DNA from: Bacteroidales bacterium
GTDB taxonomy: Bacteria > Bacteroidota > Bacteroidia > Bacteroidales > JAIPAP01
Direction: 5' to 3'
Length of the DNA: 64,000 bases
Assembly (NCBI GenBank): GCA_021740045.1
Contig: JAIPAP010000004.1
Span: 251-64,250 of the forward strand
Shown here: in pieces, positions 1 through 64,000 of the stretch
How the letters are laid out: the number at the start of each line of letters is the position of its first letter
Position numbering within the stretch: position 1 is the stretch's first letter
The notes under the pieces: model-generated
Database searches by the model: none
Told to the model about the DNA's origin: nothing
Seen by the model: only the letters and a program-made list of their open reading frames with translations
Position numbers and translations under genes: made by a program

Positions 1-1338
1 TGGTAAAGGATATAACTTTTCACCTTCCTGCGAATTTCTGATCAAAAAATGCATCGTGACCGGCTTTTCATGAACCCACAAATCAGCATACAAATAATTC
101 AACAGGGAATGCTCAAGGCTGTGATAGGAAGTTTTAGTCCTGACCGCTTTATCACCCTTCTTTATGGAACCATCTGAATTTACTGCTAAATAGGCCCCTC
201 CATAAGTCTTATCTATTAAATAGTTATTCCAGAAATCAGCCCCTTTTCGGAATGCCTTTAAATACGTCTCTTTTGAGGTTTGATGATACAGGTATAAGGA
301 TAGCATATTCCCATAGGCTTGTATCCACCAGGGTGTGGAATTGCTATGAACCGAAGGCTCCTCCAAACCGGTCCGGTGGTACCAAATTCCTGAATCTTCA
401 TCAAATCCAAATTGATAGAGAACTTTGGCCATATGCAGCGCTTGTTGTCGATAGGTATCGTCTCTATTCATTTCAGCCAATCGCAACAGCATCCAAATGA
501 TCTCTGCATTATGGCCGGTATTTAATTCGGTGCTATCGCCTTTGGGTGAATAGGTATAATTCCATTCTTTGTCGAAGCGCTCCAACACCCATGGAGAACC
601 GGTTTTTCGCATTTTATTCAATGCCAGATCCATTACCTTTTTCATTTGTTGCAAATAGGCATCCTCGCGAGTGGCCAGGTAAAGATATACGAGGTATCCT
701 GAAACTGGAGCCAGTTGTGGAGAGAAACTTTTATTATCCTTTGCTACACTCAGGTCGCGGTTCAACTCACGGTAATAGCCACCATACTTATCGTCCCATG
801 CTTCATTACTCAGAATTTCATGGGATCTTTCCACATAATTGAGCACCTGTTTGTCATGGGTAACCAGGTAATACATGGCAAGGCCGGTAACGGCATAAGC
901 CTGATAAAAGCCATCTTTGCTTGAATCGATCACGTTACCCTGCTGATTAAGCGTGTTATACCATCCTCCGTATTTTTTATCCCACCCGTGCCGGATAATA
1001 TAATCCACCAGTTCTGTGGCTTTATCCAGGTATTTCTTGTTACCGGTTAATAAATACCCTGCTGAATAGCTAAACACATGCCTGGAAAGCATGCCAGGAT
1101 ACTTTTCCTTTTGATTATAGGGTTTCCATTGGCGATCGAGGAAAGTATGGAACGTCCCATGGCTGGTATCGATAGCATTTTTTGTCCAGGGTTCGAGGAT
1201 GTGGTTAATTCCTTGATCCACCCAGAACTTTCCTGTTGGAATGTGACTCGTTTCATCCGTCGAAGTTTGGCAAGCTGTATTGAACATCACAACCATCAGC
1301 AACAAGGCAACTGAGTATATTTTTAAGGCTTTCATCAT
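1..1338 (-). CDS. N-acylglucosamine 2-epimerase (AGE)/cellobiose 2-epimerase-family protein with lipoprotein-type signal; C-terminal end runs off the window
   Basis: Absent from the ORF track because there is no stop in the window. Hand translation from the ATG at 1338 gives MMKALKIYSVALLLMVVMFNTACQTS..., and the frame stayed open in the stretches I checked (1-60, 481-540, 1261-1338). Internal GDSTELNTGHNAEIIWMLLR resembles the AGE-family (alpha/alpha)6 motif region. Confidence 0.75.
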   Translation of the reverse strand, partial: MMKALKIYSVALLLMVVMFNTACQTSTDETSHIPTGKFWVDQGINHILEPWTKNAIDTSHGTFHTFLDRQWKPYNQKEKYPGMLSRHVFSYSAGYLLTGNKKYLDKATELVDYIIRHGWDKKYGGWYNTLNQQGNVIDSSKDGFYQAYAVTGLAMYYLVTHDKQVLNYVERSHEILSNEAWDDKYGGYYRELNRDLSVAKDNKSFSPQLAPVSGYLVYLYLATREDAYLQQMKKVMDLALNKMRKTGSPWVLERFDKEWNYTYSPKGDSTELNTGHNAEIIWMLLRLAEMNRDDTYRQQALHMAKVLYQFGFDEDSGIWYHRTGLEEPSVHSNSTPWWIQAYGNMLSLYLYHQTSKETYLKAFRKGADFWNNYLIDKTYGGAYLAVNSDGSIKKGDKAVRTKTSYHSLEHSLLNYLYADLWVHEKPVTMHFLIRNSQEGEKLYPLP

Positions 1339-1345
1339 CTCCTTT

Positions 1346-2932
1346 TTATTTGATCATCAGTTCCACAGGTTCATCCGGCTTCAGGATTAAAGATTTGGGG
1401 CGCACATGACTACCCATGCTATTGATCTCCACCCAGCGGGGCTGTTCTTCTATAAACCGGGTGATCTCCTGTTCGGTCACATAGTTCCGTGTTTCGCGGT
1501 AGGGAACCACATATATGGCACTAAGTTTTGAATGATCACTTTGCCCGGGCGTTTCAATCCTAAGTTGTATTTTCCCGTCTTTTTCACCACTTATGTATTT
1601 TTCCCTTGATAGGCCATGAAACGCCAGGGCATGCCATCTTTCATGATAGGTATAGATGTATTTTTCCCGGGCACCTTCTTCATAGGCCTCTTTATCCTGC
1701 TGCGGATTAAAATGCCCTATCTTCTCCCATGAATTATTGGTTTTAAGATAAAGGGTATGTTCATTATGGTCGAAATCAAAGCCGTATATCCAGAGGTCGA
1801 AATGGGTATTGGCCCTAACTGCATGCTGTTTCTCCAGCATTCGTAAATAAGAATACACAAAACGGTCTTTGGAAGTGCCATAAACGGAACCGGCCGGCCC
1901 TATTCCACCCCAGGCATTAGGAACAAAAGGATCGAATGATACTTTGTAGCCGGTAGCATTACCGATGCCTTGGCGGGATTGCCGTTTATAACCGGTGGAG
2001 GCATAGTTGGGCCAATACCAGCCGATACCGTCAGCGTTGCCTTTAAGCATAGCTTCTATATTGCGGTCAATTTCGTAACGGCTTGGTGTGTATCCCAGTT
2101 TTATGGTATGCATCTGCCCAAGCTGATAAGCTTTTATCCTGTATTTTTCTGCAATCTCTTTGGTATAGGCAGCCACATCCGTTATATAGGCATCCGTTTT
2201 TTCCATGCCATAACCCCGGTTAAAATACCCCCGGTACACATCGGAAAAAATAAAATCAGGAAGGGTTCCCAGCTCATTGCACTCCTTAACAAACTCACCG
2301 ATTACCGAATATTCCCCGGCCATTTCTTCGGAGGCATTGTGAGGATGATGCATAAAAATGCCCACTTCAGCATTGGGCATGGCTTGTTTTAGATTTTTTT
2401 GCAAATGGGAATACGCCTTTGGTCCATACTGCATGAATTGCTCCAATTGCTTGATATATCCATTATCCTCTCCCTTTACCATCCCGAAGGCTCCTAAAGG
2501 TGCTTCATCAAAAAGGGTGACACGGGCAAACTCCGGGTAATGCTTCCGATAAATCTCTCCCAGTTTCCTGAAATTTTTTAGTATAGTTTCGCGAGCCAAG
2601 GGTTTTTCCACAAAATCCCGAATGCTGACCTCTTTTCCCGGACCAATCTCAATCCAGGTTTTTGGAATATCCAAATCCTTGCAAGTGGACAAAAACATTT
2701 CCAGTTTCCGGGGTTCATTCATACCCGAAGAGTAGGGAATAATGCCATTACGGCGGGCAAACAAAAGCATGTTTTCCAATAGCATTGGATCTTTATCTTG
2801 TAACTTTTGTGCGCCGACCCACATAAAAATTTCAAGCTCATCATCCTGCCCTTTCAAAGGGGTTTCCAGTAAAAACAGCATGAGGAAAAACGCTAGAAAA
2901 AACCGGATCGTTTTGCTTTTTTTGTTTTTCAT
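1346..2932 (-). CDS. Secreted hypothetical protein (possibly glycoside-hydrolase-like; family not recognised)
   Basis: 528-aa ORF with ATG at 2932 and signal peptide MKNKKSKTIRFFLAFFLMLFLLETPLKGQ. It sits 7 bp upstream of the AGE-family gene on the same strand, so an operon is likely. Confidence 0.6.
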   Translation of the reverse strand: MKNKKSKTIRFFLAFFLMLFLLETPLKGQDDELEIFMWVGAQKLQDKDPMLLENMLLFARRNGIIPYSSGMNEPRKLEMFLSTCKDLDIPKTWIEIGPGKEVSIRDFVEKPLARETILKNFRKLGEIYRKHYPEFARVTLFDEAPLGAFGMVKGEDNGYIKQLEQFMQYGPKAYSHLQKNLKQAMPNAEVGIFMHHPHNASEEMAGEYSVIGEFVKECNELGTLPDFIFSDVYRGYFNRGYGMEKTDAYITDVAAYTKEIAEKYRIKAYQLGQMHTIKLGYTPSRYEIDRNIEAMLKGNADGIGWYWPNYASTGYKRQSRQGIGNATGYKVSFDPFVPNAWGGIGPAGSVYGTSKDRFVYSYLRMLEKQHAVRANTHFDLWIYGFDFDHNEHTLYLKTNNSWEKIGHFNPQQDKEAYEEGAREKYIYTYHERWHALAFHGLSREKYISGEKDGKIQLRIETPGQSDHSKLSAIYVVPYRETRNYVTEQEITRFIEEQPRWVEINSMGSHVRPKSLILKPDEPVELMIK

Positions 2933-3138
2933 ACATTCCAGGTATTAACCCAATAAAGATGGATAAAGATAAAAAAGATTTATTTACCGGTATCGGGATT
3001 ATTAAGGGTTGTGCATTTTAACAGTGTTAAAAACAAAAATAGTTGCATACTTTTTAAACTAAGTTTATATTTATACACTGCTGTATTAGCAAAAAACTAT
3101 ACCATTGAAAATCAATACAAACTAAAATAAAGCTGGGT

Positions 3139-3636
3139 ATGTCAAGATTAGATAATATTCTAAAACTTGGAAATTCGCGTTTACACCAGATTTCCGAACC
3201 CATCAGGGAAAATGAATTAAGCGAGGCTCACATGGTGGCCATTGAAATGAATAAGCTGATCATTGATTTCCGCCGCGAATACGGAGCCGGACGGGCTATT
3301 TCGGCACCACAAATCGCCTACAAAAAACGCTTGATCTGCATGCATAACGAAGGCATGCATGTTTTCATCAACCCCGAACTCTATGATGAAAGCGATGAAA
3401 TGATGGAACTGTGGGATGATTGCATGAGCTTCCCGGAACTATTGGTGAAGGTAAGAAGGCATAAATCCTGCAAGATGAAATACCGTGATCTGAACTGGGA
3501 AGAAAAACATATTGAATTGAAAGATGATCTGTCAGAGCTCTTCCAGCATGAGGTGGATCACCTCGAAGGTATCCTGGCCACACAACGAGCTATTGATGAT
3601 AAGGCGTTTATGTGGAGGAGTGAGAGGAAAGTTTAA
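3139..3636 (+). CDS. def: Peptide deformylase
   Basis: 165 aa carrying the three PDF motifs in divergent form: GRAISAPQI (GxGxAAxQ), DDCMSFPE (EGCLS-like, Cys ligand) and QHEVDHLEG (HExxH). Confidence 0.85.
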   Translation: MSRLDNILKLGNSRLHQISEPIRENELSEAHMVAIEMNKLIIDFRREYGAGRAISAPQIAYKKRLICMHNEGMHVFINPELYDESDEMMELWDDCMSFPELLVKVRRHKSCKMKYRDLNWEEKHIELKDDLSELFQHEVDHLEGILATQRAIDDKAFMWRSERKV

Positions 3637-3800
3637 AGTGGAAAGTGGAAAGTTTAAAGTCTAAAGTTTAAAGTTTCTCCCATCTACCTTCTATCTTCTA
3701 CATTCTTTCTTATTTTTTCGCTGAAGCGGATTTGTAATCCGCTCTCCATCCCCTGTTGCTTCCGGATTATGTGGCCGGGTTACAAATCTGGCCGAGCGGG
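3624..3800. repeat. Composite intergenic repeat: two 7-nt-periodic arrays followed by the AGCGGATT-TGT-AATCCGCT hairpin unit
   Basis: Heptamers gaggaaa/gtttaaa/gtggaaa/gtggaaa/gtttaaa/gtctaaa/gtttaaa/gtttctc span 3624-3679, and ccatcta/ccttcta/tcttcta/cattctt/tcttatt span 3680-3714. A perfect 8-bp stem with 3-nt loop lies at 3725-3743, and a degenerate inverted copy gggttacaaatctgg lies near 3776-3790. The same unit recurs at 37.2 kb and 51.5 kb. Confidence 0.7.
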
Positions 3801-4009
3801 AGTGTTTACCATCAACTTTTTATCTTATATCAGATTATGTGCTCATTAAAAGGGTTTTTTCAGATGTTGCTTTATTCATCCTTTATCGGGATTCATTTTA
3901 TTGAAAGAAAAAACACCTCAAGTTGCAGGTTCATACCGGTAACACGAAACCCAAATAGTGAGTTGCAGCCGGTCATAAGAATCTTATTCGAGCGAAATAA
4001 CTCTCCAAA

Positions 4010-5815
4010 TTAATCAGTAATTCCCATTTCTTTCATTAAAAAGGAAGCATTAAGTTTCTGGCTAATCCCTGGTTTTAGTTTGTAATCGAAATGCAGCTGA
4101 TTATCGCGAATTTCCACTTCAAAACATTTATTGGTAATCGCTCCGGGATAAGATTTTTCAAGTTCTCCCAGGGCAAGATCATGGGTAGCAATAATTCCTG
4201 CGGCCTTATACCGAAGCAATTTTTCGATGAATTTTTCGGAGCCGGCATGTTTGTCCTTGGAATTGGTACCCCTTAGTATTTCGTCAAGCAACACAAATAC
4301 TTCTTCATCTTCTTCGAGGAGCCCGATGATATTTTTGAGTTTTTTGAGTTCAGCAAAAAAGTAAGATTCATTTTCAAAAAGGGAGTCATTGATCCTGATC
4401 CTTCCCTGCAAACGAATGGGGCTAAAAACCATGGAAGAACCGATTACCGGTGAACCCATCATAGCAAGGATCAGGTTAACGCCTATGGTTCTCAAAAACG
4501 TACTTTTTCCTGCCATATTCGCCCCGGTGATGATAGTAAATTTATTTAGGCCTTCTATCTTAAAATCATTATTCACGCGCCTTTCAGCAGGTATTAACGG
4601 ATGCCCGGTATTTTTTGCGTCAAAAATAAAATTGCCGGTATTGCATTGGGGGAAACAGGTGGACGCATGATTATTATAACCAAATGCCGACAGACTGTTC
4701 AAAGCATCGAACTCGGCTATCACGTCAAACCATCTATCCACATCATCGAAATATTTATTTTTCCATTTTTCGAGCCGGTAAAGGTTGTGAAGATCCATCA
4801 TTACAAGGGCATTAAGCAAAAAACCCACAAGCAGGTTAAGTCGGGTATCGAACCGGTTTAAGATCCGGGAAAGCTTATGGATTATCCAACTTGCCGTATA
4901 ATCACCATGCTTTAACTCCTCTTGCAGTGATCTTAACTTATCGGATTTAAAGGTGTTATCTTCTATCATGCTGAGCAAAGTGGCATAACGTTCAAGCGTG
5001 GAGGCTTGCCTCGAAAGCATATGGTGATTCCGGTTGATACTGTTCAGGTTTCGCCCGATGATCATCAGGTTAAGGATGATAAATGCAATGGGCATGAACC
5101 AATGAATAATTCCGGCAATAAATAAACCGAATGTGAGCAAAGTCAATGCAGGTATAACATTGAGTATAACCGGCAGCCATTTTTTTCCTAGAAGAATAAA
5201 CGGCTCCTGAAGCCATTTCAGCAAGTTTGCTTTCTCACGCCCGGTACCTTCCAGGAGCATTCCCTCGGCCTGGAATTGTTGCCTGAATTCGGGATGATCA
5301 ATCATTTCACTGCACGCTTCCTGGTTGGCTTCAATTTTTTTCTTATCCATAAAAGGCTCCTTCAACCATGTTGCCAGCTTTTGACTACCGGGAGCAGTGA
5401 CGCAACGGTTGAGGTATTGAAATAATGAAGCCTTTCCAAAAACATCCAAATCATATAAATAAGGATGTTCATAATCCATAAAGGCCATCCCATCATTGCG
5501 GTGGACATAATTATGATCAAGAAATTGCAACTCGTCCTTATTAACCGTGATCTTGTTTTGGAGCAATTGTTTGTACCGTTCAATACGGTTATGGCGGCCT
5601 GCGACAATGCCAAAAACAACAAGCAATCCAAAAAATCCGGAAAGGGCAACAGCCAGGTTGCCGGCATTGATAAAATATCCCAGAACCACCAGGGAAGATA
5701 TAAAGGTAACCAATCGTAAAACAGTATAAAGATCAATCCTTCGTTTTACCTGTTGAAGCTCTCCTTCCAGTTTATCAACGTTCCATTGATATGTAGCTTT
5801 TGGATTAAATTGCAT
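4010..5815 (-). CDS. MutS-related ATPase (MutS domain V only) with N-terminal transmembrane segments
   Basis: 601 aa with Walker A TGANMAGKSTFLRTIG and the MutS-type DEILRGTNSKDK plus THD motifs. Hydrophobic helices occur near the N-terminus and mid-protein, and no mismatch-binding domain is recognisable. Confidence 0.8.
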   Translation of the reverse strand: MQFNPKATYQWNVDKLEGELQQVKRRIDLYTVLRLVTFISSLVVLGYFINAGNLAVALSGFFGLLVVFGIVAGRHNRIERYKQLLQNKITVNKDELQFLDHNYVHRNDGMAFMDYEHPYLYDLDVFGKASLFQYLNRCVTAPGSQKLATWLKEPFMDKKKIEANQEACSEMIDHPEFRQQFQAEGMLLEGTGREKANLLKWLQEPFILLGKKWLPVILNVIPALTLLTFGLFIAGIIHWFMPIAFIILNLMIIGRNLNSINRNHHMLSRQASTLERYATLLSMIEDNTFKSDKLRSLQEELKHGDYTASWIIHKLSRILNRFDTRLNLLVGFLLNALVMMDLHNLYRLEKWKNKYFDDVDRWFDVIAEFDALNSLSAFGYNNHASTCFPQCNTGNFIFDAKNTGHPLIPAERRVNNDFKIEGLNKFTIITGANMAGKSTFLRTIGVNLILAMMGSPVIGSSMVFSPIRLQGRIRINDSLFENESYFFAELKKLKNIIGLLEEDEEVFVLLDEILRGTNSKDKHAGSEKFIEKLLRYKAAGIIATHDLALGELEKSYPGAITNKCFEVEIRDNQLHFDYKLKPGISQKLNASFLMKEMGITD

Positions 5816-5844
5816 AATAATTTTAAATTTTATTGACTAACGGT

Positions 5845-6801
5845 TTATCCCCTATAAACCAGGTACAGGAGATAAGCCACATAGCACATTACGAAAAAAA
5901 CACCGCTATACCTTCCGATATGGCTTTTGCGATTGATTACAATAGCGATAATGATAAGGGTAGATGAAAGCACCGTGACCAGGATGTCGAGGTTACTGAT
6001 CAAATTGAAGGGCAAGGGTTTAATAAGGGCGCTCAGGCCGAGCACCCACAGAATGTTAAAAATGTTCGACCCCACAACATTACCCACGGCGATGTCGGCA
6101 TTTTTCTTCATAGCCGCTACTATGGAGGTCACCAGTTCGGGCAGCGAAGTCCCGATGGCAACAATGGTGAGCCCAACGAAACTTTCACTCAGTCCTATTA
6201 GTGTGGCTAGGTGCACCGCTCCGTCAACTACCCATTTTCCACCAAAAAACAGCATGACCACACCCGCACTTATTAACAGCACTGATTTCCTGACAGCCAA
6301 CAAAGGCTCTTCGCCTTCTAAACCAGGTTCTTCCTTTTCCCTTGACATAGCAAACACATAAGCCATAAAAAGAATGAAAAAGAACATCAGGATACCGCCA
6401 TCGGCACGACTGATGAGCAAGGTTTGTTTTACATCAAACAGGGCGGCATTAGCAAGAAAACCCAATAAAACCGCCGCAGCCAAAGCAAAGGGTATTTCCG
6501 AAAAAACCGTACTCCGCTTAATCGGCAAGGGTTGAAAAATAGCCGAAAGTCCCAGTATCAGCAAAACATTGGCAATATTACTACCCAACACATTTCCGAT
6601 GGCGATGGGAGCATTGCCCGTTGCACTTGCAAAAACATTAATGATCATTTCGGGTAAGGAAGTCCCCAGGGAAACGATGGTAAGGCCAATGACCAGTTCG
6701 CTTATGCGGTAACGGCGGGCCAACGATGAAGAACCTTTTACCAGCCAATCGGCCCCCTTTATCAACAAGACGAATCCAATTATAAAGAGCAGATAGATCA
6801 T
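5845..6801 (-). CDS. Ca2+/Na+ antiporter (CaCA/YrbG family)
   Basis: 318-aa polytopic protein with two alpha-repeat motifs, GTSLPEMIINV and GTSLPELVTSI. A 4-nt ATGA overlap links it to the upstream MscS gene. Confidence 0.9.
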   Translation of the reverse strand: MIYLLFIIGFVLLIKGADWLVKGSSSLARRYRISELVIGLTIVSLGTSLPEMIINVFASATGNAPIAIGNVLGSNIANVLLILGLSAIFQPLPIKRSTVFSEIPFALAAAVLLGFLANAALFDVKQTLLISRADGGILMFFFILFMAYVFAMSREKEEPGLEGEEPLLAVRKSVLLISAGVVMLFFGGKWVVDGAVHLATLIGLSESFVGLTIVAIGTSLPELVTSIVAAMKKNADIAVGNVVGSNIFNILWVLGLSALIKPLPFNLISNLDILVTVLSSTLIIIAIVINRKSHIGRYSGVFFVMCYVAYLLYLVYRG

Positions 6802-7730
6802 TGCTTTTGTTGCTCCTTGATGGTAAGTTGCAGGGGATTGATCTCTTCACCCCAATAAACGGTTGTATGCGGGAACGGTATTTCGATGTTTTGTTCATCA
6901 AAAGCCTTCTTAAGACGTTTTCGGTATTCCCGTCCTATGGTCCATTGTTGTATGGGTTTTGTCTTGAGCCGTGCCTTAATAATGATGGCGCTATCCCCAA
7001 ATTTATCCAGCCCAAAAACTTCGATGGGTTCAATTATATGGTTTCCAAATTCAGGGTCTTTCTTAAGCTCATCACCCACTTCTTTCATTATTTTCATTAC
7101 CTGCTCGGTATCCTCTTTATAGGCTACGCCTACATCAAAAACCATCGCCGACCACTCCTTGGTCATATTCGACATGGTGTTTATCTTTCCATTTTGGATA
7201 ATATGCACCACCCCCGAAAAATCGCGCAAAGTAACGGTGCGAAGCTCGATCTTTTCTACTAAACCACCGGTACCGTTAATAATAGCTACATCACCGGTTC
7301 GAACCTGGTTTTCGAGCAAGAGAAAGAAACCCGAAATAATATCCCTGACCAGTTCCTGCGCACCAAAACCGATCGCCAATCCGACAATTCCGGCACCGGC
7401 CAGCAGCGGGCCAATGTTGATCCCAAAGTGCTTTAGCAGGATCATGATCAGGATAATCCACAAGGTTATCTTGGCAGCTCCCTTAAAAATCCCAATAAGT
7501 GTGTTGATACGTTTGTCATATTCGCCTGTATCCTCCGTTTCCTCTTTCTCCAGTTTACGCTTTTCAACCGTTTTCCTGATCTTTTTTTCAAGAAGGTTAA
7601 TTGACTTCAAAGCGATAATGAAGACAATGATAGCCACTAAAATGGCCGGAAGACTTTCGGCGACCCATTTGTTAAATTGAGCTAGAATATTGCTTATAAG
7701 CTCATTATCAATATTCAATAATTCCTTCAT
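6798..7730 (-). CDS. Mechanosensitive ion channel (MscS family)
   Basis: 310 aa with N-terminal TM helices, the pore-helix region GIVGLAIGFGAQELVRDIISGFFLL and a following beta-domain (GDVAIINGTGGLVEKIELRTVTLRD). Confidence 0.85.
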   Translation of the reverse strand: MKELLNIDNELISNILAQFNKWVAESLPAILVAIIVFIIALKSINLLEKKIRKTVEKRKLEKEETEDTGEYDKRINTLIGIFKGAAKITLWIILIMILLKHFGINIGPLLAGAGIVGLAIGFGAQELVRDIISGFFLLLENQVRTGDVAIINGTGGLVEKIELRTVTLRDFSGVVHIIQNGKINTMSNMTKEWSAMVFDVGVAYKEDTEQVMKIMKEVGDELKKDPEFGNHIIEPIEVFGLDKFGDSAIIIKARLKTKPIQQWTIGREYRKRLKKAFDEQNIEIPFPHTTVYWGEEINPLQLTIKEQQKQ

Positions 7731-7933
7731 AGCTTGCCTGTTTCTATGTATTCCATACTAAACCACCCGGAGATAATCATTCCCCGCATATTGCAAAACT
7801 AAGAAATTGTATTCTATTGTGTCAATGAGGAATATTTCAGTATAAATCCTCACTTCCTTTGTGGCTTTAAAGGAATACCGGCGCTAATCCTGTTTTGTAT
7901 AGGAACCCGCTTAAGAGGATTGATTCGCTCTTA

Positions 7934-8059
7934 TTAAAATATATCGAGAAGCACCTCGCCCAGACCAAGGAATATGGCCAACCATATCAATCCTTTTATA
8001 AAAAAGAACAGAAATCCTGCTATGCCGAGGCGTTTAAGCCAATATTTAAACTTTTCCAT
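7934..8059 (-). CDS. Candidate small membrane protein (41 aa), below the ORF-track cutoff
   Basis: Hand translation gives MEKFKYWLKRLGIAGFLFFFIKGLIWLAIFLGLGEVLLDIF*. Its ATG overlaps the stop of the upstream ABM gene (TAATG at 8057-8061). It has a single hydrophobic helix with a basic N-terminus. Confidence 0.5.
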   Translation of the reverse strand: MEKFKYWLKRLGIAGFLFFFIKGLIWLAIFLGLGEVLLDIF

Positions 8060-8376
8060 TATTCCGCAATCACTTTATACGTTTTGAATGTACTTTTCAT
8101 AGGGGGATCAAGCCCTTGATCCTTCGCCTTTCTAATGTCTTCGAATCCCCGTTTATGCCCTTCCACAAATTCGGGGGAATTGGTCCAGGCCCTAAAATGC
8201 TCCTCCTTTTCCCAGTGGCTTACAATCAAGTAATCACCTCCTTCTTCGGGTTTGAGTACTTTCATCCACTTAAAGCCGGGCATACGGTCGATGGCCTTAG
8301 CCCGGCTGGCAAATAACTCTTCAAACCGTTTCTGGTAATGATCTTTACAACTTATATAATTAATTGCTACAAACAT
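8059..8376 (-). CDS. Antibiotic-biosynthesis-monooxygenase (ABM) domain protein, IsdG/HmoA-like
   Basis: 105-aa ferredoxin-like ABM pattern (FVAINYI...PGFKWMKVLKP...YLIVSHWEKEEHFRAWTNSPEF). Confidence 0.75.
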   Translation of the reverse strand: MFVAINYISCKDHYQKRFEELFASRAKAIDRMPGFKWMKVLKPEEGGDYLIVSHWEKEEHFRAWTNSPEFVEGHKRGFEDIRKAKDQGLDPPMKSTFKTYKVIAE

Positions 8377-8583
8377 GTGCCATGTTTTTCAGCAAATATA
8401 ATCATTATTTGGAACGATTCCATATAAAAATAATCGATACTGATTCAGTGGCACTTAGATTTGTTTTATTACTGTATTTTGCCAAAGACCAACGCTAACT
8501 TTTAATAAGGGCATTTGGCGATTGGTTTCAAAAGCATTCATCATATCTTGCCATACACCGTGACGGTTCTAAAAGCCAATACA

Positions 8584-8615
8584 TAAAAAAGCCCCCTGAT
8601 TAATGCAGAGGGCTT
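8584..8615 (-). terminator. Rho-independent terminator downstream of the DUF4382 gene
   Basis: Minus-strand reading is GCCCTCTG-cattaat-CAGGGGGC followed by TTTTTTAT. The 8-bp stem includes one G-U pair. Confidence 0.6.
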
Positions 8616-8637
8616 CGAGTTATGTTTATAAAGTCAA

Positions 8638-9588
8638 TTATTTAATCCCAATCAGGCCGGTGATCTCAAGATCAAGGGTAACTTCCGAATTAGCTTCTAC
8701 GTTAACACTACCCAGCAGCAAGCCATCGATGGTACTATTGGCCTGGAGCATACCTTCAAAGGTCACATTGCCATTGCTGTCTTCATTGTATGAGGCGCAA
8801 TGGATCTCGTATTCACCTTCATCGAGGAATGACAGGCGGTAACTACCATCGCCCTGTATTTGGGCACTGGTAACAGCATTGGCAAACCTTACATCGCTAC
8901 TACCCTGTCCGTGGGTCTCGGTACTTGAGTTGAATTCACCTTTGTGATAGGCATACACAACGATCTTATCACTTTCATTGTAGTTGTCTTCGGCATTACC
9001 TTGTATATGGCCCGACTCGCCTTCAACCACCATCCGCATGGCGTTATTCATTTCAGCATCGGTTACAAAGCTATACCGGCTTTGCTGACTTTCGCTATGC
9101 GTTACGGCTTTGCGAAGGTTGAAGTCAACCACCAGATCTGTGGTTGATTCCGAATCAACATCAAATCCATTGCTGATGGTAAATTCACCTTGTCCCTGCG
9201 CTGTTGCTGCAAGATTGTGCTTTTCATTGTCATCGGTCATTACATAGCAACCGGGGCTGTTGCCCGATGCGTCCTGCTCATAATCCAGCACCATGGTAAG
9301 TTGGTTATAGCTACCCACTTCCATATCATCATCCAACAATACTTCGGTATTACCTTGTTGGTAAGCGGTAAGATCGATCGTTTGCTTACTGAAACCACCA
9401 ACCGACTCCCCGTCAATCATCACTTCACTAACAGTTACAAAGGCTCCCTGTACTTCAGCATTATCTATAGGTGCATCGGTCATTTTAACCCTTACACCTG
9501 CATTATCATCATCATCTTTACCACATTGGGTAAAAACCAGGATTGATCCTACTAAAATTAAACTCATTAAAATTCTAATCAACTTCAT
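8638..9588 (-). CDS. DUF4382-like lipoprotein
   Basis: The track ORF begins at a TTG (9639). I prefer the ATG at 9588, which gives MKLIRILMSLILVGSILVFTQCGKDDDD (lipobox). VKMTDAPIDNAEVQGAFVTVSEVMIDG resembles the DUF4382 N-terminal pattern. Confidence 0.7.
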   Translation of the reverse strand: MKLIRILMSLILVGSILVFTQCGKDDDDNAGVRVKMTDAPIDNAEVQGAFVTVSEVMIDGESVGGFSKQTIDLTAYQQGNTEVLLDDDMEVGSYNQLTMVLDYEQDASGNSPGCYVMTDDNEKHNLAATAQGQGEFTISNGFDVDSESTTDLVVDFNLRKAVTHSESQQSRYSFVTDAEMNNAMRMVVEGESGHIQGNAEDNYNESDKIVVYAYHKGEFNSSTETHGQGSSDVRFANAVTSAQIQGDGSYRLSFLDEGEYEIHCASYNEDSNGNVTFEGMLQANSTIDGLLLGSVNVEANSEVTLDLEITGLIGIK

Positions 9589-9833
9589 CTTTTCCTCCTT
9601 TTGTTTAAAATCTATTAACTCTTTCAACAAGAGGAGCAAGGTGAATGTTTACTATAAATATTCGGTGATATCCAACAAGTAGCGCCTGCACTAATTTACA
9701 CGGCTCATGTACAATACCGGTCAGGCGCTATATCAGCGTGCAGAAAAAATTCTCTTTCATAAACTCGTAGATGTATAAACCCGTAGGCATTTATCCAACT
9801 TCCCGTGATAAACTAACGCAAACACCTTAGGCC

Positions 9834-10235
9834 TTACATACCAAAACTCCACGATCCATGCGGAATTCCTGAAAGGAGCAGAAAGATAACGATCAGAAAG
9901 CCTATAGCAATTATTTTATGCCCACGAAAAGAAGTCTTGTTCTTAGCTTTGGCATAGCTGATATGAATAGCTGCAAGAGCGGCCAACATCAAAAGGGGAT
10001 GCAGGTAACTGATAAAATGATCGCCCCCTAGCCAGCGCTTTTCCATTACATACAGGATCAATCCCACAAGAACATTAATATCCAAAACAATGGAGGAAAT
10101 CAGCGGGGTTACCCTGTTGCCTTTAGTCCAATCCGATTTCCTGACCCATTGAATAAGGCTTACTACCATTGTAATAAATATCAACAGCACTACTATCCAA
10201 CGCCATAAACTATGAAACATAATTAATTCACCCAT
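9834..10235 (-). CDS. Integral membrane protein (4 predicted TM helices), function unknown
   Basis: 133-aa strongly hydrophobic ORF with alternating basic loops. No family recognised. Confidence 0.6.
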   Translation of the reverse strand: MGELIMFHSLWRWIVVLLIFITMVVSLIQWVRKSDWTKGNRVTPLISSIVLDINVLVGLILYVMEKRWLGGDHFISYLHPLLMLAALAAIHISYAKAKNKTSFRGHKIIAIGFLIVIFLLLSGIPHGSWSFGM

Positions 10236-10329
10236 GTAGTTCTCCGGTTTTTGGTTATTTGGTAAAAAAAATATATCTTACAAACGATGGAACCAATAAG
10301 TTGTTCATTACAAATAAATACATACCATT

Positions 10330-10617
10330 ATGACAAAGAAAAGAAAAATACAAAAGAGGAACAAAGGAGTAGTTTTTCTTAGAAGAACGCTGATGCGCGG
10401 CATTATGATGACCGGCAGCTATTATGCCGGTAAAGGCCTTGATACGGGCTATCATTTACTAACCGGTGACGAGGCCCCAAAAGACCCGGGTAAAAAGAAG
10501 AGTAACTGGACCAAGGTAATTGTATGGGCGGCCGTTACAGGGGCCATTATTGGTGCTGCCAAGGCTGCGATAAGACCGGGAGTACGAAAATCGCTTGATC
10601 GTATGCTTCCGGAATAA
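10330..10617 (+). CDS. Small DUF4235-like protein
   Basis: 95 aa with ATG start. The pattern P..P.....W.....WAAVTGAIIGAAK recalls DUF4235. It is preferred over the overlapping antisense 66-aa ORF. Confidence 0.45.
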   Translation: MTKKRKIQKRNKGVVFLRRTLMRGIMMTGSYYAGKGLDTGYHLLTGDEAPKDPGKKKSNWTKVIVWAAVTGAIIGAAKAAIRPGVRKSLDRMLPE

Positions 10618-10620
10618 ACG

Positions 10621-11223
10621 CTAATCTTCTACTCGATTTCTCAGGTTATGCAATGTTTTATAAGGAGCATTAATGATCTTCCAGTTAACAAGCCAGGCGG
10701 GAAGCTTGCCTCCCGGATTGGAATGGAGCTGATAAATAGTGTGGGTTGAGCTACCGGTATCGACCAGTTTCCAAAATCCTTTCAGGGCCTCTACCCTGGT
10801 GTAGTCCTGTTTTTCCGGTAAATAACCTGCTTTATATTCGGAACAAAGCCACAAGGTATCGGCTTCGCGTTTAAACTGTTGTTCAAACACAACATCACGG
10901 TCATTTATAGGCCAGGGCAGGTTGTATTGCATATAAACAATTTCCTTTCCTTCTTCGATTTCCCTGAGCAAACGCGCATGAGTAATATCCGGCGTCCATT
11001 CAGGCACTTTGTTAAGATTTAACAACACCGCCATAATAGCCTTAGGCTCGGCATCAATGGTAGTGGTTGCCCTGAAGGATTTGAAATCGGAACCTATTGT
11101 TTGCCGGGTATAAACACGAATACCATCTTCCTGCTTGCGTAATTTCCACTTTGCTTTTTTTTCGGCTGTGTTGAAAGCGCAGATAAAGGAGATTATTAAA
11201 AACATATTAAAACTCAGGGCCAT
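10621..11223 (-). CDS. START/SRPBCC lipid-binding domain protein, secreted
   Basis: 200 aa with an N-terminal hydrophobic signal and START-like segments (WKLRKQEDGIRVYTR..., PEWTPDITHARLL, NDRDVV, PGGKLPAWLVN). Confidence 0.7.
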   Translation of the reverse strand: MALSFNMFLIISFICAFNTAEKKAKWKLRKQEDGIRVYTRQTIGSDFKSFRATTTIDAEPKAIMAVLLNLNKVPEWTPDITHARLLREIEEGKEIVYMQYNLPWPINDRDVVFEQQFKREADTLWLCSEYKAGYLPEKQDYTRVEALKGFWKLVDTGSSTHTIYQLHSNPGGKLPAWLVNWKIINAPYKTLHNLRNRVED

Positions 11224-11350
11224 GCTTTATACCACCTATCATTTAAGTCAATTTGTGTTAATAGCAATCAACTATAATAATGGTGAAGTGTTCAATTTAA
11301 ATTGCACAATCGTTGTATATTGCACCTGCTGATAATCAAAAAAACGAAAC

Positions 11351-12502
11351 ATGCTGCATACATCTTATATTGAACTAAGCAAGAGTGCATTGAACAATAA
11401 CATTCAATACATGAAAAGCAAGCTAAACCCACATACCCGCTATTCTATGGTGGTTAAAGCTAATGCCTATGGGCATGGCGTGGAAGACCTCATACCCATG
11501 GCTGAGCAATGCGGTGTGGATCATTTTTCCGTGTTTAGCGCTGCCGAGGCTGTTAGAGTCAACAAGGCCAAACAAGGCCATTGTGAATTGATGATCATGG
11601 GTTTTGTGGATAATGATCAACTGGAATGGGTAATTGAGGAAGATATTTCATTCTTTGTGTTCTCGATGGAACGATTAAAAGCGGTGGAGAAAACTGCACG
11701 GAAAACCTCAAATCCCGCCCGCATCCATATTGAATTGGAAACGGGTATGCATCGCACAGGGTTTACCGAAGACGAACTGGATGAAGTGATGGAAATTATG
11801 AAAGGAAACCGTGAAAACATAAAGCTCGAAGGGCTATGTACACATTTTGCCGGAGCCGAAGACTTTAGTAATTTCCACCGTATCAAGAAACAAATTGCCA
11901 ACTTCAACCGCCTTACTACGCTTTTTAAAAATAACGGGCTGGTTCCACGCTATCACCACACAGCTTGCTCGGCCGGTGTTTTGAACTTTCCCGAATCGGT
12001 TATGGACCTGGCCCGGGTGGGGATCTCCAATTACGGTTTCTGGCCCAGTGACGAAAGTAAACTTATTAATGGTGAACAGCATATTGGTGATAATGACCCC
12101 TTAAAACGGGTTTTATCGTGGAAAAGTAAGATCATGAGCGTAAACCGGGTTGCCGAGGGAGAATATGTAAGCTATGGTTCGAGCTTCATGACCAATCGTG
12201 ATAGCCTGATAGCAACAATTCCTGTGGGATACGGCTATGGATTCAGCCGCAACCTGAGCAACCTGGGGCATGTGTTGGTTAACGGGAAACGGGTAACGGT
12301 AATCGGGGCCGTGAATATGAATATGATGGTGGTGGATGTGACCGATGTACCCCATGTTAAGATTGGCGATGAAGTGGTGCTTATTGGTTCGCAGGCCAAC
12401 CGTACCATCTCGGTAAGTTCGTTCAGCGATATGAACAATAGCATGAATTACGAACTGCTAACCCGTTTGCCGCAGCATATTCCGAGGTACGCGGTGGTGT
12501 AA
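11351..12502 (+). CDS. alr: Alanine racemase
   Basis: 383 aa with the PLP-lysine motif VVKANAYGHG and a typical C-terminal beta-domain (IPVGYGYG...VNMNMMVVDVT). Confidence 0.9.
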   Translation: MLHTSYIELSKSALNNNIQYMKSKLNPHTRYSMVVKANAYGHGVEDLIPMAEQCGVDHFSVFSAAEAVRVNKAKQGHCELMIMGFVDNDQLEWVIEEDISFFVFSMERLKAVEKTARKTSNPARIHIELETGMHRTGFTEDELDEVMEIMKGNRENIKLEGLCTHFAGAEDFSNFHRIKKQIANFNRLTTLFKNNGLVPRYHHTACSAGVLNFPESVMDLARVGISNYGFWPSDESKLINGEQHIGDNDPLKRVLSWKSKIMSVNRVAEGEYVSYGSSFMTNRDSLIATIPVGYGYGFSRNLSNLGHVLVNGKRVTVIGAVNMNMMVVDVTDVPHVKIGDEVVLIGSQANRTISVSSFSDMNNSMNYELLTRLPQHIPRYAVV

Positions 12503-12599
12503 TTAAGGAGGTAGTCATAATGTGTTGACAGGAAGATTCGATTACCAGCGAACCTTAACCAATTAAAAATGATCGCCGGAATTTCAGTATCTACTTTTT

Positions 12600-13736
12600 T
12601 TACCAGGCGCTTTTAGCCGATTTAAATAAAACGCAAACCGGTGTTGGTGCATCAATTTGGTGTACATACTCCAATTGACCGGTAGATTTATCACGTTTAA
12701 ACGAAACAATATTATTGATGTAGCGATTAGCCACCAGTAAATGCTTTTCATCGGGTGATAAGGAAAAATTACGCGGACCATCACCATGGCAGGATTGAAA
12801 TCCAATCAGGCTTAATGAGCCATCATGTGCATTTACCCTAAACATTGCAATGCTATTATGCCCCCGGTTGGAAACATAAAGAAACTTACCATCCGAAGAG
12901 ATATTTATATCGGCAGCGGTATTGTGCCCAGTATAACCGGATGGTAAGCATGAAACAGAACCACCTTTAACATATTTATCCTCATTTGTTGTTTGTAGCA
13001 TTGTAACTGTGCAATCTAGCTCATTTAAAACATATATCCAATTGCCATTTGGATGAAATGCAAGGTGACGCGGCCCTGCTCCCGGCGCCATTTTTATTTT
13101 TTGCGGGTCAGAAGGAAGTAGCTTTTGCCTTACCGTATCCAAATGTGAAAACCAAAGTTCATTGGTACCCAGATCAGCGGAAATAATCCTATCGCTGCCA
13201 GGCATGAAATAAACCGAATGTGCATGTGGCCCCTCCTGTCGTTGCGTGGTTCCGCTGCCGTTATGTTGTTCCACATCCAGTAAGTCGGTCAGTTCTCCTT
13301 CTTCATCCATCCGAAGCAAACCCAGGTTGCCTCCCGTATAATTGGCTGCCAATACAAAACCTTGTTCATTAATGGTGACAAAACAAGGATGAGCACCTCC
13401 CGACGAGCTCCGGCTTATAAAACTGAGGCTATCGCCCTTAACCAAAAATGACTCGACTGCACCACTCCCCTTTTGGTTGGTTTCATTAACAGCCAAAAGA
13501 AATTTTTTATCGGGAGTCATAGCCAAAAAAGAGGGATTCTCAGATAAAGCTGATAATCCAATGCGTTTTATAGTACCATCTTCTTTCAGCAGGTATTCAT
13601 AAATACCCTGACTCTCTTTATCAGTGTATGTCCCTACATAGAATGAATACGTGTTATTCTTCTGCATAGTTGCATTTTTATTTGTCTTACAGCCCGCCAA
13701 TATAAGAACTGTTATAATTAAGAGATAAATTTTCAT
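12600..13736 (-). CDS. Lactonase family protein (7-bladed propeller, 6-phosphogluconolactonase-like), lipoprotein
   Basis: The track ORF starts at a TTG (13772). The ATG at 13736 gives MKIYLLIITVLILAGCK. The YVGTYT...GIY start and repeated propeller blades (GAHPCFV, GPHAHSV, GPRHLAFHP, GPRNFSLSPD) are typical of this family. Confidence 0.8.
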   Translation of the reverse strand: MKIYLLIITVLILAGCKTNKNATMQKNNTYSFYVGTYTDKESQGIYEYLLKEDGTIKRIGLSALSENPSFLAMTPDKKFLLAVNETNQKGSGAVESFLVKGDSLSFISRSSSGGAHPCFVTINEQGFVLAANYTGGNLGLLRMDEEGELTDLLDVEQHNGSGTTQRQEGPHAHSVYFMPGSDRIISADLGTNELWFSHLDTVRQKLLPSDPQKIKMAPGAGPRHLAFHPNGNWIYVLNELDCTVTMLQTTNEDKYVKGGSVSCLPSGYTGHNTAADINISSDGKFLYVSNRGHNSIAMFRVNAHDGSLSLIGFQSCHGDGPRNFSLSPDEKHLLVANRYINNIVSFKRDKSTGQLEYVHQIDAPTPVCVLFKSAKSAW

Positions 13737-13824
13737 AGATTCCAGATTATTGCCATAAAAACGCGATTTCAATTCACGGCCTGCCTGTTAACATCAAGGA
13801 TTAAGAAATTGAAAACTATTTAAC

Positions 13825-14316
13825 TTATATTTCTGCAAAAGCAATTATATAATTATGCCCGTATTTCTTGGCGCATTTGGGACAGGTGGTGTAATAAAAA
13901 TAATAGTCCTTTGCCTTCTTTCCCTGTTCCTCCAGCTCCTTGTTCATGGTTTTGATGTACCTGGGAATGCCGCTGTATGGTCCATCGAATACCCTGCTGA
14001 TAAAGGTTCCGCTAATTTTGGTGTTGTCCGCTCCGGGTATTTCCTTATCAACCGCCAGGTAATAATGGCCTTTCCATGCTGAGTCGTCCCGTGCTAACAG
14101 GAGAAAATCTTTTTCCTCCATATCGGTACCGGCTTCATTCGCCTGTTCCCATAGCTGAGTAATCACCTTATTCACTTTGGAAGGAAAAGGCATGTGAAAA
14201 AACAGGGGAATGGAAGCTTTAATGAATAATTTGTTTTCCCATTCATGGGTTTTGTGATTCCACACAGAAGTATCAACCGGTGGGCAGCACTCATGCTGAT
14301 TGTTGTTTGTTTCCAT
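13825..14316 (-). CDS. Conserved hypothetical protein with N-terminal CC and C-terminal CPKC cysteines
   Basis: 163-aa ORF with ATG at 14316. It carries HECCPP near the N-terminus and YYTTCPKCAKKYG near the C-terminus. No family recognised. Confidence 0.55.
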   Translation of the reverse strand: METNNNQHECCPPVDTSVWNHKTHEWENKLFIKASIPLFFHMPFPSKVNKVITQLWEQANEAGTDMEEKDFLLLARDDSAWKGHYYLAVDKEIPGADNTKISGTFISRVFDGPYSGIPRYIKTMNKELEEQGKKAKDYYFYYTTCPKCAKKYGHNYIIAFAEI

Positions 14317-14410
14317 TTTTGATTAATTTTTAGTCAGAAATTTGTTGATAAGATAAAGAAAAATTGGGGTTCAGTTCAAGTATTTGTTAAAAAATTTTTC
14401 GTCAATTATA

Positions 14411-14449
14411 AAAAAACCCCCAGCCAAAAGCTATGACCGGGGGTTTTTG
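14411..14449 (-). terminator. Putative bidirectional rho-independent terminator after the 16530-18731/14470-16527 gene pair
   Basis: AAAAAAACCCCC...GGGGGTTTTT: a 6-bp G/C stem flanked by an A-run and a T-run, 20 bp beyond the stop at 14470. Confidence 0.5.
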
Positions 14450-14469
14450 CAAAATGTAAATAAAAGCGC

Positions 14470-16527
14470 CTATCTAATAATCACTTTCTTGGTTGTTATG
14501 TTTTGATCCAATTGAATCCGCACCACATACACGCCTGTCGGTATACCCGATACATCCAGATCGAGGTTGTTTTCCTGGTTCATTTTCTGTATCAGCACTT
14601 TACCCGTATTGGTGATGATCCTGAGATGATCGATAGCTGATGTTGAGCGGATATGCAATACATCGCTTGCCGGAACCGGATAAACGCTCAGCTCGCTGCC
14701 CTGTCCGTTAGCCAGCAAAATTGCCGATTTGCTGAATTCAATCACACTATACCGGCCATCTTCGCCGGGGAATTCGGGAGTCATCCATGAATTATAAACT
14801 TGCCTGTAAGATGTTTGCAACGGCAATTCATTGCCCTTATCCTGATCCCAAACTTCAAAGCGGATGGTGTTACCTGCCGTGTAGCCCTTACCATTGTTAA
14901 GGGTACTAAACAGGGCCAGTTCGTTATCCTTCCAGTTGCTGGAAACGAGTTTCACAGAACCCACCATCTTATCACCATCAAAAGCAGCAATTTCATCGCC
15001 TATAGAAATGCCATTGCCGGAGCTGATGTAAACCGTATAAACCGGATCGGCGGCGTTACCTCCCTGGAACCGGAAATGGGTCGGATAAATATGAGCAATA
15101 CCCGACTTGAAGCCATCGAGGTTATAAACCAACTCATCGGCGGCATTCATCCTGACCAGGTAACCCTCTCCGGGCGCCATATCACCTATACCATTCACCC
15201 AGTTGGGACCTATCTTGCGCAGCATATCACCCTGGCTGTTCCGCATAAAATCCATGTTTTCCAATATATTCTCCACAGCCGCCTGGGCGTCGATGGGATA
15301 ATCGGGCAGGTAACTGATGAACTGATAACCTTCCTCCACAGGGATGGGAGCGAGCGGGTCCATAGCCGTACCCGCAATGATGAGGGCATCACTGGGATTG
15401 TTCATCCGGAAAAGGTAGCCCTCTTTGGTAATCCACTCGCCGATGCTATTGACCCAGTTGGGACCTACTTTCCGAAGCATCAAACCGGCTGTGTTTCGCA
15501 CAAAATCGAGATCGGGAAGCAGGGCCTCCACAACCTCCTGCATATCGGGTTCTTCCGGTTGTATGCGGGTAGAAACAAACTGGTAACCGAAATCCAGGGA
15601 ATATGCCTGGGTTGCACCCGTGGTGGTTACTTCCAGTTGAACCACATTGGAGGACTCGCTTTCGTTGCCATTAAAATCATATGCTGTTACCTGGTAGTAA
15701 ACGATGTCGGAGCTCAAGTCACCATCCGTAAAGGTGGTATCGGTAGTCAGAGAATAGGGTTCCTCGGGGAAAAAGCCTTCTTCATCCGATTTGTAAAGGG
15801 CATAGTACTGGAAGTCTTCCGCATCGCTGGCATCCCATTCCAGTTCCACCTGCGGATCGATAAACTCGCCTGCCAGGGCCGGAGGTGCCGGGGCCAGGTT
15901 ATCCACCGAGTATCCGCTGGCGGGATCCGAGGAATAGAGTTCATATTGGTCATGGAAAAGCACCTTAAAGGTGGAAAGTTTCATCCCGCTGGCGCAGGAG
16001 TCCATGAGTGTAGGAGCTACCACCGAGTAGGCGGTATCGGCTATGGCCGGAATTTCACCGACAAACGACCACAATTCATTCCCATTCAGCCAATAGAACA
16101 GGCTATGGCCCTGCTGCTTTATGGCCCAGGAGAGATCATCCGGATCGTTGATGATCAGGGCATCGGGGTCGCCGGGTACAGAATCAAGGCGCCAGAGGGA
16201 ATAGAAGTTATCCTGAACATAACTCAGGTCATAACCGCACTTATCCCAGTTGACAAACACCTGCTTTCCCTGGTCTGCGGGAACATCGGTGATGTTGGTA
16301 ATAAGCGGCATGCGTTGATCGAGGTGGGGTAATAAGAATCCGTAAAGTACGTCTTCTTCGCCATTGGTGGCTTCACCCTGTAGCATCTGGCCAACTGCAG
16401 TGGTTACCGTATAAGTACCACCTGATTGATGGCCGCCTGCGGTAGAAAACTGTCCCCTCTCCCAGCTATATTCCTGGCCAAATGTTATCAGTGGAATCAA
16501 CAATATTATAAATAGTAGTTTTTTCAT
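14470..16527 (-). CDS. Secreted T9SS cargo protein: N-terminal domain of unknown function, FN3-like, Y-Y-X module cassette, T9SS C-terminal sorting domain
   Basis: The track ORF starts at a GTG (16533). The ATG at 16527 gives the signal peptide MKKLLFIILLIPLITFGQ. The C-terminus SVYPVPASDVLHI...GVYVVRIQLDQNITTKKVIIR fits the Por_Secre_tail pattern. The last 377 aa are colinear with the C-termini of the 1609-aa and 1139-aa proteins. Confidence 0.85.
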   Translation of the reverse strand: MKKLLFIILLIPLITFGQEYSWERGQFSTAGGHQSGGTYTVTTAVGQMLQGEATNGEEDVLYGFLLPHLDQRMPLITNITDVPADQGKQVFVNWDKCGYDLSYVQDNFYSLWRLDSVPGDPDALIINDPDDLSWAIKQQGHSLFYWLNGNELWSFVGEIPAIADTAYSVVAPTLMDSCASGMKLSTFKVLFHDQYELYSSDPASGYSVDNLAPAPPALAGEFIDPQVELEWDASDAEDFQYYALYKSDEEGFFPEEPYSLTTDTTFTDGDLSSDIVYYQVTAYDFNGNESESSNVVQLEVTTTGATQAYSLDFGYQFVSTRIQPEEPDMQEVVEALLPDLDFVRNTAGLMLRKVGPNWVNSIGEWITKEGYLFRMNNPSDALIIAGTAMDPLAPIPVEEGYQFISYLPDYPIDAQAAVENILENMDFMRNSQGDMLRKIGPNWVNGIGDMAPGEGYLVRMNAADELVYNLDGFKSGIAHIYPTHFRFQGGNAADPVYTVYISSGNGISIGDEIAAFDGDKMVGSVKLVSSNWKDNELALFSTLNNGKGYTAGNTIRFEVWDQDKGNELPLQTSYRQVYNSWMTPEFPGEDGRYSVIEFSKSAILLANGQGSELSVYPVPASDVLHIRSTSAIDHLRIITNTGKVLIQKMNQENNLDLDVSGIPTGVYVVRIQLDQNITTKKVIIR

Positions 16528-16529
16528 GA

Positions 16530-18731
16530 TCACTGGGTTTTTTCAAGGTTTGCAATGCGTTTTTCCAAATTGCGGATCAGGTCCTCTTGCTTATCGATTT
16601 GTTGCTGCTGGCCGGTGATCACCTCCTGCTGTTCTTCAATAAGCGCTTGCTGTTCTTGCACCGATTTAACCAGCGGCATGACAAACTCGGAATAACGCAG
16701 CCCATAGGAACTGTTTTCATTTTTCGGTTTATCAACGCCATGAAAATCAAAACCAATGGAATTGGCCACCTGCTCTACTTCCTGGGCAATAAAACCGGTT
16801 TGCAGTTCAGCGCCCTTTAGTTGCTCACTTTCCGGTAAGCGCAGGCTATCAGGCGTGTTATTAAAGGCAGCAATGGCATCCATATCTAACTGATAAGTCA
16901 CGGGCCTAAGCTTCATCACAAAATCCAGCCCGGGCACATTTTCCTTTACATTGGTTTTAAAGCGCTTATCGGAAACATTGGTCCAGTTGGCATATCCGCC
17001 AATAGTAGATACTGAAGTATTACCTAAACGAATCGAATTGGAAGCGCCAGGATCAGCGTTATATCCAATTGCAGTTGAATTATTATAACCAATTGCATCT
17101 TGCATAGCTATATATCCAACCACAGTATTTCGTTCACCGGAAACATTTTCATGAAGGGCCAACCTCCCAATGGCAACATTCATATTACCTGTCATATTAG
17201 CGGACATGGCCAATCCTCCAATTGCAATATTATCAGAACCATCCGTATTACTTAGCATTGCCTGTGAACCAAGAGCTACGTTATGAGTTCCTTCAGAATT
17301 ATTAGATAATGCACCATAACCCAAAGCGGTATTATAACTACCTAATGTGTTTTCGGATAATGCACTTCTACCTATTGCTGTATTATTGTAGCCATCTATG
17401 TTATTATATAGTGCCTTATATCCAATCGCAGTACACTTATATCCAGTTGTATTGGAATACATAGCTGACCTTCCCAGGGCTGTGTTATCATAACCTGTAG
17501 TATTTTCAAAAAGAGCATTTCCACCTACAGCCGTGTTATGAGTGGCATGATAAACCTCGGTGGCGTCCTGTCCATTATGGTATAAGGCATGACTTCCTAC
17601 TGCCACCAGGAGCTCTTTATTAACATTGTAATACAGGGCTTGAGTGCCAATGGCTGTATTTCTTGATCCCCATTCATTACTATTCAACGCTTCCATGCCG
17701 AATGCTACATTATAAATACCCTCAGTATTAGAATTCAAACTATTATAACCGGCAGCAGTGTTGTAAATACCAATAGTATTGCTATTTCCAGCATTGTTTC
17801 CTATAAAAACGTTCTGATTATCACTAAGGTCATCATTTTCACCGGCGCCATCGCCTAGAAATGTAGAACCTCCTAATCCGGATTGGGAAATATGTCCGGC
17901 CACTTCAAGTTTAGCGTTGGGACTAGTAACACCGATGCCCACATCACCTTCATCAGTTATGCGCATACGAGTAACGCCATCAGTAATTAACGCAATTTCC
18001 TTGAGGGCCGGGCTGGACAAACCGGTTTCTTCAGATCCATCACCAAAGGTAAAAGTAGGACTTGCACCTGAACCAAAATTGACCATTGATCTTCCCGCTA
18101 TCTTAGCATCTCCGGAAACATGCAGTGGATACAAGGGGTTGTTTAGCCCTATTCCTACGTTTCCATCTAGCCGGTAAACATTAGCCCCATCAATGGTCCA
18201 GTCTTCGTCGGGCACGGCTTCTATTCCGGTAAGGCCTGAGCCATCACCGTAAAAGGTATTAGCGGTGACATCGCCATCCACTTCGATGTTCCCTTCGGTG
18301 GTGAATTGCACAAACATACCGGCATCCACACCGCCCAGCATTACGGCATCACCGGAAACATCAGCAGTTCCCGCCTTGAGCGAAAAGGGTACTGAATTCA
18401 ATACCTGCCGTGGTTCTACTTCAATCCCACTCAAGGTAAAGGTGATGTAGAGTTCCGAAGCATCAAAAAGGTTAGTGGGAAATGGATTCATGCTTCCCAG
18501 TTCGACAGAAAAAATGCCGTCCACGATTTCAACAGGAGCATGGTCTTCGCTCCAGAGTGGCGTACCGCCGGTTTCAACATCATAAATCCTGAACTGCAGG
18601 CTGCGGATGTCGTTAAGTGGTTGTCCGTTTTCGTCTTTCACAGCTCCCTGGAAATTTATGGTAGGAGGCACATCAGCAAAAAGCAGCAGCGCCATTACTG
18701 ACAACAGAATAGAAAAAACCATTTTTCTCAT
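16530..18731 (-). CDS. Tail-fibre-like surface protein: signal peptide, hep_Hag/YadA-head-like NTAIG repeats, peptidase S74 intramolecular chaperone domain, C-terminal coiled coil
   Basis: I prefer the ATG at 18731 (MRKMVFSILLSVMALLLFA). About 15 repeats of the type NTAIGxxALxxNTxGxxNTA are present. SDKRFKTNVKENVPGLDFVMKLRPVTYQLD...GFIAQEVEQV...YGLRYSEFVMPLVKSVQEQQ matches the S74 auto-processing chaperone domain of phage tail spikes. The stop lies 2 nt from the next gene's ATG. Confidence 0.8.
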   Translation of the reverse strand: MRKMVFSILLSVMALLLFADVPPTINFQGAVKDENGQPLNDIRSLQFRIYDVETGGTPLWSEDHAPVEIVDGIFSVELGSMNPFPTNLFDASELYITFTLSGIEVEPRQVLNSVPFSLKAGTADVSGDAVMLGGVDAGMFVQFTTEGNIEVDGDVTANTFYGDGSGLTGIEAVPDEDWTIDGANVYRLDGNVGIGLNNPLYPLHVSGDAKIAGRSMVNFGSGASPTFTFGDGSEETGLSSPALKEIALITDGVTRMRITDEGDVGIGVTSPNAKLEVAGHISQSGLGGSTFLGDGAGENDDLSDNQNVFIGNNAGNSNTIGIYNTAAGYNSLNSNTEGIYNVAFGMEALNSNEWGSRNTAIGTQALYYNVNKELLVAVGSHALYHNGQDATEVYHATHNTAVGGNALFENTTGYDNTALGRSAMYSNTTGYKCTAIGYKALYNNIDGYNNTAIGRSALSENTLGSYNTALGYGALSNNSEGTHNVALGSQAMLSNTDGSDNIAIGGLAMSANMTGNMNVAIGRLALHENVSGERNTVVGYIAMQDAIGYNNSTAIGYNADPGASNSIRLGNTSVSTIGGYANWTNVSDKRFKTNVKENVPGLDFVMKLRPVTYQLDMDAIAAFNNTPDSLRLPESEQLKGAELQTGFIAQEVEQVANSIGFDFHGVDKPKNENSSYGLRYSEFVMPLVKSVQEQQALIEEQQEVITGQQQQIDKQEDLIRNLEKRIANLEKTQ

Positions 18732-19046
18732 GATTGTAAATTTTTGGTTAATTGAATGATTTGAATTTTTGCGTTCATTTACAATTGACCAATAAACTTT
18801 TATATCAAGGCAAAAGGCATCAGCCAATTAGGAAGCAAGTTTATAACAACTCGATGCTGAAGGCATGTAAAATTACGACAAAAACATGGAGAAAAATGAC
18901 AATTGCATGTACAGGAGGGACAAAGGGTGAATTTATTCGTACCTTTATTTTATTTTATTCGTACAATTCTATGAATAAGCTATTATCAAATTGATTTTAA
19001 GCTTATAACAAAAAAAAGGCCACCCAAGGCAGCTTTTTTATAAAAA

Positions 19047-19063
19047 TTGACATTTAATGTCAA
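19047..19063 (-). terminator. Weak AT-rich hairpin plus T-run just after the stop of the 709-aa gene
   Basis: TTGACAT-tta-ATGTCAA is a perfect 7-bp stem, followed on the minus strand by TTTTTAT. The low-GC stem makes it uncertain. Confidence 0.35.
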
Positions 19064-19064
19064 T

Positions 19065-21194
19065 TTACTCGATTACTACTTTTTTGGTTATTACTTTATT
19101 GGTGCTTTGGATTTCGATAATGTATATACCTGCATCCAGGTGAGAAACATCCAGCTTATACTGGGAATCCTTTACAGAACTCGCCAATATTAGCTGTCCA
19201 ACATTATTCAACAGACGTACTGAATTGATTTTCGACCGGGAACTTACAATTAAAGCTTCGGTAGCAGGAACCGGAAAAATATTCAAGTCATCTCTTTTCC
19301 GCTCTTTCATTCCAGGAGCCACAACCATTACCACATTTGAAGGCCCTGATTCACCACAGCTATACACGGCAGTTACATAATACTCGTATGTTCCTGCCTC
19401 CAGATCGTAATCGGTGTAGGTAGTTTCGATAATTAGCGTCTCATTGATAATTTCGTTGTTGCGATATACATTGTAGCCCAGTTCTTCCTTTTTTGGCGGG
19501 GGTGTCCAGGAAAGGACGGCATTATTTTCTTCCATGCTAACCTCCAGGCTATCCGGTGGCGGTAGATAATTGTCAAGCCATTTTTTCATGGCAGTGATGG
19601 TGTTCATGGTATAATTGTGTTGCAAAACAGCCAGGCCGGGCTCATCATCGCGTTGATAAATAAGGTGCAGCTTGTTATCGGCACTTGATGAAGCTATGGA
19701 GGGATAAACACATTCATCAAAGGTATGCACGGGATTTTCGGTCAGCCATACGAAATCACCAGTAGGCCAAATGCTTCCATTATATGAATGAGTATAAAAC
19801 AGATGCCGGTAATTACGGCCGGAAGTTGAAAAGACTTCGCAAACGGCGGAAAAGACAACATGGATCACATCATTATCATCGATCATCATCTGCGGCATGC
19901 TGGAGGCACCCAGGTTATACAATCCAATGCAATCGGGCATGTTGCAAACCAGGTCTTCCACCCATACGCCGTTTTCATTGAGGTCGGGTACCCAACCGAT
20001 CAGGTTATCACCTTCCTGTAGCTCGGAATCAGGATCATCATAGGGATTGAGGGCATCCAGGTTATCGCCACCGGCGTTAAACTCTTCATCATCCTCATTC
20101 CAGTAAGCCAGGCCGTCAACAAACGGGAACCATGATGTCTCCTCACCATCAGAACAGGCGCGATTGATCCCAAATACCACATGCACTTTGCCCCCGGAAT
20201 CGAAAGCACCATGAACTGCGCCATCATTGCAGTAAAAGGTATCGGTTGCAGTGGGATTTTCCAAGTCGAACATGGGATAAGGGTGATTCCAAATCACGCT
20301 TTGATTCCATGTACTGCCGTTGTCAGTGGATTTCAGCAAAACCAGGTCAGTCCAGTCATCCCCCACCAGGAAAGCTATGTTGTCGTCCTGTGGCTCCAAC
20401 CAGCAATAGGTATCTTCACGAAAACCTGTATAAAAATCTGCTCCAAGCCCTTGTACAATTTGGTCTTTGATCTCCCATGTTTCACCGCCATCCGTGGAGC
20501 AGGAATACAATAAAGCGCCGTCCAGTCCTTGATAATGTGAACCGCCATTGGTAACAGGGCGTGTAAGATAAATGAGATGAATAATTTCATGGTTGGTTCC
20601 TGAAGTGATCAAGCGCGGCCATAACACATCCTCATGACCCTCGGGGCCCTGGAACAGACTTTCCTCCCATTCACCGGTCCCCTTTTGCTCCCGCTTATTG
20701 ATCATCAATCCCACATTCTCATTGCCGGTTAAATGAGCACAAACAATTTCACCCTCCGCTCCCCAGGGTGCATAGGATGGCCAGCCGGCTCTCTCACTTT
20801 CGATTCTACCGCCTGGAAAAGAATTCCAATTATCTCCATCGAAGGAATTATAGCCGGAGCCTCTATCGGGAAACATGGGTTGATCCATGCCATAATTCCA
20901 CACGGCCGCTTCAAAATTATCAGGATAAACCACATAGCGATTTTGCATGCTATGATTGGTTTGCAGATCGTACATGGTTTCACCAATATCCGTTTCCTCG
21001 GGCGTATTCAGGGGTATAGTCTTTGAGTCTTTTGTTCCGATAAGATGGGTGCTGTGATCGGCCTGGATCAGCTTATTCACGGGCAGTGCCATATTGCAGT
21101 ATTTTTCCGGAAGCTGTATTCTTGTACTTTGTCCGAATAATGAAAGGCTTATACTGCCCAGGATCAAAGCGATAAAATAGGAAATGCGTTTCAT
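19065..21194 (-). CDS. Secreted BNR/Asp-box propeller protein, FN3-like domain, T9SS C-terminal domain (paralog 1 of 3)
   Basis: 709 aa with signal peptide MKRISYFIALILGSISLSLFGQ and Asp-boxes STDGGETW and STDNGSTW. FN3-like GYNVYRNNEII...YEYYVTAVYSCGESGPS is present, and the CTD is IFPVPATEALIV...GIYIIEIQSTNKVITKKVVIE. Confidence 0.85.
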   Translation of the reverse strand: MKRISYFIALILGSISLSLFGQSTRIQLPEKYCNMALPVNKLIQADHSTHLIGTKDSKTIPLNTPEETDIGETMYDLQTNHSMQNRYVVYPDNFEAAVWNYGMDQPMFPDRGSGYNSFDGDNWNSFPGGRIESERAGWPSYAPWGAEGEIVCAHLTGNENVGLMINKREQKGTGEWEESLFQGPEGHEDVLWPRLITSGTNHEIIHLIYLTRPVTNGGSHYQGLDGALLYSCSTDGGETWEIKDQIVQGLGADFYTGFREDTYCWLEPQDDNIAFLVGDDWTDLVLLKSTDNGSTWNQSVIWNHPYPMFDLENPTATDTFYCNDGAVHGAFDSGGKVHVVFGINRACSDGEETSWFPFVDGLAYWNEDDEEFNAGGDNLDALNPYDDPDSELQEGDNLIGWVPDLNENGVWVEDLVCNMPDCIGLYNLGASSMPQMMIDDNDVIHVVFSAVCEVFSTSGRNYRHLFYTHSYNGSIWPTGDFVWLTENPVHTFDECVYPSIASSSADNKLHLIYQRDDEPGLAVLQHNYTMNTITAMKKWLDNYLPPPDSLEVSMEENNAVLSWTPPPKKEELGYNVYRNNEIINETLIIETTYTDYDLEAGTYEYYVTAVYSCGESGPSNVVMVVAPGMKERKRDDLNIFPVPATEALIVSSRSKINSVRLLNNVGQLILASSVKDSQYKLDVSHLDAGIYIIEIQSTNKVITKKVVIE

Positions 21195-21252
21195 AGGTTA
21201 TGATTTTACATATTAAAAACCCAAATTGAGCTATTCTCACTCACGATAAAGA

Positions 21253-21287
21253 AACCTGCCAGGAAAATAAATTTTTCCCGGCAGGTT
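21253..21287 (-). terminator. Putative terminator after the 1609-aa gene
   Basis: Minus-strand reading is AACCTGCCGGG-(loop)-CCTGGCAGGTT followed by TCTTTAT. Confidence 0.5.
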
Positions 21288-21299
21288 AATAATTCGGTA

Positions 21300-24200
21300 T
21301 TATTCAATCAGTAATTTTTCTTTTTTGATTTTATCCCTCATTTCAATTTCCAAAATATATAAGCCGCTCTCTATTCCCGACACATCAAGTTTGGTGTGAA
21401 TATCAAAAATTGATTTTATCAGGATTACTTGTCCCAGGCTATTCATTAATCGAACTTTCCTGATTTGATTAGATGCTTTAATGCCAATGTAATCTACAGC
21501 CGGGTTGGGATATATGGAGAAGCTATGCTCTTCCAATCCCACAGCATTCTTATGGATTTTGGCAATGCTATAAACACCATCTCCTTTAGGATATGTATTA
21601 ACAGACCGGGATTCCCAGGCACCCGATAATTCATAATTCAAATCCGAAAAACCATTTTCGGTCATGACTTTTAAGGAAAGCTGATTACCGGAATTATAAC
21701 CTTTACCCGTTGTGAGCGTATTGAAGGCAGCCAGCTCATTATCCTGCCAATTTTCAGAAACGATCTTTACAGCTCCCACCATTTTATCATCATCAAAAGC
21801 GGCAATTTCATCACCGGTTTCAATGCCATTGCCGGGTTGGAGATATATGCTGTAAACCGGGTCGGCAGGATTTCCGCCCTGAAAACTGATATGTTTAGGA
21901 TAGGTTTTTACCTTACTTGATTTAACGGGTGAAAGATTATAGATCAATTCATCGGCAACAAACATTTTTGCCAGGTAACCTTCTCCGGGAATCATATTTC
22001 CGATGTTATTAATCCAGTTCGGTCCTACTTTTCTTAACATAGCTCCTTCTGAATCGCGCATAAAATCCAGGTTATTCAGAATACCATCCACAGCTGCCTG
22101 GGCATCAATGGGGTATCCCGGTAAGTAGCTGATCATTTGATATCCCTGGGACATGGTAATTGGTGTTTCAGGATCTACCTCAAGGCCTTCTATAGATAGA
22201 TCATTGCTGGCATTATACATACGATAAAGATACCCTTCGGTAGGTACCCAGTCACCGATATTATTGATCCAGTTCGGACCAATTTTCTTCAGCATTGCTC
22301 CCTGGGTATTGCGCACAAAATCCAGCTCTTCAAGAATAGGTTGGTTGACTGTTAACATATCCGGTTCAAAAGCTTCCACCCGGGAAGAAACAAACTGGAA
22401 TCCAACATCCAGTGAATAATTCTGGGTCATAGAGCTAAAGAATTCCAAGTCTACTATGCTGTATTCTCCGTCATCCTCCGGGAAATAGGATTCAGTCCAG
22501 GCATCGCCATAGGGATTGGAAAAGGAGACCTCGAAGGCTGACGATTCAATTTCTTCACTGGCATCCCAGCATTTAAGCGTAATCGGGTTGCCGGGAACGT
22601 ATCCATCGCCATTAGTAAGCGTACTAAAAGCCGTTAAGAAATGATCGAACTGGTCTTCGGGAGTCAGCACTTCATCAAGTTGGAAAGCTCCAACCAAAGT
22701 TTCGCCATCAAAGATTGCGATCTCATCTCCGGCCTGGAGGTTCATACCTTCCATTATGCCTGTAGCAAGATACAAGGTCCAAACTGGGTCGGCTGGATTA
22801 CCGCCCGGAAAATCAAAATGCGGTGCACCGGCTTCTATAGTGGCCTCGACTGTATTTGAAGGGCCTGATTCACCTTCATCATAAATAGCTGTAACATAAT
22901 ACTCAAAAGTTCCCGGAGGCAAGCTTTCATCAGTATAATTTGTTTCGGTTACTACGGATTCATTGATCATGGAGCCGTCACGATAAACATTATAGCCTTG
23001 TAATGTCCTGTTGCCATCAAAAATGTTTTGTTCCAGACTTACCGGATTATTCTTTTTCACTTTCAAGTCAATGCTTGCATTTGTATAAGTTTTTTCCTCA
23101 ATAGGCTGCATAGAAGTTATCGGATAGCCATCCATCTCAACTAAACCTCCCTGTATATTCCAGTTGTAATCCAGGCCGTACTCATTCGACATAGATACCC
23201 ATGAACTTCCAAGCTTGATCATATCACCGTAACCGGCTACAGCTGGTCCTTGGTCACATCCGCCGGGATAATCACCGGCATCATAATCGATGGCGGCATA
23301 CCCGAACCATAATTCCTGGCTGGCATCTATTGTGATTAACTGATCCAGTAATATTTCGTTCCAGGCTTCAATTTCCGGGTTTTCGACCATTTGTTCATGA
23401 ATTAGATTGGAAGCGTTTTCACCGGTCCAAACTTTCAGTTTATAATCGGCAGTATAGCCCAAGGGAAAGAACCGAATTTTGGCAATGGCCATGCCGTCGT
23501 ATGCCTGCAATTGTTCCATATCGAAGCGAATAGCATAATTTGTGGTACCACCGCTAGTAGCCCCAATGGAATTATAATTGGTTCCATCATCATAGTGTAT
23601 CCACTCAGAAACTTCTCCCGGTTCACTCCAGGTAAGCTCCACATCAGTATCAATTACGGTAGCTTCCAGGTTAGCCGGTGGTAGCAGAAGTGGTGCCTGA
23701 ATTGTTACTTCAACTTCTTCGGCCGGTGATTCGCCTTCGTCATAAACGGCGGTTACACCATAAGTAGAGGTACCTGCCGGAACGCCCATATCTTCATAGT
23801 AAAGATCTTCGATAAGGGCATCATTCAGCTTATCACCGTCACGGTATGCGTTATATCCCTGTAGCTCGGCCATCGGGCTATAAGTTGACTGGCTGGTTTC
23901 GGTTTCAACAGCGGTTAAGTCTTCGCTTTCATTGTTGAATTCGGTATTGGAAACTTTATTCAGTGCAACCGGCTCACCGTCGGCTTGCTCAACATAAGCC
24001 TGAACGTTCCAGTTATAATCGAGACCATACTCGGTTGACATGGATACCCATGAACTACCTGTATTCAGCATATCACCATAACCTGCTACGGCAGGTCCGC
24101 TATCGGTACCACCCGGAAAGTCACCGGCATCGTGTTCGATAACTTCATAACCTACCCAGAGTTCCTTCGTAACATCCAAAGCAACCGGGCTATCCAGTGT

Positions 24201-26129
24201 TACTTCATTCCAGGCTTCGATTTCCAGTCCGGTGAGGTCTTGTTCATATACAAGGGTGCCGGCATTGGGGCCTTTTTGTATCTTCAGCTTGTAATCACAG
24301 GTAAAACCTGCCGGGAAGATCTTCACCTTGGTGATGCTAAAGCCGTCGAAATCCATAATATGGCTCGGATCCCACTTAGCAGCCAATTCAAAACTACCAC
24401 CACTGGTTAAGCCGATGGTGTTACCGTTTGTACCGTCGTCCCAGTGAATCCATTGTGGGTCTACACCGGGAGTTTCCCAGGTAAGCATAACGGTATTGTT
24501 GTCAACCTCAGCCTGGAGGTTGTTTACAGGATCAAGGTCACCACTTTCAATAAATACCTCAACCGGTCCGGCTGGTGAGGATTCACCTTCATCATAAACG
24601 GCGCTAACTGTGTAAGAATATACACCCGGATCCAGCTCGAGGTCATCGAACATGGTTTCTTCAATCGGGGTATTATTCAGCAACTCATTGTTACGATATA
24701 CATTGTAACCAATCAATTCACGGCCGCCCAGTGTATTCTGAACAGGTTTTTGGTTGTTGGTAGACAGGGAATGTGTTCTTTCTGTTTTGTTATCGGGGTT
24801 GGTATTCAGAACTTTTTCATAACCACCAGGTCCAACTTCAGCAAGGGTACCATCGGTATATTGAACGATGGCACGGATCAGATATGCCTCATTCCACTGT
24901 GACCATGAACTGTTGTTATCAAAGTCCCAGCTACGGCCATTGTTAAGGTTCCAATCATATCCAAGATAAGTTGTACCGTTAATGGAACCGAATCCAACCA
25001 CAAAATCACCGTCGAAAGTGATGTTTTCACCTGATACATCAAATTCCACCCAATCATCATCAATAGCTGTTTCGGTACCGGAATAAATAAGATTGGTTCC
25101 GGGTTGTGAGCCTTCCCATTCATACACGTTGGTATTAAAGGTGTTGTCGCCGTCTTCAATTGTAGTATAATACTTGAGAGTAAGAACCTGGCAGGGACCG
25201 GCCGGTGACATATGTGTAGCCATGGTATAGCCTTCATAACTGTATGAACCGGTGGCTGTTCCATTATCATAGATCAGCTCTTCGGTTTCACCGCCACCAC
25301 TGGGAGCATCCCAGTCGAGGTGGACATCCATACCTTCAACTGTAGCAGTAAGGTTTTGTGGAGGTTCTAATGGATTAACTTCAAGTTGTTGGTAGGTTAC
25401 ATTATCAAAATAAAAATTGGGAGAATCACCACCGGGAGCATGGGCAAAAATATCCATCGCACCCAATTGATTCAAACCCGGATCACCTGTGTCTGTTAAA
25501 CTCCATTGCCATTCATGTACTTTAACATCATTTACAAAGTAAGTTGCACTGTCCAACTCAAGATTCACAATGGTTTTTACGGGGAACCAGGCTCCGGTAG
25601 GATAGGTAAAAGTCGCCGCATTTGAACCGCCGGCATTGATATACCCACTACCGTCGGAAGCAAAGAAGGCTTCCATACCCCATTCTGAATCAGGTCCATC
25701 AAACTTATGCAATAGATTATAATAAGCTCCATGATTCGCAGAAACATACATATACAATTCAACTGCATATTTACCTGAGATTTTATCTCCTAACGGTAAA
25801 ACCAGATCTGTAGAAGATCCTTCTTCGACTTTGACTGATTTTGTACCGCTGTATGCTTCTTCATTCACAATAGGTGCATCCTCCGATCCACCGGGTTGTC
25901 CGCTCCAGGTAGTCCATTCCTCCGACACTTCTGCAAGCATATCTCCAACATTGAATGCTTCAAAATCATCCTCATAAATAGGAGTTTGATAACCACTATT
26001 AATCAGATCGCCTTGATATACCATTATATCATCGACGTTGTTCGATTTGGAGTTTACTTCATTCCAATTTTCCTGCGCTATAAGAGAAGAGCACAAAAAA
26101 CTCAATGCTATTAATACAATACTTTTCAT
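21300..26129 (-). CDS. Giant secreted T9SS cargo protein: LamG/concanavalin-like N-domain, three (jelly-roll-like + FN3) units, X-Y-Y-X cassette, T9SS CTD
   Basis: 1609 aa with signal peptide MKSIVLIALSFLCSSLIAQ. Internal repeats occupy aa 531-813 and 814-1103, with a more divergent copy upstream. The C-terminal 506 aa are colinear with the 1139-aa paralog. The CTD is SIYPNPAVDYIGI...GLYILEIEMRDKIKKEKLLIE. Confidence 0.9.
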   Translation of the reverse strand: MKSIVLIALSFLCSSLIAQENWNEVNSKSNNVDDIMVYQGDLINSGYQTPIYEDDFEAFNVGDMLAEVSEEWTTWSGQPGGSEDAPIVNEEAYSGTKSVKVEEGSSTDLVLPLGDKISGKYAVELYMYVSANHGAYYNLLHKFDGPDSEWGMEAFFASDGSGYINAGGSNAATFTYPTGAWFPVKTIVNLELDSATYFVNDVKVHEWQWSLTDTGDPGLNQLGAMDIFAHAPGGDSPNFYFDNVTYQQLEVNPLEPPQNLTATVEGMDVHLDWDAPSGGGETEELIYDNGTATGSYSYEGYTMATHMSPAGPCQVLTLKYYTTIEDGDNTFNTNVYEWEGSQPGTNLIYSGTETAIDDDWVEFDVSGENITFDGDFVVGFGSINGTTYLGYDWNLNNGRSWDFDNNSSWSQWNEAYLIRAIVQYTDGTLAEVGPGGYEKVLNTNPDNKTERTHSLSTNNQKPVQNTLGGRELIGYNVYRNNELLNNTPIEETMFDDLELDPGVYSYTVSAVYDEGESSPAGPVEVFIESGDLDPVNNLQAEVDNNTVMLTWETPGVDPQWIHWDDGTNGNTIGLTSGGSFELAAKWDPSHIMDFDGFSITKVKIFPAGFTCDYKLKIQKGPNAGTLVYEQDLTGLEIEAWNEVTLDSPVALDVTKELWVGYEVIEHDAGDFPGGTDSGPAVAGYGDMLNTGSSWVSMSTEYGLDYNWNVQAYVEQADGEPVALNKVSNTEFNNESEDLTAVETETSQSTYSPMAELQGYNAYRDGDKLNDALIEDLYYEDMGVPAGTSTYGVTAVYDEGESPAEEVEVTIQAPLLLPPANLEATVIDTDVELTWSEPGEVSEWIHYDDGTNYNSIGATSGGTTNYAIRFDMEQLQAYDGMAIAKIRFFPLGYTADYKLKVWTGENASNLIHEQMVENPEIEAWNEILLDQLITIDASQELWFGYAAIDYDAGDYPGGCDQGPAVAGYGDMIKLGSSWVSMSNEYGLDYNWNIQGGLVEMDGYPITSMQPIEEKTYTNASIDLKVKKNNPVSLEQNIFDGNRTLQGYNVYRDGSMINESVVTETNYTDESLPPGTFEYYVTAIYDEGESGPSNTVEATIEAGAPHFDFPGGNPADPVWTLYLATGIMEGMNLQAGDEIAIFDGETLVGAFQLDEVLTPEDQFDHFLTAFSTLTNGDGYVPGNPITLKCWDASEEIESSAFEVSFSNPYGDAWTESYFPEDDGEYSIVDLEFFSSMTQNYSLDVGFQFVSSRVEAFEPDMLTVNQPILEELDFVRNTQGAMLKKIGPNWINNIGDWVPTEGYLYRMYNASNDLSIEGLEVDPETPITMSQGYQMISYLPGYPIDAQAAVDGILNNLDFMRDSEGAMLRKVGPNWINNIGNMIPGEGYLAKMFVADELIYNLSPVKSSKVKTYPKHISFQGGNPADPVYSIYLQPGNGIETGDEIAAFDDDKMVGAVKIVSENWQDNELAAFNTLTTGKGYNSGNQLSLKVMTENGFSDLNYELSGAWESRSVNTYPKGDGVYSIAKIHKNAVGLEEHSFSIYPNPAVDYIGIKASNQIRKVRLMNSLGQVILIKSIFDIHTKLDVSGIESGLYILEIEMRDKIKKEKLLIE
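21549..21716. repeat. 168-nt tract nearly identical to 26438-26605 (copy A)
   Basis: Hand alignment finds 2 mismatches in 168 nt, while flanking paralogous sequence is visibly much more diverged. Confidence 0.85.
22821..24539. repeat. In-frame tandem duplication inside the 1609-aa gene (units 23691-24539 and 22821-23690)
   Basis: The units encode 283 aa and 290 aa and are colinear: LTWExPG..W IHxDDGTN...DYKLK...EIEAWNE...GPAVAGYGDM...SSWVSMSxEYGLDYNWN...QGYNxYRDG...VTAxYDEGES. Confidence 0.85.
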
Positions 26130-26185
26130 AATATAAAAATTTGGTTAGTCAGTTGGTTATTTATTTGAGTTGTTTTTGTATCTAA

Positions 26186-29100
26186 TTATTTGATTACAAT
26201 TTTCTTAGTCAGCAACTTATCCACTAATTCAATTTCCAGTATGTATATTCCAGAGTTCAGGTTTGATATATCCAATTTGATTTGATGATCAAATATTGAC
26301 TTCTGGATTATATCCTGTCCGAAGCTATTCATCAGGCGAAGTTGTATAATATCTTCTTGTGAAGCTATATTAAGATAATTCTTTGCTGGAATTGGGTATA
26401 CGGAAATCCCAAATATATCTTCCATACCGACATTCATCTTATGGATTTTGGCAATGCTATAAGCACCATCTCCTTTAGGGTATGTATTAACAGACCGGGA
26501 TTCCCAGGCACCCGATAATTCATAATTCAAATCCGAAAAACCATTTTCGGTCATGACTTTTAAGGAAAGCTGATTACCGGAATTATAACCTTTACCCGTT
26601 GTGAGTGTGCTAAAGGTTGCCAATTCATTATCCTGCCAGTTTCCGGAGGTGATCTTTACTGCACCAACCAGTTTATCTCCATCAAAGGCCGCAATTTCAT
26701 CTCCTAACTCAATTCCATTTTCCGGTTCCAGGTAAATGCTGTAAACCGGATCGGCAGGATTTCCACCCTGGAAATCGATATTGTTAGGATAAGCTTTTAC
26801 TTTATGGGATTTAACCGGTGAAAGGTTATAGATCAATTCATCGTCAGCATTCATGCGCATCAGGTAACCCTCACCGGGCATCAAGTTTCCAATATTATTA
26901 ATCCAATTAGGACCGATTTTTCGAAGCATAGATCCCTCAGTATTGCGCATGAAATCCAGGTTATCCAAAATACTCTCCACAGCTACCAAAGCATCTACAG
27001 GGTAATCGGCCATATAGCTGATTATCTGGAAACCCTGAGCCAGTTCAATGGGTGTAACCGGGTCAATGGCCAATCCTTCGATGGCAAGGGCGTTACTGGG
27101 ATTGTTCATCCTATAAAGGTAACCCTCCGTTGTGACCCAATCGCCGATGTTGTTAATCCAGTTAGGACCGATCTTACGCAGCATGGAACCTTCAGTATTT
27201 CTGATAAAATCAAGGTCTTCCAATATCTCAGAGTTTACATCCAGCATATTGGGTTCAAATGGTTCTATATAGGACGATACAAACTGGAAGCCCTCGTTAA
27301 GTGAATAAGTTTGAATAACAGAAGTATTGAATTCCAGGTCTACGATACTGAATTCACCGTCATTTTCGGGGAAGTAGGGTTCGGTCCATGCGTCACCATA
27401 AGGATCGGAGAAGCTTACCTCAAAGGAACCGGATTCTTCCTGCTCACTGGCATCCCAACATTTGAGGGTAATGGGATTACCGGGATCATAGCCATTTCCA
27501 TAGGTAAGGGTGCTGAAGGCGGTTAAGAAATGCTCGAATTGATCTTCAGGGGTTAATACCTCATCCAGCACATAGGCTCCCACCAAAGTATCTCCGTCAA
27601 AAATGGCGATTTCGTCGTTGGGCTGCAAACTGAGTTCATCTAGGGTTGCCGTGGATAAATACAAAGTCCAGACCGGATCGAGTGGGTTGCCGCCTTCAAA
27701 ATCAAAGTGGATAGGAAACTGTATGGTAACCTCTATGGTTTCTTGTCCCGATTCTCCCACATTATAAACAGCCGTAACGCCGTATAAATAAGTTCCTACT
27801 TCCAGGTTATCATCAATATAATACTCCTCACTTACAGGCTCTTCATTAAGCTTTTCATTATCTCTATATACATTATATCCCAACAGGTTTTCTTCAATAG
27901 GAGACTCCCATGTAAGTGATACTTCATCACCCGTCACTTCAGCCTGCAGGTTTTGTGGTGGGGTAAGATAAAAAGGTAAGCTTTTCTCAAGTGCTGTGAT
28001 GGTATTCAAGGTATAAGGATCCAAATCTCCCTTAACTGCTAACCCCGGTTCAGAGTCCCGCTGATAAATTAAATGAATTTTATTACCTTCTACATAAGGA
28101 GAGACTGAAGGAAATACACACTCATCAAAGGTATGCACCGGATTCTCAGTAATCCATTCTATATCATCTGTAGGCCATGTGTTTCCGTTATTCTCAGAAC
28201 TTGTATAAAAAAGCTGCCTGTAATTTTGACTATTATTATCCCGCACCTCGCAAACAGCAGAAAAGAAAACATGAATAACATTGAAGTTATCAATCACCAG
28301 TTGAGGCATACTGGAAGCGCCTATATAATAGGCACCGATACAATCTCCATAAATACAAACCAGATCTTCAACCCATGTACCGTTGCCGTTTATATCAGGT
28401 ACCCAACCAATCAAATTATCACCGATTTCAAGTTGTGAGCCGGGATCATCAAAAGGGCTTAAGGCATTCAGGTTATCCCCCTCTGAATTAAATTGTTCGT
28501 CATTCTCATTCCAATATGCCAGGCCATCGATAAAGGGGAACCAATAGGTTCCATATGAAGTACCGTCTGAATAAGTTCGAGTTATACCAAAGGTAACATG
28601 AACTTCTCCATTAGAATCAAAAGCTCCGTGAAATGCCCCGTCATTGCAATAAAAAGTATCTGTTTGAATTGGGTTATTGAGATCAAACATGGGATAAGGA
28701 TGATTCCAGATTACTGTTTTTTCCCAGGTCAGTCCGCCATCATTTGATTTCATCAAAATAAAATCCGTCCATTCATTTCCCAGCAAAAAAGCAATATTAT
28801 CACCTTCCGAATCAATCCAAGTATAGGTATCACCGCTGAAACCGGTGTAATAATCAGCGCTAATTCCTTCAAGTAACCTGTGTTCATCTTCCCAGGTTTG
28901 TCCTCCATCAATTGAACGATAATACAGTAAAGCACCGTTGAGGCCTTGATAAGGCGATCCCATGTTTTCAACAGGAGGAGTTAGTGCGAGGATGTGAATT
29001 GCTTGATTATTCTCACCTGCTGTAATCATTCTCGGCCATAAAAGATCTTCATGATCCTCAGGACCTGGAAGAAATGTTTCATTCCATGTTCCGGTGCCTT

Positions 29101-29605
29101 TTTGCGCACGGGTACTTATAATCAACCCGCTGTTGCTTCCGCTGTGAGACACAACTATTTCACCGTTTTCATCCCATTTGTCATAGGAGGGCCAACCATT
29201 GCGTACGCTTTCGATACGCTCAGTTGGAAAAGGATCCCAATTATTTCCATCATAATTATTATATCCCGTGCCTCTATCAGGAAAGGATGGATTATTCATT
29301 CCGTATGTCCAGGTTCCTCCTCGATATCCATCAGGGTAAACTACATAGCGGTTTTGCGTACAACTGTTCGTTTGCAAATCATAATAGGTCTCACCTATAT
29401 CTTGTTCTTCAATGCTCCTCAGGGGTATAGAGCTGGAAGTAACATTATTGCCCCGATTAACTGCTGGTGCAGATTCAGTTGTCTTCTCATGAAGCATTGA
29501 TATCTTCCGGTATTCTTCCGGTAGGTTAATTTTTGAGGATTGCCCGAAGACCAAGTGGGCACAAAAAAACGCGAGCACGATAATAAGGTTGACTCTTTTT
29601 TCCAT
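26186..29605 (-). CDS. Secreted BNR/Asp-box propeller (paralog 2), FN3-like, X-Y-Y-X cassette, T9SS CTD
   Basis: 1139 aa with signal peptide MEKRVNLIIVLAFFCAHLVFGQ and Asp-boxes SIDGGQTW and SNDGGLTW. The N-terminal ~545 aa are colinear with the 709-aa and 696-aa proteins, and the last 507 aa are colinear with the 1609-aa protein. The CTD is SVYPIPAKNYLNI...GIYILEIELVDKLLTKKIVIK. Confidence 0.9.
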   Translation of the reverse strand: MEKRVNLIIVLAFFCAHLVFGQSSKINLPEEYRKISMLHEKTTESAPAVNRGNNVTSSSIPLRSIEEQDIGETYYDLQTNSCTQNRYVVYPDGYRGGTWTYGMNNPSFPDRGTGYNNYDGNNWDPFPTERIESVRNGWPSYDKWDENGEIVVSHSGSNSGLIISTRAQKGTGTWNETFLPGPEDHEDLLWPRMITAGENNQAIHILALTPPVENMGSPYQGLNGALLYYRSIDGGQTWEDEHRLLEGISADYYTGFSGDTYTWIDSEGDNIAFLLGNEWTDFILMKSNDGGLTWEKTVIWNHPYPMFDLNNPIQTDTFYCNDGAFHGAFDSNGEVHVTFGITRTYSDGTSYGTYWFPFIDGLAYWNENDEQFNSEGDNLNALSPFDDPGSQLEIGDNLIGWVPDINGNGTWVEDLVCIYGDCIGAYYIGASSMPQLVIDNFNVIHVFFSAVCEVRDNNSQNYRQLFYTSSENNGNTWPTDDIEWITENPVHTFDECVFPSVSPYVEGNKIHLIYQRDSEPGLAVKGDLDPYTLNTITALEKSLPFYLTPPQNLQAEVTGDEVSLTWESPIEENLLGYNVYRDNEKLNEEPVSEEYYIDDNLEVGTYLYGVTAVYNVGESGQETIEVTIQFPIHFDFEGGNPLDPVWTLYLSTATLDELSLQPNDEIAIFDGDTLVGAYVLDEVLTPEDQFEHFLTAFSTLTYGNGYDPGNPITLKCWDASEQEESGSFEVSFSDPYGDAWTEPYFPENDGEFSIVDLEFNTSVIQTYSLNEGFQFVSSYIEPFEPNMLDVNSEILEDLDFIRNTEGSMLRKIGPNWINNIGDWVTTEGYLYRMNNPSNALAIEGLAIDPVTPIELAQGFQIISYMADYPVDALVAVESILDNLDFMRNTEGSMLRKIGPNWINNIGNLMPGEGYLMRMNADDELIYNLSPVKSHKVKAYPNNIDFQGGNPADPVYSIYLEPENGIELGDEIAAFDGDKLVGAVKITSGNWQDNELATFSTLTTGKGYNSGNQLSLKVMTENGFSDLNYELSGAWESRSVNTYPKGDGAYSIAKIHKMNVGMEDIFGISVYPIPAKNYLNIASQEDIIQLRLMNSFGQDIIQKSIFDHQIKLDISNLNSGIYILEIELVDKLLTKKIVIK
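26438..26605. repeat. 168-nt tract nearly identical to 21549-21716 (copy B)
   Basis: See copy A. It encodes the identical peptide TLTTGKGYNSGNQLSLKVMTENGFSDLNYELSGAWESRSVNTYPKGDG(A/V)YSIAKIHK. Confidence 0.85.
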
Positions 29606-29755
29606 AACAGTTGAATTTTAGTTTATTAAATATTGATATATTAACTGGTTCTCAATTTTTTAAATCAATTATCACTGATGATCAAGAAAATCTCTATTTA
29701 TTGCAAATACAGACACCGGAAAGCTAAATATGCTCCGGCACCACATTTATATTGA

Positions 29756-31846
29756 TCATTCTATTATTATCTTTTTAATTATTACTTCATCCGAAATTCC
29801 AATCTCCAAGATATATACTCCCGGATTCATTTCTGATATATTTAATCTTGACTGAAAATCATAAACTGAAGACCCATATAAAGTCTTTCCAATACTGTTC
29901 ATCAGGCGAATTTCATTCATCTTTGCTGAAGATTGAATGGTAATATAACTCTCAGCCGGATTGGGATATACCTTCACCCCTTCCCCGTCAACCTCATCCA
30001 ATCCTTCAGTACCAACTTCAACCAGTGCATTGCTGGCATAGGTTTCAGAATCGATAACTACGGCGGTTACGCCATACAGATAAGTTCCTTCGGGTGCATC
30101 AAGGTCCTGGAAATTGGTTGCGGTAAGCACTTCATCATTAAGCTTTTCCCCATCGCGATAAACATTATAGCCACTTACACTGGGGTTAACATGTTCATTC
30201 CATTCCAGGTAAACATCATTCTCATCTACGCTGCTTGTAAATCCTTCCGGTGGAAAAACGTAAGGAATATCCATTTCAAAAGGCAGCGTATTGAATTCAT
30301 TCGTGCTAAAGGGGTCTTCATCGCCCATTAAGGCCAGGCCGGGTTCATTGTCATCCTGGAAAGATATGATCGCCGGGTAATCTGCGGCAATGGCTGGAAA
30401 AACACATTCGCTAAAGGTAAAAGATGGGCTTTCGGTAAACCATTCCAATTCACTCCATCCATTACCATATTTGGAAAATCTTATAAACAACTGACGGTAA
30501 TTCTGCTCACTAGTCTGCTGCACTTCACATACTGCCGAATAGATCAAAACCATTATATCGCCCAATTGCCTCAACAATGGCATGCTGGCTGCTCCCTGGT
30601 AATAAGTTCCAATGCACTGCGGTTCATCACATACCAGGTCGGAAACCCATTCACCGTTTCCGTTAATATCAGGCACCCAACCCACCAGGTTATAATTGGT
30701 GTAGAGTTCTGAGTCTTGATGACCATAGGGATTCAATGCATTAAGCTTATTAGAGAATACCGGCCGGTCTTCATTCCAATAACCAATACCATCATTAAAT
30801 GGGTATTGAAATATCTCGCCGTTTCCGTTTGATTTCACTTTGGAAATGCCGAAAGTTAAATGCACTTTTCCTTCTTCAAGCAGGGTGCCGCTAAATGTTC
30901 CATCGGGGCAATAGAAGGCCTGAGTTTCCTCGCCATCCCACCCGGGATAGGGGTGTTCCCAGATAATGGTTTTTTCCCAGCTATTGCCCTGATCGTTTGA
31001 TCGCATCAATACCAGGTCGTGCCACTCATCACTAACAATAAAGGCAATAGATTCCCCATCGCTCTCTACCCAGGAATACGTATCGGGGCTAAAACCGGGG
31101 TAATACTCCGAACCCAATTGATCAAAAGCCAGGTTTTCGATCTCCCAGCTTTCGCCACCATCATTGGAGCGGGAATACAATATGGCACCATCCTGTCCAC
31201 TATAGGGACTTCCACCGAAGCTTTCGGGAGGGGTAAGTGCCAACACATGAATAATTTCGTTGTTTTCTCCTGAAGTGATCATATGCGCCCATTTAATGTC
31301 CTCATGACCTTGCGGGCCTTGCAGGAATGATTCTGCCCACACACCGCTTCCATTTTGTTCCCGGCGGTTGAAAATAATGCCCGAAACAGTTTCATCTTCC
31401 GAATGAGCACTCACAATTTCTCCTTCTGTTCCCCATGAGGCTATAGAAGGTTCGGCTACGCGGTAACCACCAAATAATGGTTCCTCGGGTGGGGTCCAGT
31501 TTCCGTTCAAGGTTTTGTGACTGTAGCCGATTCCAAGATCCGTAAAGCCAGGAGCATCGGAACCGGTGGTCCAAACGGCAGCCATGCTGGACTCAACATA
31601 TACAGCCATACGTTGTCGGGATGTGGAGCGGGATTGCAAATCCCACAAGGATTCCCCGAGTGATTCGAAAAATGTGCTGTTTTGAAGACCGGACGTGCTT
31701 CCTTTCAGATTCAAAGACGCTCCTTGCACTTGTTCAATATATGCATTCCGGTATTGCTGAGGAAGGTCTACCCTGTTTTGTGAATAACCGGTTGTGCTCA
31801 AAAGCAATATCAGGCATAAAACGGCAATTTGTAATGGTGCGTTCAT
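29756..31846 (-). CDS. Secreted BNR/Asp-box propeller (paralog 3), FN3-like, T9SS CTD
   Basis: 696 aa with signal peptide MNAPLQIAVLCLILLLSTTGYSQ and Asp-boxes SNDGGESW and SNDQGNSW. FN3-like GYNVYRDGEKLN...YLYGVTAVV is present, and the CTD is KVYPNPAESYITI...GVYILEIGISDEVIIKKIIIE. Confidence 0.85.
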   Translation of the reverse strand: MNAPLQIAVLCLILLLSTTGYSQNRVDLPQQYRNAYIEQVQGASLNLKGSTSGLQNSTFFESLGESLWDLQSRSTSRQRMAVYVESSMAAVWTTGSDAPGFTDLGIGYSHKTLNGNWTPPEEPLFGGYRVAEPSIASWGTEGEIVSAHSEDETVSGIIFNRREQNGSGVWAESFLQGPQGHEDIKWAHMITSGENNEIIHVLALTPPESFGGSPYSGQDGAILYSRSNDGGESWEIENLAFDQLGSEYYPGFSPDTYSWVESDGESIAFIVSDEWHDLVLMRSNDQGNSWEKTIIWEHPYPGWDGEETQAFYCPDGTFSGTLLEEGKVHLTFGISKVKSNGNGEIFQYPFNDGIGYWNEDRPVFSNKLNALNPYGHQDSELYTNYNLVGWVPDINGNGEWVSDLVCDEPQCIGTYYQGAASMPLLRQLGDIMVLIYSAVCEVQQTSEQNYRQLFIRFSKYGNGWSELEWFTESPSFTFSECVFPAIAADYPAIISFQDDNEPGLALMGDEDPFSTNEFNTLPFEMDIPYVFPPEGFTSSVDENDVYLEWNEHVNPSVSGYNVYRDGEKLNDEVLTATNFQDLDAPEGTYLYGVTAVVIDSETYASNALVEVGTEGLDEVDGEGVKVYPNPAESYITIQSSAKMNEIRLMNSIGKTLYGSSVYDFQSRLNISEMNPGVYILEIGISDEVIIKKIIIE

Positions 31847-32183
31847 GTTTATGGATTTTAGGATTATTCATAAAGTATGATTGACTATAGTCTATTTGTG
31901 AATAAGTTATTGCCGGCATAAAGCAATTAATTCTAAATCAAATTAATAAACTGTTTCTATGAAGCTATATGGTTTATATGTTGTAAAGCTACTACATTTT
32001 TCTCAATTATCCTATTCATTTACTTGAATGTTAGGTTAATTATTCATGCCCTTTTAAGAGATACGTTGCATAAAGCATCTAATGTTACTTTTAATAATTC
32101 TTGGTGAAGAAAAATTTCTTCAATTTATAATGTTTCTTAATAGTTGGCGTGGCAGTGAATAAGGACTTGCCATTGAAAGCCAT

Positions 32184-32213
32184 TTTGATCTCCGGCAAAA
32201 ACCGCTATTTTTG
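32184..32213 (+). promoter_or_regulatory. Candidate Bacteroidota sigma-A promoter for the DUF5020-like gene
   Basis: TTTG at 32184-32187, an 18-nt spacer, then TATTTTTG (TAnnTTTG) at 32206-32213, about 70 nt upstream of the ATG at 32285. Confidence 0.35.
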
Positions 32214-32284
32214 CGATCCTTTAACGGGGTGATGTATTTTGAATCTGTACAACAATTTGTTAAGGAATTTTTAATCAGCTAAAA

Positions 32285-32974
32285 ATGAGAAAAGCACTAA
32301 TCGCATTAATATTGATAGCGACAGCTTTCGGGGTCAGAAGTCAGCATGTACAACTGCACTATGATTTTGGAGAGGGTAGAAATTACCTCACCTCCACCAT
32401 CGAAATGTTCAAGCCCGATGATTGGGGCTATACCTTCTTTTTTGTGGACATGGATTATGGAGTAACGGATAATCTGAGCGGGATGAACCTGGCTTATCTT
32501 GAATTTGCCCGTTCGATCTCACTTGGAAAAAATTCGTCCTGGGGAGCCCACCTGGAGTATAATGGGGGTCTCTTCCAAATCAGTGAAGAGGTAACCATCA
32601 ACATTGAAAACGCCTGGCTGGCCGGAATCGAGTATTCCTATAACAATAAGGATTATTCCAAGGGCATCACTTTCCAAACCTTATATAAGCACATTGCCGG
32701 AAAACATGATTTCTCGTTCCAGCTAACTGCGGTGTGGTATGCCCATTTTCTCGATAACAAACTCAGCTTTATGGGCTATGCCGACTTCTGGCGCGAGGAC
32801 TTTGACCATAATAATGACGGTGACAAAACCCGGTTTGTATTCCAAACGGAGCCACAACTGTGGTATAACTTTAATGAGCATTATTCCATAGGAACCGAAA
32901 TAGAGCTAAGCAAGAACTTCATCAGCGAAGATTTTGAGATCATGCCTACATTAGGGGTGAAGTGGCAGTTTTAA
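32285..32974 (+). CDS. DUF5020-like outer-membrane beta-barrel protein (Tsx-related)
   Basis: 229 aa with a signal peptide. HVQLHYDFGEGRNYLTSTIEMFKPDDWGYTFFFVDMDYG matches my memory of the DUF5020 N-terminal pattern. The sequence has alternating beta-strand character and a terminal F. Confidence 0.65.
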   Translation: MRKALIALILIATAFGVRSQHVQLHYDFGEGRNYLTSTIEMFKPDDWGYTFFFVDMDYGVTDNLSGMNLAYLEFARSISLGKNSSWGAHLEYNGGLFQISEEVTINIENAWLAGIEYSYNNKDYSKGITFQTLYKHIAGKHDFSFQLTAVWYAHFLDNKLSFMGYADFWREDFDHNNDGDKTRFVFQTEPQLWYNFNEHYSIGTEIELSKNFISEDFEIMPTLGVKWQF

Positions 32975-33169
32975 AAAGTTTCAAGTTTCAGGTTTCAAGT
33001 TCCAAGTTCTAAGTTCCAAGTTCCAGGTTTTAAGTTCCAGGTTTTTGAACAATCCCGCCCAAACCTTTTTGAGGCACCGGCCCTTTTTCACTTTATGGAA
33101 CTCGAATCGCGCACTCCCCCAACTTTAAACTTTAGACTTTCAACTTTCAACTTTAGACTTTCAACTTTA
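32975..33169. repeat. Pair of inverted 7-nt-periodic arrays between convergent genes
   Basis: The left array at 32975-33043 has ~10 units of type YCARGTT. The right array at 33121-33169 has 7 units of type RACTTTN, the reverse-complement sense (AAGTT vs AACTT). A 77-nt spacer separates them. Confidence 0.75.
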
Positions 33170-33208
33170 ATCTATACTAAACCAGCAACTTAGAGCACAT
33201 CAAATGTA

Positions 33209-34084
33209 TCAGAAATTATACGAAAACCCCAGTCCGAAAACTTCCTTAAACTGGGTTCGGGGGCCGGTATTGCCATCGGCATCTTCTATCATGATATCGT
33301 CATCATATATTAAGCGTAACTGGATATTGGCCGATAAATAATCATTGATCTTCATATTAACCATCGATTCCCAGTTAATATCAATATTCTGAGGCTCATT
33401 GTTGTATGCACTGAATAACTCCAGTTTGGTATTAAAGCTTACATTTTCCATTAAATTGGTTTCATAAACCGTTTTGATAAACCCCCCGTATTCATTAAAA
33501 ATAGTTTTACCGGGTTCCACACCAAAAGCTCCGGCGGCCGAAAGGGTATCATTGGCTACAATGGTGGTTTTTCCGGTTATGGGAGAAAGCAGCAGCGAAA
33601 AATTATCGGTTGGTTTATGATCCATACCCAATGAAAGGAGGATGTAAGCCGGCGACATAAAATCGGAAATCAGCTCCCGATTGCCTTCCACCGGATAATT
33701 GTAGCCTTCGGCATATTGCGTTTTAAAACTCAACAAAGCGGTATAATACCAGTACTTACCTGTTTGATAACCATATTTGGAAGATATTTCCAAACGGTCA
33801 TCAGCTTTCTTCATTTGCTCATTTTCAATTTTCACAATTCCATAACCGGTCTCCAGGGTGTTTTCCCAGCTTGTTTTAGCCTTTTTATAGTTGGCATTCC
33901 AAACCAGCAATCCATTCAACGAATAAGAACTCTCACCGCCGGCAGCCCAGTTGGTTAAAGATACCTGGTTAAAGGTAACGGTTGTGTTCCCATTGATGTC
34001 CCAATAGGTTGTATCCTGATCATTTTGAGCAAACAATGTTGATGCTGATAAGAGCAGGATTAATAAGCTTACTTGTTTTTTCAT
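33209..34084 (-). CDS. DUF3078-like outer-membrane beta-barrel protein
   Basis: I prefer the ATG at 34084 (MKKQVSLLILLLSASTLFAQ). FNQVSLTNWAAGGESSYSLNG matches the DUF3078 signature, and the protein ends in F. Confidence 0.75.
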   Translation of the reverse strand: MKKQVSLLILLLSASTLFAQNDQDTTYWDINGNTTVTFNQVSLTNWAAGGESSYSLNGLLVWNANYKKAKTSWENTLETGYGIVKIENEQMKKADDRLEISSKYGYQTGKYWYYTALLSFKTQYAEGYNYPVEGNRELISDFMSPAYILLSLGMDHKPTDNFSLLLSPITGKTTIVANDTLSAAGAFGVEPGKTIFNEYGGFIKTVYETNLMENVSFNTKLELFSAYNNEPQNIDINWESMVNMKINDYLSANIQLRLIYDDDIMIEDADGNTGPRTQFKEVFGLGFSYNF

Positions 34085-34103
34085 TTCACCTTTATGTTTG
34101 GTT

Positions 34104-34916
34104 TTACTTTTCCTGGAATAAATGTACGTCATGTTGAGGAAATGGTATAGAAATTCCTTGGGCATCGAAAGCTTTTTTTACGCGTTCCCAAATCTCAAAA
34201 TTTAAGGGCCAGTAATCGGCGGCATTCACCCAGGCTCGCATCAGAAGATTCACCGAACTATCGCCCAGCTCACTTACGGCTATCATCGGCTCAGGTTCTT
34301 TCATAAAGCGTTCTTCATTATCAAGAATATCTTGTAAGATCTGTTTGGCTTTATCCACATCATCCTGGTATGCAATGCCAAATATAAAATCCATGCGCCG
34401 GGTTTCTTCCATGGAATAGTTTACCACCGAACTTGTCGATAGTCCGCCATTAGGGATGATAATAGTGCGGTTATCGGGAGTTTTCAATACGGTATTGAAA
34501 ATCTGTATCTCATGCACGGTTCCACTGTGCCCCTGGGCCGCAATATAATCACCCACCCTGAATGGTTTGATGATCAGTATTAAAACTCCTCCTGCAAAGT
34601 TTTGCAAGGTACCTGATAAGGCTAACCCCAGGGCCAGTCCGGCAGCTCCCAAAATAGCAATGAAGCTGGTCATTTTGATGCCCACCATGGTCATCACACT
34701 GATGATCAGCAGGACTTTTAAGCCAATGTTTACCAGGCCTTTTAAAAAGGGTAATAAAGAAGGATCGATTTCTCTTTTCTTCAGGGTTCGCTCGAAACGC
34801 CGGGTTATCCATTTTATAACGGCAAGGCCCATGATCAGGAATAAAATGGCCAGCAGGAGCATGCCCCCGTATTTCACAATCCAGTCAAGCACGGTATTCA
34901 TATCCACTTGGTTCAT
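34104..34916 (-). CDS. Small-conductance mechanosensitive channel (MscS family)
   Basis: I prefer the ATG at 34916 (MNQVDMNTVLDWIVKYGG...). The track ORF extends to 35228, but that extension has no homology-like features and overlaps the divergent gene. Supporting segments are GAAGLALGLALSGTLQNFAGGVLILIIKPFRVGDYI and TVLKTPDNRTIIIPNG. Confidence 0.85.
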   Translation of the reverse strand: MNQVDMNTVLDWIVKYGGMLLLAILFLIMGLAVIKWITRRFERTLKKREIDPSLLPFLKGLVNIGLKVLLIISVMTMVGIKMTSFIAILGAAGLALGLALSGTLQNFAGGVLILIIKPFRVGDYIAAQGHSGTVHEIQIFNTVLKTPDNRTIIIPNGGLSTSSVVNYSMEETRRMDFIFGIAYQDDVDKAKQILQDILDNEERFMKEPEPMIAVSELGDSSVNLLMRAWVNAADYWPLNFEIWERVKKAFDAQGISIPFPQHDVHLFQEK

Positions 34917-35031
34917 AACACTACTTTTTTGTCTACAGCAATGAACAACAAAGAAGAATGAAAAATGGTTTTTGAAAGGGACATTTAAAAAAGGAATTAA
35001 TATATTTGATGCCTCACTAAAAATTACTCCC

Positions 35032-36222
35032 ATGAGAAATTCAAAAGAAAATGGCGTTGACCGCCGTAAATTTTTTAAGGTTGCAGCACTTGGAGGACTC
35101 GGAATCTCATTTGCACCGTCATTTATGGGCAAGAGCATTGCCCAGGAAGTAAAGGATGGTAAAGAACCGGCAAAACCCAAAACGAATGTGGAAGATGCTT
35201 TAAAACACCCCCGCACGGCTACTTCCATGCCGGGAAAATATCCGGCAAAAGTAGTGCGGGTGAATCATCAAAACGCTGTGGTCGACAACAAACCGGGGAA
35301 AAAGGCAGCAGCCGAAATGCTGGAAAAAGCGATGCTTAGCCTTACCGGGGCAGCTACTTTAAAGGAAGCCTGGCTGCAATTTGTTAAACCCGGCGAAAAA
35401 ATTGGACTAAAGGTTAATCCGGTTGCCGGAAAATCGTTGACTACCAGTCATGCTGTAACACAGAGCATTATTGCACAACTGGAAGATGCCGGTATTCCAA
35501 GGAAAGATATTGTGATTTGGGACCGGCGGGAATTTCAGCTACACGAAACCGGTTACACCAAAGAAAACTATCCGGGTATAAAAATAACGGGAACCGAGCG
35601 CAAAGATGAAGAAGGCTCCTACTATAACAAAGAAGGGGATCTATACAGTCTTGAAATGATCGATAAAGACTGGTATTACTGGGCCGATGTGGACGGTGAA
35701 TACGATGAGTATACCTTGCCCTACATGGTGAATGAAGGAAAATATTCTTACTTTTCGAAGATCTGCACCCAGGAGGTCGATAAGATCATTAATGTTCCTA
35801 TCCTGAAAAATGCCGGGGCTTCGATCACGCTGTGCATGAAAAACCTGGGATATGGAGCTATTACTAATACATCACGTTTGCATAAACAATTATGGGGCGA
35901 TACATCAGCCGAGGTTTGCGCTTTTCCTCCCCTGCGCGATAAAGTGGTACTGAATATCGTTGATGGTCTCAAAGGCTGCTTTAACGGCGGGCCTGGAGCC
36001 AACCCGCAATATATCATCAACTACAACACCTTGCTGGCCGGCACCGATCCGGTTGCCGTCGACCGTGTGGGTTATGACATCGTGATAAAAAAGCGCATTG
36101 AGAAAGGAGTTCAGGAAAAAGACTCACCGCGGGGAAGGAAATTTATGGAAATGGCAGCCAACCTCAAGCTGGGTGAACATCGCCTGGAAAAGATCGATTT
36201 GAAAGAAATCAACTTAGGTTAA
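35032..36222 (+). CDS. DUF362 domain protein with twin-arginine (TAT) signal
   Basis: I prefer the ATG at 35032 (MRNSKENGVDRRKFFKVAALGGLGISFA). GEKIGLKVNPVAG and DPVAVDRVGYDIV resemble DUF362 conserved blocks. Confidence 0.7.
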   Translation: MRNSKENGVDRRKFFKVAALGGLGISFAPSFMGKSIAQEVKDGKEPAKPKTNVEDALKHPRTATSMPGKYPAKVVRVNHQNAVVDNKPGKKAAAEMLEKAMLSLTGAATLKEAWLQFVKPGEKIGLKVNPVAGKSLTTSHAVTQSIIAQLEDAGIPRKDIVIWDRREFQLHETGYTKENYPGIKITGTERKDEEGSYYNKEGDLYSLEMIDKDWYYWADVDGEYDEYTLPYMVNEGKYSYFSKICTQEVDKIINVPILKNAGASITLCMKNLGYGAITNTSRLHKQLWGDTSAEVCAFPPLRDKVVLNIVDGLKGCFNGGPGANPQYIINYNTLLAGTDPVAVDRVGYDIVIKKRIEKGVQEKDSPRGRKFMEMAANLKLGEHRLEKIDLKEINLG

Positions 36223-36229
36223 CATTCTT

Positions 36230-37102
36230 ATGAGATACACATTCGCATTATTCACGTTGCTCTTTCTATTATTAACAGTTGCTCAGGTGATTGCCCAAAC
36301 AGATTTACCCGATTTGGACGCCAAAGAAAAGAAAGATGTTAAAATTGAGCGTAATGAGGTTTATAGCGGAAATTCACTATGGGGCTATATCAACGGAGGC
36401 GCCGATCTGTACCTGGAATATGGCTTTGACAAAATGCGGGTGATCGATTTGACTATTGAAGACGAAAACCTGAAGATCGATTTATATAAGATGGAAGATG
36501 CGGTATCAGCCTACGGCATCTTCTCTGTTAACCGTTTCCGATGCAACGAAAAGGCCAAAGGCTGGATGCATAGCTGCATTACCGGTTATCAGTTACAACT
36601 GGCCACCGGCCCGTTTTATCTTTCCATCATCAACCAAAGCGGATCGGAAAAAGCCATGAAAGCAAGCCTTGCCTTGGCAAACAAACTTATGGGTAACTGG
36701 CGGGATGATTATTTGCAATTTCCAGGGATGCCCGGCAAGCCTTTTACCAAAATGCATTATTCAAACGCCAAAATCATCCAGGGCCGGCTGGGAATGGACA
36801 ACGGCTTCCAAATGTGGGCAACCTATTTTGAAGGCCTGGAAAATTATACATTGATGGTGATACCGGTAAAAGAAGAAGAGGCCCGATTTAACCTTGGTTT
36901 TCTAACCGAGGTTAAAGGCGACGCTGTCGATATACTGATAAAAAATATAAAGGAGAAAACAGGAAGTGCAACATCGCAATGGTATTTCGCCAAAGCTGAT
37001 AAAGCGCTTATCCTGCTGGAGAGCAAATCATCAATAAAAAAGATCACCGGCTATATCAAAGCTATTGAGGCCGCCTCAGAAGCTGAGCTACAAGAATTAT
37101 AA
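36230..37102 (+). CDS. Secreted hypothetical protein, probable partner of the DUF362 gene
   Basis: 290 aa with signal peptide MRYTFALFTLLFLLLTVAQVIAQ and a 7-bp gap from the upstream gene. No family recognised with confidence. Confidence 0.6.
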   Translation: MRYTFALFTLLFLLLTVAQVIAQTDLPDLDAKEKKDVKIERNEVYSGNSLWGYINGGADLYLEYGFDKMRVIDLTIEDENLKIDLYKMEDAVSAYGIFSVNRFRCNEKAKGWMHSCITGYQLQLATGPFYLSIINQSGSEKAMKASLALANKLMGNWRDDYLQFPGMPGKPFTKMHYSNAKIIQGRLGMDNGFQMWATYFEGLENYTLMVIPVKEEEARFNLGFLTEVKGDAVDILIKNIKEKTGSATSQWYFAKADKALILLESKSSIKKITGYIKAIEAASEAELQEL

Positions 37103-37151
37103 AATAATCCCGGGTTCATTCCAAAGTGCTGACTTTGCTGGTTGTTTCGAT

Positions 37152-37305
37152 AGTCAGATGGTAGAAGGCAGAAGATAGAGAGTATGGATGTAAGGTGTGG
37201 AGTTCTGGGCAAATGGCATGGGGCATGGGACACCGAACTTTTGCTTGAGCGGATTTGTAATCCGCTCGCACCGGTGTAGGACACAGATTACAAATCTGCG
37301 CGAGC
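37152..37305. repeat. Composite intergenic repeat: purine-rich 7-nt-periodic array plus TTTTGCTTGAGCGGATTTGTAATCCGCTC hairpin and inverted partner CAGATTACAAATCTG
   Basis: Heptamers cagatgg/tagaagg/cagaaga/tagagag/tatggat/gtaaggt... run from ~37155. The hairpin unit lies at 37239-37267, and the second hairpin CAGATT-aca-AATCTG lies at 37284-37298. Confidence 0.7.
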
Positions 37306-37346
37306 TAAGGAGCTTGGGATTTGGATTTAAGACTTTGAAATTTGCC

Positions 37347-39047
37347 CTATTTCTCCCGGTTCCCTTCATCTAAACTATCCAATTGGCCCCACTTGCCAAG
37401 CAACTCCTGAACTTGCTTGAAACGAATGGGTTTGGCAATAACATCCACCATTCCTTTTTCCAGGTATTTTTCCTGGTCTTCGGGCATGGCATATGCGGTC
37501 ATGGCAATAATCTTCGGACGTTCCGACTCGTCCCAGCGTTCGAAAATCTCATCGGTTGCCTGCAGGCCATCCATAACAGGCATTTGTATATCCATAAAGA
37601 TGATATCATAATTGTTATTCTCCAATTCCTCAATCACCTCCTTGCCATTGGATACAATGGTTGCATTGTATCCCATACGCTTCATCAGCTTATCGGCCAG
37701 TTTACGATTGGTATCATTATCTTCGGCTACCATAATGTTAAGCGGTATCTTTTCGGCCAGCTTGCGGTCCACCTTATGATCATCTTCTTTTTTGGCTTTG
37801 AGCTTCTGTTCATAAATGGTTTTAAGTACCACTTCAAAAAGTTCAGCCAATTGAACAGGTTTCATTAAAGTAGCCTTAAATATCTCACTGGGCAGTTCAT
37901 GAGTGAACTCCATGGAGGTTAGCATAACTACCGGTGTATTCCCTTTTTCCGGATGTTTTTTGATGGCTTTGGCCAGCTCAATACCATCCATTTCGGGCAT
38001 TTGCATATCGACAATAGCCAGGGAGAACTTCTCCTGTGGTTCGGCCAGCATATCAAGAGCCGCCTTACCCGATTCAGCGGTAACCGGGATCATGCCCCAG
38101 GACTCAAATTGGAGGGTAAGAATATGCCTGTTCGTTTGATTATCATCAACAATTAAAACCCGCTCATTTTTTAGTTCGGGGATTTGTCCGCGGAACTGAA
38201 CACCCGCATTTCCTGCTTCAGACCGCGCCATTTGAGCGGTAAAATACAAGGCAAATTGATCTTTCTGCGGTGATTCAACCCCCATTTCACCATTCATTAA
38301 ACGAATCAATGCCTGTATAACAGCCAGGCTAAGGTCGCGTGTACTAAACTGCGAATGTTCGAGGGAATTCATTTCTTCAAAAGCACGCTCCAGTTGTTGA
38401 ATTTTTTGCTTACTAAAACCGGTACTGGAATCGGAGAATGAAAATTTTATCCGCTGTATCCCTTTTGCTTCCCCAATTTTTTCAACCGTAATCATTATGC
38501 TGCCGCTGTCGATGTAGTTCATAATATGTTTAAACATCTCAACCACAACCTGGCGCAGCCGGGCAGTATCTCCTTTTAGATATTTGGATACCCCCTGTTC
38601 GATGGAATACAATAGTTCAACGCCCTTCTCTTTCGCATATGCATTAGCAATATCAATAGCGTCCTCAACACATTCTTTAATCTTAAAGGGCTCTTCTTTT
38701 AGCCTAAGTTTGTTATTTTCAATTTTCGAAAGGTCGATCAGTTCATTTACAATATTGGTGAGATGATTTACACTCACCCTGATGGTATCGAGCAATTCCT
38801 GTTGTTCTTCGGTTAATTTAGTATCGGAGAGCAAACTTGCCATACCCACTATGGCATTTAGAGGCGTCCTGATGTCATGACTCATCATTCCAAGGTATTC
38901 ACGGCGGGATTTGCGATCGAACTCCTGGGCATCGTCGCTATCTTTTTGCCGCTTAAGATCAGCTATCCTGTTTTTTAGCTGTTCATTGGATTCCCTCAAA
39001 GCTTCCAACTCCTTATTTAACTCATCCAGCGTCGGTTTTTTGGCCAT
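37347..39047 (-). CDS. Hybrid histidine kinase with two receiver domains, no TM or sensor domain, and an atypical ATP-binding domain
   Basis: 566 aa with an N-terminal coiled coil and H-box MSHDIRTPLNAIVG. Two REC domains are present (ILIVDDNQTNRHIL...AIVDMQMPEMDG and IMVAEDNDTNRKL...IIFMDIQMPVMDG). The G1 and G2 boxes are not recognisable (SDSSTGF, STRDLSLAV). Confidence 0.85.
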   Translation of the reverse strand: MAKKPTLDELNKELEALRESNEQLKNRIADLKRQKDSDDAQEFDRKSRREYLGMMSHDIRTPLNAIVGMASLLSDTKLTEEQQELLDTIRVSVNHLTNIVNELIDLSKIENNKLRLKEEPFKIKECVEDAIDIANAYAKEKGVELLYSIEQGVSKYLKGDTARLRQVVVEMFKHIMNYIDSGSIMITVEKIGEAKGIQRIKFSFSDSSTGFSKQKIQQLERAFEEMNSLEHSQFSTRDLSLAVIQALIRLMNGEMGVESPQKDQFALYFTAQMARSEAGNAGVQFRGQIPELKNERVLIVDDNQTNRHILTLQFESWGMIPVTAESGKAALDMLAEPQEKFSLAIVDMQMPEMDGIELAKAIKKHPEKGNTPVVMLTSMEFTHELPSEIFKATLMKPVQLAELFEVVLKTIYEQKLKAKKEDDHKVDRKLAEKIPLNIMVAEDNDTNRKLADKLMKRMGYNATIVSNGKEVIEELENNNYDIIFMDIQMPVMDGLQATDEIFERWDESERPKIIAMTAYAMPEDQEKYLEKGMVDVIAKPIRFKQVQELLGKWGQLDSLDEGNREK

Positions 39048-39259
39048 GTCGATATCGGCTTAACGTTATTTCAACCAAAATACAATTTATTTAATTTAAG
39101 TTATACACAGGGTTCGCTTCTTGGTCCTTTCGTCTATAATTCCCCCCTATATAACCCTAAAATATCAGGCTAAATTACATTTTTTAGCCATACCAAAATA
39201 CAAGAATGCAAGTAATTAACTATAGACTTTGCTCAATAATTTGAATACAGGGATCATTT

Positions 39260-39787
39260 TTACTGCTGGTTATTGCTGTCATTGGCCGGTTTAAATTCAA
39301 GTGCGGCCGAGTTAATACAATACCGTAAGCCGGTTGGCTCGGGCCCATCGTTGAATACATGCCCCAGGTGACCGCCACATTTTGCACATAATACCTCATG
39401 ACGCACCATGCCCAGGCTCCGGTCAATCTCGATATTCACATTGTTCTCAAGCAATGGAGCATAAAAGCTAGGCCAACCGCAACCTGCATCGAACTTGGTA
39501 TCCGACTCGAAAAGAGCGGTTCCACATCCCGCGCAATAATAGGTGCCCTTGTTGAAATGCTGATCATATTTCCCGGTATAGGGCCGCTCCGTGCCTTTTT
39601 CGCGCAATATCTTAAATTGCATTGGAGTAAGCACTTCCTGCCATTCTTGTTCGGATTTATCTATTTTATCACTCATATTATTGGTATCATTTTTTACCAG
39701 TTTATTCAATACCTTGTTGCTTTCCTGCGAATTACAGGAAAGAATTCCAAAAGCTATGACTATTATCATTGAAATCAATCGGCTCAT
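39260..39787 (-). CDS. msrB: Peptide-methionine (R)-S-oxide reductase MsrB with lipoprotein-type signal
   Basis: 175 aa starting [21 protein letters not shown]. MsrB motifs are present: [38 protein letters not shown]. Confidence 0.9.
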
Positions 39788-39980
39788 ATCGTTATCTCCT
39801 TGGTTTCAAAACAAGCCCGGGTATTCGTTGTTCATCCGAACTTGTATAGTATTTGAATGGTTGATTAATTATTGATTTAATTGTTACTTTGTGCTCTTGT
39901 AATGATCGCATCCGTAATATGCAACATAATTAAATATGAATTTTAATGCATAAAATGGTAGATCAAAATATTAACGAATT

Positions 39981-40703
39981 ATGAGCATGAATAATGCCTG
40001 GTGGGATCAGTATTTGGCACCTATTTTAATCCTTTTCCTTTTTGTAGCGGCCTTTAGCTTATATTACAAGGTTATAAGCTCGGGAAGAATCAAGCGAAAA
40101 TTTGAACACCTGTTATCACCTGATTCTTTTACCATACGGTGGAATTTATTCACCCGCTTATTAGGATTCGGATTATTCGGGGTGCTCCCGGGATTGATCA
40201 TGCTGATCAAATTCGCCAAGCCGCTTAGCCAATACGGGATGAACCTTAGCAATCAATCATTAACTGTATACTGGATTTTGGGATTAAGTTCGCTGGCTGT
40301 ACTTTTTAATTATTTTGCAGCACGATCACCGCAAAACCTTAAGATGTATCCACAGATCAGGATTAAACGATGGAACGGCACATTGATCACCATCAATTCG
40401 ATAAGTTGGATGGCGTATTTGCTGGGGTATGAATTTATGTTCAGGGGATTATTGCTATTTGGACTTCTCCCCTATTTTGATTTATGGATCGTAATTGGCC
40501 TGAATGCTTTGTTATATTCCCTAGCCCATATTCCCAAAGGCAGGCGGGAAACGCTGGCAGCTTTTCCGTTTGGTATTTTGCTTTGCATCATTTGCCTGGA
40601 AGCCGGGAACCTTTGGATTGCCTTTTTCGCGCATTCGGCACTGGCCTTGTCGAACGACATGTTCTCAATAAGGTATCAAACCAAAATGGAATTTATTAGA
40701 TAA
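39981..40703 (+). CDS. CPBP-family intramembrane metalloprotease (CAAX/Abi)
   Basis: 240-aa polytopic protein with GYEFMFRGLL (EExxxR-like), LYSLAHIPKG and FFAHSALALSND motifs. Confidence 0.75.
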   Translation: MSMNNAWWDQYLAPILILFLFVAAFSLYYKVISSGRIKRKFEHLLSPDSFTIRWNLFTRLLGFGLFGVLPGLIMLIKFAKPLSQYGMNLSNQSLTVYWILGLSSLAVLFNYFAARSPQNLKMYPQIRIKRWNGTLITINSISWMAYLLGYEFMFRGLLLFGLLPYFDLWIVIGLNALLYSLAHIPKGRRETLAAFPFGILLCIICLEAGNLWIAFFAHSALALSNDMFSIRYQTKMEFIR

Positions 40704-40705
40704 TT

Positions 40706-41692
40706 ATGAAAATATTAATCACAGGGGCAACAGGTTATATTGGTTCCGGGCTGGCAAAAAAACTGGCATCCAGTGGTCATACCGTTCATGCGTTGATTAG
40801 GAGTCCCGAAAAAGCCGGGCTGATCAGGCATGAAAACATTCATATTTTCGAGGGTACCATTTTGCAGCCCGATAAAATTGAAAAAGCCATTACCGGTTGC
40901 CAACAGGTTTACCATCTGGCTGCTTATGCCAAGCCATGGGCAAGGGATTCAAGCACCTTCTTCAGGATCAACACCCTGGGGACCGATCATATATTGAAGG
41001 CAGCTTTTGAACACAAGATTAGCAAAGTAGTATTTACCTCTACTGCGGGCACCTTCAATCCTTCCTTCAATAAGCCCGTCAATGAAGATACCCTCAGACT
41101 GATCGACTTTTTTAATGATTACGAAACCTCCAAATTCATTGCTGAAGAGCGCTGTCAGAAATACATCAGAAAAGGCCTCAATGTAGTGATAGTAAACCCT
41201 CCCCGCCTATATGGCCCCGGGCTTTTAAGTAAAAGCAATGCCGTTACACTAATGATAAAACGATATTCGGAAGGCCGCTGGCGTATTATACCGGATAATG
41301 GGGATAAAGTAGGGAATTATGTGTTTATTGATGACGTGATAAAGGGACACATTTTAGCTATGGACAAAGGCCGCTCGGGCGAAAAGTACTTGCTTGGCGG
41401 AGAAAATATAAGCTACTCGGGCTTTTTCGACACACTTGCTAAGGTATGCGGTAAAAAGTATAAAATGATAAATTTACCCTATTCGGTGATGATGGTCGCT
41501 TCAGGGTTGTTCTTGTTCTGGACCCGGATAAGCGGTCGTCCGCCGCTAATCACACCCGAATGGGTAAAAAAATATTTATACAATTGGGCCTTATCCAGCC
41601 AAAAGGCCATTGATGAATTGGGTTATCAGATTACACCGCTGGAAACGGGTATGCAAAAAACCATTGATTGGATCAGAAAACAGAGTGAATAA
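40706..41692 (+). CDS. NAD-dependent epimerase/dehydratase-family (extended SDR) protein
   Basis: 328 aa with Rossmann motif ILITGATGYIGSGL and catalytic YxxxK (YETSKFIAE). Confidence 0.85.
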   Translation: MKILITGATGYIGSGLAKKLASSGHTVHALIRSPEKAGLIRHENIHIFEGTILQPDKIEKAITGCQQVYHLAAYAKPWARDSSTFFRINTLGTDHILKAAFEHKISKVVFTSTAGTFNPSFNKPVNEDTLRLIDFFNDYETSKFIAEERCQKYIRKGLNVVIVNPPRLYGPGLLSKSNAVTLMIKRYSEGRWRIIPDNGDKVGNYVFIDDVIKGHILAMDKGRSGEKYLLGGENISYSGFFDTLAKVCGKKYKMINLPYSVMMVASGLFLFWTRISGRPPLITPEWVKKYLYNWALSSQKAIDELGYQITPLETGMQKTIDWIRKQSE

Positions 41693-41694
41693 AC

Positions 41695-42519
41695 ATGGAG
41701 GAAAAGGCGCAGGAATACTACACATTAATTACTGGAGCCAGCGAAGGTATTGGCAAAGCAATGGCTTACGAATGCGGTAAACGGGGAATGAACCTGGTAT
41801 TAACATCGCTTCCCGGACCCGGCCTGAAGAACGTTGCCGATATCATTATTAAGCAATTCGGCGTAAAGGTAATAACGCTTGAAAAGGACCTTACTGCCCC
41901 CGAGGCTCCCAAAGAAATTTACACCTGGGTGAAAAACCAGAACCTTAAAGTTAACATGCTCATCAATAATGCCGGTAAAGGATGCCTGGGGCCTTTCGAC
42001 CATTTTAGTTATGAATTTTATTATAAAATGATGCAGTTAAACATGGTTTCCCTGGTGTTACTTTCCCGTCTTTTCATACCGGAGATGAAGAGTTACCCAC
42101 AATCTTATATCTTAAACCTGGGTAGTGTAGCTTCCTTTTATCCCATTCCCTATAAAGTGATTTATGCCGCATCAAAAGGTTTTGTTTATTCCTTTTCAAG
42201 AGCTTTAAGGGAAGAATTAAAACACACCTCGGTACATGTAAGTGTATTATGTGCCGGCTCGGTAATTACAAGTCCTGAAGTACTTAAACGGATCAGGAAA
42301 AGTGGTTTCTTTGGTAAGGCATCATCCATAAGACCTGCCAAGTTAGCCCAATATACCATTACAAAATTACTGGCAAAAAAACCCGTGATTATACCGGGGC
42401 GTTTTAATATGCTCTTTATATTTTTAAATAAACTTCTACCTTCAAGCTACAAGCAAAGTTTTTTGGCCCGAAAATTTAACAACGGAACCGTGGGAGGTGA
42501 TATCAAGACAAAGGAATAA
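41695..42519 (+). CDS. Short-chain dehydrogenase/reductase (classical SDR)
   Basis: 274 aa with TGASEGIGKA, NNAG and YAASKGF motifs. Confidence 0.85.
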   Translation: MEEKAQEYYTLITGASEGIGKAMAYECGKRGMNLVLTSLPGPGLKNVADIIIKQFGVKVITLEKDLTAPEAPKEIYTWVKNQNLKVNMLINNAGKGCLGPFDHFSYEFYYKMMQLNMVSLVLLSRLFIPEMKSYPQSYILNLGSVASFYPIPYKVIYAASKGFVYSFSRALREELKHTSVHVSVLCAGSVITSPEVLKRIRKSGFFGKASSIRPAKLAQYTITKLLAKKPVIIPGRFNMLFIFLNKLLPSSYKQSFLARKFNNGTVGGDIKTKE

Positions 42520-42539
42520 ACAAACCGGATTGTACCGAT

Positions 42540-43016
42540 ATGGAATGGCTATTCATAACCATAGGCATTATTTTACTGATCACCGGGCTAATCGGGTGCA
42601 TAGCTCCTGTATTGCCCGGTCCGCCAATTAGTTACGGGGCGTTGCTCGTTTTACAATTAATGGACCCAGCGCCGTTTACCAGTGATTTCATGGTAAAATG
42701 GGCCTTGATCGTAATTGCTGTAACCGTTCTTGATTATGTGGTCCCGATATATGGCACTAAATATTTCGGGGGAACCAAAAAAGGCGTATGGGGATCGGCA
42801 GTTGGACTGGTGCTCGGGATTGTTTTCTTCCCTCCCTTTGGAATTATCATCGGGCCATTCATTGGAGCAGTGGTAGGTGAAATGATCGAAGGCAAAGAAC
42901 TCAATGCTGCCTTTCGTTCCGGTTTTGGCTCGTTTATTGGTTTTTTAACCGGTACCATTATGAAGTTGGCCGTCTCGGTCATAATCACATATCACTTTAT
43001 TGCAACATTAGCATAA
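42540..43016 (+). CDS. DUF456 family membrane protein
   Basis: 158 aa with 4 TM helices. LLITGLIGCIAPVLPGPPISYGA is the typical DUF456 start. Confidence 0.75.
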   Translation: MEWLFITIGIILLITGLIGCIAPVLPGPPISYGALLVLQLMDPAPFTSDFMVKWALIVIAVTVLDYVVPIYGTKYFGGTKKGVWGSAVGLVLGIVFFPPFGIIIGPFIGAVVGEMIEGKELNAAFRSGFGSFIGFLTGTIMKLAVSVIITYHFIATLA

Positions 43017-43026
43017 CTAATGCATT

Positions 43027-43857
43027 ATGAAACTCGATAAAACCGAAGACCTAAAAGTAAAAGCCTGTGAGATAAGAAAAGATGTTGTTCGCAGCCTTGG
43101 CATAGCAGGAAGCGGCCATCTTGGAGGTTCCCTCAGCACCGCCGATATTTTCACAGCGCTGTATTTCAATGTCCTTAATCACAATCCCCAAAACCCTTCC
43201 TGGCCCGAAAGAGACCGCCTGATTCTTTCCATCGGACACGTTGCACCGGTTTATTATACAGCCCTGGCCCATGCAGGTTACTTTCCCAAGGATGAATTAA
43301 AAACCCTTCGAAAGCTGGGTTCACGTTTGCAAGGCCATCCCGGCCGGGAACATGGCCTGCCGGGGATAGAACTTTCGGCCGGGTCACTGGGGCAAGGTTT
43401 ATCGGTAGCTGTTGGGCGAGCCATCGCCGGAAAAGCAGATAACAGGAGCTGGACGGTTTTTTGCATCAACGGTGATGGGGAGTTGCAGGAAGGCTCCATC
43501 TGGGAAGCTGCCATGAGCGCCGGCCATTATAAACTCGATAACCTGGTGGTCATCGTCGACCGTAACAGAGTTCAAATTGACGGGAAAACCGAAACCGTGA
43601 TGCGCATTGAGCCTTTGGCTGATAAATGGAAAGCCTTCAACTGGAATGTGATTGAATGCAACGGGCATAATTTTGATGAATTGATCCCGGCCCTCAACAA
43701 AGCCAGGGATTTTAAAGGAAAACCTTCGGTGGTTATTGCTAATACAATTATGGGAAAAGGTATCCCCGAAATTGAAGGGGATTATACCTGGCACGGTAAA
43801 CCGCCCAAACCCGGACAGGTCGACGAATTTTTAAGGATTATTGACAAAAATGGATAA
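43027..43857 (+). CDS. Transketolase, N-terminal (TPP-binding) subunit
   Basis: 276 aa with SGHLGGSLS, GHPG...GSLGQGLSVAVG and NGDGELQEGSIWEA motifs. Confidence 0.9.
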   Translation: MKLDKTEDLKVKACEIRKDVVRSLGIAGSGHLGGSLSTADIFTALYFNVLNHNPQNPSWPERDRLILSIGHVAPVYYTALAHAGYFPKDELKTLRKLGSRLQGHPGREHGLPGIELSAGSLGQGLSVAVGRAIAGKADNRSWTVFCINGDGELQEGSIWEAAMSAGHYKLDNLVVIVDRNRVQIDGKTETVMRIEPLADKWKAFNWNVIECNGHNFDELIPALNKARDFKGKPSVVIANTIMGKGIPEIEGDYTWHGKPPKPGQVDEFLRIIDKNG

Positions 43858-43866
43858 TTAACACCT

Positions 43867-44847
43867 ATGAAAACGCCTATATCTGAACTTACCAACAAAG
43901 GTGACAAACCCACCCGGCATGGCTTTGGTGAAGGGGTGCTTGAAGCAGCCAAAAAAAATCAAAAAGTAGTTGGGGTCGGCGCTGATATCACCGGATCGGT
44001 TAAGATGAATCTTTTTGCCGATGCTTTTCCCAAAAGGTTTTATTCCCTGGGAATAGCCGAGCAAAATTGCATGGGTGTTGCAGCCGGACTGGCACAGGAA
44101 GGGAAAGTACCGGTTTTTTCCACCTACGGTGTTTTCTCAGCCATGCGAACGACTGATTTTGTTCGCATATCCGTTTGTTACAATGCATTGCATGTGGTGA
44201 TAGGAGGCGCCCATGCAGGTATTTCCGTTGGCCCTGACGGCGCCACCCATCAAGCCCTTGAGGACATCGCCATAATGCGTTCTTTGCCCAACATGACGGT
44301 GGTTTCCCCGTGTGATGCCACGCAAGCCAAAATAGCCACCGAAAAAGCTATCAATGCATTATCCGGCCCGGTTTACATCCGTTTTGGACGGGAGGCCGTT
44401 CCTGATTTTACTTCCGAAGACCTGCCTTTTGATTTCAATCAGGCCCAACTATTTCGTCATGGAAATGATCTTACCATTATAGCCACCGGCCATATGACCT
44501 GGGAGGCTATGAAAGCTGCTCAAAAGCTGAGCAAACAAGGCATGGAAGCCAGGGTTATTAACCTTCATACCATCAAACCCATCGATAAGGAAACTATCAG
44601 GCAAGCCGCCTTGGAAACCGGAGCTATTGTTACCATTGAGGAGCATCAGGTGCATGGCGGCATGGGAAGTGCCGTTGCCGAAGTGGTGGTGAAAGAACAC
44701 CCGGTACCCATGGAAATGCTGGGTATGCCCGATTGTTTTGGTGAATCAGGGCAGCCGGATGAATTATTGGAAAAGTACGGAATGTCCGCAAAAAAGATAG
44801 AAGAAGCCGCCCAATTGATATTAACACGGAAAAGAGATAAAATTTGA
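43867..44847 (+). CDS. Transketolase, C-terminal (pyrimidine-binding) subunit
   Basis: 326 aa with GIAEQNCMGVAAGLA, GPDGATHQALEDIAIMRSLPNM and TIEEH motifs. Confidence 0.9.
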   Translation: MKTPISELTNKGDKPTRHGFGEGVLEAAKKNQKVVGVGADITGSVKMNLFADAFPKRFYSLGIAEQNCMGVAAGLAQEGKVPVFSTYGVFSAMRTTDFVRISVCYNALHVVIGGAHAGISVGPDGATHQALEDIAIMRSLPNMTVVSPCDATQAKIATEKAINALSGPVYIRFGREAVPDFTSEDLPFDFNQAQLFRHGNDLTIIATGHMTWEAMKAAQKLSKQGMEARVINLHTIKPIDKETIRQAALETGAIVTIEEHQVHGGMGSAVAEVVVKEHPVPMEMLGMPDCFGESGQPDELLEKYGMSAKKIEEAAQLILTRKRDKI

Positions 44848-44954
44848 ACAATACTTTTTAGCTGTTTTTTGTTATGTGTGATAATCGATCAATAAGATAA
44901 TTGTATAATTTTGAGCGGCACATGCTGCACACCCGAAGATGCTGGACAATAGAT

Positions 44955-45530
44955 ATGGAATTAGGCGAGCGCACACGTTTTTTTCTTCGCAACATGATTC
45001 GTGGCCTGTTATGGCTGGGAGCTATCGTTGTCATTTTCATCATAGTGAAAGAATATGCACCTTCGGTTCATTACAAGCAATGGCTGGAGCCCATCTATGA
45101 CAGGCCTTTGCTAATGCCCACCGTATTTGCCATTTCTGAGGTGGCTTTTGGGATTATCCCGCCTGAAGTCTTTATGATATGGGCAACCACCATGGGCGGA
45201 ATAGCCACTTATGTAATCTATGTGGTAATATTTGCAGGATTTTCATACCTGGCCGGTATTATTGGTTACATGATCGGGAACTACCTGCACCACACCGTTT
45301 TTTACCGCTACTTACGCAGGCGCTATATGAGCAAATACGTGCAGTATTTTCATAAATACGGCTCGTTTCTCATTATCGTAGCATCTATGACGCCCCTTCC
45401 CTTTTCGGCCATCAGTATGCTGGTGGGTTCGGTAAAATATCCGTTCGATCGATTTCTGTTCTATGCGTTGTTTCGGTTTGTACGATTTGCTGCTTACTCA
45501 GTAATCATATATCAGGCTAATGCAATATAA
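44955..45530 (+). CDS. Membrane protein, DedA/VTT-like (weak call); start uncertain
   Basis: The track ORF starts at a TTG (44901), with in-frame ATGs at 44922 and 44955. MELGERTRFFLRNMIRGLLWLGAIVV... is followed by several TM helices. Confidence 0.55.
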   Translation: MELGERTRFFLRNMIRGLLWLGAIVVIFIIVKEYAPSVHYKQWLEPIYDRPLLMPTVFAISEVAFGIIPPEVFMIWATTMGGIATYVIYVVIFAGFSYLAGIIGYMIGNYLHHTVFYRYLRRRYMSKYVQYFHKYGSFLIIVASMTPLPFSAISMLVGSVKYPFDRFLFYALFRFVRFAAYSVIIYQANAI

Positions 45531-45556
45531 AAAAGCAGGGCCGTACCCTGCTTTTA
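45529..45556. terminator. Bidirectional rho-independent terminator between convergent genes
   Basis: AAAAAGCAGGG-ccgta-CCCTGCTTTT is a 7-bp stem flanked by an A-run and a T-run. Confidence 0.65.
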
Positions 45557-45585
45557 ATCAACCAGTAAGCTAACATTTAAATCAA

Positions 45586-46200
45586 CTACTTATGCTTAAT
45601 TGTACAACCAATCGCCTTTGTATGCGTAGTCTCGGGCTTTTTACCCTTTAAAAGTGCATCAACTGCATCGGTTACATAAGTCTTTTCAACCTTTGAAGCA
45701 TCGCTGTAATTATCATCGATAGCTCCAATATATTCAACAATCAAATCGCCATCCTGTTTTTTATCAAGCAAAAAAACATGAGGCGTCCGTTTTGCCCCGT
45801 ATTTTGGATACACTTCCTGCTTGGCATCAAAAAGATACGGAAATGTAAATCCCTTTTCTTCGGCCCGTTTTTTCATATTCTCGAAGGAATCTTCCGGGTA
45901 TAAATCCGGATCATTCGGATTGATGGCAATTACCGGGTATCCCTTGTCCTCATATTCATTATTAATATCAATTATCCGTTCTTCATAAGCTTTTGAATAG
46001 GGACAATGATTACACGTAAAAATCACAATAAATCCCTTAGCATCATCATAATCGGAAAGCGAAACCCAGGTTCCGTCAATATTCTTTAGTTTGAAATCAC
46101 TGGCTTTGTCGCCAACATCATAGCCACCACCTGCATTTGCCATAAAGGCAGCCACTATCAATACCGCAATAAGCATTATTCTTTTCATAATCGTATTCAT
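45586..46200 (-). CDS. Thioredoxin-fold (redoxin/AhpC-TSA-like) secreted protein
   Basis: 204 aa with a signal peptide, the CxxC-like motif FTCNHCPYS, and a GAKRTPHVFLLD segment typical of this fold. Confidence 0.75.
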   Translation of the reverse strand: MNTIMKRIMLIAVLIVAAFMANAGGGYDVGDKASDFKLKNIDGTWVSLSDYDDAKGFIVIFTCNHCPYSKAYEERIIDINNEYEDKGYPVIAINPNDPDLYPEDSFENMKKRAEEKGFTFPYLFDAKQEVYPKYGAKRTPHVFLLDKKQDGDLIVEYIGAIDDNYSDASKVEKTYVTDAVDALLKGKKPETTHTKAIGCTIKHK

Positions 46201-46683
46201 TTAGTTTTGGTTTAAATATGTTTCAAGTTCCTTCAGTGTGATCTTTCCTTCATGAAACTTCCTGAAATCCTGCTTGTGGTTATACACCACGGTAGCCGGT
46301 ATAGCCCCGCTCCATCGCGGATCTACTTTATTGATCCAGGCATTGGCATCAGGATCGTCCAGCAGAAGCACTTCCGGTTTCAGATTTCGCTTCTTTATAA
46401 AAGGAATTACCTTGCTTTCCAATTGATTGGGAAGATCAAGGCTAACCAGGATGATTTTGACCTTTTGGTTTCTGTATTTTTCATAAACGGTTTCAAAAAC
46501 CGGCATTTCCTTAACACAGGGCTTGCACCATGTAGCCCAGAAATTGATCACATAGGTGGTGTCATTCTTTTTGTGAAGATAAGTTTCAAAGCGGTCGAAA
46601 TCCATCTTAGGTACCTCTCCGGCGTGAGAAGCAATGGGTATTAACAGCACTGCAAACAATACAATTCCAACAAATTTTCTCAT
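46201..46683 (-). CDS. TlpA-family thiol:disulfide oxidoreductase, secreted
   Basis: 160 aa with a signal peptide and the WATWCKPC active site. Its stop abuts the start of the downstream thioredoxin-fold gene. Confidence 0.85.
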   Translation of the reverse strand: MRKFVGIVLFAVLLIPIASHAGEVPKMDFDRFETYLHKKNDTTYVINFWATWCKPCVKEMPVFETVYEKYRNQKVKIILVSLDLPNQLESKVIPFIKKRNLKPEVLLLDDPDANAWINKVDPRWSGAIPATVVYNHKQDFRKFHEGKITLKELETYLNQN

Positions 46684-46847
46684 ATCGATCTATTTACCTA
46701 TGTTATTCAGTAAAAACACCGCATGGAATTAGTTTGTTCATGATAATGGGGGGAGTAATATTCAATCAGAAATTTGGGATTTTCATTTAATAATTGTTTT
46801 TGAAGAATAAATGATTGTTTATTGCTATTTACATTTCAAAATAGTTC

Positions 46848-46932
46848 AACTCCTTCGGAGTTGCTATTCCAACTGCATATCAAGCCACAGGCTATCGCCT
46901 GTGGTTAATACCGTTGAATCCCTCCGGGATTC
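46848..46932. other. Cluster of three GC-rich stem-loops in an otherwise AT-rich intergenic region
   Basis: AACTCC-ttc-GGAGTT at 46848-46862, CCACAGGC-tatc-GCCTGTGG at 46885-46904 and GAATCCC-tcc-GGGATTC at 46916-46932. Confidence 0.6.
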
Positions 46933-47016
46933 GCATAACTCAACTAACAGAAATGATGTTTACCGGACACCAATGAAGTAAAATGAATACATATTTCACC
47001 AAAACTTCTTTTCTCC

Positions 47017-48162
47017 CTAATACAAACAAAACAAAGAAGCCTCTCCAATAACCAAATTGGAGGTATGAATAAGTGGTGTGGAACGGATGGGATACCCCAT
47101 GCGATGCTTCCATAACATATTACCGGAGAGCGCATCCAGGGCATACAAGTGGCCATCGTCACTACCAAAATAAACAACACCCTGAGAAACTACGGGCGAT
47201 GAATGAACCGACCATTTGGTGAGAAATTTCCATTGCTGTTCGCCGCTATTCATATCCAGGCAATACAGGTGATGATCCTTGGAGCCAAAATAAAGCAGGT
47301 TATCCTTTGAATTAACGGCAGCCGAGGAAAAAATGGCTTCCTTAGCGGCGAACTGCCATTTGATGGTACCTGTATCAAAATCGATGGCATAAAAGGAACC
47401 GTTCAGCGTGCCTGCATAAACGGTGCGCTTATGAATTACAGTTGTTGCATGAATGCCGCTACCTAAATCCGTTTTCCAAACGAGTTCTCCGCCATCGGCA
47501 TCGAAAGCATATAAATTACCATCACGGCTACCAATTATGATGCGATTGTAGAAGGCTGCCGGAGAAGCAATTACCCATTTACCGGTTTTGAACTCCCATT
47601 CTTTATGCCCTGAAAAAGCATCGAGGGCATAAACACGTTTGTCCATTCCGCCAAAATATACCTTTTCGCGATAAACCAAGGGCGATGAGAATATCCAGTC
47701 CCTGGTTTTAAAGGTCCACGCAGGTGCTCCGTTGGAAATATTCAGCGCATACATATGCTTATCGAAACTACCGAAATAGACTTTGTTTTTATGAATGGCT
47801 GCTGTCGATCGCACCTCGCCCAGGGTCTTAAACTTCCAAATCCGGATACCCGTTTCCAGATCGATGGCATGAAAGGCCTTGCTGTCGGAGCCTACATATA
47901 TAATTCCATCTCTCACAACAGCCGAGGCATTTACCGTAGAAAGCTGATGGAATTTCCACCTGACGCCGTGAAGCTCCGAAACGCCACTGTCATGATATTC
48001 GCCTGTACGTTCACAATTACCCCGAAACATCGGTTGGGTATCCCGGATGCCGTCATCGAACTTTTCGAGCAGCTTGTTGGTGACTTCAAGGAAATGGGAA
48101 ACCTCCGTCAGTTCGCGGCTCTCACTGCGACGTATGATGCTCTTATTTTTCCTGGTACTCAT
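47017..48162 (-). CDS. PQQ-like (BamB-type) beta-propeller repeat protein without signal peptide
   Basis: 381 aa with about 7 repeats of the YFGSxDxxLYALDxxxGxxxWxF type. The N-terminus MSTRKNKSIIRRSESRELTEV is hydrophilic. The ATG at 48162 overlaps the upstream gene by 20 nt. Confidence 0.8.
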   Translation of the reverse strand: MSTRKNKSIIRRSESRELTEVSHFLEVTNKLLEKFDDGIRDTQPMFRGNCERTGEYHDSGVSELHGVRWKFHQLSTVNASAVVRDGIIYVGSDSKAFHAIDLETGIRIWKFKTLGEVRSTAAIHKNKVYFGSFDKHMYALNISNGAPAWTFKTRDWIFSSPLVYREKVYFGGMDKRVYALDAFSGHKEWEFKTGKWVIASPAAFYNRIIIGSRDGNLYAFDADGGELVWKTDLGSGIHATTVIHKRTVYAGTLNGSFYAIDFDTGTIKWQFAAKEAIFSSAAVNSKDNLLYFGSKDHHLYCLDMNSGEQQWKFLTKWSVHSSPVVSQGVVYFGSDDGHLYALDALSGNMLWKHRMGYPIRSTPLIHTSNLVIGEASLFCLY

Positions 48163-49066
48163 TTTCCAGCCGGGTCAATTGCTTTTCAAATTCTTTTTTC
48201 AGCCGCTCGAAATAGCGGTCCCAATCCTCGAGGGATTGAATGGTCCGATATACCTCCGTTAGCTTCAGTTGTTCGATCTCTTTCTGCAGTTGATCCACTT
48301 CCGATCGGAGTTTCTGCACATTGGCTTCCAGCTTTTGCTTTTGAGAGATCGATTGCGACTTATGACCAAATTGAAAATTCTCGCTTTCCAGTTGCTTCAG
48401 GATTTCTTCCACCGTTTCAAGATCATTGCTGAAATAGGCATCGTTTAATTGAGCAAAAAGCTCCGCTGCATGCTCTTCCAGTTCTTCCGAAACAATGTCG
48501 GGATGACACAGCTTACTGGCTTTCCGGAACATCTGCTGAAGCTTGCGCCGCTTCTCTTCCGGTAATTGATTGCGCTTTTCCTTTTGAATATTGGTAGAGG
48601 ATTGATCAAACTTTTCCTTATCGTCTTTGGCTTCCTCGTATTCCTCAGCTTTTTCGGGGCTTTCATCTTTTTCGAGGAATAAGAGTTCCTGCCTTAGCTC
48701 AAGTATTTTGCTCATGATGGGGCCGACTTCCTGATGATAACGCAACCGGAATTGACTGATCAAATGGCTGATCTCCGCATGCTTGATGAAAAGTACCGAC
48801 AAACGGGTTTCCAGTAAGCTGCTTTCGGTTCGTAGTCCCTGAAGGTCAACATTGCTACTGAGCTCGGGCAGTTCAACAGTATTTCGAAGATGATCGACGG
48901 TTTCCAAAGCCTCTTCAGCACAGCAATTCCGCAGCTTACTGATCAGTTTCTTATTCGATGCACTGATTTTTTCGGATTGCTCAAGAGCCTTAACCTCAAG
49001 TTCCAGTTCATTATGATCACCCTCCCTGATAAGCTTTTCAAGAAGATCGAGTCGCTTTTTCCGCAT
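48143..49066 (-). CDS. J-domain (DnaJ-like) coiled-coil protein
   Basis: 307 aa with a central J-domain-like segment RRKLQQMFRKASKLCHPDIVSEELEEHAAELFAQLNDAYFSNDLETVEEI carrying the HPD tripeptide. It is flanked by Glu/Lys/Leu-rich coiled-coil sequence. Confidence 0.7.
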   Translation of the reverse strand: MRKKRLDLLEKLIREGDHNELELEVKALEQSEKISASNKKLISKLRNCCAEEALETVDHLRNTVELPELSSNVDLQGLRTESSLLETRLSVLFIKHAEISHLISQFRLRYHQEVGPIMSKILELRQELLFLEKDESPEKAEEYEEAKDDKEKFDQSSTNIQKEKRNQLPEEKRRKLQQMFRKASKLCHPDIVSEELEEHAAELFAQLNDAYFSNDLETVEEILKQLESENFQFGHKSQSISQKQKLEANVQKLRSEVDQLQKEIEQLKLTEVYRTIQSLEDWDRYFERLKKEFEKQLTRLENEYQEK

Positions 49067-49117
49067 TCAAGCTGAGTATCTGTTTGTCTTTACAATTAAC
49101 GCCCAAAAACAGGTTTC

Positions 49118-50755
49118 TTATTGTTTTTTGTAAACCATCTCTCCCGCCGAAAAAGTCTTCAACACTTGGGCACCGGGTACTTTATCGATATCAACCTCCA
49201 TAATATCGCGGTCCAAGATCACAAAATCGGCCCATTTACCCTTTTCAATACTACCTTTTTCATTTTCTTCAAACGATCCTTTCGCCGCCCAAATGGTCAT
49301 GGAACGAAGGGTTTCCTCCCTGTTCAGGGCGTTCTCCATTTGGAAGCCGTTTTCGGGATAGCCATCCAGGTCTTTTCGGGCAATGGCTGCGTAAAACGTA
49401 TGCAAGGGATTGATATTTTCGATGGGAAAATCGGTTCCCATCGGTAACCATCCGTTTTGCTCCAGGAGGTCTTTTAAGGCATATGCCCCTTTTAACCGCT
49501 CTGGGCCAATGCGGTCACCGGCCCAGTACATATCCGATGTGGCATGGGTCGATTGCATGGAAGGGATCACATTGTATTCCCCGAATTTATCAAAATCATC
49601 GGGATGCACAATCTGGGCATGCTCAATACGCCAGCGGCGATCATTATCTTTGTCCAAAATGTCTCCATAAATTTCCAGGAGCAAGCGCGTGGCCGAATCA
49701 CCAATCGCATGTATGTTCAACTGGTAGTTATGTTCATAAACCCGTTGGGCCACTTCTCTAATGTGACCCGGTTCATTCACAAGAATTCCTGTGTTATCCG
49801 GATCATCATTATAAGGCTCTATCAGCTTAGCGCCGCGTGATCCCAGGGCACCGTCGGCATACATCTTTACAGAATGTACGTGCAGCCGGTTAGTTTTATA
49901 TACACCTTTTTCCATAAAGGCCTTGAAGTTCTCCTCATTAGCCGAAAGCATCGCATCAATACGCATTTTAAGCTTCCCTTGCTGGTGCATTGAATCAATC
50001 AGGTTGATCACTTCCTTATGCAATCCAGCATCCATCACAGAAGTCAGGCCCACGGCAAAGCAGTTTTCCTGGGCCTCGAGCAAGGCTTTGGTTTGGGTTT
50101 TAATGTCGGGATCAGGGATCAGGTCTTTAAATCGGTCGGCGGTATTTTCGAGGAAAACGCCGGTAAACTCCCCGTCTTCTATAATGGCCTCCCCTTTGGG
50201 AAATTCATCATTTACGCTAATCCCCAATCGCTCAATGGCTTCGGAGTTGACCACCACGGCGTGTCCGTCGATGCGGATGAGGATAACAGCTGTATTGGGA
50301 AACATCTTATCCAATGGTTCTTTATTGGGGAATGCCTTATTCTCCCAGTCATTCTGATCCCAGCCCCGGCCCACCAGCCATTCGCCGGGATGATCTTTAT
50401 GGTGTTCCTGTAATATGTCCGTGATTTCCTTAAAGGAATTGGTCCCAACAAGGTCAGCATGTTGCAGTCCCAGGCCATATCCATATAAATGGCAATGCGC
50501 ATCATAAAACCCGGGATAAACAGGCTTATTTTCAGCATCAATAATTTGATCCGAATGATATTCCGATAAAATATCCTCATTGCTGCCAACAGCCACAAAC
50601 TTACCGTCATTCACGACAAAGGCTTCAGCTTTGGAAAATGCTTTATCAACAGTATACACCTTAGCATTCTTAACGATCAAATCGGCCGGTTTCTTCATAG
50701 GCTTGCACGCAATTAATGTGGTGATTAAGACAAATAAAGCTGTTCTTGTGTTCAT
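49118..50755 (-). CDS. Amidohydrolase (Amidohydro_3/YtcJ-like), lipoprotein
   Basis: I prefer the ATG at 50755 (MNTRTALFVLITTLIACK). Metal-ligand motifs are PGFYDAHCHLYG, IHAIGD and IEHAQIV, plus the C-terminal GSIEKGKWADFVILD. Confidence 0.85.
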   Translation of the reverse strand: MNTRTALFVLITTLIACKPMKKPADLIVKNAKVYTVDKAFSKAEAFVVNDGKFVAVGSNEDILSEYHSDQIIDAENKPVYPGFYDAHCHLYGYGLGLQHADLVGTNSFKEITDILQEHHKDHPGEWLVGRGWDQNDWENKAFPNKEPLDKMFPNTAVILIRIDGHAVVVNSEAIERLGISVNDEFPKGEAIIEDGEFTGVFLENTADRFKDLIPDPDIKTQTKALLEAQENCFAVGLTSVMDAGLHKEVINLIDSMHQQGKLKMRIDAMLSANEENFKAFMEKGVYKTNRLHVHSVKMYADGALGSRGAKLIEPYNDDPDNTGILVNEPGHIREVAQRVYEHNYQLNIHAIGDSATRLLLEIYGDILDKDNDRRWRIEHAQIVHPDDFDKFGEYNVIPSMQSTHATSDMYWAGDRIGPERLKGAYALKDLLEQNGWLPMGTDFPIENINPLHTFYAAIARKDLDGYPENGFQMENALNREETLRSMTIWAAKGSFEENEKGSIEKGKWADFVILDRDIMEVDIDKVPGAQVLKTFSAGEMVYKKQ

Positions 50756-50884
50756 TTTTCCGCTTTTTGTGCAAAGATATTTATTAACAAACAACGGTTT
50801 ATAATTTTTAAGGGTATGCCCGATCATCTCCTGATAATTTTTTACATTTGCCTTCGAACCTTGAGAACCGATAAGAAAATAGTT

Positions 50885-51409
50885 ATGAAAGATAAGATAT
50901 TGACAACAAGACTTTTGGCCATAGCAGGATTAATCTTTTTTGCCGCTTTTATGCGACTCATCCCTCATTGGCCCAATTTTACGCCGGTAGCGGCCATTGC
51001 ACTATTCGGTGGCACCTATGTGAAGCGCAGGGAGCTGGCATATCTCATCCCAATCATTGCTTTGTTCATTAGTGATGCCATAATCGGTTTTCATCAAAAT
51101 ATGCTGGCGGTATACATTAGCTTTGTGGCTATTGTATTCATGGGAACTTTCTTACGCAATAAAGTAAAAGTGCACAACGTAATCGGTGCTTCGCTAGCCT
51201 CATCCGTTTTATTTTTCCTGGTAACCAACTTTGCGGTATGGCTTACCAGCCCGATTTACGCGGCTAACTCCGGAGGTTTGGTTGCTTCGTATTTCGCCGG
51301 ATTGCCGTTCTTTTACAATGGTCTTTTAGGCAATTTGTTCTACACTGGAATAATATTCGGTGGCTTTTATTTGTTATCAGCAAAAGTACCGAAACTACAA
51401 AAAGCCTAA
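50885..51409 (+). CDS. Polytopic membrane protein (DUF6580-like, putative transporter component; weak family call)
   Basis: I prefer the ATG at 50885 (MKDKILTTRLLAIAGLIFFAAFMRLIPHWPNFTPVAAIALFGG...). It has 5-6 TM helices. Confidence 0.6.
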   Translation: MKDKILTTRLLAIAGLIFFAAFMRLIPHWPNFTPVAAIALFGGTYVKRRELAYLIPIIALFISDAIIGFHQNMLAVYISFVAIVFMGTFLRNKVKVHNVIGASLASSVLFFLVTNFAVWLTSPIYAANSGGLVASYFAGLPFFYNGLLGNLFYTGIIFGGFYLLSAKVPKLQKA

Positions 51410-51457
51410 GTTTCGCTAAATTATAACTAAATCATAACTAAATCTTCACTACTTGCA

Positions 51458-51484
51458 AAAGCCCCGTTGAGGGGCTTTTTTTTT
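51458..51484 (+). terminator. Rho-independent terminator
   Basis: AGCCCC-gttga-GGGGCT followed by a run of 9 T, about 50 nt after the stop at 51409. Confidence 0.75.
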
Positions 51485-51620
51485 GCATAAGCGGATGTGT
51501 AATCCGTTTACGATTGGTTTAGTGGCGCGGATTGTTAATCCACTCCAGCTACAGTGAATGCGATAGCTAACCCGAAAGTTGAGAACGAACATTTTGCTTG
51601 AGCGGATTTGAGATCCACTC
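51481..51620. repeat. Three degenerate tandem copies of the GCGGATTTGTAATCCGC-type hairpin unit
   Basis: The copies are TTTTGCATAAGCGGATGTGTAATCCGTTT (51481-51509), GCGCGGATTGTTAATCCACTC (~51525-51545) and TTTTGCTTGAGCGGATTTGAGATCCACTC (51592-51620). Confidence 0.65.
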
Positions 51621-52294
51621 ATTAAGGCACAAGGCATAAAATACCAATCCGGACCGGTTAAGGGTAGGCAGATATTCAACCGAATTGTTTGACTACAAAT
51701 CATTTCACGAAAAATCCTATAAAAGTTTCTTAAAAAGTGCTACCCTATTCTTCCTATTTTCTTATCCACCATATACACTCATACACTAAAATTTAAAGAA
51801 AACTTAACATACGGATCTTTTTGGTACTGTTAGGCTTTATCATCCTGAATAATTCCTTTATTTTCAGTGCAACCTATATTATTTAGACAAGGTTAGAACA
51901 TAATGCCTAAATACATTGTTATTATAAATAGCTGATTTTGAATTTTTAACTAAATGTTCAAAAGACATTGCTATTTGTCGTATAAATTGTATGTTTGCAA
52001 CCGATTAAAGAACATAATAAAATAAGGTACCGAACATGGAGTTTTTAGAATTAATATTAAATATCATGCGATCCGGAAAGCATAGAAGTTTTTGTTCTAG
52101 CTCATACTCAATGGATTACATCCTTACCGGTATCTTCAGATGCAGTTTTATCACTTGCATTAAACCCCAGGTTATCGTTATATAGGGGCCTTCTCGCACG
52201 ACTGTCGCACATTTATCGAAAGACTTCAAAGCTCAATAAAGATTTAGTCTGGATTGCAATTACAATTTTATAATGCACTAAATACAAGCTAAAT

Positions 52295-55200
52295 ATGACA
52301 TTTAGGGACGTACTTAAAAAAGCAATATTAGTACTTGATGGCGCTTTTGGAACTATGGTTCAACAGAAACGACTTGATGAGGTTGCCTATAGAGGCGATC
52401 TTTTTACGAATCATCCTTGCCCGCTCTATGGATGTAACGATGTTCTGAACCTGTCCCAACCCGGTTTGGTACGTTCCCTTTATAAAGATTACCTTACTGC
52501 CGGGGCGAATATCATAAAAACAAACACATTTAATTCTACACCATATGGCTTACAGGAATATCAACTGGGCGATTATACCGGAAGAATAAACTCTGCCGCG
52601 GTAAGACTTGCCCGGCAGGCTGTTGATGACATCTCGCAACAAAATCCAACTAAACCCATATTTATTGCCGGTGTAATCGGCCCTACCAATAAAACCGCCT
52701 CTATATCTCCAAAGGTTAGCCAACCCGGTTACAGGGATGTAAATTTTGATAATTTGTACAGAAACTATTATCAACAGGTTGAGGCTCTGGGAAATGCTGG
52801 TATTGATTTGTTCCTGGTTGAGACCATATTCGACACCATTAATGCTAAAGCCGCGCTAAACGCGATAAACAGATACTTAAAAGATACCGGGAAGGACATC
52901 CCGGTAATGATCTCGTTAACCATCACTGACGCTAGTGGCCGAACATTAACCGGTCAGACTTTGGAAGCTTTCACTTATTCAATCCTGCAATTCAGCCCGG
53001 TTTCTATCGGGTTGAATTGCTCTTTTGGAGCTGAAAAACTCCTGCCCTACCTTGAAAAGCTATCGGACATTGTACCTACCTACGTAAGCGCCCATCCCAA
53101 TGCCGGCCTTCCCAACGAAGTTGGCGAGTACGATCAGTCAGCCCGGGAAATGGCAGATATGATGGAGAAATATTTACAAAAGGGATTGGTCAATATTATT
53201 GGCGGATGTTGCGGTAGTACACCCAAACATATAGCAGCCATCGCCGAAAAGGCAAGCCAATATGCACCCCGCGAATTACCGGTTATTAAACCCAACACCA
53301 TACTTAGCGGACTGGAACCGCTGGTTATTAATCAAAAGGCAGGATTCATCAAAATTAGTGAGCGGACAAATGTAATGGGGTCACGGAAATTTCTGCGACT
53401 TATACGCGGGGAAAAATATGAGGAAGCACTTTCTATTGCCCGCCAGCAGGTTGACTCAGGAGCCCATATGATCAATATTAACCTCGATGAAGGAATGATC
53501 AATGCCTCGGATGTGATGCCGAAGATATTGAATCTATTGATGTCGGAACCCGAAATAGCCCGTGTTCCGGTAATGATCGATTCTTCAAAATTCGAAGTAC
53601 TTGAAGAAGGTTTGAAATGCCTTCCCGGAAAATCGATAGTCAACTCCCTTAGCCTGAAAGACGGTGAGCCGGAATTCATACGTAAAGCCGGCCGCATAAA
53701 AGAGCTGGGAGCAGCATTGGTGGTCATGGCTTTTGATGAAAAAGGACAAGCTGCTGATTATCAGCGAAAAATTGAAATATGTGAGCGAGCATATCAAATC
53801 CTGGTCCATAAAGTAGGGATCTCGCCTTATGATATCATTTTCGATCCCAATGTATTAACAGTAGCTACCGGTATTGAAGAACATAATAATTATGCTCGCG
53901 ACTTTCTTAAAGCAGTACAATGGATCAAAGCCCATCTTCCCGGCGCTAAGGTAAGCGGTGGCGTTAGTAATGTATCGTTTGCCCTTAGAGGAAATGACAT
54001 GGTGCGTGATGCGATGAACTCCATATTTGTGCACCTGGCTCAAAATGCCGGCATGGATATGGGCATTGTAAATCCGGGAAAAATTCTTTCTTATAATAAA
54101 ATCCCTAACGATCTGCGAGAAGCTATAGAAGATGTCCTGCTTAACAGCGATAGCGAGGCTACCGATCGCTTAACCGATTTGGCCCGTAAGTACAAAGGTG
54201 CCAAATCCGAACAACAATCCAATCACAACCAATGGCGCCGGAAGAAAACCGCTGACAAGCTTAGCTATGCCTTGGAACGCGGCATAAATGATTATCTCCA
54301 GAATGATTTGGATGAAATGATGGCCGAGGTGGACAATCCGCTCACAATAATTGAAGGACCATTGATGCAAGGCATGAACAAAGTGGGCGAACTTTTCGGA
54401 GAGGGCGAAATGTTTCTTCCCCAGGTGGTAAAGAGTGCCCGCACTATGAAGCAAGCCGTATCCATCCTGATGCCTCATATTTTAAATGGTGAAAATGCCA
54501 CTAAGGCTACCAATAATGGAAAAATATTGTTGGCCACTGTTCAAGGCGATGTTCATGACATTGGTAAAAATATACTGGCCCTTATCCTTCAGTGTAACAA
54601 TTACGAAGTGATCGATTTGGGGGTAATGGTTACAAATGAGAAGATCATGGAAGCCATAAAAACAGAAAATCCCGATATAGTAGGTGTTAGCGGATTGATT
54701 ACGCCCTCATTGGAACATATGGAGAGCCTGGCTGAAAATATGGAAAAGCAACAGCTTAACATACCCTTACTATTGGGCGGAGCAACCACTTCAACCATTC
54801 ATACTGCTGTAAAAGTGGCCCCCAAATATTCGGGTATAACTGTTCAAGTGCCCGATGCATCCCAAAGCATCAATATCGTGAACAGGCTGTTAGGTAATGG
54901 TCACGGGGAATTTAAGAAAAGCATCAGGAATGAACAGCAACAAATACTGGCCAATTATCAAACCCGTAAAAAAGGAAAACGTAAATTTCTCTCTATACGG
55001 GAAGCACGTGATAAGCGACTAAAAACCAACTGGGAAGAAAGCCCTGCCAAAAAACCCCATTTTATCGGGACCAAAATATTTACCGATTATCCCCTGGAGC
55101 AACTGGTGGACTACATTGACTGGACTCCATTTTTCCATGGCTGGGGCATGAAAGGGGTGTTCCCTTCCATTCTTGAAAAAGAAAAAGTAGGCGAATCGGC

Positions 55201-55975
55201 CACACGGATTTTTGAGGAAGGCAAAGCTATGCTCCGGGAGATGATTGCCAAGAAGATGCTGAACCCCAAAGGGATCATCGGATTATATCCGGCAAACAGC
55301 AAAGGCGACGATATCATTATTTATAAGGATGATACCCGGCAGGAAGTCCTTGATATCCTTCCTATGCTGCGTCAGCAGGAGCTGAGGGATAAAACGGGTA
55401 AATGCCTCTCATTGAGTGATTATATCGCCCCGGCCGAAACCGGTAAAAAAGACTACATCGGCACTTTTGCCGTAACCGCCGGTCATGAAACCGAAGAACA
55501 TGTAAAAGCATTTAAGGAAGCTGGCGACAGCTACAACAGTATCATGTTCAGGTTACTGGCCGACCGGCTTACCGAGGCATTTGCCGAGTTGCTGCACCTG
55601 AAAGTCCGTAAGGACTATTGGGGCTACGATCCGGATGAAAACCTGGACAAGCAGGAGCTTTTCAAGGAAAAATTCCAGGGCATACGCCCAGCTCCAGGCT
55701 ATCCTGCCTGCCCGGATCATACCCTGAAAAAACACCTCTTCGATTTGCTCGAGGTAGAACAAAACATTGGCATCTCCCTTACGGAGAGTTTTGCCATGAA
55801 CCCGGCCAGTTCGATAACCGGTCTTTTCATCGCTCACAATGAATCAAGGTATTTTGGTGTGGGTAAAGTTAGCAAAGACCAAGTGGAGGACTACGCCAAA
55901 CGCAAAAAGCTGAACATCCGGGAAGCTGAGAAATGGCTGGAACCGGTGCTCAGCTATAAATCAAAAGACATATAA
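52295..55975 (+). CDS. metH: Cobalamin-dependent methionine synthase, full length
   Basis: 1226 aa with a homocysteine-binding domain (GGCCGSTPKHI), a pterin-binding domain, a B12-binding domain (GDVHDIGKNI) and the C-terminal AdoMet-binding reactivation domain. Confidence 0.95.
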   Translation: MTFRDVLKKAILVLDGAFGTMVQQKRLDEVAYRGDLFTNHPCPLYGCNDVLNLSQPGLVRSLYKDYLTAGANIIKTNTFNSTPYGLQEYQLGDYTGRINSAAVRLARQAVDDISQQNPTKPIFIAGVIGPTNKTASISPKVSQPGYRDVNFDNLYRNYYQQVEALGNAGIDLFLVETIFDTINAKAALNAINRYLKDTGKDIPVMISLTITDASGRTLTGQTLEAFTYSILQFSPVSIGLNCSFGAEKLLPYLEKLSDIVPTYVSAHPNAGLPNEVGEYDQSAREMADMMEKYLQKGLVNIIGGCCGSTPKHIAAIAEKASQYAPRELPVIKPNTILSGLEPLVINQKAGFIKISERTNVMGSRKFLRLIRGEKYEEALSIARQQVDSGAHMININLDEGMINASDVMPKILNLLMSEPEIARVPVMIDSSKFEVLEEGLKCLPGKSIVNSLSLKDGEPEFIRKAGRIKELGAALVVMAFDEKGQAADYQRKIEICERAYQILVHKVGISPYDIIFDPNVLTVATGIEEHNNYARDFLKAVQWIKAHLPGAKVSGGVSNVSFALRGNDMVRDAMNSIFVHLAQNAGMDMGIVNPGKILSYNKIPNDLREAIEDVLLNSDSEATDRLTDLARKYKGAKSEQQSNHNQWRRKKTADKLSYALERGINDYLQNDLDEMMAEVDNPLTIIEGPLMQGMNKVGELFGEGEMFLPQVVKSARTMKQAVSILMPHILNGENATKATNNGKILLATVQGDVHDIGKNILALILQCNNYEVIDLGVMVTNEKIMEAIKTENPDIVGVSGLITPSLEHMESLAENMEKQQLNIPLLLGGATTSTIHTAVKVAPKYSGITVQVPDASQSINIVNRLLGNGHGEFKKSIRNEQQQILANYQTRKKGKRKFLSIREARDKRLKTNWEESPAKKPHFIGTKIFTDYPLEQLVDYIDWTPFFHGWGMKGVFPSILEKEKVGESATRIFEEGKAMLREMIAKKMLNPKGIIGLYPANSKGDDIIIYKDDTRQEVLDILPMLRQQELRDKTGKCLSLSDYIAPAETGKKDYIGTFAVTAGHETEEHVKAFKEAGDSYNSIMFRLLADRLTEAFAELLHLKVRKDYWGYDPDENLDKQELFKEKFQGIRPAPGYPACPDHTLKKHLFDLLEVEQNIGISLTESFAMNPASSITGLFIAHNESRYFGVGKVSKDQVEDYAKRKKLNIREAEKWLEPVLSYKSKDI

Positions 55976-56004
55976 TAGTTCTGGAACCCTGAAAAACGTT
56001 AACC

Positions 56005-56934
56005 ATGAGAATAACAGACATCTTTAAAAAACAACAACGAACCTTTTCATTCGAGTTCTTTCCGCCCCGGAATTTCGATTCGGCGGTAAGATTCGGTATT
56101 AATTCCGGCCAGCTAATGAAGTTAAACCCTTCATTTGTAACAGTTACCTATGGAGCCGGAGGAGGAACCCAGGAACGCACATTCGACCTGGTAAACTTAT
56201 TCCAAAATCAGCTCGATTTTACCTGTATGGCCCATTACACCTGCGTTAATGCGGTAAAAGAAAAAATCGCATACGATATGCGCATTTTACAGGATATGGG
56301 TATAGAAAATGTGATGTTGCTAAGAGGCGATCCTCCAAAAAATGAAACCCACATCGATCCCAATCCCGATGGTTTTGACCATGCCAGTGACCTCATCCGC
56401 TTTGTGCGGGAAAACTATAACTTCGATATAGGCGCCGGAGCCTATCCAGAGGGTCATGTGGAAGCGCCTAATATGGATGAGGACCTGATCAATCTCAGGA
56501 TTAAGGTTGATTCGGGAGCCGATTTTTTGGTAACCCAGATGTTCTTCGATAACAAATATTATTGGGATTTCATGGACCGGGCTGAAAAGGTGGGAATTAA
56601 ATGCCGCATCATTCCGGGTATCATCCCCATTAACAATTACCGGCAAATCAAAAACTTTGCAAAAATCTCCGGCGCCACCATTCCTCAGCAGATCATAAAA
56701 CGGATGGAACCCTACAAGAACAGTCCCAACGAAGTCTATAAGATAGGTTTGGAACTGGCCATTAATCAAGCCCGCGACCTGCTTGATAATGGAGCCCCGG
56801 GCATCCATATTTATACCCTTAATAAGTCAAGGGCAGCTATTGAGATGTATGAATGTCTTTCGAAAGATTACAAGGAGATCAAATCCAATTTCGAAAAAAG
56901 CTGTTCCCCGCATCTTCCTGCATCCGCTTATTAA
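56005..56934 (+). CDS. metF: 5,10-methylenetetrahydrofolate reductase
   Basis: 309 aa with FSFEFFPP, VTYGAGGGT, LRGDPP, ADFLVTQMFFD and a typical TIM-barrel layout. Confidence 0.9.
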   Translation: MRITDIFKKQQRTFSFEFFPPRNFDSAVRFGINSGQLMKLNPSFVTVTYGAGGGTQERTFDLVNLFQNQLDFTCMAHYTCVNAVKEKIAYDMRILQDMGIENVMLLRGDPPKNETHIDPNPDGFDHASDLIRFVRENYNFDIGAGAYPEGHVEAPNMDEDLINLRIKVDSGADFLVTQMFFDNKYYWDFMDRAEKVGIKCRIIPGIIPINNYRQIKNFAKISGATIPQQIIKRMEPYKNSPNEVYKIGLELAINQARDLLDNGAPGIHIYTLNKSRAAIEMYECLSKDYKEIKSNFEKSCSPHLPASAY

Positions 56935-57009
56935 GCCGGATGAGTCGCTAAATTTAGCATCATGATTTTTATAAACAAACATTACAAATAAACAGAAGGA
57001 GTAAACATT

Positions 57010-57654
57010 ATGAGTTTCGATTTAGGTAAAATTTCAGAAACCCTTGTAACAGGAAAAGTAGATGATTTGAAAACATTAACCGGGCAAGCGCTTGAAACTG
57101 ATATTAAACCCGGCGATATTCTCAACCAGGGCCTTTTGCCGGGTATGGATACGGTAAGCCAACGATGGAAAGCCGGCGACATGTTTATGCCCGAGGTATT
57201 ACGTTGCGCCAAAGCTATGGGCGGTGCAATGGAAGTATTACGCCCTCATCTTTCGGAAAGTGAGTTGGGTAATGCCGGAACTATAGTTATTGGTACGGTA
57301 GCCGGCGATTTGCACGATATCGGAAAAGACCTGGCTGCTATGATGTTCGAAGGTGCAGGCTATAATGTTATAAATATAGGCATCGATCAGCCAAATGAAG
57401 CTTTTGTAAAGGCTGTTAAAGAACACAAGCCCAACGTACTGGGAATGTCGGCCCTGCTTACCACCACCATGCCCCGCATGGGAGAAGTGATCAACAGTTT
57501 GAAAGAAGCCGGTATTCGCGATCAGGTAGCCGTAATATTGGGCGGTGCGCCGGTGACAGAGGAATTTGCCAAAGAAATAGGGGCCGACCTTTACGCACCC
57601 AATGCCGGCTCGGCAGTGGAGATTACTAAGGAATATCTTGAGAGTAAAGTATAA
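57010..57654 (+). CDS. Corrinoid (B12-binding) protein of methyltransferase systems (MtgC/MttC-like)
   Basis: 214 aa with an N-terminal helical cap domain and a Rossmann B12 domain carrying GDLHDIGK (DxHxxG), MSALLTTT (SxL) and ILGGAPV (GG). A GAAGGAG sequence lies 8 nt upstream of the ATG. Confidence 0.9.
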   Translation: MSFDLGKISETLVTGKVDDLKTLTGQALETDIKPGDILNQGLLPGMDTVSQRWKAGDMFMPEVLRCAKAMGGAMEVLRPHLSESELGNAGTIVIGTVAGDLHDIGKDLAAMMFEGAGYNVINIGIDQPNEAFVKAVKEHKPNVLGMSALLTTTMPRMGEVINSLKEAGIRDQVAVILGGAPVTEEFAKEIGADLYAPNAGSAVEITKEYLESKV

Positions 57655-57799
57655 AAAGGCTATGGTTGGCGCCCTATGCAACATTTGGACTGATTATAAG
57701 CATTCTGGCAAATTCGATAATAATTGCCAACTGCCAATCAGGTTAAGGAAATCAATTCAGTAAGTTCGATATTAGAGAAACTTAAACAAGCAAGAATAC

Positions 57800-59248
57800 A
57801 TGAAAATCAATCAATCTATAAATATGTCCACCCGTTTCAGGGTGCTTTCCGAGGACCAGATCGAAGAGATCTTCTTTGCTGCCCTGGAAGTGCTTGAACG
57901 CACCGGTGGAGTCATTTATCACGAAGAGGCGCTGGAGCTCTTTAAAAACAGCAATGCTGTGGTGCGTGATAAAAAAGTGCGCATTCCGGCATCGATGGTG
58001 GAGGAGGCACTTAATTTCTATCCCCGCAAGATCACCCTGAAAGGAAGGAATGGCAAACGTTCCCTGCAATTACAAAAAGATACGGTTGGTTTCGGTACCG
58101 GCTCCGATCTTCCATTTACCTATGACCGTAAAACCGGTGAAAGGAGAAGAACCCTGTATAATGATGTACGCAATGCCGGTAAACTGGTAGACGCCCTGCC
58201 AAACTATGACTTTTTTATGTCGCATGGCATTGTAGGCGATGCACCCAATACACAGACCTATGACCGGCACCAGTTTTTAGCCATGCTTGAGCAATGCACC
58301 AAGCCTATGGTGGTAACCAGCGTTGATGGAGAAGGGTTGGAAGATCTTTGGCGTATGGGGTGCGTTCTACAGGGCGGCGAAGAGGAATTCAGGCTGAATC
58401 CTTTGTTTGTGGCTTACATTGAACCTATCTCACCCTTGAAGAATGACCGTACTGCAGTGGAAAAACTGCTTTTTGCCGCCGAAAAGAAAATTCCGGCCAT
58501 GTATACACCATGCCCAAGTTCCGGGGCCACAGCTCCGGCAACCATGGCGGGTATGCTGGTACAGTCATTAGCTGAAACGTTACTGGCAGTGGTTTTATGT
58601 CACTTGAAAAATCCTGGGATGCCGCTTATCATGGGTGGTGTGACCACTGTGCTGGATATGAAAAAATCAACCTATTCATACGGCGCCCCGGAGCTCTCAC
58701 TGGCCTCGGCAGCTAATACCGATATTTCAAAATGGCTTAACCTGATCATGTTCTCAACAGGTGGCTGTACCGACTCCAAAGTGCTGGACGAACAGGCTGC
58801 CGCCGAGCAAATGATGAATCTTTTCTATGCTTATTTGTCAGGCGCCAACCTTATCCATGATGTTGGCTATATAGATCATGGTACCAATGCCTCACTGGAA
58901 AGCTTAGTGATGAACGAGGAAATGATGGGCATGGTGCGAGCCTTTGGAAAAGGAATCAATACCGATGACGAGCATATGGCACTTGATCTCATCGAAAAGC
59001 AAGGCCCCGGTGGGGAATATGTAACCACCGATCACACATTCGAGCATTGGCAGGAATGGTATAGACCTACCCTGCAGGATCGCAGCGACTACGAAACCTG
59101 GAAGAACAACGGTTCAAAGACCATGATCGACAGGGTGAATGAACGCACCCAGCACCTGCTCGACACCTATGAAGCAGACCCCATAAAGGATGATCAGTGG
59201 AAGGAATTAAAGAAAATTGTAGACGATGCCGATAAACGGCACGCCTAA
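57800..59248 (+). CDS. MttB-superfamily methyltransferase, non-pyrrolysine type (paralog 1)
   Basis: 482-aa uninterrupted ORF. Typical family blocks are LSEDQIEEI...LEVLERTG, GGEEEFR, YIEPISPL and YSYGAPELSL. It lies next to a corrinoid protein. Confidence 0.85.
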   Translation: MKINQSINMSTRFRVLSEDQIEEIFFAALEVLERTGGVIYHEEALELFKNSNAVVRDKKVRIPASMVEEALNFYPRKITLKGRNGKRSLQLQKDTVGFGTGSDLPFTYDRKTGERRRTLYNDVRNAGKLVDALPNYDFFMSHGIVGDAPNTQTYDRHQFLAMLEQCTKPMVVTSVDGEGLEDLWRMGCVLQGGEEEFRLNPLFVAYIEPISPLKNDRTAVEKLLFAAEKKIPAMYTPCPSSGATAPATMAGMLVQSLAETLLAVVLCHLKNPGMPLIMGGVTTVLDMKKSTYSYGAPELSLASAANTDISKWLNLIMFSTGGCTDSKVLDEQAAAEQMMNLFYAYLSGANLIHDVGYIDHGTNASLESLVMNEEMMGMVRAFGKGINTDDEHMALDLIEKQGPGGEYVTTDHTFEHWQEWYRPTLQDRSDYETWKNNGSKTMIDRVNERTQHLLDTYEADPIKDDQWKELKKIVDDADKRHA

Positions 59249-59268
59249 TTTGTATTCAACAAATTATA

Positions 59269-60759
59269 TTGAACATGACGAACAGAACAAACTATACAAT
59301 AAATGAAAGCCCACATTTTGAGATCTTGTCCGAAGACCAAAAGGAAAAGATCTTTAACGGGATGATGCGCACCCTTCAATATACCGGGGCAAATGTGCAC
59401 CATGAAAAGGCCCGGGAGCTATTTAAAAAGCACGGCTGTAAAGTCGACGGCGTTCGCGTGTATTTTCCGCCGGAATTAATTCTCAAAGCCTTGTCGACTG
59501 TGCCCCCGGTTACGGAAATATTTCCCTGGGACGGTGATGAGAGCAAAAAGATCGTGGTGGAAAAAAACCGGAGTTATTTTGGCCCCGGCCCTACCCCACC
59601 CAATTTTATCGATACCGATACCCTGGAGCGCCGGCCATATTTACGAAAAGACGCATCGCTGGTAGCACGTGTATGTGATGCTTTGCCCAACATGGGCTAT
59701 GTGCAATCACTCGGTTCCATAAATGATGTAACCAACGGCCTGGCCGATGTTTATGAATTTGCCGACATGGTTAGGAATACCACCACACCCATTATGAGTT
59801 GGTCGTTTACCAAAGACGGTTGCCGCGACATTCACCGTATGGGTATTGCTATGGCCGGCGGTGAGGAAGAATTTCGCCAGCGTCCGAATTACATCTTCTA
59901 CGGTGAACCTATTTCACCGCTGGTGAGTGACTATCATGCCATCGACAAATGCATGTACTGTGCCGAGCATCGCATTCCACAGGTATACAGCCCTTGCGCT
60001 ATTGGCGGAGGGACCGTTCCGGCAACCCATGCAGGACAGCTTGTTGTTGCCCTTTCCGAATCAATGGTGGGAGTTATTGCCACCCAACTGATCAACCCCG
60101 GAACCTGCGTGATTATTGGCGGTGTCCAATCCATTCTCGACATGCGTTTTTCCATTTATTCATACGGAGCGCCCGAACTTTCACTGTTAAGTGCCGCACA
60201 CACTGAGGTGGTTCATTACTGTGGACTTCCCATGTACTCCACGTCAGGGTGTACCGACACCAAGAAGATGGATGCCCAGTCGGCTATGGAAGCCAGCCTC
60301 TCCATTAATGCCGCCATGATGAGCGGCGCCAACTTCGTTCATGATAACGGATACACCGAATCGGGCATTACAGGTGATATTTTCCAAACCGTGATGGACG
60401 ATGAGCTTATCAGCATGGCCCGGGTTATTGAAAAAGGTATTAAGATCGATCCTGAAACCCTGGCTGTTGATGTTATTGATAACGTAGGATCGGGTGGTCA
60501 TTACCTGTATGAAGACCACACCATGAACTGGTTTATGGAACATTGGCGCCCAACCCTTATGGACCGCAACAGCTACGAGAACTGGGTTGAACAGGGCAGC
60601 AAAACCATGAAGGACCGCATTATTGAAAAAACACGCGATTTGATCCAAAACTACGAAGGTCCGCAGAATAAAGTTCCGGCAAAAGCCAGCGAGGAGATTG
60701 AAAAGATCCTTCAGGAAGCCGAAGAGCGTATTAAAAAAGAAGGCGTAGCTCATGAATAA
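59269..60759 (+). CDS. MttB-superfamily methyltransferase, non-pyrrolysine type (paralog 2)
   Basis: 496-aa uninterrupted ORF with the same conserved blocks (LSEDQKEKI, GGEEEFR, YGEPISPL, YSYGAPELSL). It is strongly diverged from paralog 1 elsewhere. Confidence 0.85.
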   Translation: MNMTNRTNYTINESPHFEILSEDQKEKIFNGMMRTLQYTGANVHHEKARELFKKHGCKVDGVRVYFPPELILKALSTVPPVTEIFPWDGDESKKIVVEKNRSYFGPGPTPPNFIDTDTLERRPYLRKDASLVARVCDALPNMGYVQSLGSINDVTNGLADVYEFADMVRNTTTPIMSWSFTKDGCRDIHRMGIAMAGGEEEFRQRPNYIFYGEPISPLVSDYHAIDKCMYCAEHRIPQVYSPCAIGGGTVPATHAGQLVVALSESMVGVIATQLINPGTCVIIGGVQSILDMRFSIYSYGAPELSLLSAAHTEVVHYCGLPMYSTSGCTDTKKMDAQSAMEASLSINAAMMSGANFVHDNGYTESGITGDIFQTVMDDELISMARVIEKGIKIDPETLAVDVIDNVGSGGHYLYEDHTMNWFMEHWRPTLMDRNSYENWVEQGSKTMKDRIIEKTRDLIQNYEGPQNKVPAKASEEIEKILQEAEERIKKEGVAHE

Positions 60760-62746
60760 ATATCTGATCGGCATCGATACAGGAGGAACCTTTACCGACG
60801 GTGTGCTGATGCAATACAGGACCCGCAAGGTGATTCGGTCGGCCAAAACATTAACCACCAAGGATGATTTGAAAAAAGGTGTGTTAAATGTACTGGACGA
60901 CCTTCACCTTGAGGAAGATCTTGATATCAGACTGGTTGGTATTTCCAGTACCCTTGCCACCAATTCCATTGCTGAAGGAAAAGCCAGCCGGGTAGGGCTC
61001 ATCTTGCTGGGTTACGACAAGGAATTGGTGGAGGATTATGGGTTGGATAAAAATCTCGCTGCCGGGAAGATCGCCTATTTTTCAGGAGGACATAATGCCC
61101 AAGGCGCCGAATTGGAAAAACCCGATATTGAAGGTATCAAAAAATGGGTGAAGGCTAATGAGCATCATTTTGATGCTCTGGCCATCTCCTCTTACTTCAG
61201 CCCGTTGAATCCGCAGCATGAGGTCAAAGCTTTTAAAGCACTACAAGACATTTCCGATTTGCCGGTGGTTATGGGGCATCAGCTTTCGTCCAGGATCGAT
61301 TCGGTGAAACGGGCGGCTACAGCTGCTATCAATGCATCATTAGTAGCCGTAATGCAAAATTTTATTAGCGCCGTGCGTAACTCACTTCATGCCAAGGGCA
61401 TCAAAGCTCCACTCATGATCGTAAGAGGCGACGGCACCATGATGCCGTTTTCAGAAGCGATCAGAAAGCCGGTGGAGACGGTTTTATCGGGTCCTGCTGC
61501 CAGCGCCATAGGAGGCCGGTTCTTGTCGGGTAAAGAACGATCCCTGGTGATTGACGTGGGAAGTACCACCACCGACATGGCCCTGGTGGCCAATTCACGG
61601 GTAGTGGTTTCCGAAAAAGGAGCCCGCGTTGGTAAAACACAAACTGCCGTAAATGCAGCCAACGTAAGAACCATTTCAATGGGTTGCGACAGCCGGATCG
61701 GATTTGATAAATACAACCATATTACGCTCGGCCCCGACAGGGTAACGCCCCTATCGCAGATGGCCTCTCGGTTTAAAAAAGTGAAAGCCGAACTCAAAAA
61801 CCTTAAGAATATTCAGCGGGCAGCCAACATTTCGGATGTCACCTACTGGTATTTGTACCGGCCACTCGATGATCATGTTGCTTCATCATTGAATGAAAAA
61901 CAACATAAGGTGCTGGAATTGATTGATGAAAAGCCCATGAGCGTGGCCCAAATTGTCGCCGAAATGGGTGTTTATCATCCGGCCCAGCTTAATATGGATG
62001 AGCTCATCAAGCAGGAGTACATCGAATGCTCAGCACTAACACCATCCGATTTGCTGCATGTGGAAAACGAGATTGAACTATGGGATCAGAAAGCCGCCAT
62101 CAATGCCCTGAAGCATCAATGTAAAATCGGGGGTTTCAGCATCAGAAAATTTATCGATACGGTTATTGACAAGATCTTGAATACCATGGTGGAGGAAATT
62201 ATCATCTACCTGGCATGCCAGGACGGAACCACAGAGCAAATGCCCGAAAAGATCGACGGGGAATGGGGTAAATGGATGTTGCGACAAACCCTGAAACAAA
62301 GCAACGAATTTATTTCCATCAACCTTAATAGCATGGCCCCAATTATTGGAACGGGTGCGCCCGCCGAATTTTTCCTGAAAAGGGCTGTAAAGATCCTCGA
62401 CGCTCAGTTCATTTTACCTGAACACCACGAAGTGGCCAATGCTGTGGGAGCGGTTTCCGGATCAGTGATGGAAATAATGGAATCCATTGTATTCGAGCAG
62501 GAAAGCGAAGAAAAGCACTGCTTTGTGGTAAAGTTGAATGGTCATTCGAAGAATTTTGAGGAGTTCGAAAGTGCTTGTGACTATGCCTCCAGTGAGGTTG
62601 GTAAGTTGGCCCGGCAAGCGGTTTCGGAGGCAGGAGCCGTCGATCCCTTTGTGGAACTTACCGATAAAAGGGAAGGCTCCATTCACCGGTTTATTGCCCG
62701 GGCGGTCGGCAATCCCAGTTTATCGGAAAAACTGAAGCAGGAATAG
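60752..62746 (+). CDS. Hydantoinase/oxoprolinase-family (ASKHA-fold) protein with a unique C-terminal half
   Basis: 664 aa with the N-terminal IGIDTGGTFTDGVL, STLATNSIAEGK, VLSGPAASAIGG and VIDVGSTTTDMALV blocks of the HyuA-like family. An 8-nt overlap links it to the preceding mttB paralog. Confidence 0.75.
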   Translation: MNKYLIGIDTGGTFTDGVLMQYRTRKVIRSAKTLTTKDDLKKGVLNVLDDLHLEEDLDIRLVGISSTLATNSIAEGKASRVGLILLGYDKELVEDYGLDKNLAAGKIAYFSGGHNAQGAELEKPDIEGIKKWVKANEHHFDALAISSYFSPLNPQHEVKAFKALQDISDLPVVMGHQLSSRIDSVKRAATAAINASLVAVMQNFISAVRNSLHAKGIKAPLMIVRGDGTMMPFSEAIRKPVETVLSGPAASAIGGRFLSGKERSLVIDVGSTTTDMALVANSRVVVSEKGARVGKTQTAVNAANVRTISMGCDSRIGFDKYNHITLGPDRVTPLSQMASRFKKVKAELKNLKNIQRAANISDVTYWYLYRPLDDHVASSLNEKQHKVLELIDEKPMSVAQIVAEMGVYHPAQLNMDELIKQEYIECSALTPSDLLHVENEIELWDQKAAINALKHQCKIGGFSIRKFIDTVIDKILNTMVEEIIIYLACQDGTTEQMPEKIDGEWGKWMLRQTLKQSNEFISINLNSMAPIIGTGAPAEFFLKRAVKILDAQFILPEHHEVANAVGAVSGSVMEIMESIVFEQESEEKHCFVVKLNGHSKNFEEFESACDYASSEVGKLARQAVSEAGAVDPFVELTDKREGSIHRFIARAVGNPSLSEKLKQE

Positions 62747-62749
62747 CGG

Positions 62750-63427
62750 ATGAAAAAGGAAACAGCACATAAAAAACTCGTTATTGCTTGCGGAAGCATA
62801 GGGCCTGAACTGGAATCTCTGCCAAAACCACCAGGTACTGATCTCTATTTTATGGATCAAAACCTTCATCGTATTCCGGAAAGGTTAAAAGAGGAAGTGC
62901 AAAAAAGCCTGGACCGGTTCGACCAATATGACCAAGTGGTATTGGGCTATGGGCTATGTTCCAACGGAGTTGCCGGGGTAATTCCGCCAACCCAGCAACT
63001 GTTTATACCACGCGTGCACGATTGCATTTCGCTATTCCTTGGCAGCCGGAATAAATACAAGGATGTGTTTTATAACTACCCGGGAAGCTATTTTTTGACC
63101 AAGAGCTGGATTGAAGAGCTAAAAGATCCACTGGGACTCATGGAAAATGAATATACCCAACGGGTAGGAAGAGAAACTGCCGAATGGGCCATCAACGAAG
63201 AAATTAAAAATTACAAATACATCATATTTGTTAATAACGGCGTGGGCGACACGGACAAATGCAGAAACAGGGCGATTGAAAACGCAACTTATTTCGATAA
63301 AGAGTTTGTGGAAATGGAAGGACAGCTGGCCTATTTCCACCGTATACTAAACGGCCCTTATGACAAAACCGATTTTGTCACCATTATGCCGGGAGAAGAA
63401 GTAAAACAAAAGGACTTTTTAAAATAG
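62750..63427 (+). CDS. DUF1638 domain protein
   Basis: 225 aa. The LVIACGSIGPELESL start and overall layout match my memory of DUF1638. It starts 3 nt after the upstream stop. Confidence 0.65.
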   Translation: MKKETAHKKLVIACGSIGPELESLPKPPGTDLYFMDQNLHRIPERLKEEVQKSLDRFDQYDQVVLGYGLCSNGVAGVIPPTQQLFIPRVHDCISLFLGSRNKYKDVFYNYPGSYFLTKSWIEELKDPLGLMENEYTQRVGRETAEWAINEEIKNYKYIIFVNNGVGDTDKCRNRAIENATYFDKEFVEMEGQLAYFHRILNGPYDKTDFVTIMPGEEVKQKDFLK

Positions 63428-63438
63428 GAGACCATTGT

Positions 63439-64000
63439 ATGATTATAGTAGGTGAACTGATCAATGCAAGCCGGAAAAAGATCAGAAACGAAATCAAGGA
63501 AAAAAATTACGATGAAATAGCCCGGGTGGCTAAGGAACAGCTAGCCAACGGAGCTGACTTCATCGATGTTAATGCCGGTATCTTTGTCGGGCAGGAAGAA
63601 GATTACCTGAAATGGCTGGTAAAAACGGTTCAGGAAAATACCGATGCACCTTGTTGCATCGACACCCCTGACCCAACCGCTCTGGAAGCCGCCATTAAGG
63701 TGCATAAAGGCTCCCCCATGTTGAACTCCATTTCGCTCGAAAGCGAGCGCTATGAAAAGATGATTCCCGTATTACGGGGCACCGATATGAAAGTGATTGC
63801 CTTGTGCATGAGCGACGAGGGTATGCCTTACACTACCAGCGACCGCATGAAAATAGCTGATAAGCTGGTTAACAACCTGGTTCAGAATAATGTAAAGATC
63901 GAGAACATTTTTGTCGATCCGCTGGTGCAGCCTATCGGTTCAGGCGATAACCTGGGCGTGGAATTCCTGAATGCCGTGGAACAAATCCATAAGGAATTCG
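63439..64000 (+). CDS. Pterin-binding methyltransferase (methyl-corrinoid:tetrahydrofolate methyltransferase, MtgA/AcsE/MtrH-like); 3' end off the window
   Basis: Absent from the ORF track because there is no stop. Hand translation gives MIIVGELINASRKKIRNEIKEKNYDEIARVAKEQLANGADFIDVNAG...APCCIDTPDP...MLNSISLE...IFVDPLVQPIG, a DHPS-like pterin-binding barrel pattern. Confidence 0.8.
   Translation, partial: MIIVGELINASRKKIRNEIKEKNYDEIARVAKEQLANGADFIDVNAGIFVGQEEDYLKWLVKTVQENTDAPCCIDTPDPTALEAAIKVHKGSPMLNSISLESERYEKMIPVLRGTDMKVIALCMSDEGMPYTTSDRMKIADKLVNNLVQNNVKIENIFVDPLVQPIGSGDNLGVEFLNAVEQIHKEF

Follow-up and report, generated by a model that had tools for sequence, protein, structure and literature searches.

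A B12-dependent methyl-transfer module embedded in a probable glycine betaine synthesis operon of a salt-lake Bacteroidales genome

Gene content and limits of the operon

The 64,000-nt stretch of DNA analysed here (the window) comes from a salt-lake Bacteroidales genome and carries a genuine set of genes for B12-dependent methyl transfer, which is embedded in a probable operon for the synthesis of the osmolyte glycine betaine. The features of this transcription unit that lie within the window are the following.

51457..51479, + strand: terminator-like hairpin, 9-bp stem with 5 GC pairs, then a T-run
52295..55975, + strand: metH, cobalamin-dependent methionine synthase, 1226 aa, full-length with every module present (Pfam S-methyl_trans, Pterin_bind, B12-binding_2, B12-binding, Met_synt_B12)
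56005..56934, + strand: metF, methylenetetrahydrofolate reductase, 309 aa (Pfam MTHFR, E 3e-88)
57010..57654, + strand: corrinoid (B12-binding) protein, the methyl carrier, 214 aa (Pfam B12-binding_2, E 1e-18; B12-binding, E 5e-27)
57800..59248, + strand: MttB-1 ("B1" type), corrinoid methyltransferase, 482 aa (PF06253, MTTB, E 1.8e-96)
59269 (TTG) or 59275 (ATG)..60759, + strand: MttB-2 ("B2" type), 496 aa from TTG or 494 aa from ATG (PF06253, E 4e-83)
60752..62746, + strand: HyuA-like ASKHA ATPase, 664 aa, with an 8-nt overlap with the end of MttB-2 (Pfam Hydant_A_N, E 1.6e-31; N-terminal half of Hydantoinase_A, E 2.3e-28)
62750..63427, + strand: DUF1638 protein, 225 aa (PF07796, E 2.5e-40)
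63439..64000, + strand: AcsE/MeTr-like CH3-THF:corrinoid methyltransferase, truncated by the window end (Pterin_bind, E 8e-18)

The six genes from the corrinoid protein onward all lie on the + strand exactly where an earlier sequence-only reading had placed them, and their spacings of 145, 20 (26 if MttB-2 starts at ATG), -8, 3 and 11 nt agree with its description of a closely packed set with gaps from -8 to 145 nt. That reading also took them for a complete corrinoid methyl-transfer set, and indeed MT1-type MttBs, a corrinoid protein, a CH3-THF:corrinoid methyltransferase and accessory proteins are all present. The boundaries that it drew were too narrow, overlooking metH-metF upstream and SDMT-ahcY(-metK-pfkB) downstream, and the position of the module inside this larger operon changes its likely physiological role.

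The hairpin, which closes the preceding gene (50816-51409), bounds the transcription unit on its 5' side, and an 815-nt non-coding stretch separates it from metH. An Rfam scan of 50000-64000 returned nothing beyond PYLIS_3 and one sub-threshold match to speF. The metF gene, whose product produces or uses up CH3-THF, ends 75 nt before the corrinoid gene starts; metH-metF and the module share one strand, and no convincing terminator was found between them. Past the window, the same contig in another assembly (L001) contains the complete pterin methyltransferase (273 aa), an SDMT-like SAM methyltransferase and ahcY, with metK and a PfkB kinase further downstream in relatives. The whole is a long operon, metH-metF-cor-mttB1-mttB2-hyuA-like-DUF1638-meTr-SDMT-ahcY, then metK and pfkB in relatives, in which the corrinoid methyl-transfer module is combined with genes of the SAM/methyl cycle and with an N-methyltransferase that forms betaine.

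The predicted binding of B12 by the corrinoid protein is supported by both B12 domains and by the DxHxxG (residues 100-105, D100-L-H102-D-I-G, nt 57307-57324), SxL and GG motifs; its nearest solved relatives are PDB 1y80 and MttC 7xcn_M. The full-length MeTr-like copy in L001 scored 341 bits against NF005719, above the cut-off of 259, and its nearest solved relatives are 4o0q (a D. hafniense methyltransferase) and the Carboxydothermus MeTr 2yci. The HyuA-like ATPase has neither a HyuB partner nor an Fe-S domain, and Foldseek matched its AF2 model (pLDDT 85.5) over the full length to the ATPase subunits of N-methylhydantoinase, acetone/acetophenone carboxylase and caprolactamase (E 1e-24 to 3e-20), compared with only E 5e-5 for RACo. 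Over 43 homologs, D9 of its DxGGTxxD motif is nearly invariant, while the remaining residues of that motif and the second ASKHA phosphate motif, DxGxTTTD, are invariant; of the 49 occurrences of the gene, 36 have an MttB gene directly 5' of it. The DUF1638 protein has six residues invariant over 37 homologs (C14, H40, C70, H90, D91 and C92), and a PDB fold search with its AF2 model (pLDDT 92.5) found no neighbour, the best match having E 0.04. By analogy with the split MetH of Phaeobacter inhibens, for which DUF1638 is genetically required (PMC5764234), it is probably an accessory factor in corrinoid (re)activation.

Active sites of the two MttB paralogs

Profile search with PF06253 upheld the assignment of both proteins to the MttB superfamily, and they are pyrrolysine-free members of a large uncharacterised clade. 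MttB-1 is 81-88% identical among Bacteroidales loci and 41% identical to MttB-2 (BLASTP), and scores 400 bits on TIGR02369, under the cut-off of 525. Its signature is S102/E208/C238/F318/C323/H353/D354/G361, the same columns in MttB-2 reading P/E/C/Y/C/H/D/G. Relative to M. barkeri MttB, C323 of MttB-1 (TGT, nt 58766) corresponds to Pyl334, C238 to Met249 and H353 to Tyr364, and the Pyl column of MttB-2 is Cys326 (494-aa numbering); in both paralogs Met249/Pyl334/Tyr364 at the centre of the active site have become Cys/Cys/His. The Rfam PYLIS_3 match in the window starts exactly at the codon homologous to the Methanosarcina MttB Pyl codon, and MttB-1 keeps the FGTG loop of that enzyme. Although the superfamily is the same and an aromatic residue stands at the column of MtgB Arg312 in both (Y329 in Pyl-MttB), the window differs from the Methanosarcina Pyl-MttB/MttC system in having no UAG, a TGT Cys codon at the Pyl position, Met249 and Tyr364 replaced by Cys and His, TIGR02369 scores under the cut-off and no pyl genes seen.

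On the model that follows from the sequence-only reading, both MttBs would take methyl groups from quaternary amines (glycine betaine, another betaine, choline or carnitine) and, in the manner of MtgABC, these would reach THF through the corrinoid protein and MeTr. Membership of the superfamily is consistent with this, as are the best solved-structure match, MtgB (E 1e-70, about 30-31% identity), the top NCBIfam match of the corrinoid protein, MtgC_2 (240 bits, under the 370-bit cut-off), and the use of quaternary amines by every characterised non-Pyl member. The active sites argue otherwise. The betaine tetrad of MtgB, Y97/R312/H348/F356, is known from mutagenesis and a betaine-bound structure, and Arg312 is common to every acidic quaternary-amine enzyme characterised, MtcB, MtpB, MtyB and MthB included, the R312L variant being inactive. 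These columns read S/F/H/G in MttB-1 and P/Y/H/G in MttB-2, invariantly over 18-19 orthologs, meaning that both paralogs lack three of the four betaine-binding residues, Arg312 among them, and keep only the His; Arg occurs at its column in only 3 of the 150 nearest representative clusters. Moreover, the full tetrad belongs to a third, separate MtgB-type paralog beside B1 and B2 in L027 and L104, and the Bacteroidales operon has no betaine transporter. Demethylation of the MtgB/MtpB/MtcB/MtyB type is therefore rather improbable for these proteins, which fall in a separate clade. We agree with the sequence-only reading that substrates are not directly readable from sequence, yet retention of the His alone suggests that carboxylate recognition was kept and quaternary-N recognition lost, and with the residues that bind quaternary amines absent, sarcosine and dimethylglycine are the likelier substrates of MttB-1 and MttB-2.

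The likeness to MtgABC of Desulfitobacterium hafniense and Acetobacterium woodii consists of an MttB-superfamily MT1 (a TIM barrel about 30-31% identical to the window MttBs), a B12-binding corrinoid protein and a corrinoid:THF methyltransferase. The window differs in its two paralogs, the HyuA-like ATPase, DUF1638, His348 as the sole tetrad residue and a MeTr that is AcsE/4o0q-like, unlike DSY3157 (MtgA); activation in MtgABC is by RamA.

The Cys-Cys-His centre could also be read as a zinc site for thiol methylation, whereby one MttB paralog, with MeTr and the corrinoid protein, would replace the Hcy module of MetH and remethylate homocysteine from AhcY. The adjoining methyl-cycle genes agree with such a split methionine synthase, as do L019 and L024, in which the corrinoid gene is preceded by a stand-alone MetH activation domain and has no Hcy domain close by. 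Against this, a complete MetH adjoins the module in the window and in seven other loci (L006, L009, L010, L014, L033, L034 and L040), where it too is encoded upstream. In related clusters B1 is paired with a separate Hcy-methyltransferase domain, which indicates that B1 itself does not serve as their Hcy module, and most of the MttB clade has no second Cys, which weakens a Cys2His site. As this proposal also leaves the two paralogs and the associations with MtgB and strain DCMF (below) unexplained, we consider it highly improbable. In Ruegeria pomeroyi MtgBCD(E) and the Phaeobacter inhibens split MetH, a corrinoid module is likewise entwined with methionine synthesis and a DUF1638 accessory protein is genetically required or co-induced (PMC12478193, PMC5764234). 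Those systems belong to aerobic Alphaproteobacteria, their MttB (4yyc-like) retains Tyr97, Arg312 and His348, they have a RamA-like activase and neither a HyuA-like protein nor SDMT, and they replace MetH, whereas the MetH of the window is intact.

Partners of the core across loci

B1 and B2 types occur together in 52 of the 109 loci surveyed. The core, made up of the corrinoid protein, both MttB types, the HyuA-like ATPase and MeTr, is widespread and extends well beyond Bacteroidota, to Thermodesulfobacteriota, Desulfatibacillaceae, Opitutales, Balneolales and many metagenomes. The idea of an arrangement special to that phylum is not supported, and a Firmicute cluster of the same architecture, syntenic in Sporomusa ovata, is already published. 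A Bacteroidales host for the window is supported, 17 of the 18 genome loci with the shared gene order being Bacteroidales or Bacteroidetes MAGs.

An MtgB-type gene, whose product is dimethylglycine, lies next to B1/B2 in three loci: L027 (which also has an OpuA-type betaine transporter, and whose MtgB-type protein shares 41% identity with MtgB of D. hafniense) and L104 have the complete tetrad, while L103 is called by its Arg, only part of the tetrad aligning. An SDMT-like gene, from a family whose substrates are sarcosine and dimethylglycine, accompanies the core in 26 loci, which represent four or more named lineages. The two partners are mutually exclusive, no locus having both, and no GSMT-like gene adjoins SDMT in any of the 26 SDMT-type loci (loci, as distinct from whole genomes). 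The Bacteroidales members also carry metH, metF, ahcY, metK, the PfkB kinase and btuFCD, and the Desulfobacterota members metK, ahcY, DUF1015, serA, a GcvR-like ACT protein and a RACo-type activase.

Betaine demethylation in A. woodii and D. hafniense ends at dimethylglycine, and Sporomusa ovata ferments betaine, dimethylglycine and sarcosine. In the Firmicute "Ca. Formimonas warabiya" strain DCMF, betaine loses one methyl to give dimethylglycine and a second to give sarcosine (Holland et al. 2022, PMC9768040). Its cluster Ga0180325_114734-114742, with the order CoP-MTI(485)-CoP-MTI(488)-"hydantoinase"(668)-MTII(265)-MtgB(471)-OpuD, is strongly induced on glycine betaine and has syntenic regions in S. 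ovata, which matches the first half, and in "Ca. Frackibacter", the match in A. woodii and D. hafniense being limited to the MtgB half (PMC9768040). Compared by parts and lengths rather than by identity, it resembles the window in its corrinoid protein(s), two MTIs of ~485-488 aa, hydantoinase-A-like protein of ~668 aa and MTII of ~265 aa, and its order recurs with B2 and B1 signatures in L103 and L104. The DCMF cluster is catabolic, has two corrinoid proteins and also encodes MtgB (471 aa) and a pair of OpuD betaine transporters, whereas the window has one corrinoid protein, an added DUF1638, metH-metF and SDMT-ahcY flanks, and neither an MtgB-type gene nor a transporter.

Candidate substrates and direction of methyl transfer

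From the gene neighbourhood and the residue logic above, we tentatively favour, at close to but short of an even chance, a role in which the paralogs swap methyl groups between CH3-THF and N-methylglycines and, in this operon, most plausibly serve betaine synthesis by feeding SDMT or complementing it. One paralog would act on sarcosine and the other on dimethylglycine, each moving a methyl to or from the shared corrinoid protein, which the AcsE-like MeTr would link to CH3-THF. The HyuA-like ATPase and DUF1638 may be obligatory accessory proteins of this MttB type, serving in ATP-dependent activation of the cofactor or of an unreactive amine. Glycine would be converted to sarcosine and dimethylglycine on CH3-THF, with the final methyl coming from SAM via SDMT, possibly a cheaper way to build betaine; alternatively, the module might balance or salvage the pool of sarcosine and dimethylglycine. 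Methyl exchange of CH3-THF with primary or secondary amines is estimated, from tabulated simple methylamines rather than glycine or sarcosine, to be near thermoneutral, and the SAM-driven SDMT step is irreversible, so that the module would most plausibly work with SDMT in glycine betaine production. N-methylation by methyl-cobamide enzymes has a precedent in anilines in mixed Mta/Mtg systems, and a further one in N5 of THF, which is methylated in every MT2 enzyme.

Several observations count against this role. All characterised MttB-superfamily enzymes are, to our knowledge, MT1 demethylases, which disfavours the synthetic direction. "Cor - Hcy-methyltransferase - B1" clusters (L059, L064, L070, L077 and L093; cf. 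PMC9324843) point to B1 as an enzyme on the methyl donor side. The HyuA-like ATPase is induced in the catabolic DCMF cluster, and if ATP is stoichiometrically coupled to demethylation the reaction would be irreversible. With three MTIs for two observed demethylation steps in DCMF, one paralog per step is not established, and L069 and L108 combine the B1/B2 core with other MttB types and with unrelated genes, making other substrate pairs possible. Finally, the SDMT-like protein scored 219 bits against Galdieria SDMT 2o57 but 403 bits against NF041675, under the 550-bit NCBIfam equivalog cut-off.

The donor-side clusters, together with MT1 function as the family norm and the adjoining metH and metF, would also suit a scheme in which B1 and B2 are Pyl-independent demethylases for another, non-quaternary donor pair abundant in anoxic saline sediments (such as TMA/DMA or DMS/methanethiol), the resulting CH3-THF feeding MetH-MetK-SDMT and scavenged methyls paying for betaine synthesis. 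The aromatic residue at the Arg312 column and the Cys at the Pyl position fit here as well, and the Glu/Cys/His/Asp set could bind a Lewis-acid metal instead of Pyl, although the absence of a general second Cys weakens a Cys2His zinc site. This harvesting of methyls is unlikely, since it does not explain why, in the loci of Opitutales and Desulfobacterota and in L022, which have no metH close by, the unvarying partner is SDMT and not MetH, nor the association with MtgB-type genes and a betaine transporter, nor the induction by betaine in DCMF. It is also at odds with the kept carboxylate-binding His and with an Arg-Arg pair that the paralogs share with MtgB but not with TMA-specific MttB.

The substrates of the favoured role and the family-typical MT1 direction could both be preserved if exogenous dimethylglycine from betaine-demethylating neighbours were divided, part going to betaine through SDMT and part to glycine through B1/B2, with the freed CH3-THF regenerating SAM for SDMT (3 dimethylglycine to 2 betaine and glycine). 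The entire SAM cycle lies within the operon, and OpuA transporters adjoin the SDMT-type module in L022 and L111. Such salvage is unlikely, as it requires a steady outside supply of dimethylglycine, while the Bacteroidales operons contain no importer, for betaine or otherwise, except btuFCD, and serA, DUF1015, HAD-IB and the GcvR-like protein of the Desulfobacterota versions suggest de novo supply of serine and glycine.

A role in betaine synthesis recalls the GSMT/SDMT operons of Halorhodospira, Aphanothece and Methanohalophilus, in which an SDMT-family enzyme is clustered with SAM-cycle genes in salt-adapted hosts; here the corrinoid module occupies the place by SDMT where GSMT would be expected. 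The named carriers in our survey are mainly from salt lakes, namely Kulunda soda-lake and Great Salt Lake MAGs, a Desulfosalsimonas MAG and Desulfohalobiaceae.

Extent and setting of the operon

The six plus-strand genes that the sequence-only reading had placed at 57010-64000 are present there, separated by gaps of 145, 20 (26 from the ATG), -8, 3 and 11 nt, and profile searches assign all six domains unambiguously (B12-binding, two MTTB, Hydant_A, DUF1638 and pterin-binding). The boundaries drawn for the operon were, however, too tight, as metH and metF lie upstream of this module and an SDMT-like gene and ahcY lie downstream. No convincing terminator was found in the window between metH/metF and the module. 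Beyond the window end, L001 (the same contig in another assembly) continues with a full-length, 273-aa MeTr, the AcsE-like methyltransferase of the module, followed by the SDMT-like gene and adenosylhomocysteinase.

Features flanking the module
51457-51479 (+): terminator, the nearest convincing one; closes the gene before metH
52295-55975 (+): metH, complete; directly upstream of metF and the module
56005-56934 (+): metF; directly upstream of the module
L001 16466-17302: SDMT-like SAM methyltransferase, 278 aa; just outside the window, 4 nt after MeTr

The order cor-mttB1-mttB2-hyuA-like-DUF1638-meTr-SDMT-ahcY is kept in every sufficiently long related locus, and the related Bacteroidales loci carry metK, a PfkB-family kinase gene (plausibly adenosine kinase) and btuFCD further along the operon. 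Across these loci the MttBs are 81-88% identical and the HyuA-like and DUF1638 proteins just 46-59%. The gene spacing points to a single transcription unit, in which the corrinoid protein, the MttBs, the MeTr and the accessory proteins would be co-transcribed with the SDMT-like gene and the methyl cycle. This arrangement was found in 18 species-representative genome loci, 17 from Bacteroidales/Bacteroidetes MAGs and one from a Balneolales MAG, which, going by isolate names, derive mainly from sediments such as those of the Kulunda soda lakes and the Great Salt Lake.

The SDMT-like protein scores 403 bits over its full length on NF041675, under the 550-bit equivalog cut-off, and 219 bits against the Galdieria SDMT (2o57). 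The metH, metF, ahcY, metK, PfkB kinase and btuFCD genes that accompany it in Bacteroidales constitute a SAM regeneration cycle. In Desulfobacterota the SDMT loci encode metK, ahcY, DUF1015, serA, a YbaK-like protein, an ACT protein with weak similarity to GcvR, RACo, DUF1638, MeTr and SDMT, and in Opitutales the core is combined with MeTr, SDMT and RACo. OpuA transporters are present in two comparison loci (L022 and L111). The context of the SDMT-type loci is thus biosynthetic, with genes for supplying serine and glycine, reducing one-carbon units, recycling SAM and taking up osmolytes, and most of the named carriers come from salt-lake environments. A GSMT-like gene adjoining SDMT was found in none of the loci examined, and a search for GSMT or glycine-related genes at 40.7-50.8 kb of the window returned only unrelated genes. 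Literature searches on betaine synthesis in Salinivirga or Chitinivibrio found nothing relevant.

Several further observations concern these surroundings. L111 alone has a further SDMT-family methyltransferase, a divergent one (3373-4203, minus strand; 209 bits to NF041675), in addition to the SDMT-like gene of its module; it is encoded divergently upstream of the module, as is a HAD-IB phosphatase of the phosphoserine-phosphatase superfamily (1946-2959, minus strand). The DUF1015 protein, which has no NCBIfam match, is encoded with serA in the Desulfobacterota operons (L020 5310-9164, L036 6328-7668 and 19100-20683, and L110 6137-9199), adjoining it in L020 and L110, and may be an unrecognised serine- or glycine-pathway enzyme. 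Within the window, a transketolase split into two genes, one for each of its N- and C-terminal halves, and a tandem pair of peroxiredoxin/thioredoxin-like genes (43027-44847 and 45586-46683) are unrelated to the operon.

Upstream of metH lie 815 nt of non-coding sequence (51480-52294) with no Rfam match at E up to 0.1, presumably the seat of the promoter and regulatory elements of the operon; at 52037 in this stretch begins a short ORF, some 50 codons long. No riboswitch precedes the operon (Rfam, window 50000-64000, E up to 0.1), where the only matches were a PYLIS_3 hit due to coding-sequence homology and a sub-threshold speF match. In the comparison locus L003, two strong cobalamin riboswitches of 93-95 bits (1861-2097 and 5359-5575, minus strand) precede btuFCD-like transporter genes divergent from the corrinoid operon, consistent with B12 import in support of the module.

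The MttB paralogs and their active site

Both MttB-like proteins belong to the MttB superfamily, as the sequence-only reading had supposed: MttB-1 (57800-59248, here the B1 type) matches MTTB (PF06253) with 323.6 bits (E 1.8e-96, residues 8-475) and MttB-2 (59269-60759, the B2 type) with 279.6 bits (E 4e-83, residues 7-478), both full-length and far above the 25-bit gathering score. They share 41% identity with each other and 26-31% with MtgB of D. hafniense, MttB of M. barkeri and the S. meliloti homolog 4yyc. On TIGR02369, the model for Pyl-dependent MttB, they reach 400 and 358 bits against a cut-off of 525, which places them outside that family. The MttB-1 codon at the Pyl position is TGT (Cys) at nt 58766, with no in-frame UAG, and the residues known to line the catalytic centre of Pyl-MttB, Met249, Pyl334 and Tyr364, align with Cys238, Cys323 and His353 of MttB-1. 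A PYLIS_3 match inside mttB-1 (58766-58865, plus strand) starts exactly at the Cys323 codon and is barely above the gathering threshold (40.2 vs 38 bits), with further matches at L003 7926-8025 and L023 5390-5490. This match is conserved coding sequence and not a Pyl insertion element; the Rfam model is evidently able to fire on non-Pyl MttB homologs.

The active site of MtgB has been defined by docking, mutagenesis and a ligand-bound structure in a 2026 study (PMC13080624), in which Tyr97 and Phe356 make cation-pi contacts to the quaternary nitrogen and Arg312 and His348 grip the carboxylate, the R312L variant being inactive. The equivalent of Arg312 is kept in MtcB, MtpB, MtyB and MthB, where it forms a salt bridge to the acidic group (PMC13080624). 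In our alignment the MtgB tetrad Y97/R312/H348/F356 reads S/F/H/G in MttB-1 and P/Y/H/G in MttB-2, such that only the carboxylate-binding His is retained and the Arg and both aromatics are lost. The Arg312 column holds Phe in all 18 MttB-1 orthologs, and Tyr (17) or Phe (2) in the 19 MttB-2 orthologs; the orthologs sharing the tetrad substitutions (n=18-19) span several phyla. The paralogs accordingly match neither MtgB nor the acidic quaternary-amine enzymes MtpB, MtcB, MtyB and MthB. Demethylation of quaternary amines by these MttBs, the activity toward which the sequence-only reading pointed, fits their superfamily membership; the replaced Arg312 and aromatics and their place outside the quaternary-amine groups speak against it, and we consider it very unlikely.

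Searching 1.8 billion representative proteins returned 1440 MttB relatives at E up to 1e-30. Nearly all of the 150 nearest 50%-identity clusters have an aromatic residue in the Arg312 column and a His-Asp pair, and Cys in the Pyl column is common, the signature of the wider clade being Cys (Pyl position)-His-Asp plus Glu208. The defining Arg is found in 3 of these 150 clusters, which calls for caution in labelling non-Pyl MttB homologs as quaternary-amine demethylases. In a rough NJ tree both paralogs sit within a clade of 20 tips, and the three structural references all lie outside it; the references in the tree are solved structures, and MtpB, MtcB, MtyB and MthB were compared through the Arg column instead. 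Since the paralogs fall outside Pyl-MttB, MtgB and the acidic quaternary-amine group alike, they are, judged by sequence, members of a separate, large and uncharacterised MttB clade. A Cys2His zinc site as a general explanation of this clade is weakened, as the second Cys (C238) occurs in 19 of the 150 clusters. Literature searches on Bacteroidota MttB systems and on zinc or Cys variants of MttB found nothing relevant.

Corrinoid protein, MeTr and accessory proteins

The corrinoid protein carries B12-binding_2 and B12-binding domains with the DxHxxG, SxL and GG motifs, and the B12 binding that had been assumed for it is thus predicted from its sequence as well; its TIGR02370 score of 196.8 bits is slightly under the 215.3-bit cut-off. 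The full-length MeTr of L001 scores 340.9 bits on NF005719 (cut-off 259) and belongs to that family, and the window fragment reaches 226 bits because the gene is truncated at the window end.

The 664-aa HyuA-like protein consists of Hydant_A_N and the N-terminal half of Hydantoinase_A. Its predicted model (pLDDT 85.5) matches the ATP-binding subunits of N-methylhydantoinase, acetone/acetophenone carboxylase and caprolactamase over its full length (Foldseek, E 1e-24 to 3e-20, query TM 0.50-0.59), which identifies it as a HyuA-type ATPase, and both ASKHA phosphate motifs are invariant across homologs except for the nearly invariant D9. No HyuB-like gene was seen beside the module in loci with Pfam-annotated or scanned neighbours, so a hydantoinase-type holoenzyme is not indicated. 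Neither a Fer2, a RACo Pfam nor an Fe-S domain was found in the protein, placing it outside RamA/RACo, and its similarity to RACo (3zyy) is the generic one of ASKHA proteins (E 5e-5). A simple substitute for RamA/RACo is also argued against by genuine RACo-type genes alongside the HyuA-like gene in six loci (L020, L023, L069, L108, L110 and L111), and by the way the gene tracks B1/B2 instead. Given this co-occurrence and the MttB gene that immediately precedes it in 36 of its 49 occurrences, the HyuA-like protein is a dedicated partner of B1/B2-type MttB, not a RamA replacement.

Stand-alone MetH activation domains of 339-344 aa are encoded at L019 1792-2826 and L024 4195-5214, just upstream of the corrinoid gene (with metF between in L024) and with no other MetH module nearby, which suggests that some lineages use reductive methylation of the MetH kind for the corrinoid protein of the module. 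A CpaM-type, SAM-dependent corrinoid reactivator was also considered for the SDMT-like protein; this is unlikely, as it scores 37 bits to CpaM vs 403 to the SDMT model and the MetH activation domain would already fill that role in L019 and L024.

DUF1638 (62750-63427) matches PF07796 with 138.4 bits against a 27-bit cut-off. Its AF2 model (pLDDT 92.5) has invariant C14, H40, C70, H90, D91 and C92 and no significant Foldseek neighbour in the PDB (best E 0.04), leaving the invariant Cys/His set as the sole functional lead. These residues suggest that the modelled protein may bind a metal or cofactor, in what would be a fold absent from the solved structures. In Ruegeria DUF1638 is more abundant on N-osmolytes (PMC12478193), and in Phaeobacter it is genetically required for a split methionine synthase, with a RamA-like protein co-occurring (PMC5764234). 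For the present module, which has a complete metH next to it, we regard the function of a split methionine synthase as extremely unlikely.

Proposed methyl exchange on N-methylglycines and its rivals

The sequence-only reading had compared the locus with the quaternary-amine systems known mainly from Firmicutes; it is no Bacteroidota-specific version of them. It belongs to a widespread, biochemically uncharacterised MttB/HyuA-like module, joined here to an operon for the SAM cycle and predicted betaine synthesis of a kind typical of salt-lake anaerobes. The B1 signature S-E-x-[FWY]-C-H-D-G is present in 93 of the 109 locally annotated loci from which co-occurrence was counted. B1 and B2 occur together in 52 loci, several of which encode a separate corrinoid protein for each, and from this pairing they look like two MT1 enzymes of one pathway. 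A third, MtgB-type paralog stands beside B1/B2 in three loci: L027 and L104 have the complete MtgB tetrad, the L027 copy being 41% identical to MtgB and accompanied by an OpuA-type betaine transporter and a GntR regulator, and L103 was classed by its Arg from an alignment that covers just part of the tetrad. An SDMT-like gene is present in 26 of the 109 loci, never in one locus with an MtgB-type gene. The product of MtgB is dimethylglycine, and the substrates of SDMT are sarcosine and dimethylglycine; what the two partners have in common is the N-methylglycines.

In A. woodii and D. hafniense, demethylation of betaine stops at dimethylglycine. The closest known system is that of strain DCMF ('Ca. 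Formimonas warabiya'), which demethylates betaine to dimethylglycine and then sarcosine, and in which a cluster CoP(210)-MTI(485)-CoP(210)-MTI(488)-'hydantoinase'(668)-MTII(265)-MtgB(471)-OpuD-OpuD is strongly induced on betaine (PMC9768040). This likeness is one of gene architecture and protein sizes, and the hydantoinase-like partner is consequently not unique to the window. Sporomusa ovata, a fermenter of betaine, dimethylglycine and sarcosine, shows synteny with the first half of the cluster, and in A. woodii and D. hafniense the match is confined to the MtgB half; dimethylglycine was put forward by the authors as a possible substrate of the additional MTI/CoP pairs (PMC9768040). Genome analyses report that no enzymes for anaerobic dimethylglycine or sarcosine demethylation were found (PMC4993014). 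The locus and its relatives are a concrete candidate for such a pyrrolysine-independent activity, comprising an MttB clade with Cys at the Pyl position and a carboxylate-binding His and an obligatory HyuA-like ATPase, and they offer a candidate for how a non-quaternary amine might be activated for attack by Co(I) without pyrrolysine.

We propose that MttB-1 and MttB-2 bind sarcosine and dimethylglycine, the retained His gripping the N-methylglycine carboxylate where the quaternary cage is absent. As a proton is unable to activate these amines for Co(I) attack, a non-protic activation would have to take the place of pyrrolysine. One candidate is the group of Cys/His/Asp/Glu residues at the Pyl site, acting either as ligands of a Lewis-acid metal or in acid-base catalysis, and the dedicated HyuA-like ATPase is the other. 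For simple amines, we combined tabulated free energies of methylammonium ions with a potential of -200 mV for the methylene/methyl-THF couple and the constant for condensation of formaldehyde with THF; by this estimate, good to about 10 kJ/mol, the reaction CH3-THF + amine = THF + methylamine is no further than about 5 kJ/mol from zero. If the exchange is this close to thermoneutral, mass action would decide its direction. The exergonic MtgB step, together with oxidation of CH3-THF, would pull toward glycine in catabolic clusters, and in this operon MetF would raise CH3-THF and the SAM-driven SDMT would drain dimethylglycine, so that flux would run from glycine to betaine. Methyl-cobamide enzymes N-methylate THF in all MT2 enzymes, and anilines have been N-methylated in engineered Mta/Mtg systems. 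Synthesis of betaine from CH3-THF in all three steps was rejected on group-transfer grounds, since a quaternary ammonium gives up its methyl group more readily than CH3-THF does (the directions of BHMT and MtgABC).

Methyl exchange between N-methylglycines and CH3-THF in the service of a betaine operon is, in our judgement, a little short of an even chance. Its anabolic version is a SAM-sparing betaine route in halophilic anaerobes of several phyla, in which B1/B2, the corrinoid protein, the AcsE-like MeTr and the HyuA-like ATPase would methylate glycine to sarcosine and dimethylglycine from CH3-THF, replacing GSMT and leaving SAM and SDMT only the last quaternisation, which is the energetically demanding step; this we regard as tentative and on the unlikely side. 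Four points count against both: the record of the MttB family is uniformly MT1, clusters of Cor, homocysteine methyltransferase and B1 use B1 on the donor side, ATP hydrolysis possibly makes demethylation irreversible, and DCMF has three MTIs vs two observed steps. The same donor-side use and MT1 record fit the harvesting of other methyl donors by B1/B2, a reading that we consider unlikely, and salvage of dimethylglycine, in line with the metabolites shared by MtgB and SDMT, is distinctly unlikely. These likelihoods were judged singly, overlap and do not sum to one; that of the N-methylglycine exchange includes both its anabolic version and dimethylglycine salvage.

If true, the anabolic route would be the first case of an amino acid N-methylated by a corrinoid-dependent system as part of normal physiology, and a reversal of the known direction of the MttB family. 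It would also save much ATP on betaine, with a bearing on the long-standing debate over which metabolisms can exist at high salinity, where osmolyte cost is thought to limit low-energy metabolisms. The module's constant pairing with an SDMT-like gene and the SAM cycle (and with serine-synthesis genes in Desulfobacterota) across at least four named lineages of salt-lake anaerobes suggests that osmolyte synthesis is tied to the folate pool in a new way, and the locus makes a possible SAM-sparing route to glycine betaine directly testable.

Two groups of comparison loci carry other MttB contexts. Clusters of Cor, a stand-alone homocysteine S-methyltransferase domain and B1-type MttB occur in L059, L064, L070, L077 and L093, although L070 was annotated with a HyuA-like gene and without a B1-type MttB; in an Antarctic-lake MAG study this arrangement was hypothesised to be a methionine synthase using an unknown methyl donor (PMC9324843). 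Beside the B1/B2 core, L069 (1730-6046) and L103 (3463-4674) encode other MttB variants (LEAFAHDG, VEAFCHDG and SNVFCHDG), often behind their own GntR regulator and next to ornithine cyclodeaminase/mu-crystallin, 3-hydroxyisobutyrate-dehydrogenase-like and DAO-family oxidoreductase genes, which hints at further methylated substrates such as N-methylproline.

Follow-up and report, generated by a model that had tools for sequence, protein, structure and literature searches.

In the window, the 64-kb stretch of Bacteroidales DNA analysed here, a hydantoinase-A superfamily protein (HyuAL) and a small, cysteine-rich DUF1638 protein are encoded side by side in a corrinoid methyltransferase operon. 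The reading we favour, though tentatively, is that the two proteins form one functional unit, which serves corrinoid-protein methyltransferase systems as an ATP-dependent accessory module and works with an activator. Because the two are found in other microbes fused to each other, and stand there beside or fused to known B12-repair factors, an ATP-driven corrinoid maintenance module is the most likely role for the pair, rather than a hydantoin enzyme.

The operon is laid out in Table 1. The open reading frames of the pair are genuine genes; HyuAL has 3605 homologs at E<=1e-5, of which the best 120 are full length, at 49-64% identity. The layout given in the earlier note matched exactly: the HyuAL ATG at 60752 precedes the MttB2 TAA (60757-60759), an 8-nt overlap with the junction ATGAATAA, and the DUF1638 start follows the HyuAL TAG (62744-62746) after 3 nt. 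Junctions around HyuAL were similarly tight in related loci. CoP scored 239.7 bits with the NCBIfam MtgC-like model, below its cut-off of 370. The window end truncates the MeTr gene; the complete 273-aa ortholog in L087 scored 339.5 bits on NF005719 and passed the cut-off of 259.

Table 1. Genes of the corrinoid operon and conserved elements of HyuAL and DUF1638, in window coordinates
Feature	Coordinates	Strand	Remarks
MetH	52295..55975	+	full-length, 1226 aa; C-terminal Met_synt_B12 reactivation domain, ~54965-55963
MetF (methylene-THF reductase)	56005..56934	+	Pfam MTHFR 3.1e-88
Corrinoid protein CoP	57010..57654	+	B12-binding_2 cap and B12-binding (Pfam)
MttB1, non-pyrrolysine MttB-superfamily methyltransferase	57800..59248	+	Pfam MTTB 1.8e-96
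MttB2, second MttB paralog	59269..60759	+	Pfam MTTB 4e-83
HyuAL, hydantoinase-A superfamily ASKHA protein	60752..62746	+	664 aa; Fe-S-free, HyuB-less
HyuAL ASKHA phosphate-1 motif D9-T-G-G-T13	60776..60790	+	99-100% conserved
HyuAL ASKHA phosphate-2 motif D268-V-G-S-T-T-T-D275	61553..61576	+	D268, G270, T272, T273, D275 all 100%
HyuAL inserted helical module, aa ~334-428 (~95 aa)	61751..62035	+	between HyuA 'GP' and 'TPxD' motifs; AF2 secondary structure
HyuAL motif T430-P-S-D433-L-L-H436	62039..62059	+	T430 100%, D433 100%, H436 96%; Hydantoinase_A core restarts here, past the insertion
HyuAL ASKHA adenosine-binding loop G533-T-G-A-P-A538	62348..62365	+	G535 100%, A536 97%
DUF1638 protein	62750..63427	+	225 aa; Pfam 2.5e-40
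DUF1638 Cys14	62789..62791	+	end of beta-strand 1; 100% of 152 aligned residues
DUF1638 His40	62867..62869	+	99%
DUF1638 Cys70	62957..62959	+	GYGLC motif; 99%
DUF1638 Asp91-Cys92	63020..63025	+	HDC motif; each 100%
MeTr, methyl-THF:corrinoid methyltransferase	63439..64000	+	pterin-binding, MtgA-like; truncated

The earlier note had proposed to test how HyuAL plus DUF1638 co-occur with MttB and corrinoid genes across genomes, and the linkage to corrinoid systems proved strong. The HyuAL gene lay within a corrinoid cluster in 18/18 close-clade loci (49-64% identity), always behind the second MttB, and in the order CoP-MttB-MttB-HyuAL-(DUF1638)-Pterin_bind (MeTr) where the contig allowed. The close clade comprises the window, L001-L010 and L087-L094, some of them short contigs with a partial cluster; L002/L004/L006 and L087-L090 are near-duplicate assemblies, and 15 of the 18 loci are additional to the window locus and its strain copies. 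HyuAL is a rare family, with 2391 clusters among 1.84 billion representatives. A wider set comprised 80 species-representative loci with full-length relatives, four of them sharing 49-52% identity and the remaining 76 about 30-41%. Of these loci, 33 contain one or more corrinoid-methyltransferase genes, which in 29 come within 3 kb. The relatives accompany MttB types and also URO-D/CoP types (Methanomassiliicoccales, Coriobacteriia, Treponema), which suggests a tie to the corrinoid protein rather than to any single substrate.

DUF1638 was fused to HyuAL, or within 3 kb of it, in 14 of the 80 loci. Fusions of the two occurred in at least seven protein clusters, were seen at loci L026, L038, L043, L064 and L078, and were confirmed by Pfam in P0300, P0306, P0334, P0351 and P0372. 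In several other lineages the pair is thus a single polypeptide of about 910-960 aa; in the window it is two translationally coupled proteins. Further, P0379 (Fer2+Raco_middle+RACo_C_ter+DUF1638) is a complete RACo with its own Fer2 domain joined to DUF1638, and P0388 is DUF1638+B12-binding_2+B12-binding. The fusion partners of DUF1638 therefore include a corrinoid protein and two distinct ASKHA ATPases, and one of the latter, RACo, is known to act on corrinoid proteins; no fusion to MttB was found among the Pfam-examined fusions. The CoP and DUF1638 genes are adjacent in L013, L019, L059 and L066, and also in Phaeobacter (PMC5764234).

Published work points in the same direction. In P. inhibens, mutation of DUF1638 causes methionine auxotrophy, the split B12 methionine synthase requiring DUF1638, and DUF1638 co-occurs with RamA-like proteins (PMC5764234). 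Both DUF1638 and RamA were up-regulated in R. pomeroyi on N-osmolytes. In strain DCMF, a hydantoinase from an MTI/CoP/MTII cluster was among the most abundant betaine-induced proteins (PMC9768040). Operon position, the enrichment of corrinoid genes, the fusions of DUF1638 to HyuAL, RACo and CoP, and the DUF1638 genetics together uphold the earlier proposal that the pair is tied to the corrinoid system and not to hydantoin or oxoproline metabolism.

Pfam matched HyuAL with Hydant_A_N (1.6e-31, aa 6-166) and Hydantoinase_A (2.3e-28, aa 187-330), the latter covering only profile positions 1-146 of 291, and gave no match in the C-terminal ~330 aa. The view in the earlier note that the C-terminal ~300 aa were unrecognisable gave way once the protein was modelled: the AF2 model (pLDDT 85.7, pTM 0.82) matched entire HyuA-type A subunits, and the C-terminal half keeps the HyuA core motifs TPxDxxH (430-436), GxGAPA (533-538) and NAxGA (563-567). 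The helical insertion, found in 93-97% of distant relatives at identities of only 16-23%, is family-specific; in the fusion protein P0300 the Hydantoinase_A profile bridges it (481-776 vs profile positions 1-229). By the model, and by motif conservation scored over the 76 relatives at about 30-41% identity, HyuAL has a HyuA-type fold with intact ATP-site motifs that are invariant family-wide. The absence of a Cys-cluster motif, claimed earlier, was also found here: HyuAL has six cysteines and no CxxC-type motif, and no conserved Cys was found across the wider family.

Conservation in DUF1638 was assessed over an alignment of 164 diverse family members. In the AF2 model (pLDDT 93.8), C14, H40, C70, D91 and C92 each come after one of the first four beta-strands, a topology from which these residues would be expected to cluster in space. 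This Cys3-His-Asp set, at the C-terminal ends of the strands, most likely forms a metal or Fe-S site, and we infer that it binds metal. A fold search of DUF1638 against the PDB gave no match.

In the scheme we propose, recognition of the corrinoid protein would fall to DUF1638, and HyuAL would be an ASKHA ATPase without a redox cofactor of its own. When the cofactor of CoP, the presumed target of the module, leaves the Co(I)/CH3-Co(III) cycle, DUF1638 would dock on CoP. ATP binding and hydrolysis by HyuAL would then remodel or unlock CoP for re-reduction and re-methylation, with ATP probably driving reactivation rather than another step. A separate activator would supply electrons or methyl: a RACo/RamA-type activase in many lineages and, in these Bacteroidales, the MetH-type SAM-dependent activation domain at the operon head, with DUF1638 possibly an electron relay.

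On the activator, the earlier note was half right. It saw no RamA gene, and tblastn with two RACo queries found no RACo/RamA homolog in the 64 kb, but it overlooked the activator-type element at the operon head, Met_synt_B12, the SAM-dependent reactivation domain of the MetH C-terminus. In relatives this domain stays beside the cluster even without the rest of MetH: a standalone domain in L001 aligns to 54965-55963 at 55% identity, L087, a 96%-identical strain, has only a 347-aa activation-domain gene at the MetH position, and L092 has a 709-aa S-methyl_trans+Met_synt_B12 protein. The suggestion that HyuAL stands in the operon instead of RamA fares poorly, given this domain and the fact that HyuAL shares an operon with a canonical Fer2+RACo activase in Opitutales, PWKJ01, Desulfobacterales, Coriobacteriia, Treponema and Gammaproteobacteria; HyuAL is thus not a simple RamA substitute.

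For these reasons we think it unlikely that HyuAL and DUF1638 replace RamA/RACo in Bacteroidales as a self-sufficient, unconventional reductive activase, the reading closest to the earlier note, with DUF1638 as redox metal centre and HyuAL as ATP gate. Such an activase would parallel the RACo design, [2Fe-2S] plus ASKHA, and the invariant Cys3-His-Asp set fits it, as do the absence of RACo from the window and from five further Bacteroidales-type clusters, seen over loci of about 20 kb, the nine of the 80 loci in which DUF1638 (five times as a fusion) is present without RACo, and the N-terminal CxxCxxCxxxCP ferredoxin-type motif of one relative, the HyuAL of L036. However, P. inhibens requires both the RamA-like protein and DUF1638 (PMC5764234), seven of the 80 loci hold HyuAL, RACo and DUF1638 together, and P0379 joins DUF1638 to a RACo that already has its Fer2 domain.

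The possibility that the pair is a chaperone for cofactor loading or exchange, inserting corrinoid into apo-protein or swapping damaged or wrong corrinoid at the expense of ATP, is likewise an improbable one. Its functional analogues would be the ASKHA reactivases of adenosylcobalamin enzymes (DdrAB/GdrAB, EutA, GlmL/MutL), and the pair does consist of a large ASKHA and a small alpha/beta subunit. The HyuAL gene is flanked by those of the corrinoid protein and the methyltransferases, a placement like that of glmL in glutamate mutase operons. Also in favour is a marginal Pfam MutL/GlmL match, which covers only aa 8-76 and scores 27.8 bits vs a cut-off of 27. The genes immediately upstream in L091 and L094, for B12 uptake and cobamide biosynthesis, and the adjacency of some relatives to other B12 proteins, namely QueG (Roseobacter-group bacteria, a Rhizobiaceae MAG) and a 588-aa B12-binding protein, also favour it, and coexistence with RACo would be natural if the jobs differ. 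Nevertheless, HyuAL scores just 23.8 with the NCBIfam model for GlmL, whose cut-off is 475, and a pure chaperone is not expected to have an invariant Cys3-His-Asp site. At the level of fold, the likeness to diol dehydratase reactivase drawn earlier was not supported, as the fold is HyuA-type and both DdrA and GlmL were absent from the top 50 structural matches.

Quite unlikely, in our estimate, is a substrate-level enzyme, in which HyuA-type ATP-dependent phosphoryl transfer would act on an amine that the MttB pair consumes or produces, with MttB2 in place of HyuB, for example making a non-quaternary amine demethylatable or driving N-methylation towards betaine. The constant position of HyuAL behind the second MttB in the close clade, with the 8-nt overlap, fits such an enzyme. 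At the glycine-betaine-binding residues of MtgB, Y97/R312/H348/F356 (PMC13080624), MttB1 has S,F,H,G, retaining H348 alone, and MttB2 has P,Y,H,G, so that neither carries the MtgB set. SDMT-like, GSMT, AhcY, MetK and PfkB genes neighbour the close-clade cluster, and distant relatives adjoin DMGDH, OpuAC and BetA/BetB-like genes. Against this, L013, L024, L061 and L082 are URO-D/CoP systems with HyuAL but without any MttB, the fusions of DUF1638 involve CoP and RACo but in no case MttB, and methionine synthase needs DUF1638 yet has no amine substrate (PMC5764234).

A regulator or sensor, with HyuAL a ROK-type ASKHA repressor of the operon and the insertion its winged-helix DNA-binding domain, is very improbable: ROK repressors are among the distant structural matches, and the insertion is possibly winged-helix-like, but its HTH/winged-helix Pfam matches (aa ~377-408) are sub-threshold (E 0.02-0.09), it is poorly conserved, the catalytic ATP motifs are invariant, HyuAL is translationally coupled within a structural operon, and its homologue in DCMF is among the most abundant induced proteins (PMC9768040). 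An ordinary hydantoinase, oxoprolinase or lactamase A subunit, here by chance, is scarcely credible: the Pfam matches are above threshold and the top structural matches are the A subunits of N-methylhydantoinase, acetone carboxylase, acetophenone carboxylase and caprolactamase, but none of the related loci examined had a HyuB-type partner gene, NCBIfam equivalog scores were all far under cut-offs (79 vs 1000 and lower), and the family is kept in corrinoid operons and fused to DUF1638.

Several observations count against the accessory-module reading itself. No corrinoid gene lies within 10 kb in 47 of the 80 species-representative loci, for example in the Rhizobium locus P450-HyuAL-malate synthase G and in others with assorted unrelated neighbours, and RACo systems already own one ASKHA ATPase, so that HyuAL would be a second. 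The fitness screen in P. inhibens picked up the RamA-like and DUF1638 genes but names no hydantoinase-like one. Finally, the betaine methyltransferase clusters characterised in D. hafniense and A. woodii do not include the hydantoinase gene (PMC9768040), indicating that HyuAL is not universally required.

The segment from 52295 to 64000 of the window is a single string of co-directional genes, as judged by ORF calling and by Pfam and NCBIfam matches. The HyuAL protein encoded in it, a hydantoinase-A-like member of the ASKHA superfamily, was found by homology search to be 100% identical to an NCBI MAG protein. The gene junctions agree with the earlier note: ATGAATAA belongs both to the MttB2 stop and to the HyuAL start; a gap of 3 nt separates the HyuAL stop from the DUF1638 start. 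That note had also seen no RamA in the visible operon, and this was borne out, as tblastn searches with two RACo sequences and the 250-aa protein that accompanies RACo in related clusters revealed no homolog of RACo or RamA, the known ATP-dependent corrinoid activases, in the whole 64-kb window. Rfam, used at the gathering threshold, disclosed no riboswitch or other RNA leader of the operon and gave only a borderline match inside MttB1 to PYLIS_3, the pyrrolysine insertion element of mttB. The match covers window positions 58766-58865 (+ strand; 40.2 bits against a gathering threshold of 38) and recurs in two close-relative loci, L087 (6017-6116) and L001 (8004-8103). Because MttB1 lacks an in-frame UAG, the match is probably residual coding-sequence similarity rather than a functional element.

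Genes of the corrinoid methyltransferase operon in the window
Gene	Position	Length	Remark
MetH	52295-55975	1226 aa	head of the gene string
MetF			follows MetH
CoP	57010-57654	214 aa	corrinoid protein, after MetF
MttB1	57800-59248	482 aa	non-pyrrolysine MttB paralog
MttB2	59269-60759	496 aa	non-pyrrolysine MttB paralog
HyuAL	60752-62746	664 aa	hydantoinase-A-like
DUF1638 gene	62750-63427		directly after HyuAL
Pterin-binding methyl-THF:corrinoid methyltransferase	from 63439		incomplete, cut by the window end

Every close-relative locus examined (49-64% identity, full length) has HyuAL in the same cluster, in one of three architectures. The Bacteroidales-type order is MetF-CoP-MttB-MttB-HyuAL-DUF1638-Pterin_bind-SDMT-like-AhcY-MetK-PfkB, headed by MetH, by a lone Met_synt_B12 activation domain, by an S-methyl_trans+Met_synt_B12 protein, or by none of these. 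The Opitutales/PWKJ01 type, CoP-MttB-MttB-HyuAL-Pterin_bind-SDMT-like-RACo-250-aa protein, has no DUF1638; its RACo consists of Fer2 and RACo domains, and its 250-aa protein is weakly similar to Met_synt_B12. The Desulfobacterales type is SDMT-like-CoP-MttB-MttB-HyuAL-ACT-RACo-DUF1638-Pterin_bind-SerA. The proposal of the earlier note that HyuAL stands in the operon instead of RamA fits the RACo-free window and fails in the latter two types: there HyuAL shares its operon with a canonical RACo, so it cannot generally be standing in for RamA. What the Bacteroidales type conserves as an activator-like element is the activation domain of MetH. The MttB1 and MttB2 paralogs are always together in the close clade. 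The protein of ~250 aa follows RACo in several clusters (L003 15815-16567 and L005 13365-14120, also L040, L054, L057 and L079); its C-terminal motif is Cys-rich, and it resembles the MetH activation domain weakly, below threshold (Pfam E 2e-4). It seems to be a further accessory that recurs in corrinoid systems.

Variation at the head of the operon bears on the role of MetH. Strain L087 has 96% nucleotide identity to the window, with window positions 51483-54986 replaced by an unrelated 878 nt. The corresponding segment (L087 1360-3226 versus window 51483-55975) is without the first ~880 MetH codons, leaving a 347-aa standalone Met_synt_B12 gene before metF. Other relatives have a 339-aa standalone activation domain (L001) or a 709-aa S-methyl_trans+Met_synt_B12 protein (L092). 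This variation suggests a split methionine synthase in which CoP and the pterin-binding gene take the place of the missing MetH modules. The Bacteroidales operon has the look of a modular "split MetH plus MttB" hub within an activated-methyl-cycle and betaine-synthesis cluster. Neighbors of the latter kind lie at L087 11516-12352, at L003 4862-5650 and 12863-13702, and among the downstream genes of L001, L091 and L094. The SDMT-like gene, named for sarcosine/dimethylglycine N-methyltransferase, scores 400 bits on NF041675, under the cut-off of 550, and the glycine/sarcosine N-methyltransferase (GSMT) of L003 scores 468 bits, over its cut-off of 350. AdoHcyase (AhcY), SAM synthetase (MetK) and one or more PfkB-type kinases are further members of the cluster, as are SerA and the ACT protein in the Desulfobacterales. 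Betaine-making and MttB-type demethylase genes share one operon, a pairing that could reflect methyl salvage, a futile cycle or MttBs that run in reverse. The strain contigs found via a 99%-identical DUF1638 all stop just after the SDMT-like gene, downstream of which relatives carry AhcY-MetK-PfkB. Four independent close-strain assemblies (L087-L090) break within ~185 nt of that gene, which suggests a repeat or strain-variable junction just downstream of the operon.

Glycine betaine was considered as the substrate of MttB1 and MttB2 and is not favored by their residues. In MtgB, glycine betaine is bound by Y97, R312, H348 and F356 (PMC13080624). Read from phmmer alignments to 9yce and 2qne, the corresponding residues are S, F, H and G in MttB1 and P, Y, H and G in MttB2, so that three of the four are replaced in each and only H348 is retained. 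With Y97, R312 and F356 replaced, betaine held in the way that MtgB holds it is probably not the substrate.

The DUF1638 of the window matches PF07796 over profile positions 1-160 of 161 (138.4 bits versus 27; Pfam). In five GTDB loci an N-terminal DUF1638 domain is carried on the HyuAL ORF itself. When 1.84 billion representatives were searched with a DUF1638 profile, 2391 clusters were obtained, the best 150 of which included seven complete fusions of DUF1638 to HyuAL (907-959 aa; five confirmed with Pfam) and three fragments. The same search found one fusion of Fer2+Raco_middle+RACo_C_ter+DUF1638 and one of DUF1638+B12-binding_2+B12-binding. The CoP gene adjoins DUF1638 in several loci, as it does in Phaeobacter (PMC5764234). 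DUF1638 is associated with CoP and with RamA-like genes, since it adjoins or is fused to CoP, RACo and HyuAL. From these fusions and the CoP adjacency, the simplest reading of the sequences is that DUF1638 would be a CoP-directed module teaming with an ASKHA ATPase, be it RACo or HyuAL. The HyuAL/DUF1638 gene pair is real and non-random.

We tentatively propose that HyuAL and DUF1638 together form an ATP-dependent, CoP-directed maintenance module that cooperates with an electron- or methyl-donating activator. In many lineages that partner would be RACo; in this operon it would be the activation domain of MetH type. The pair might instead be a self-sufficient activase that replaces RamA in Bacteroidales; the RACo-free window accords with this, and the coexistence of HyuAL with RACo and the existence of a RACo-DUF1638 fusion make it unlikely. 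We give an equally small chance to the pair being a chaperone for cofactor loading or exchange.

The DUF1638 residues C14, H40, C70, D91, C92 and Y155 are 99-100% conserved among 164 diverse members. The AF2 model is very confident (pLDDT 93.8), and neither a significant fold match (Foldseek best E 0.027, TM 0.26) nor a sequence match was found for DUF1638 in the PDB. C14, H40, C70 and the D91-C92 pair are each predicted to come after one of the four leading beta-strands of an alpha/beta topology, and the ends of such strands are the usual ligand site of alpha/beta folds. Placed by this topology, these residues would cluster at the ligand site, and the Cys3-His-Asp set is most likely a metal or Fe-S site.

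More distant relatives were collected by a scan with one genome per GTDB species, which gave 80 loci in which ORFs were called and searched with profiles built for this analysis. Four of them (L007-L010) fall in the close clade, with 49-52% identity; the remaining 76, full length at ~30-41% identity, come from Methanomassiliicoccales, Chloroflexota, Firmicutes, Armatimonadota, Spirochaetota, Alpha- and Gammaproteobacteria and Acidobacteria. Counting MttB, CoP, Pterin_bind, URO-D, RACo, DUF1638 and the activation-domain-like protein as corrinoid-methyltransferase genes, at least one is present in 33 of the 80 loci, and in 29 one lies within 3 kb of HyuAL. DUF1638 is fused or within 3 kb in 14 of the 80, and RACo is present in 10, seven of which have DUF1638 too. 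The linkage to corrinoid genes suspected in the earlier note was thus seen at every close-clade locus examined and, within 3 kb, at the 29 species-level loci, and there is strong support for counting HyuAL and DUF1638 as members of the corrinoid system. In Firmicutes, loci L025 and L047 read MttB-HyuAL-Pterin_bind, while URO-D/CoP systems without MttB are found at L013, L024, L061 and L082. Other loci combine MttB with aerobic choline/betaine/dimethylglycine clusters (DMGDH pairs, OpuAC, BetA/BetB-like genes), and the remainder have heterogeneous, unrelated neighbors, such as a P450 and malate synthase G in Rhizobium. The sampled neighbors of the distant loci include no HyuB. A substrate-level ATP-dependent step performed by HyuAL with the MttB pair is improbable, given the MttB-free systems and the pattern of fusions, and an explanation outside those considered here has about the same slight chance.

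Homology searches showed that HyuAL is widely conserved in Methanomassiliicoccales, and Methanomassiliicoccus has two tandem HyuAL paralogs near CoP genes (L018 7891-12010; L071 7926-11992). At four loci (L058, L063, L067 and L074; three from the Roseobacter group, namely two Sulfitobacter and one Lentibacter, and one a Rhizobiaceae MAG), the HyuAL homolog is directly downstream, on the same strand, of QueG, the epoxyqueuosine reductase, which is another cobalamin enzyme. An Acidobacteria homolog of 866 aa (L036 9551-12151) carries the ferredoxin-type motif CxxCxxCxxxCP in an N-terminal extension; the stretch after the motif resembles the C-terminal part of DUF1638 by eye, and profile searches detected no DUF1638 there. 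The motif hints at an electron-transfer connection.

Pfam coverage of HyuAL extends over aa 6-330 only, comprising Hydant_A_N (109.8 bits, cut-off 25.2) and the first half of Hydantoinase_A (99.7 bits, cut-off 22.9; profile positions 1-146 of 291 only), and PDB sequence matches also end near residue 330. The C-terminal half is too divergent for Pfam recognition, and isolated C-terminal segments gave nothing beyond sub-threshold HTH-like matches. The earlier note had found these C-terminal ~300 aa unrecognizable. The AF2 model, a confident one (pLDDT 85.7, pTM 0.82), has full-length fold matches in the PDB, the best of which (Foldseek E 2.5e-25 to 1.3e-19, TM 0.49-0.59) are the A subunits of N-methylhydantoinase (9h03), acetone carboxylase (5svc, 5m45), acetophenone carboxylase (5l9w) and caprolactamase CapA (6yra). 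Across the 76 relatives of ~30-41% identity, the ASKHA motifs are intact (DxGGT 9-13, DxGxTTxD 268-275, G535), and GGDS 311-314, TPxDxxH 430-436 and NAxGA 563-567 are kept; these correspond to the GGxS, TPxD and NAxGA motifs of the canonical HyuA core (PF01968). The fold matches and core motifs show the C-terminal half to be a HyuA core that is divergent and carries one inserted module, and a novel C-terminal fold is ruled out. The insertion, ~95 aa and helical, lies between GP (327-328) and TPxD and splits the Hydantoinase_A domain; it is present family-wide and poorly conserved, and its own matches are HTH-like and below threshold. As the earlier note had stated, HyuAL has no Cys-cluster motif: none of its six Cys is kept across the wider family, and there is no Fer2 or Fer4 Pfam match.

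The annotation of HyuAL as a hydantoinase is clearly a misannotation. Scores against the curated NCBIfam equivalogs for caprolactamase alpha and acetophenone carboxylase alpha and gamma are far under the cut-offs (79.2 versus 1000, 69.7 versus 1500 and 39 versus 1250 bits), and no HyuB (Hydantoinase_B) partner adjoins HyuAL in the window or in related loci, where neighbors were clustered and Pfam-sampled. HyuAL acting as a regulator is very unlikely, and, with the genomic context and fusions pointing elsewhere, an ordinary hydantoinase is hardly credible despite the shared fold. HyuAL and DUF1638 are best classed with the ASKHA ATPases that service B12 proteins.

Previous work showed that a P. 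inhibens DUF1638 mutant is a methionine auxotroph, as is a RamA-like mutant, and that the two families co-occur in Alphaproteobacteria, with "no specific proposal" made for DUF1638 (Price et al. 2018, PMC5764234). Later work showed that N-osmolytes up-regulate DUF1638 and RamA in R. pomeroyi, and that betaine demethylation and methionine synthesis share one corrinoid protein there (Mausz et al. 2025, PMC12478193). In an MTI/CoP/MTII cluster, an "N-methylhydantoinase A/oxoprolinase" was listed with the proteins that betaine induces and that are highly abundant, and the same gene was drawn also in Sporomusa and Frackibacter, its function uncommented (Holland et al. 2022, PMC9768040). In Methanosarcina acetivorans the predicted hydantoinases MA4395/MA4396 adjoin mtaCB2 (PMC11619418); these, and the tandem Methanomassiliicoccus genes, may be relevant to MAP, the Methanosarcina methyltransferase activation protein. 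Our literature search found no paper tying a hydantoinase-like gene to DUF1638 or to activation.

Corrinoid methyltransferases drive acetogenesis, methanogenesis and the synthesis of methionine as well as the turnover of methylamine, betaine and methanol, and to our knowledge the in-vivo upkeep of the easily oxidized corrinoid is known only for RACo/RamA and the MetH activation domain. A bolder claim, which we consider doubtful, is that HyuAL-DUF1638 constitutes a third, unrecognized class of ATP-dependent corrinoid-protein activator or chaperone, in which an ASKHA ATPase free of Fe-S works with a Cys3-His-Asp protein of new fold that supplies the site for docking and redox. It may also be the molecular identity of the never-cloned, ATP-autophosphorylating MAP-type activity of Methanosarcina from 1996. 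If true, the pair would be a general component of B12 methyl transfer, given its spread over Bacteroidota, Desulfobacterota, Chloroflexota, Proteobacteria, Firmicutes and Methanomassiliicoccales, and in-vitro work would have bypassed it by use of Ti(III) citrate. DUF1638 had been implicated genetically, without a proposed function, and the HyuA-like gene had appeared in a single published operon figure and received no other attention. The coupled or fused unit, the DUF1638 fusions to RACo and CoP, and the invariant residues on a fold absent from the PDB now define a testable two-protein module, and thousands of "hydantoinase/oxoprolinase" annotations are corrected. Confirmation of the function would account for a requirement that has had no explanation, both in split methionine synthases and in marine betaine demethylation, and could improve heterologous reconstitution of B12 methyltransferase pathways.

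Among known systems, the A subunits of hydantoinases and oxoprolinases share superfamily, overall architecture and N-terminal Pfam domains with HyuAL, which differs in having no HyuB, in its insertion, and in a context of corrinoid methyl transfer versus lactam or ketone catabolism. The reactivases DdrAB/GdrAB, EutA and GlmL/MutL, like HyuAL/DUF1638, consist of a large ASKHA ATPase, alone or joined by a small subunit, encoded inside a B12-enzyme operon. The likeness to diol dehydratase reactivase drawn in the earlier note was not upheld, as no B12 reactivase is among the top 50 Foldseek matches of HyuAL; its MutL Pfam match is marginal (27.8 bits, aa 8-76 only), and its GlmL score is 23.8 versus 475 bits (NCBIfam). 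DdrAB/GdrAB-type reactivases exchange the damaged adenosylcobalamin of their enzymes, whereas the cofactor of the HyuAL system cycles between Co(I) and CH3-Co(III).

MAP is said to be a chromophore-free heterodimer of ~60+30 kDa, and HyuA-type enzymes move phosphate from ATP to oxygen. According to PMC5007285, the M. barkeri MAP (Daas et al. 1996) is ATP-dependent, is autophosphorylated in an O-linkage and activates MT1, the corrinoid methanol methyltransferase, and its gene is given as never identified. The likeness to HyuAL is a lead only; a homology search seeded with Methanomassiliicoccus HyuAL returned Methanomassiliicoccales only, with no Methanosarcina.

The "HydA" of "Ca. Formimonas warabiya" DCMF, compared with HyuAL by the published cluster drawing and listing alone, is strongly induced on glycine betaine and lies in a betaine-induced MTI-CoP-MTII cluster with an architecture like that of the window and synteny in Sporomusa ovata and "Ca. 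Frackibacter" (PMC9768040). PGA1_c13340 of Phaeobacter inhibens and SPO2162 of Ruegeria pomeroyi are of the same Pfam family as the window DUF1638; they lie downstream of a CoP gene, are needed for a split B12 methionine synthase and co-occur with a RamA-like protein, and the papers propose no mechanism and note no HyuA-like ATPase (PMC5764234, PMC12478193). In the window DUF1638 is coupled to HyuAL in an MttB operon, whereas the HyuAL genes of those alphaproteobacterial genomes are unlinked.

The activators RACo, RamA and AcsV join Fer2 or two [4Fe-4S] clusters to RACo_middle and a RACo_C_ter ASKHA domain (PDB 3zyy, 4c1n). HyuAL has no Fe-S domain, no conserved Cys and no Raco_middle or RACo_C_ter (Pfam, NCBIfam), and it resembles 3zyy and 4c1n at the generic ASKHA level only (Foldseek TM 0.18-0.20). 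In sum, HyuAL coexists with RACo and does not replace it; both are ASKHA ATPases of corrinoid methyltransferase operons, both occur fused with DUF1638, and both plausibly act on CoP.
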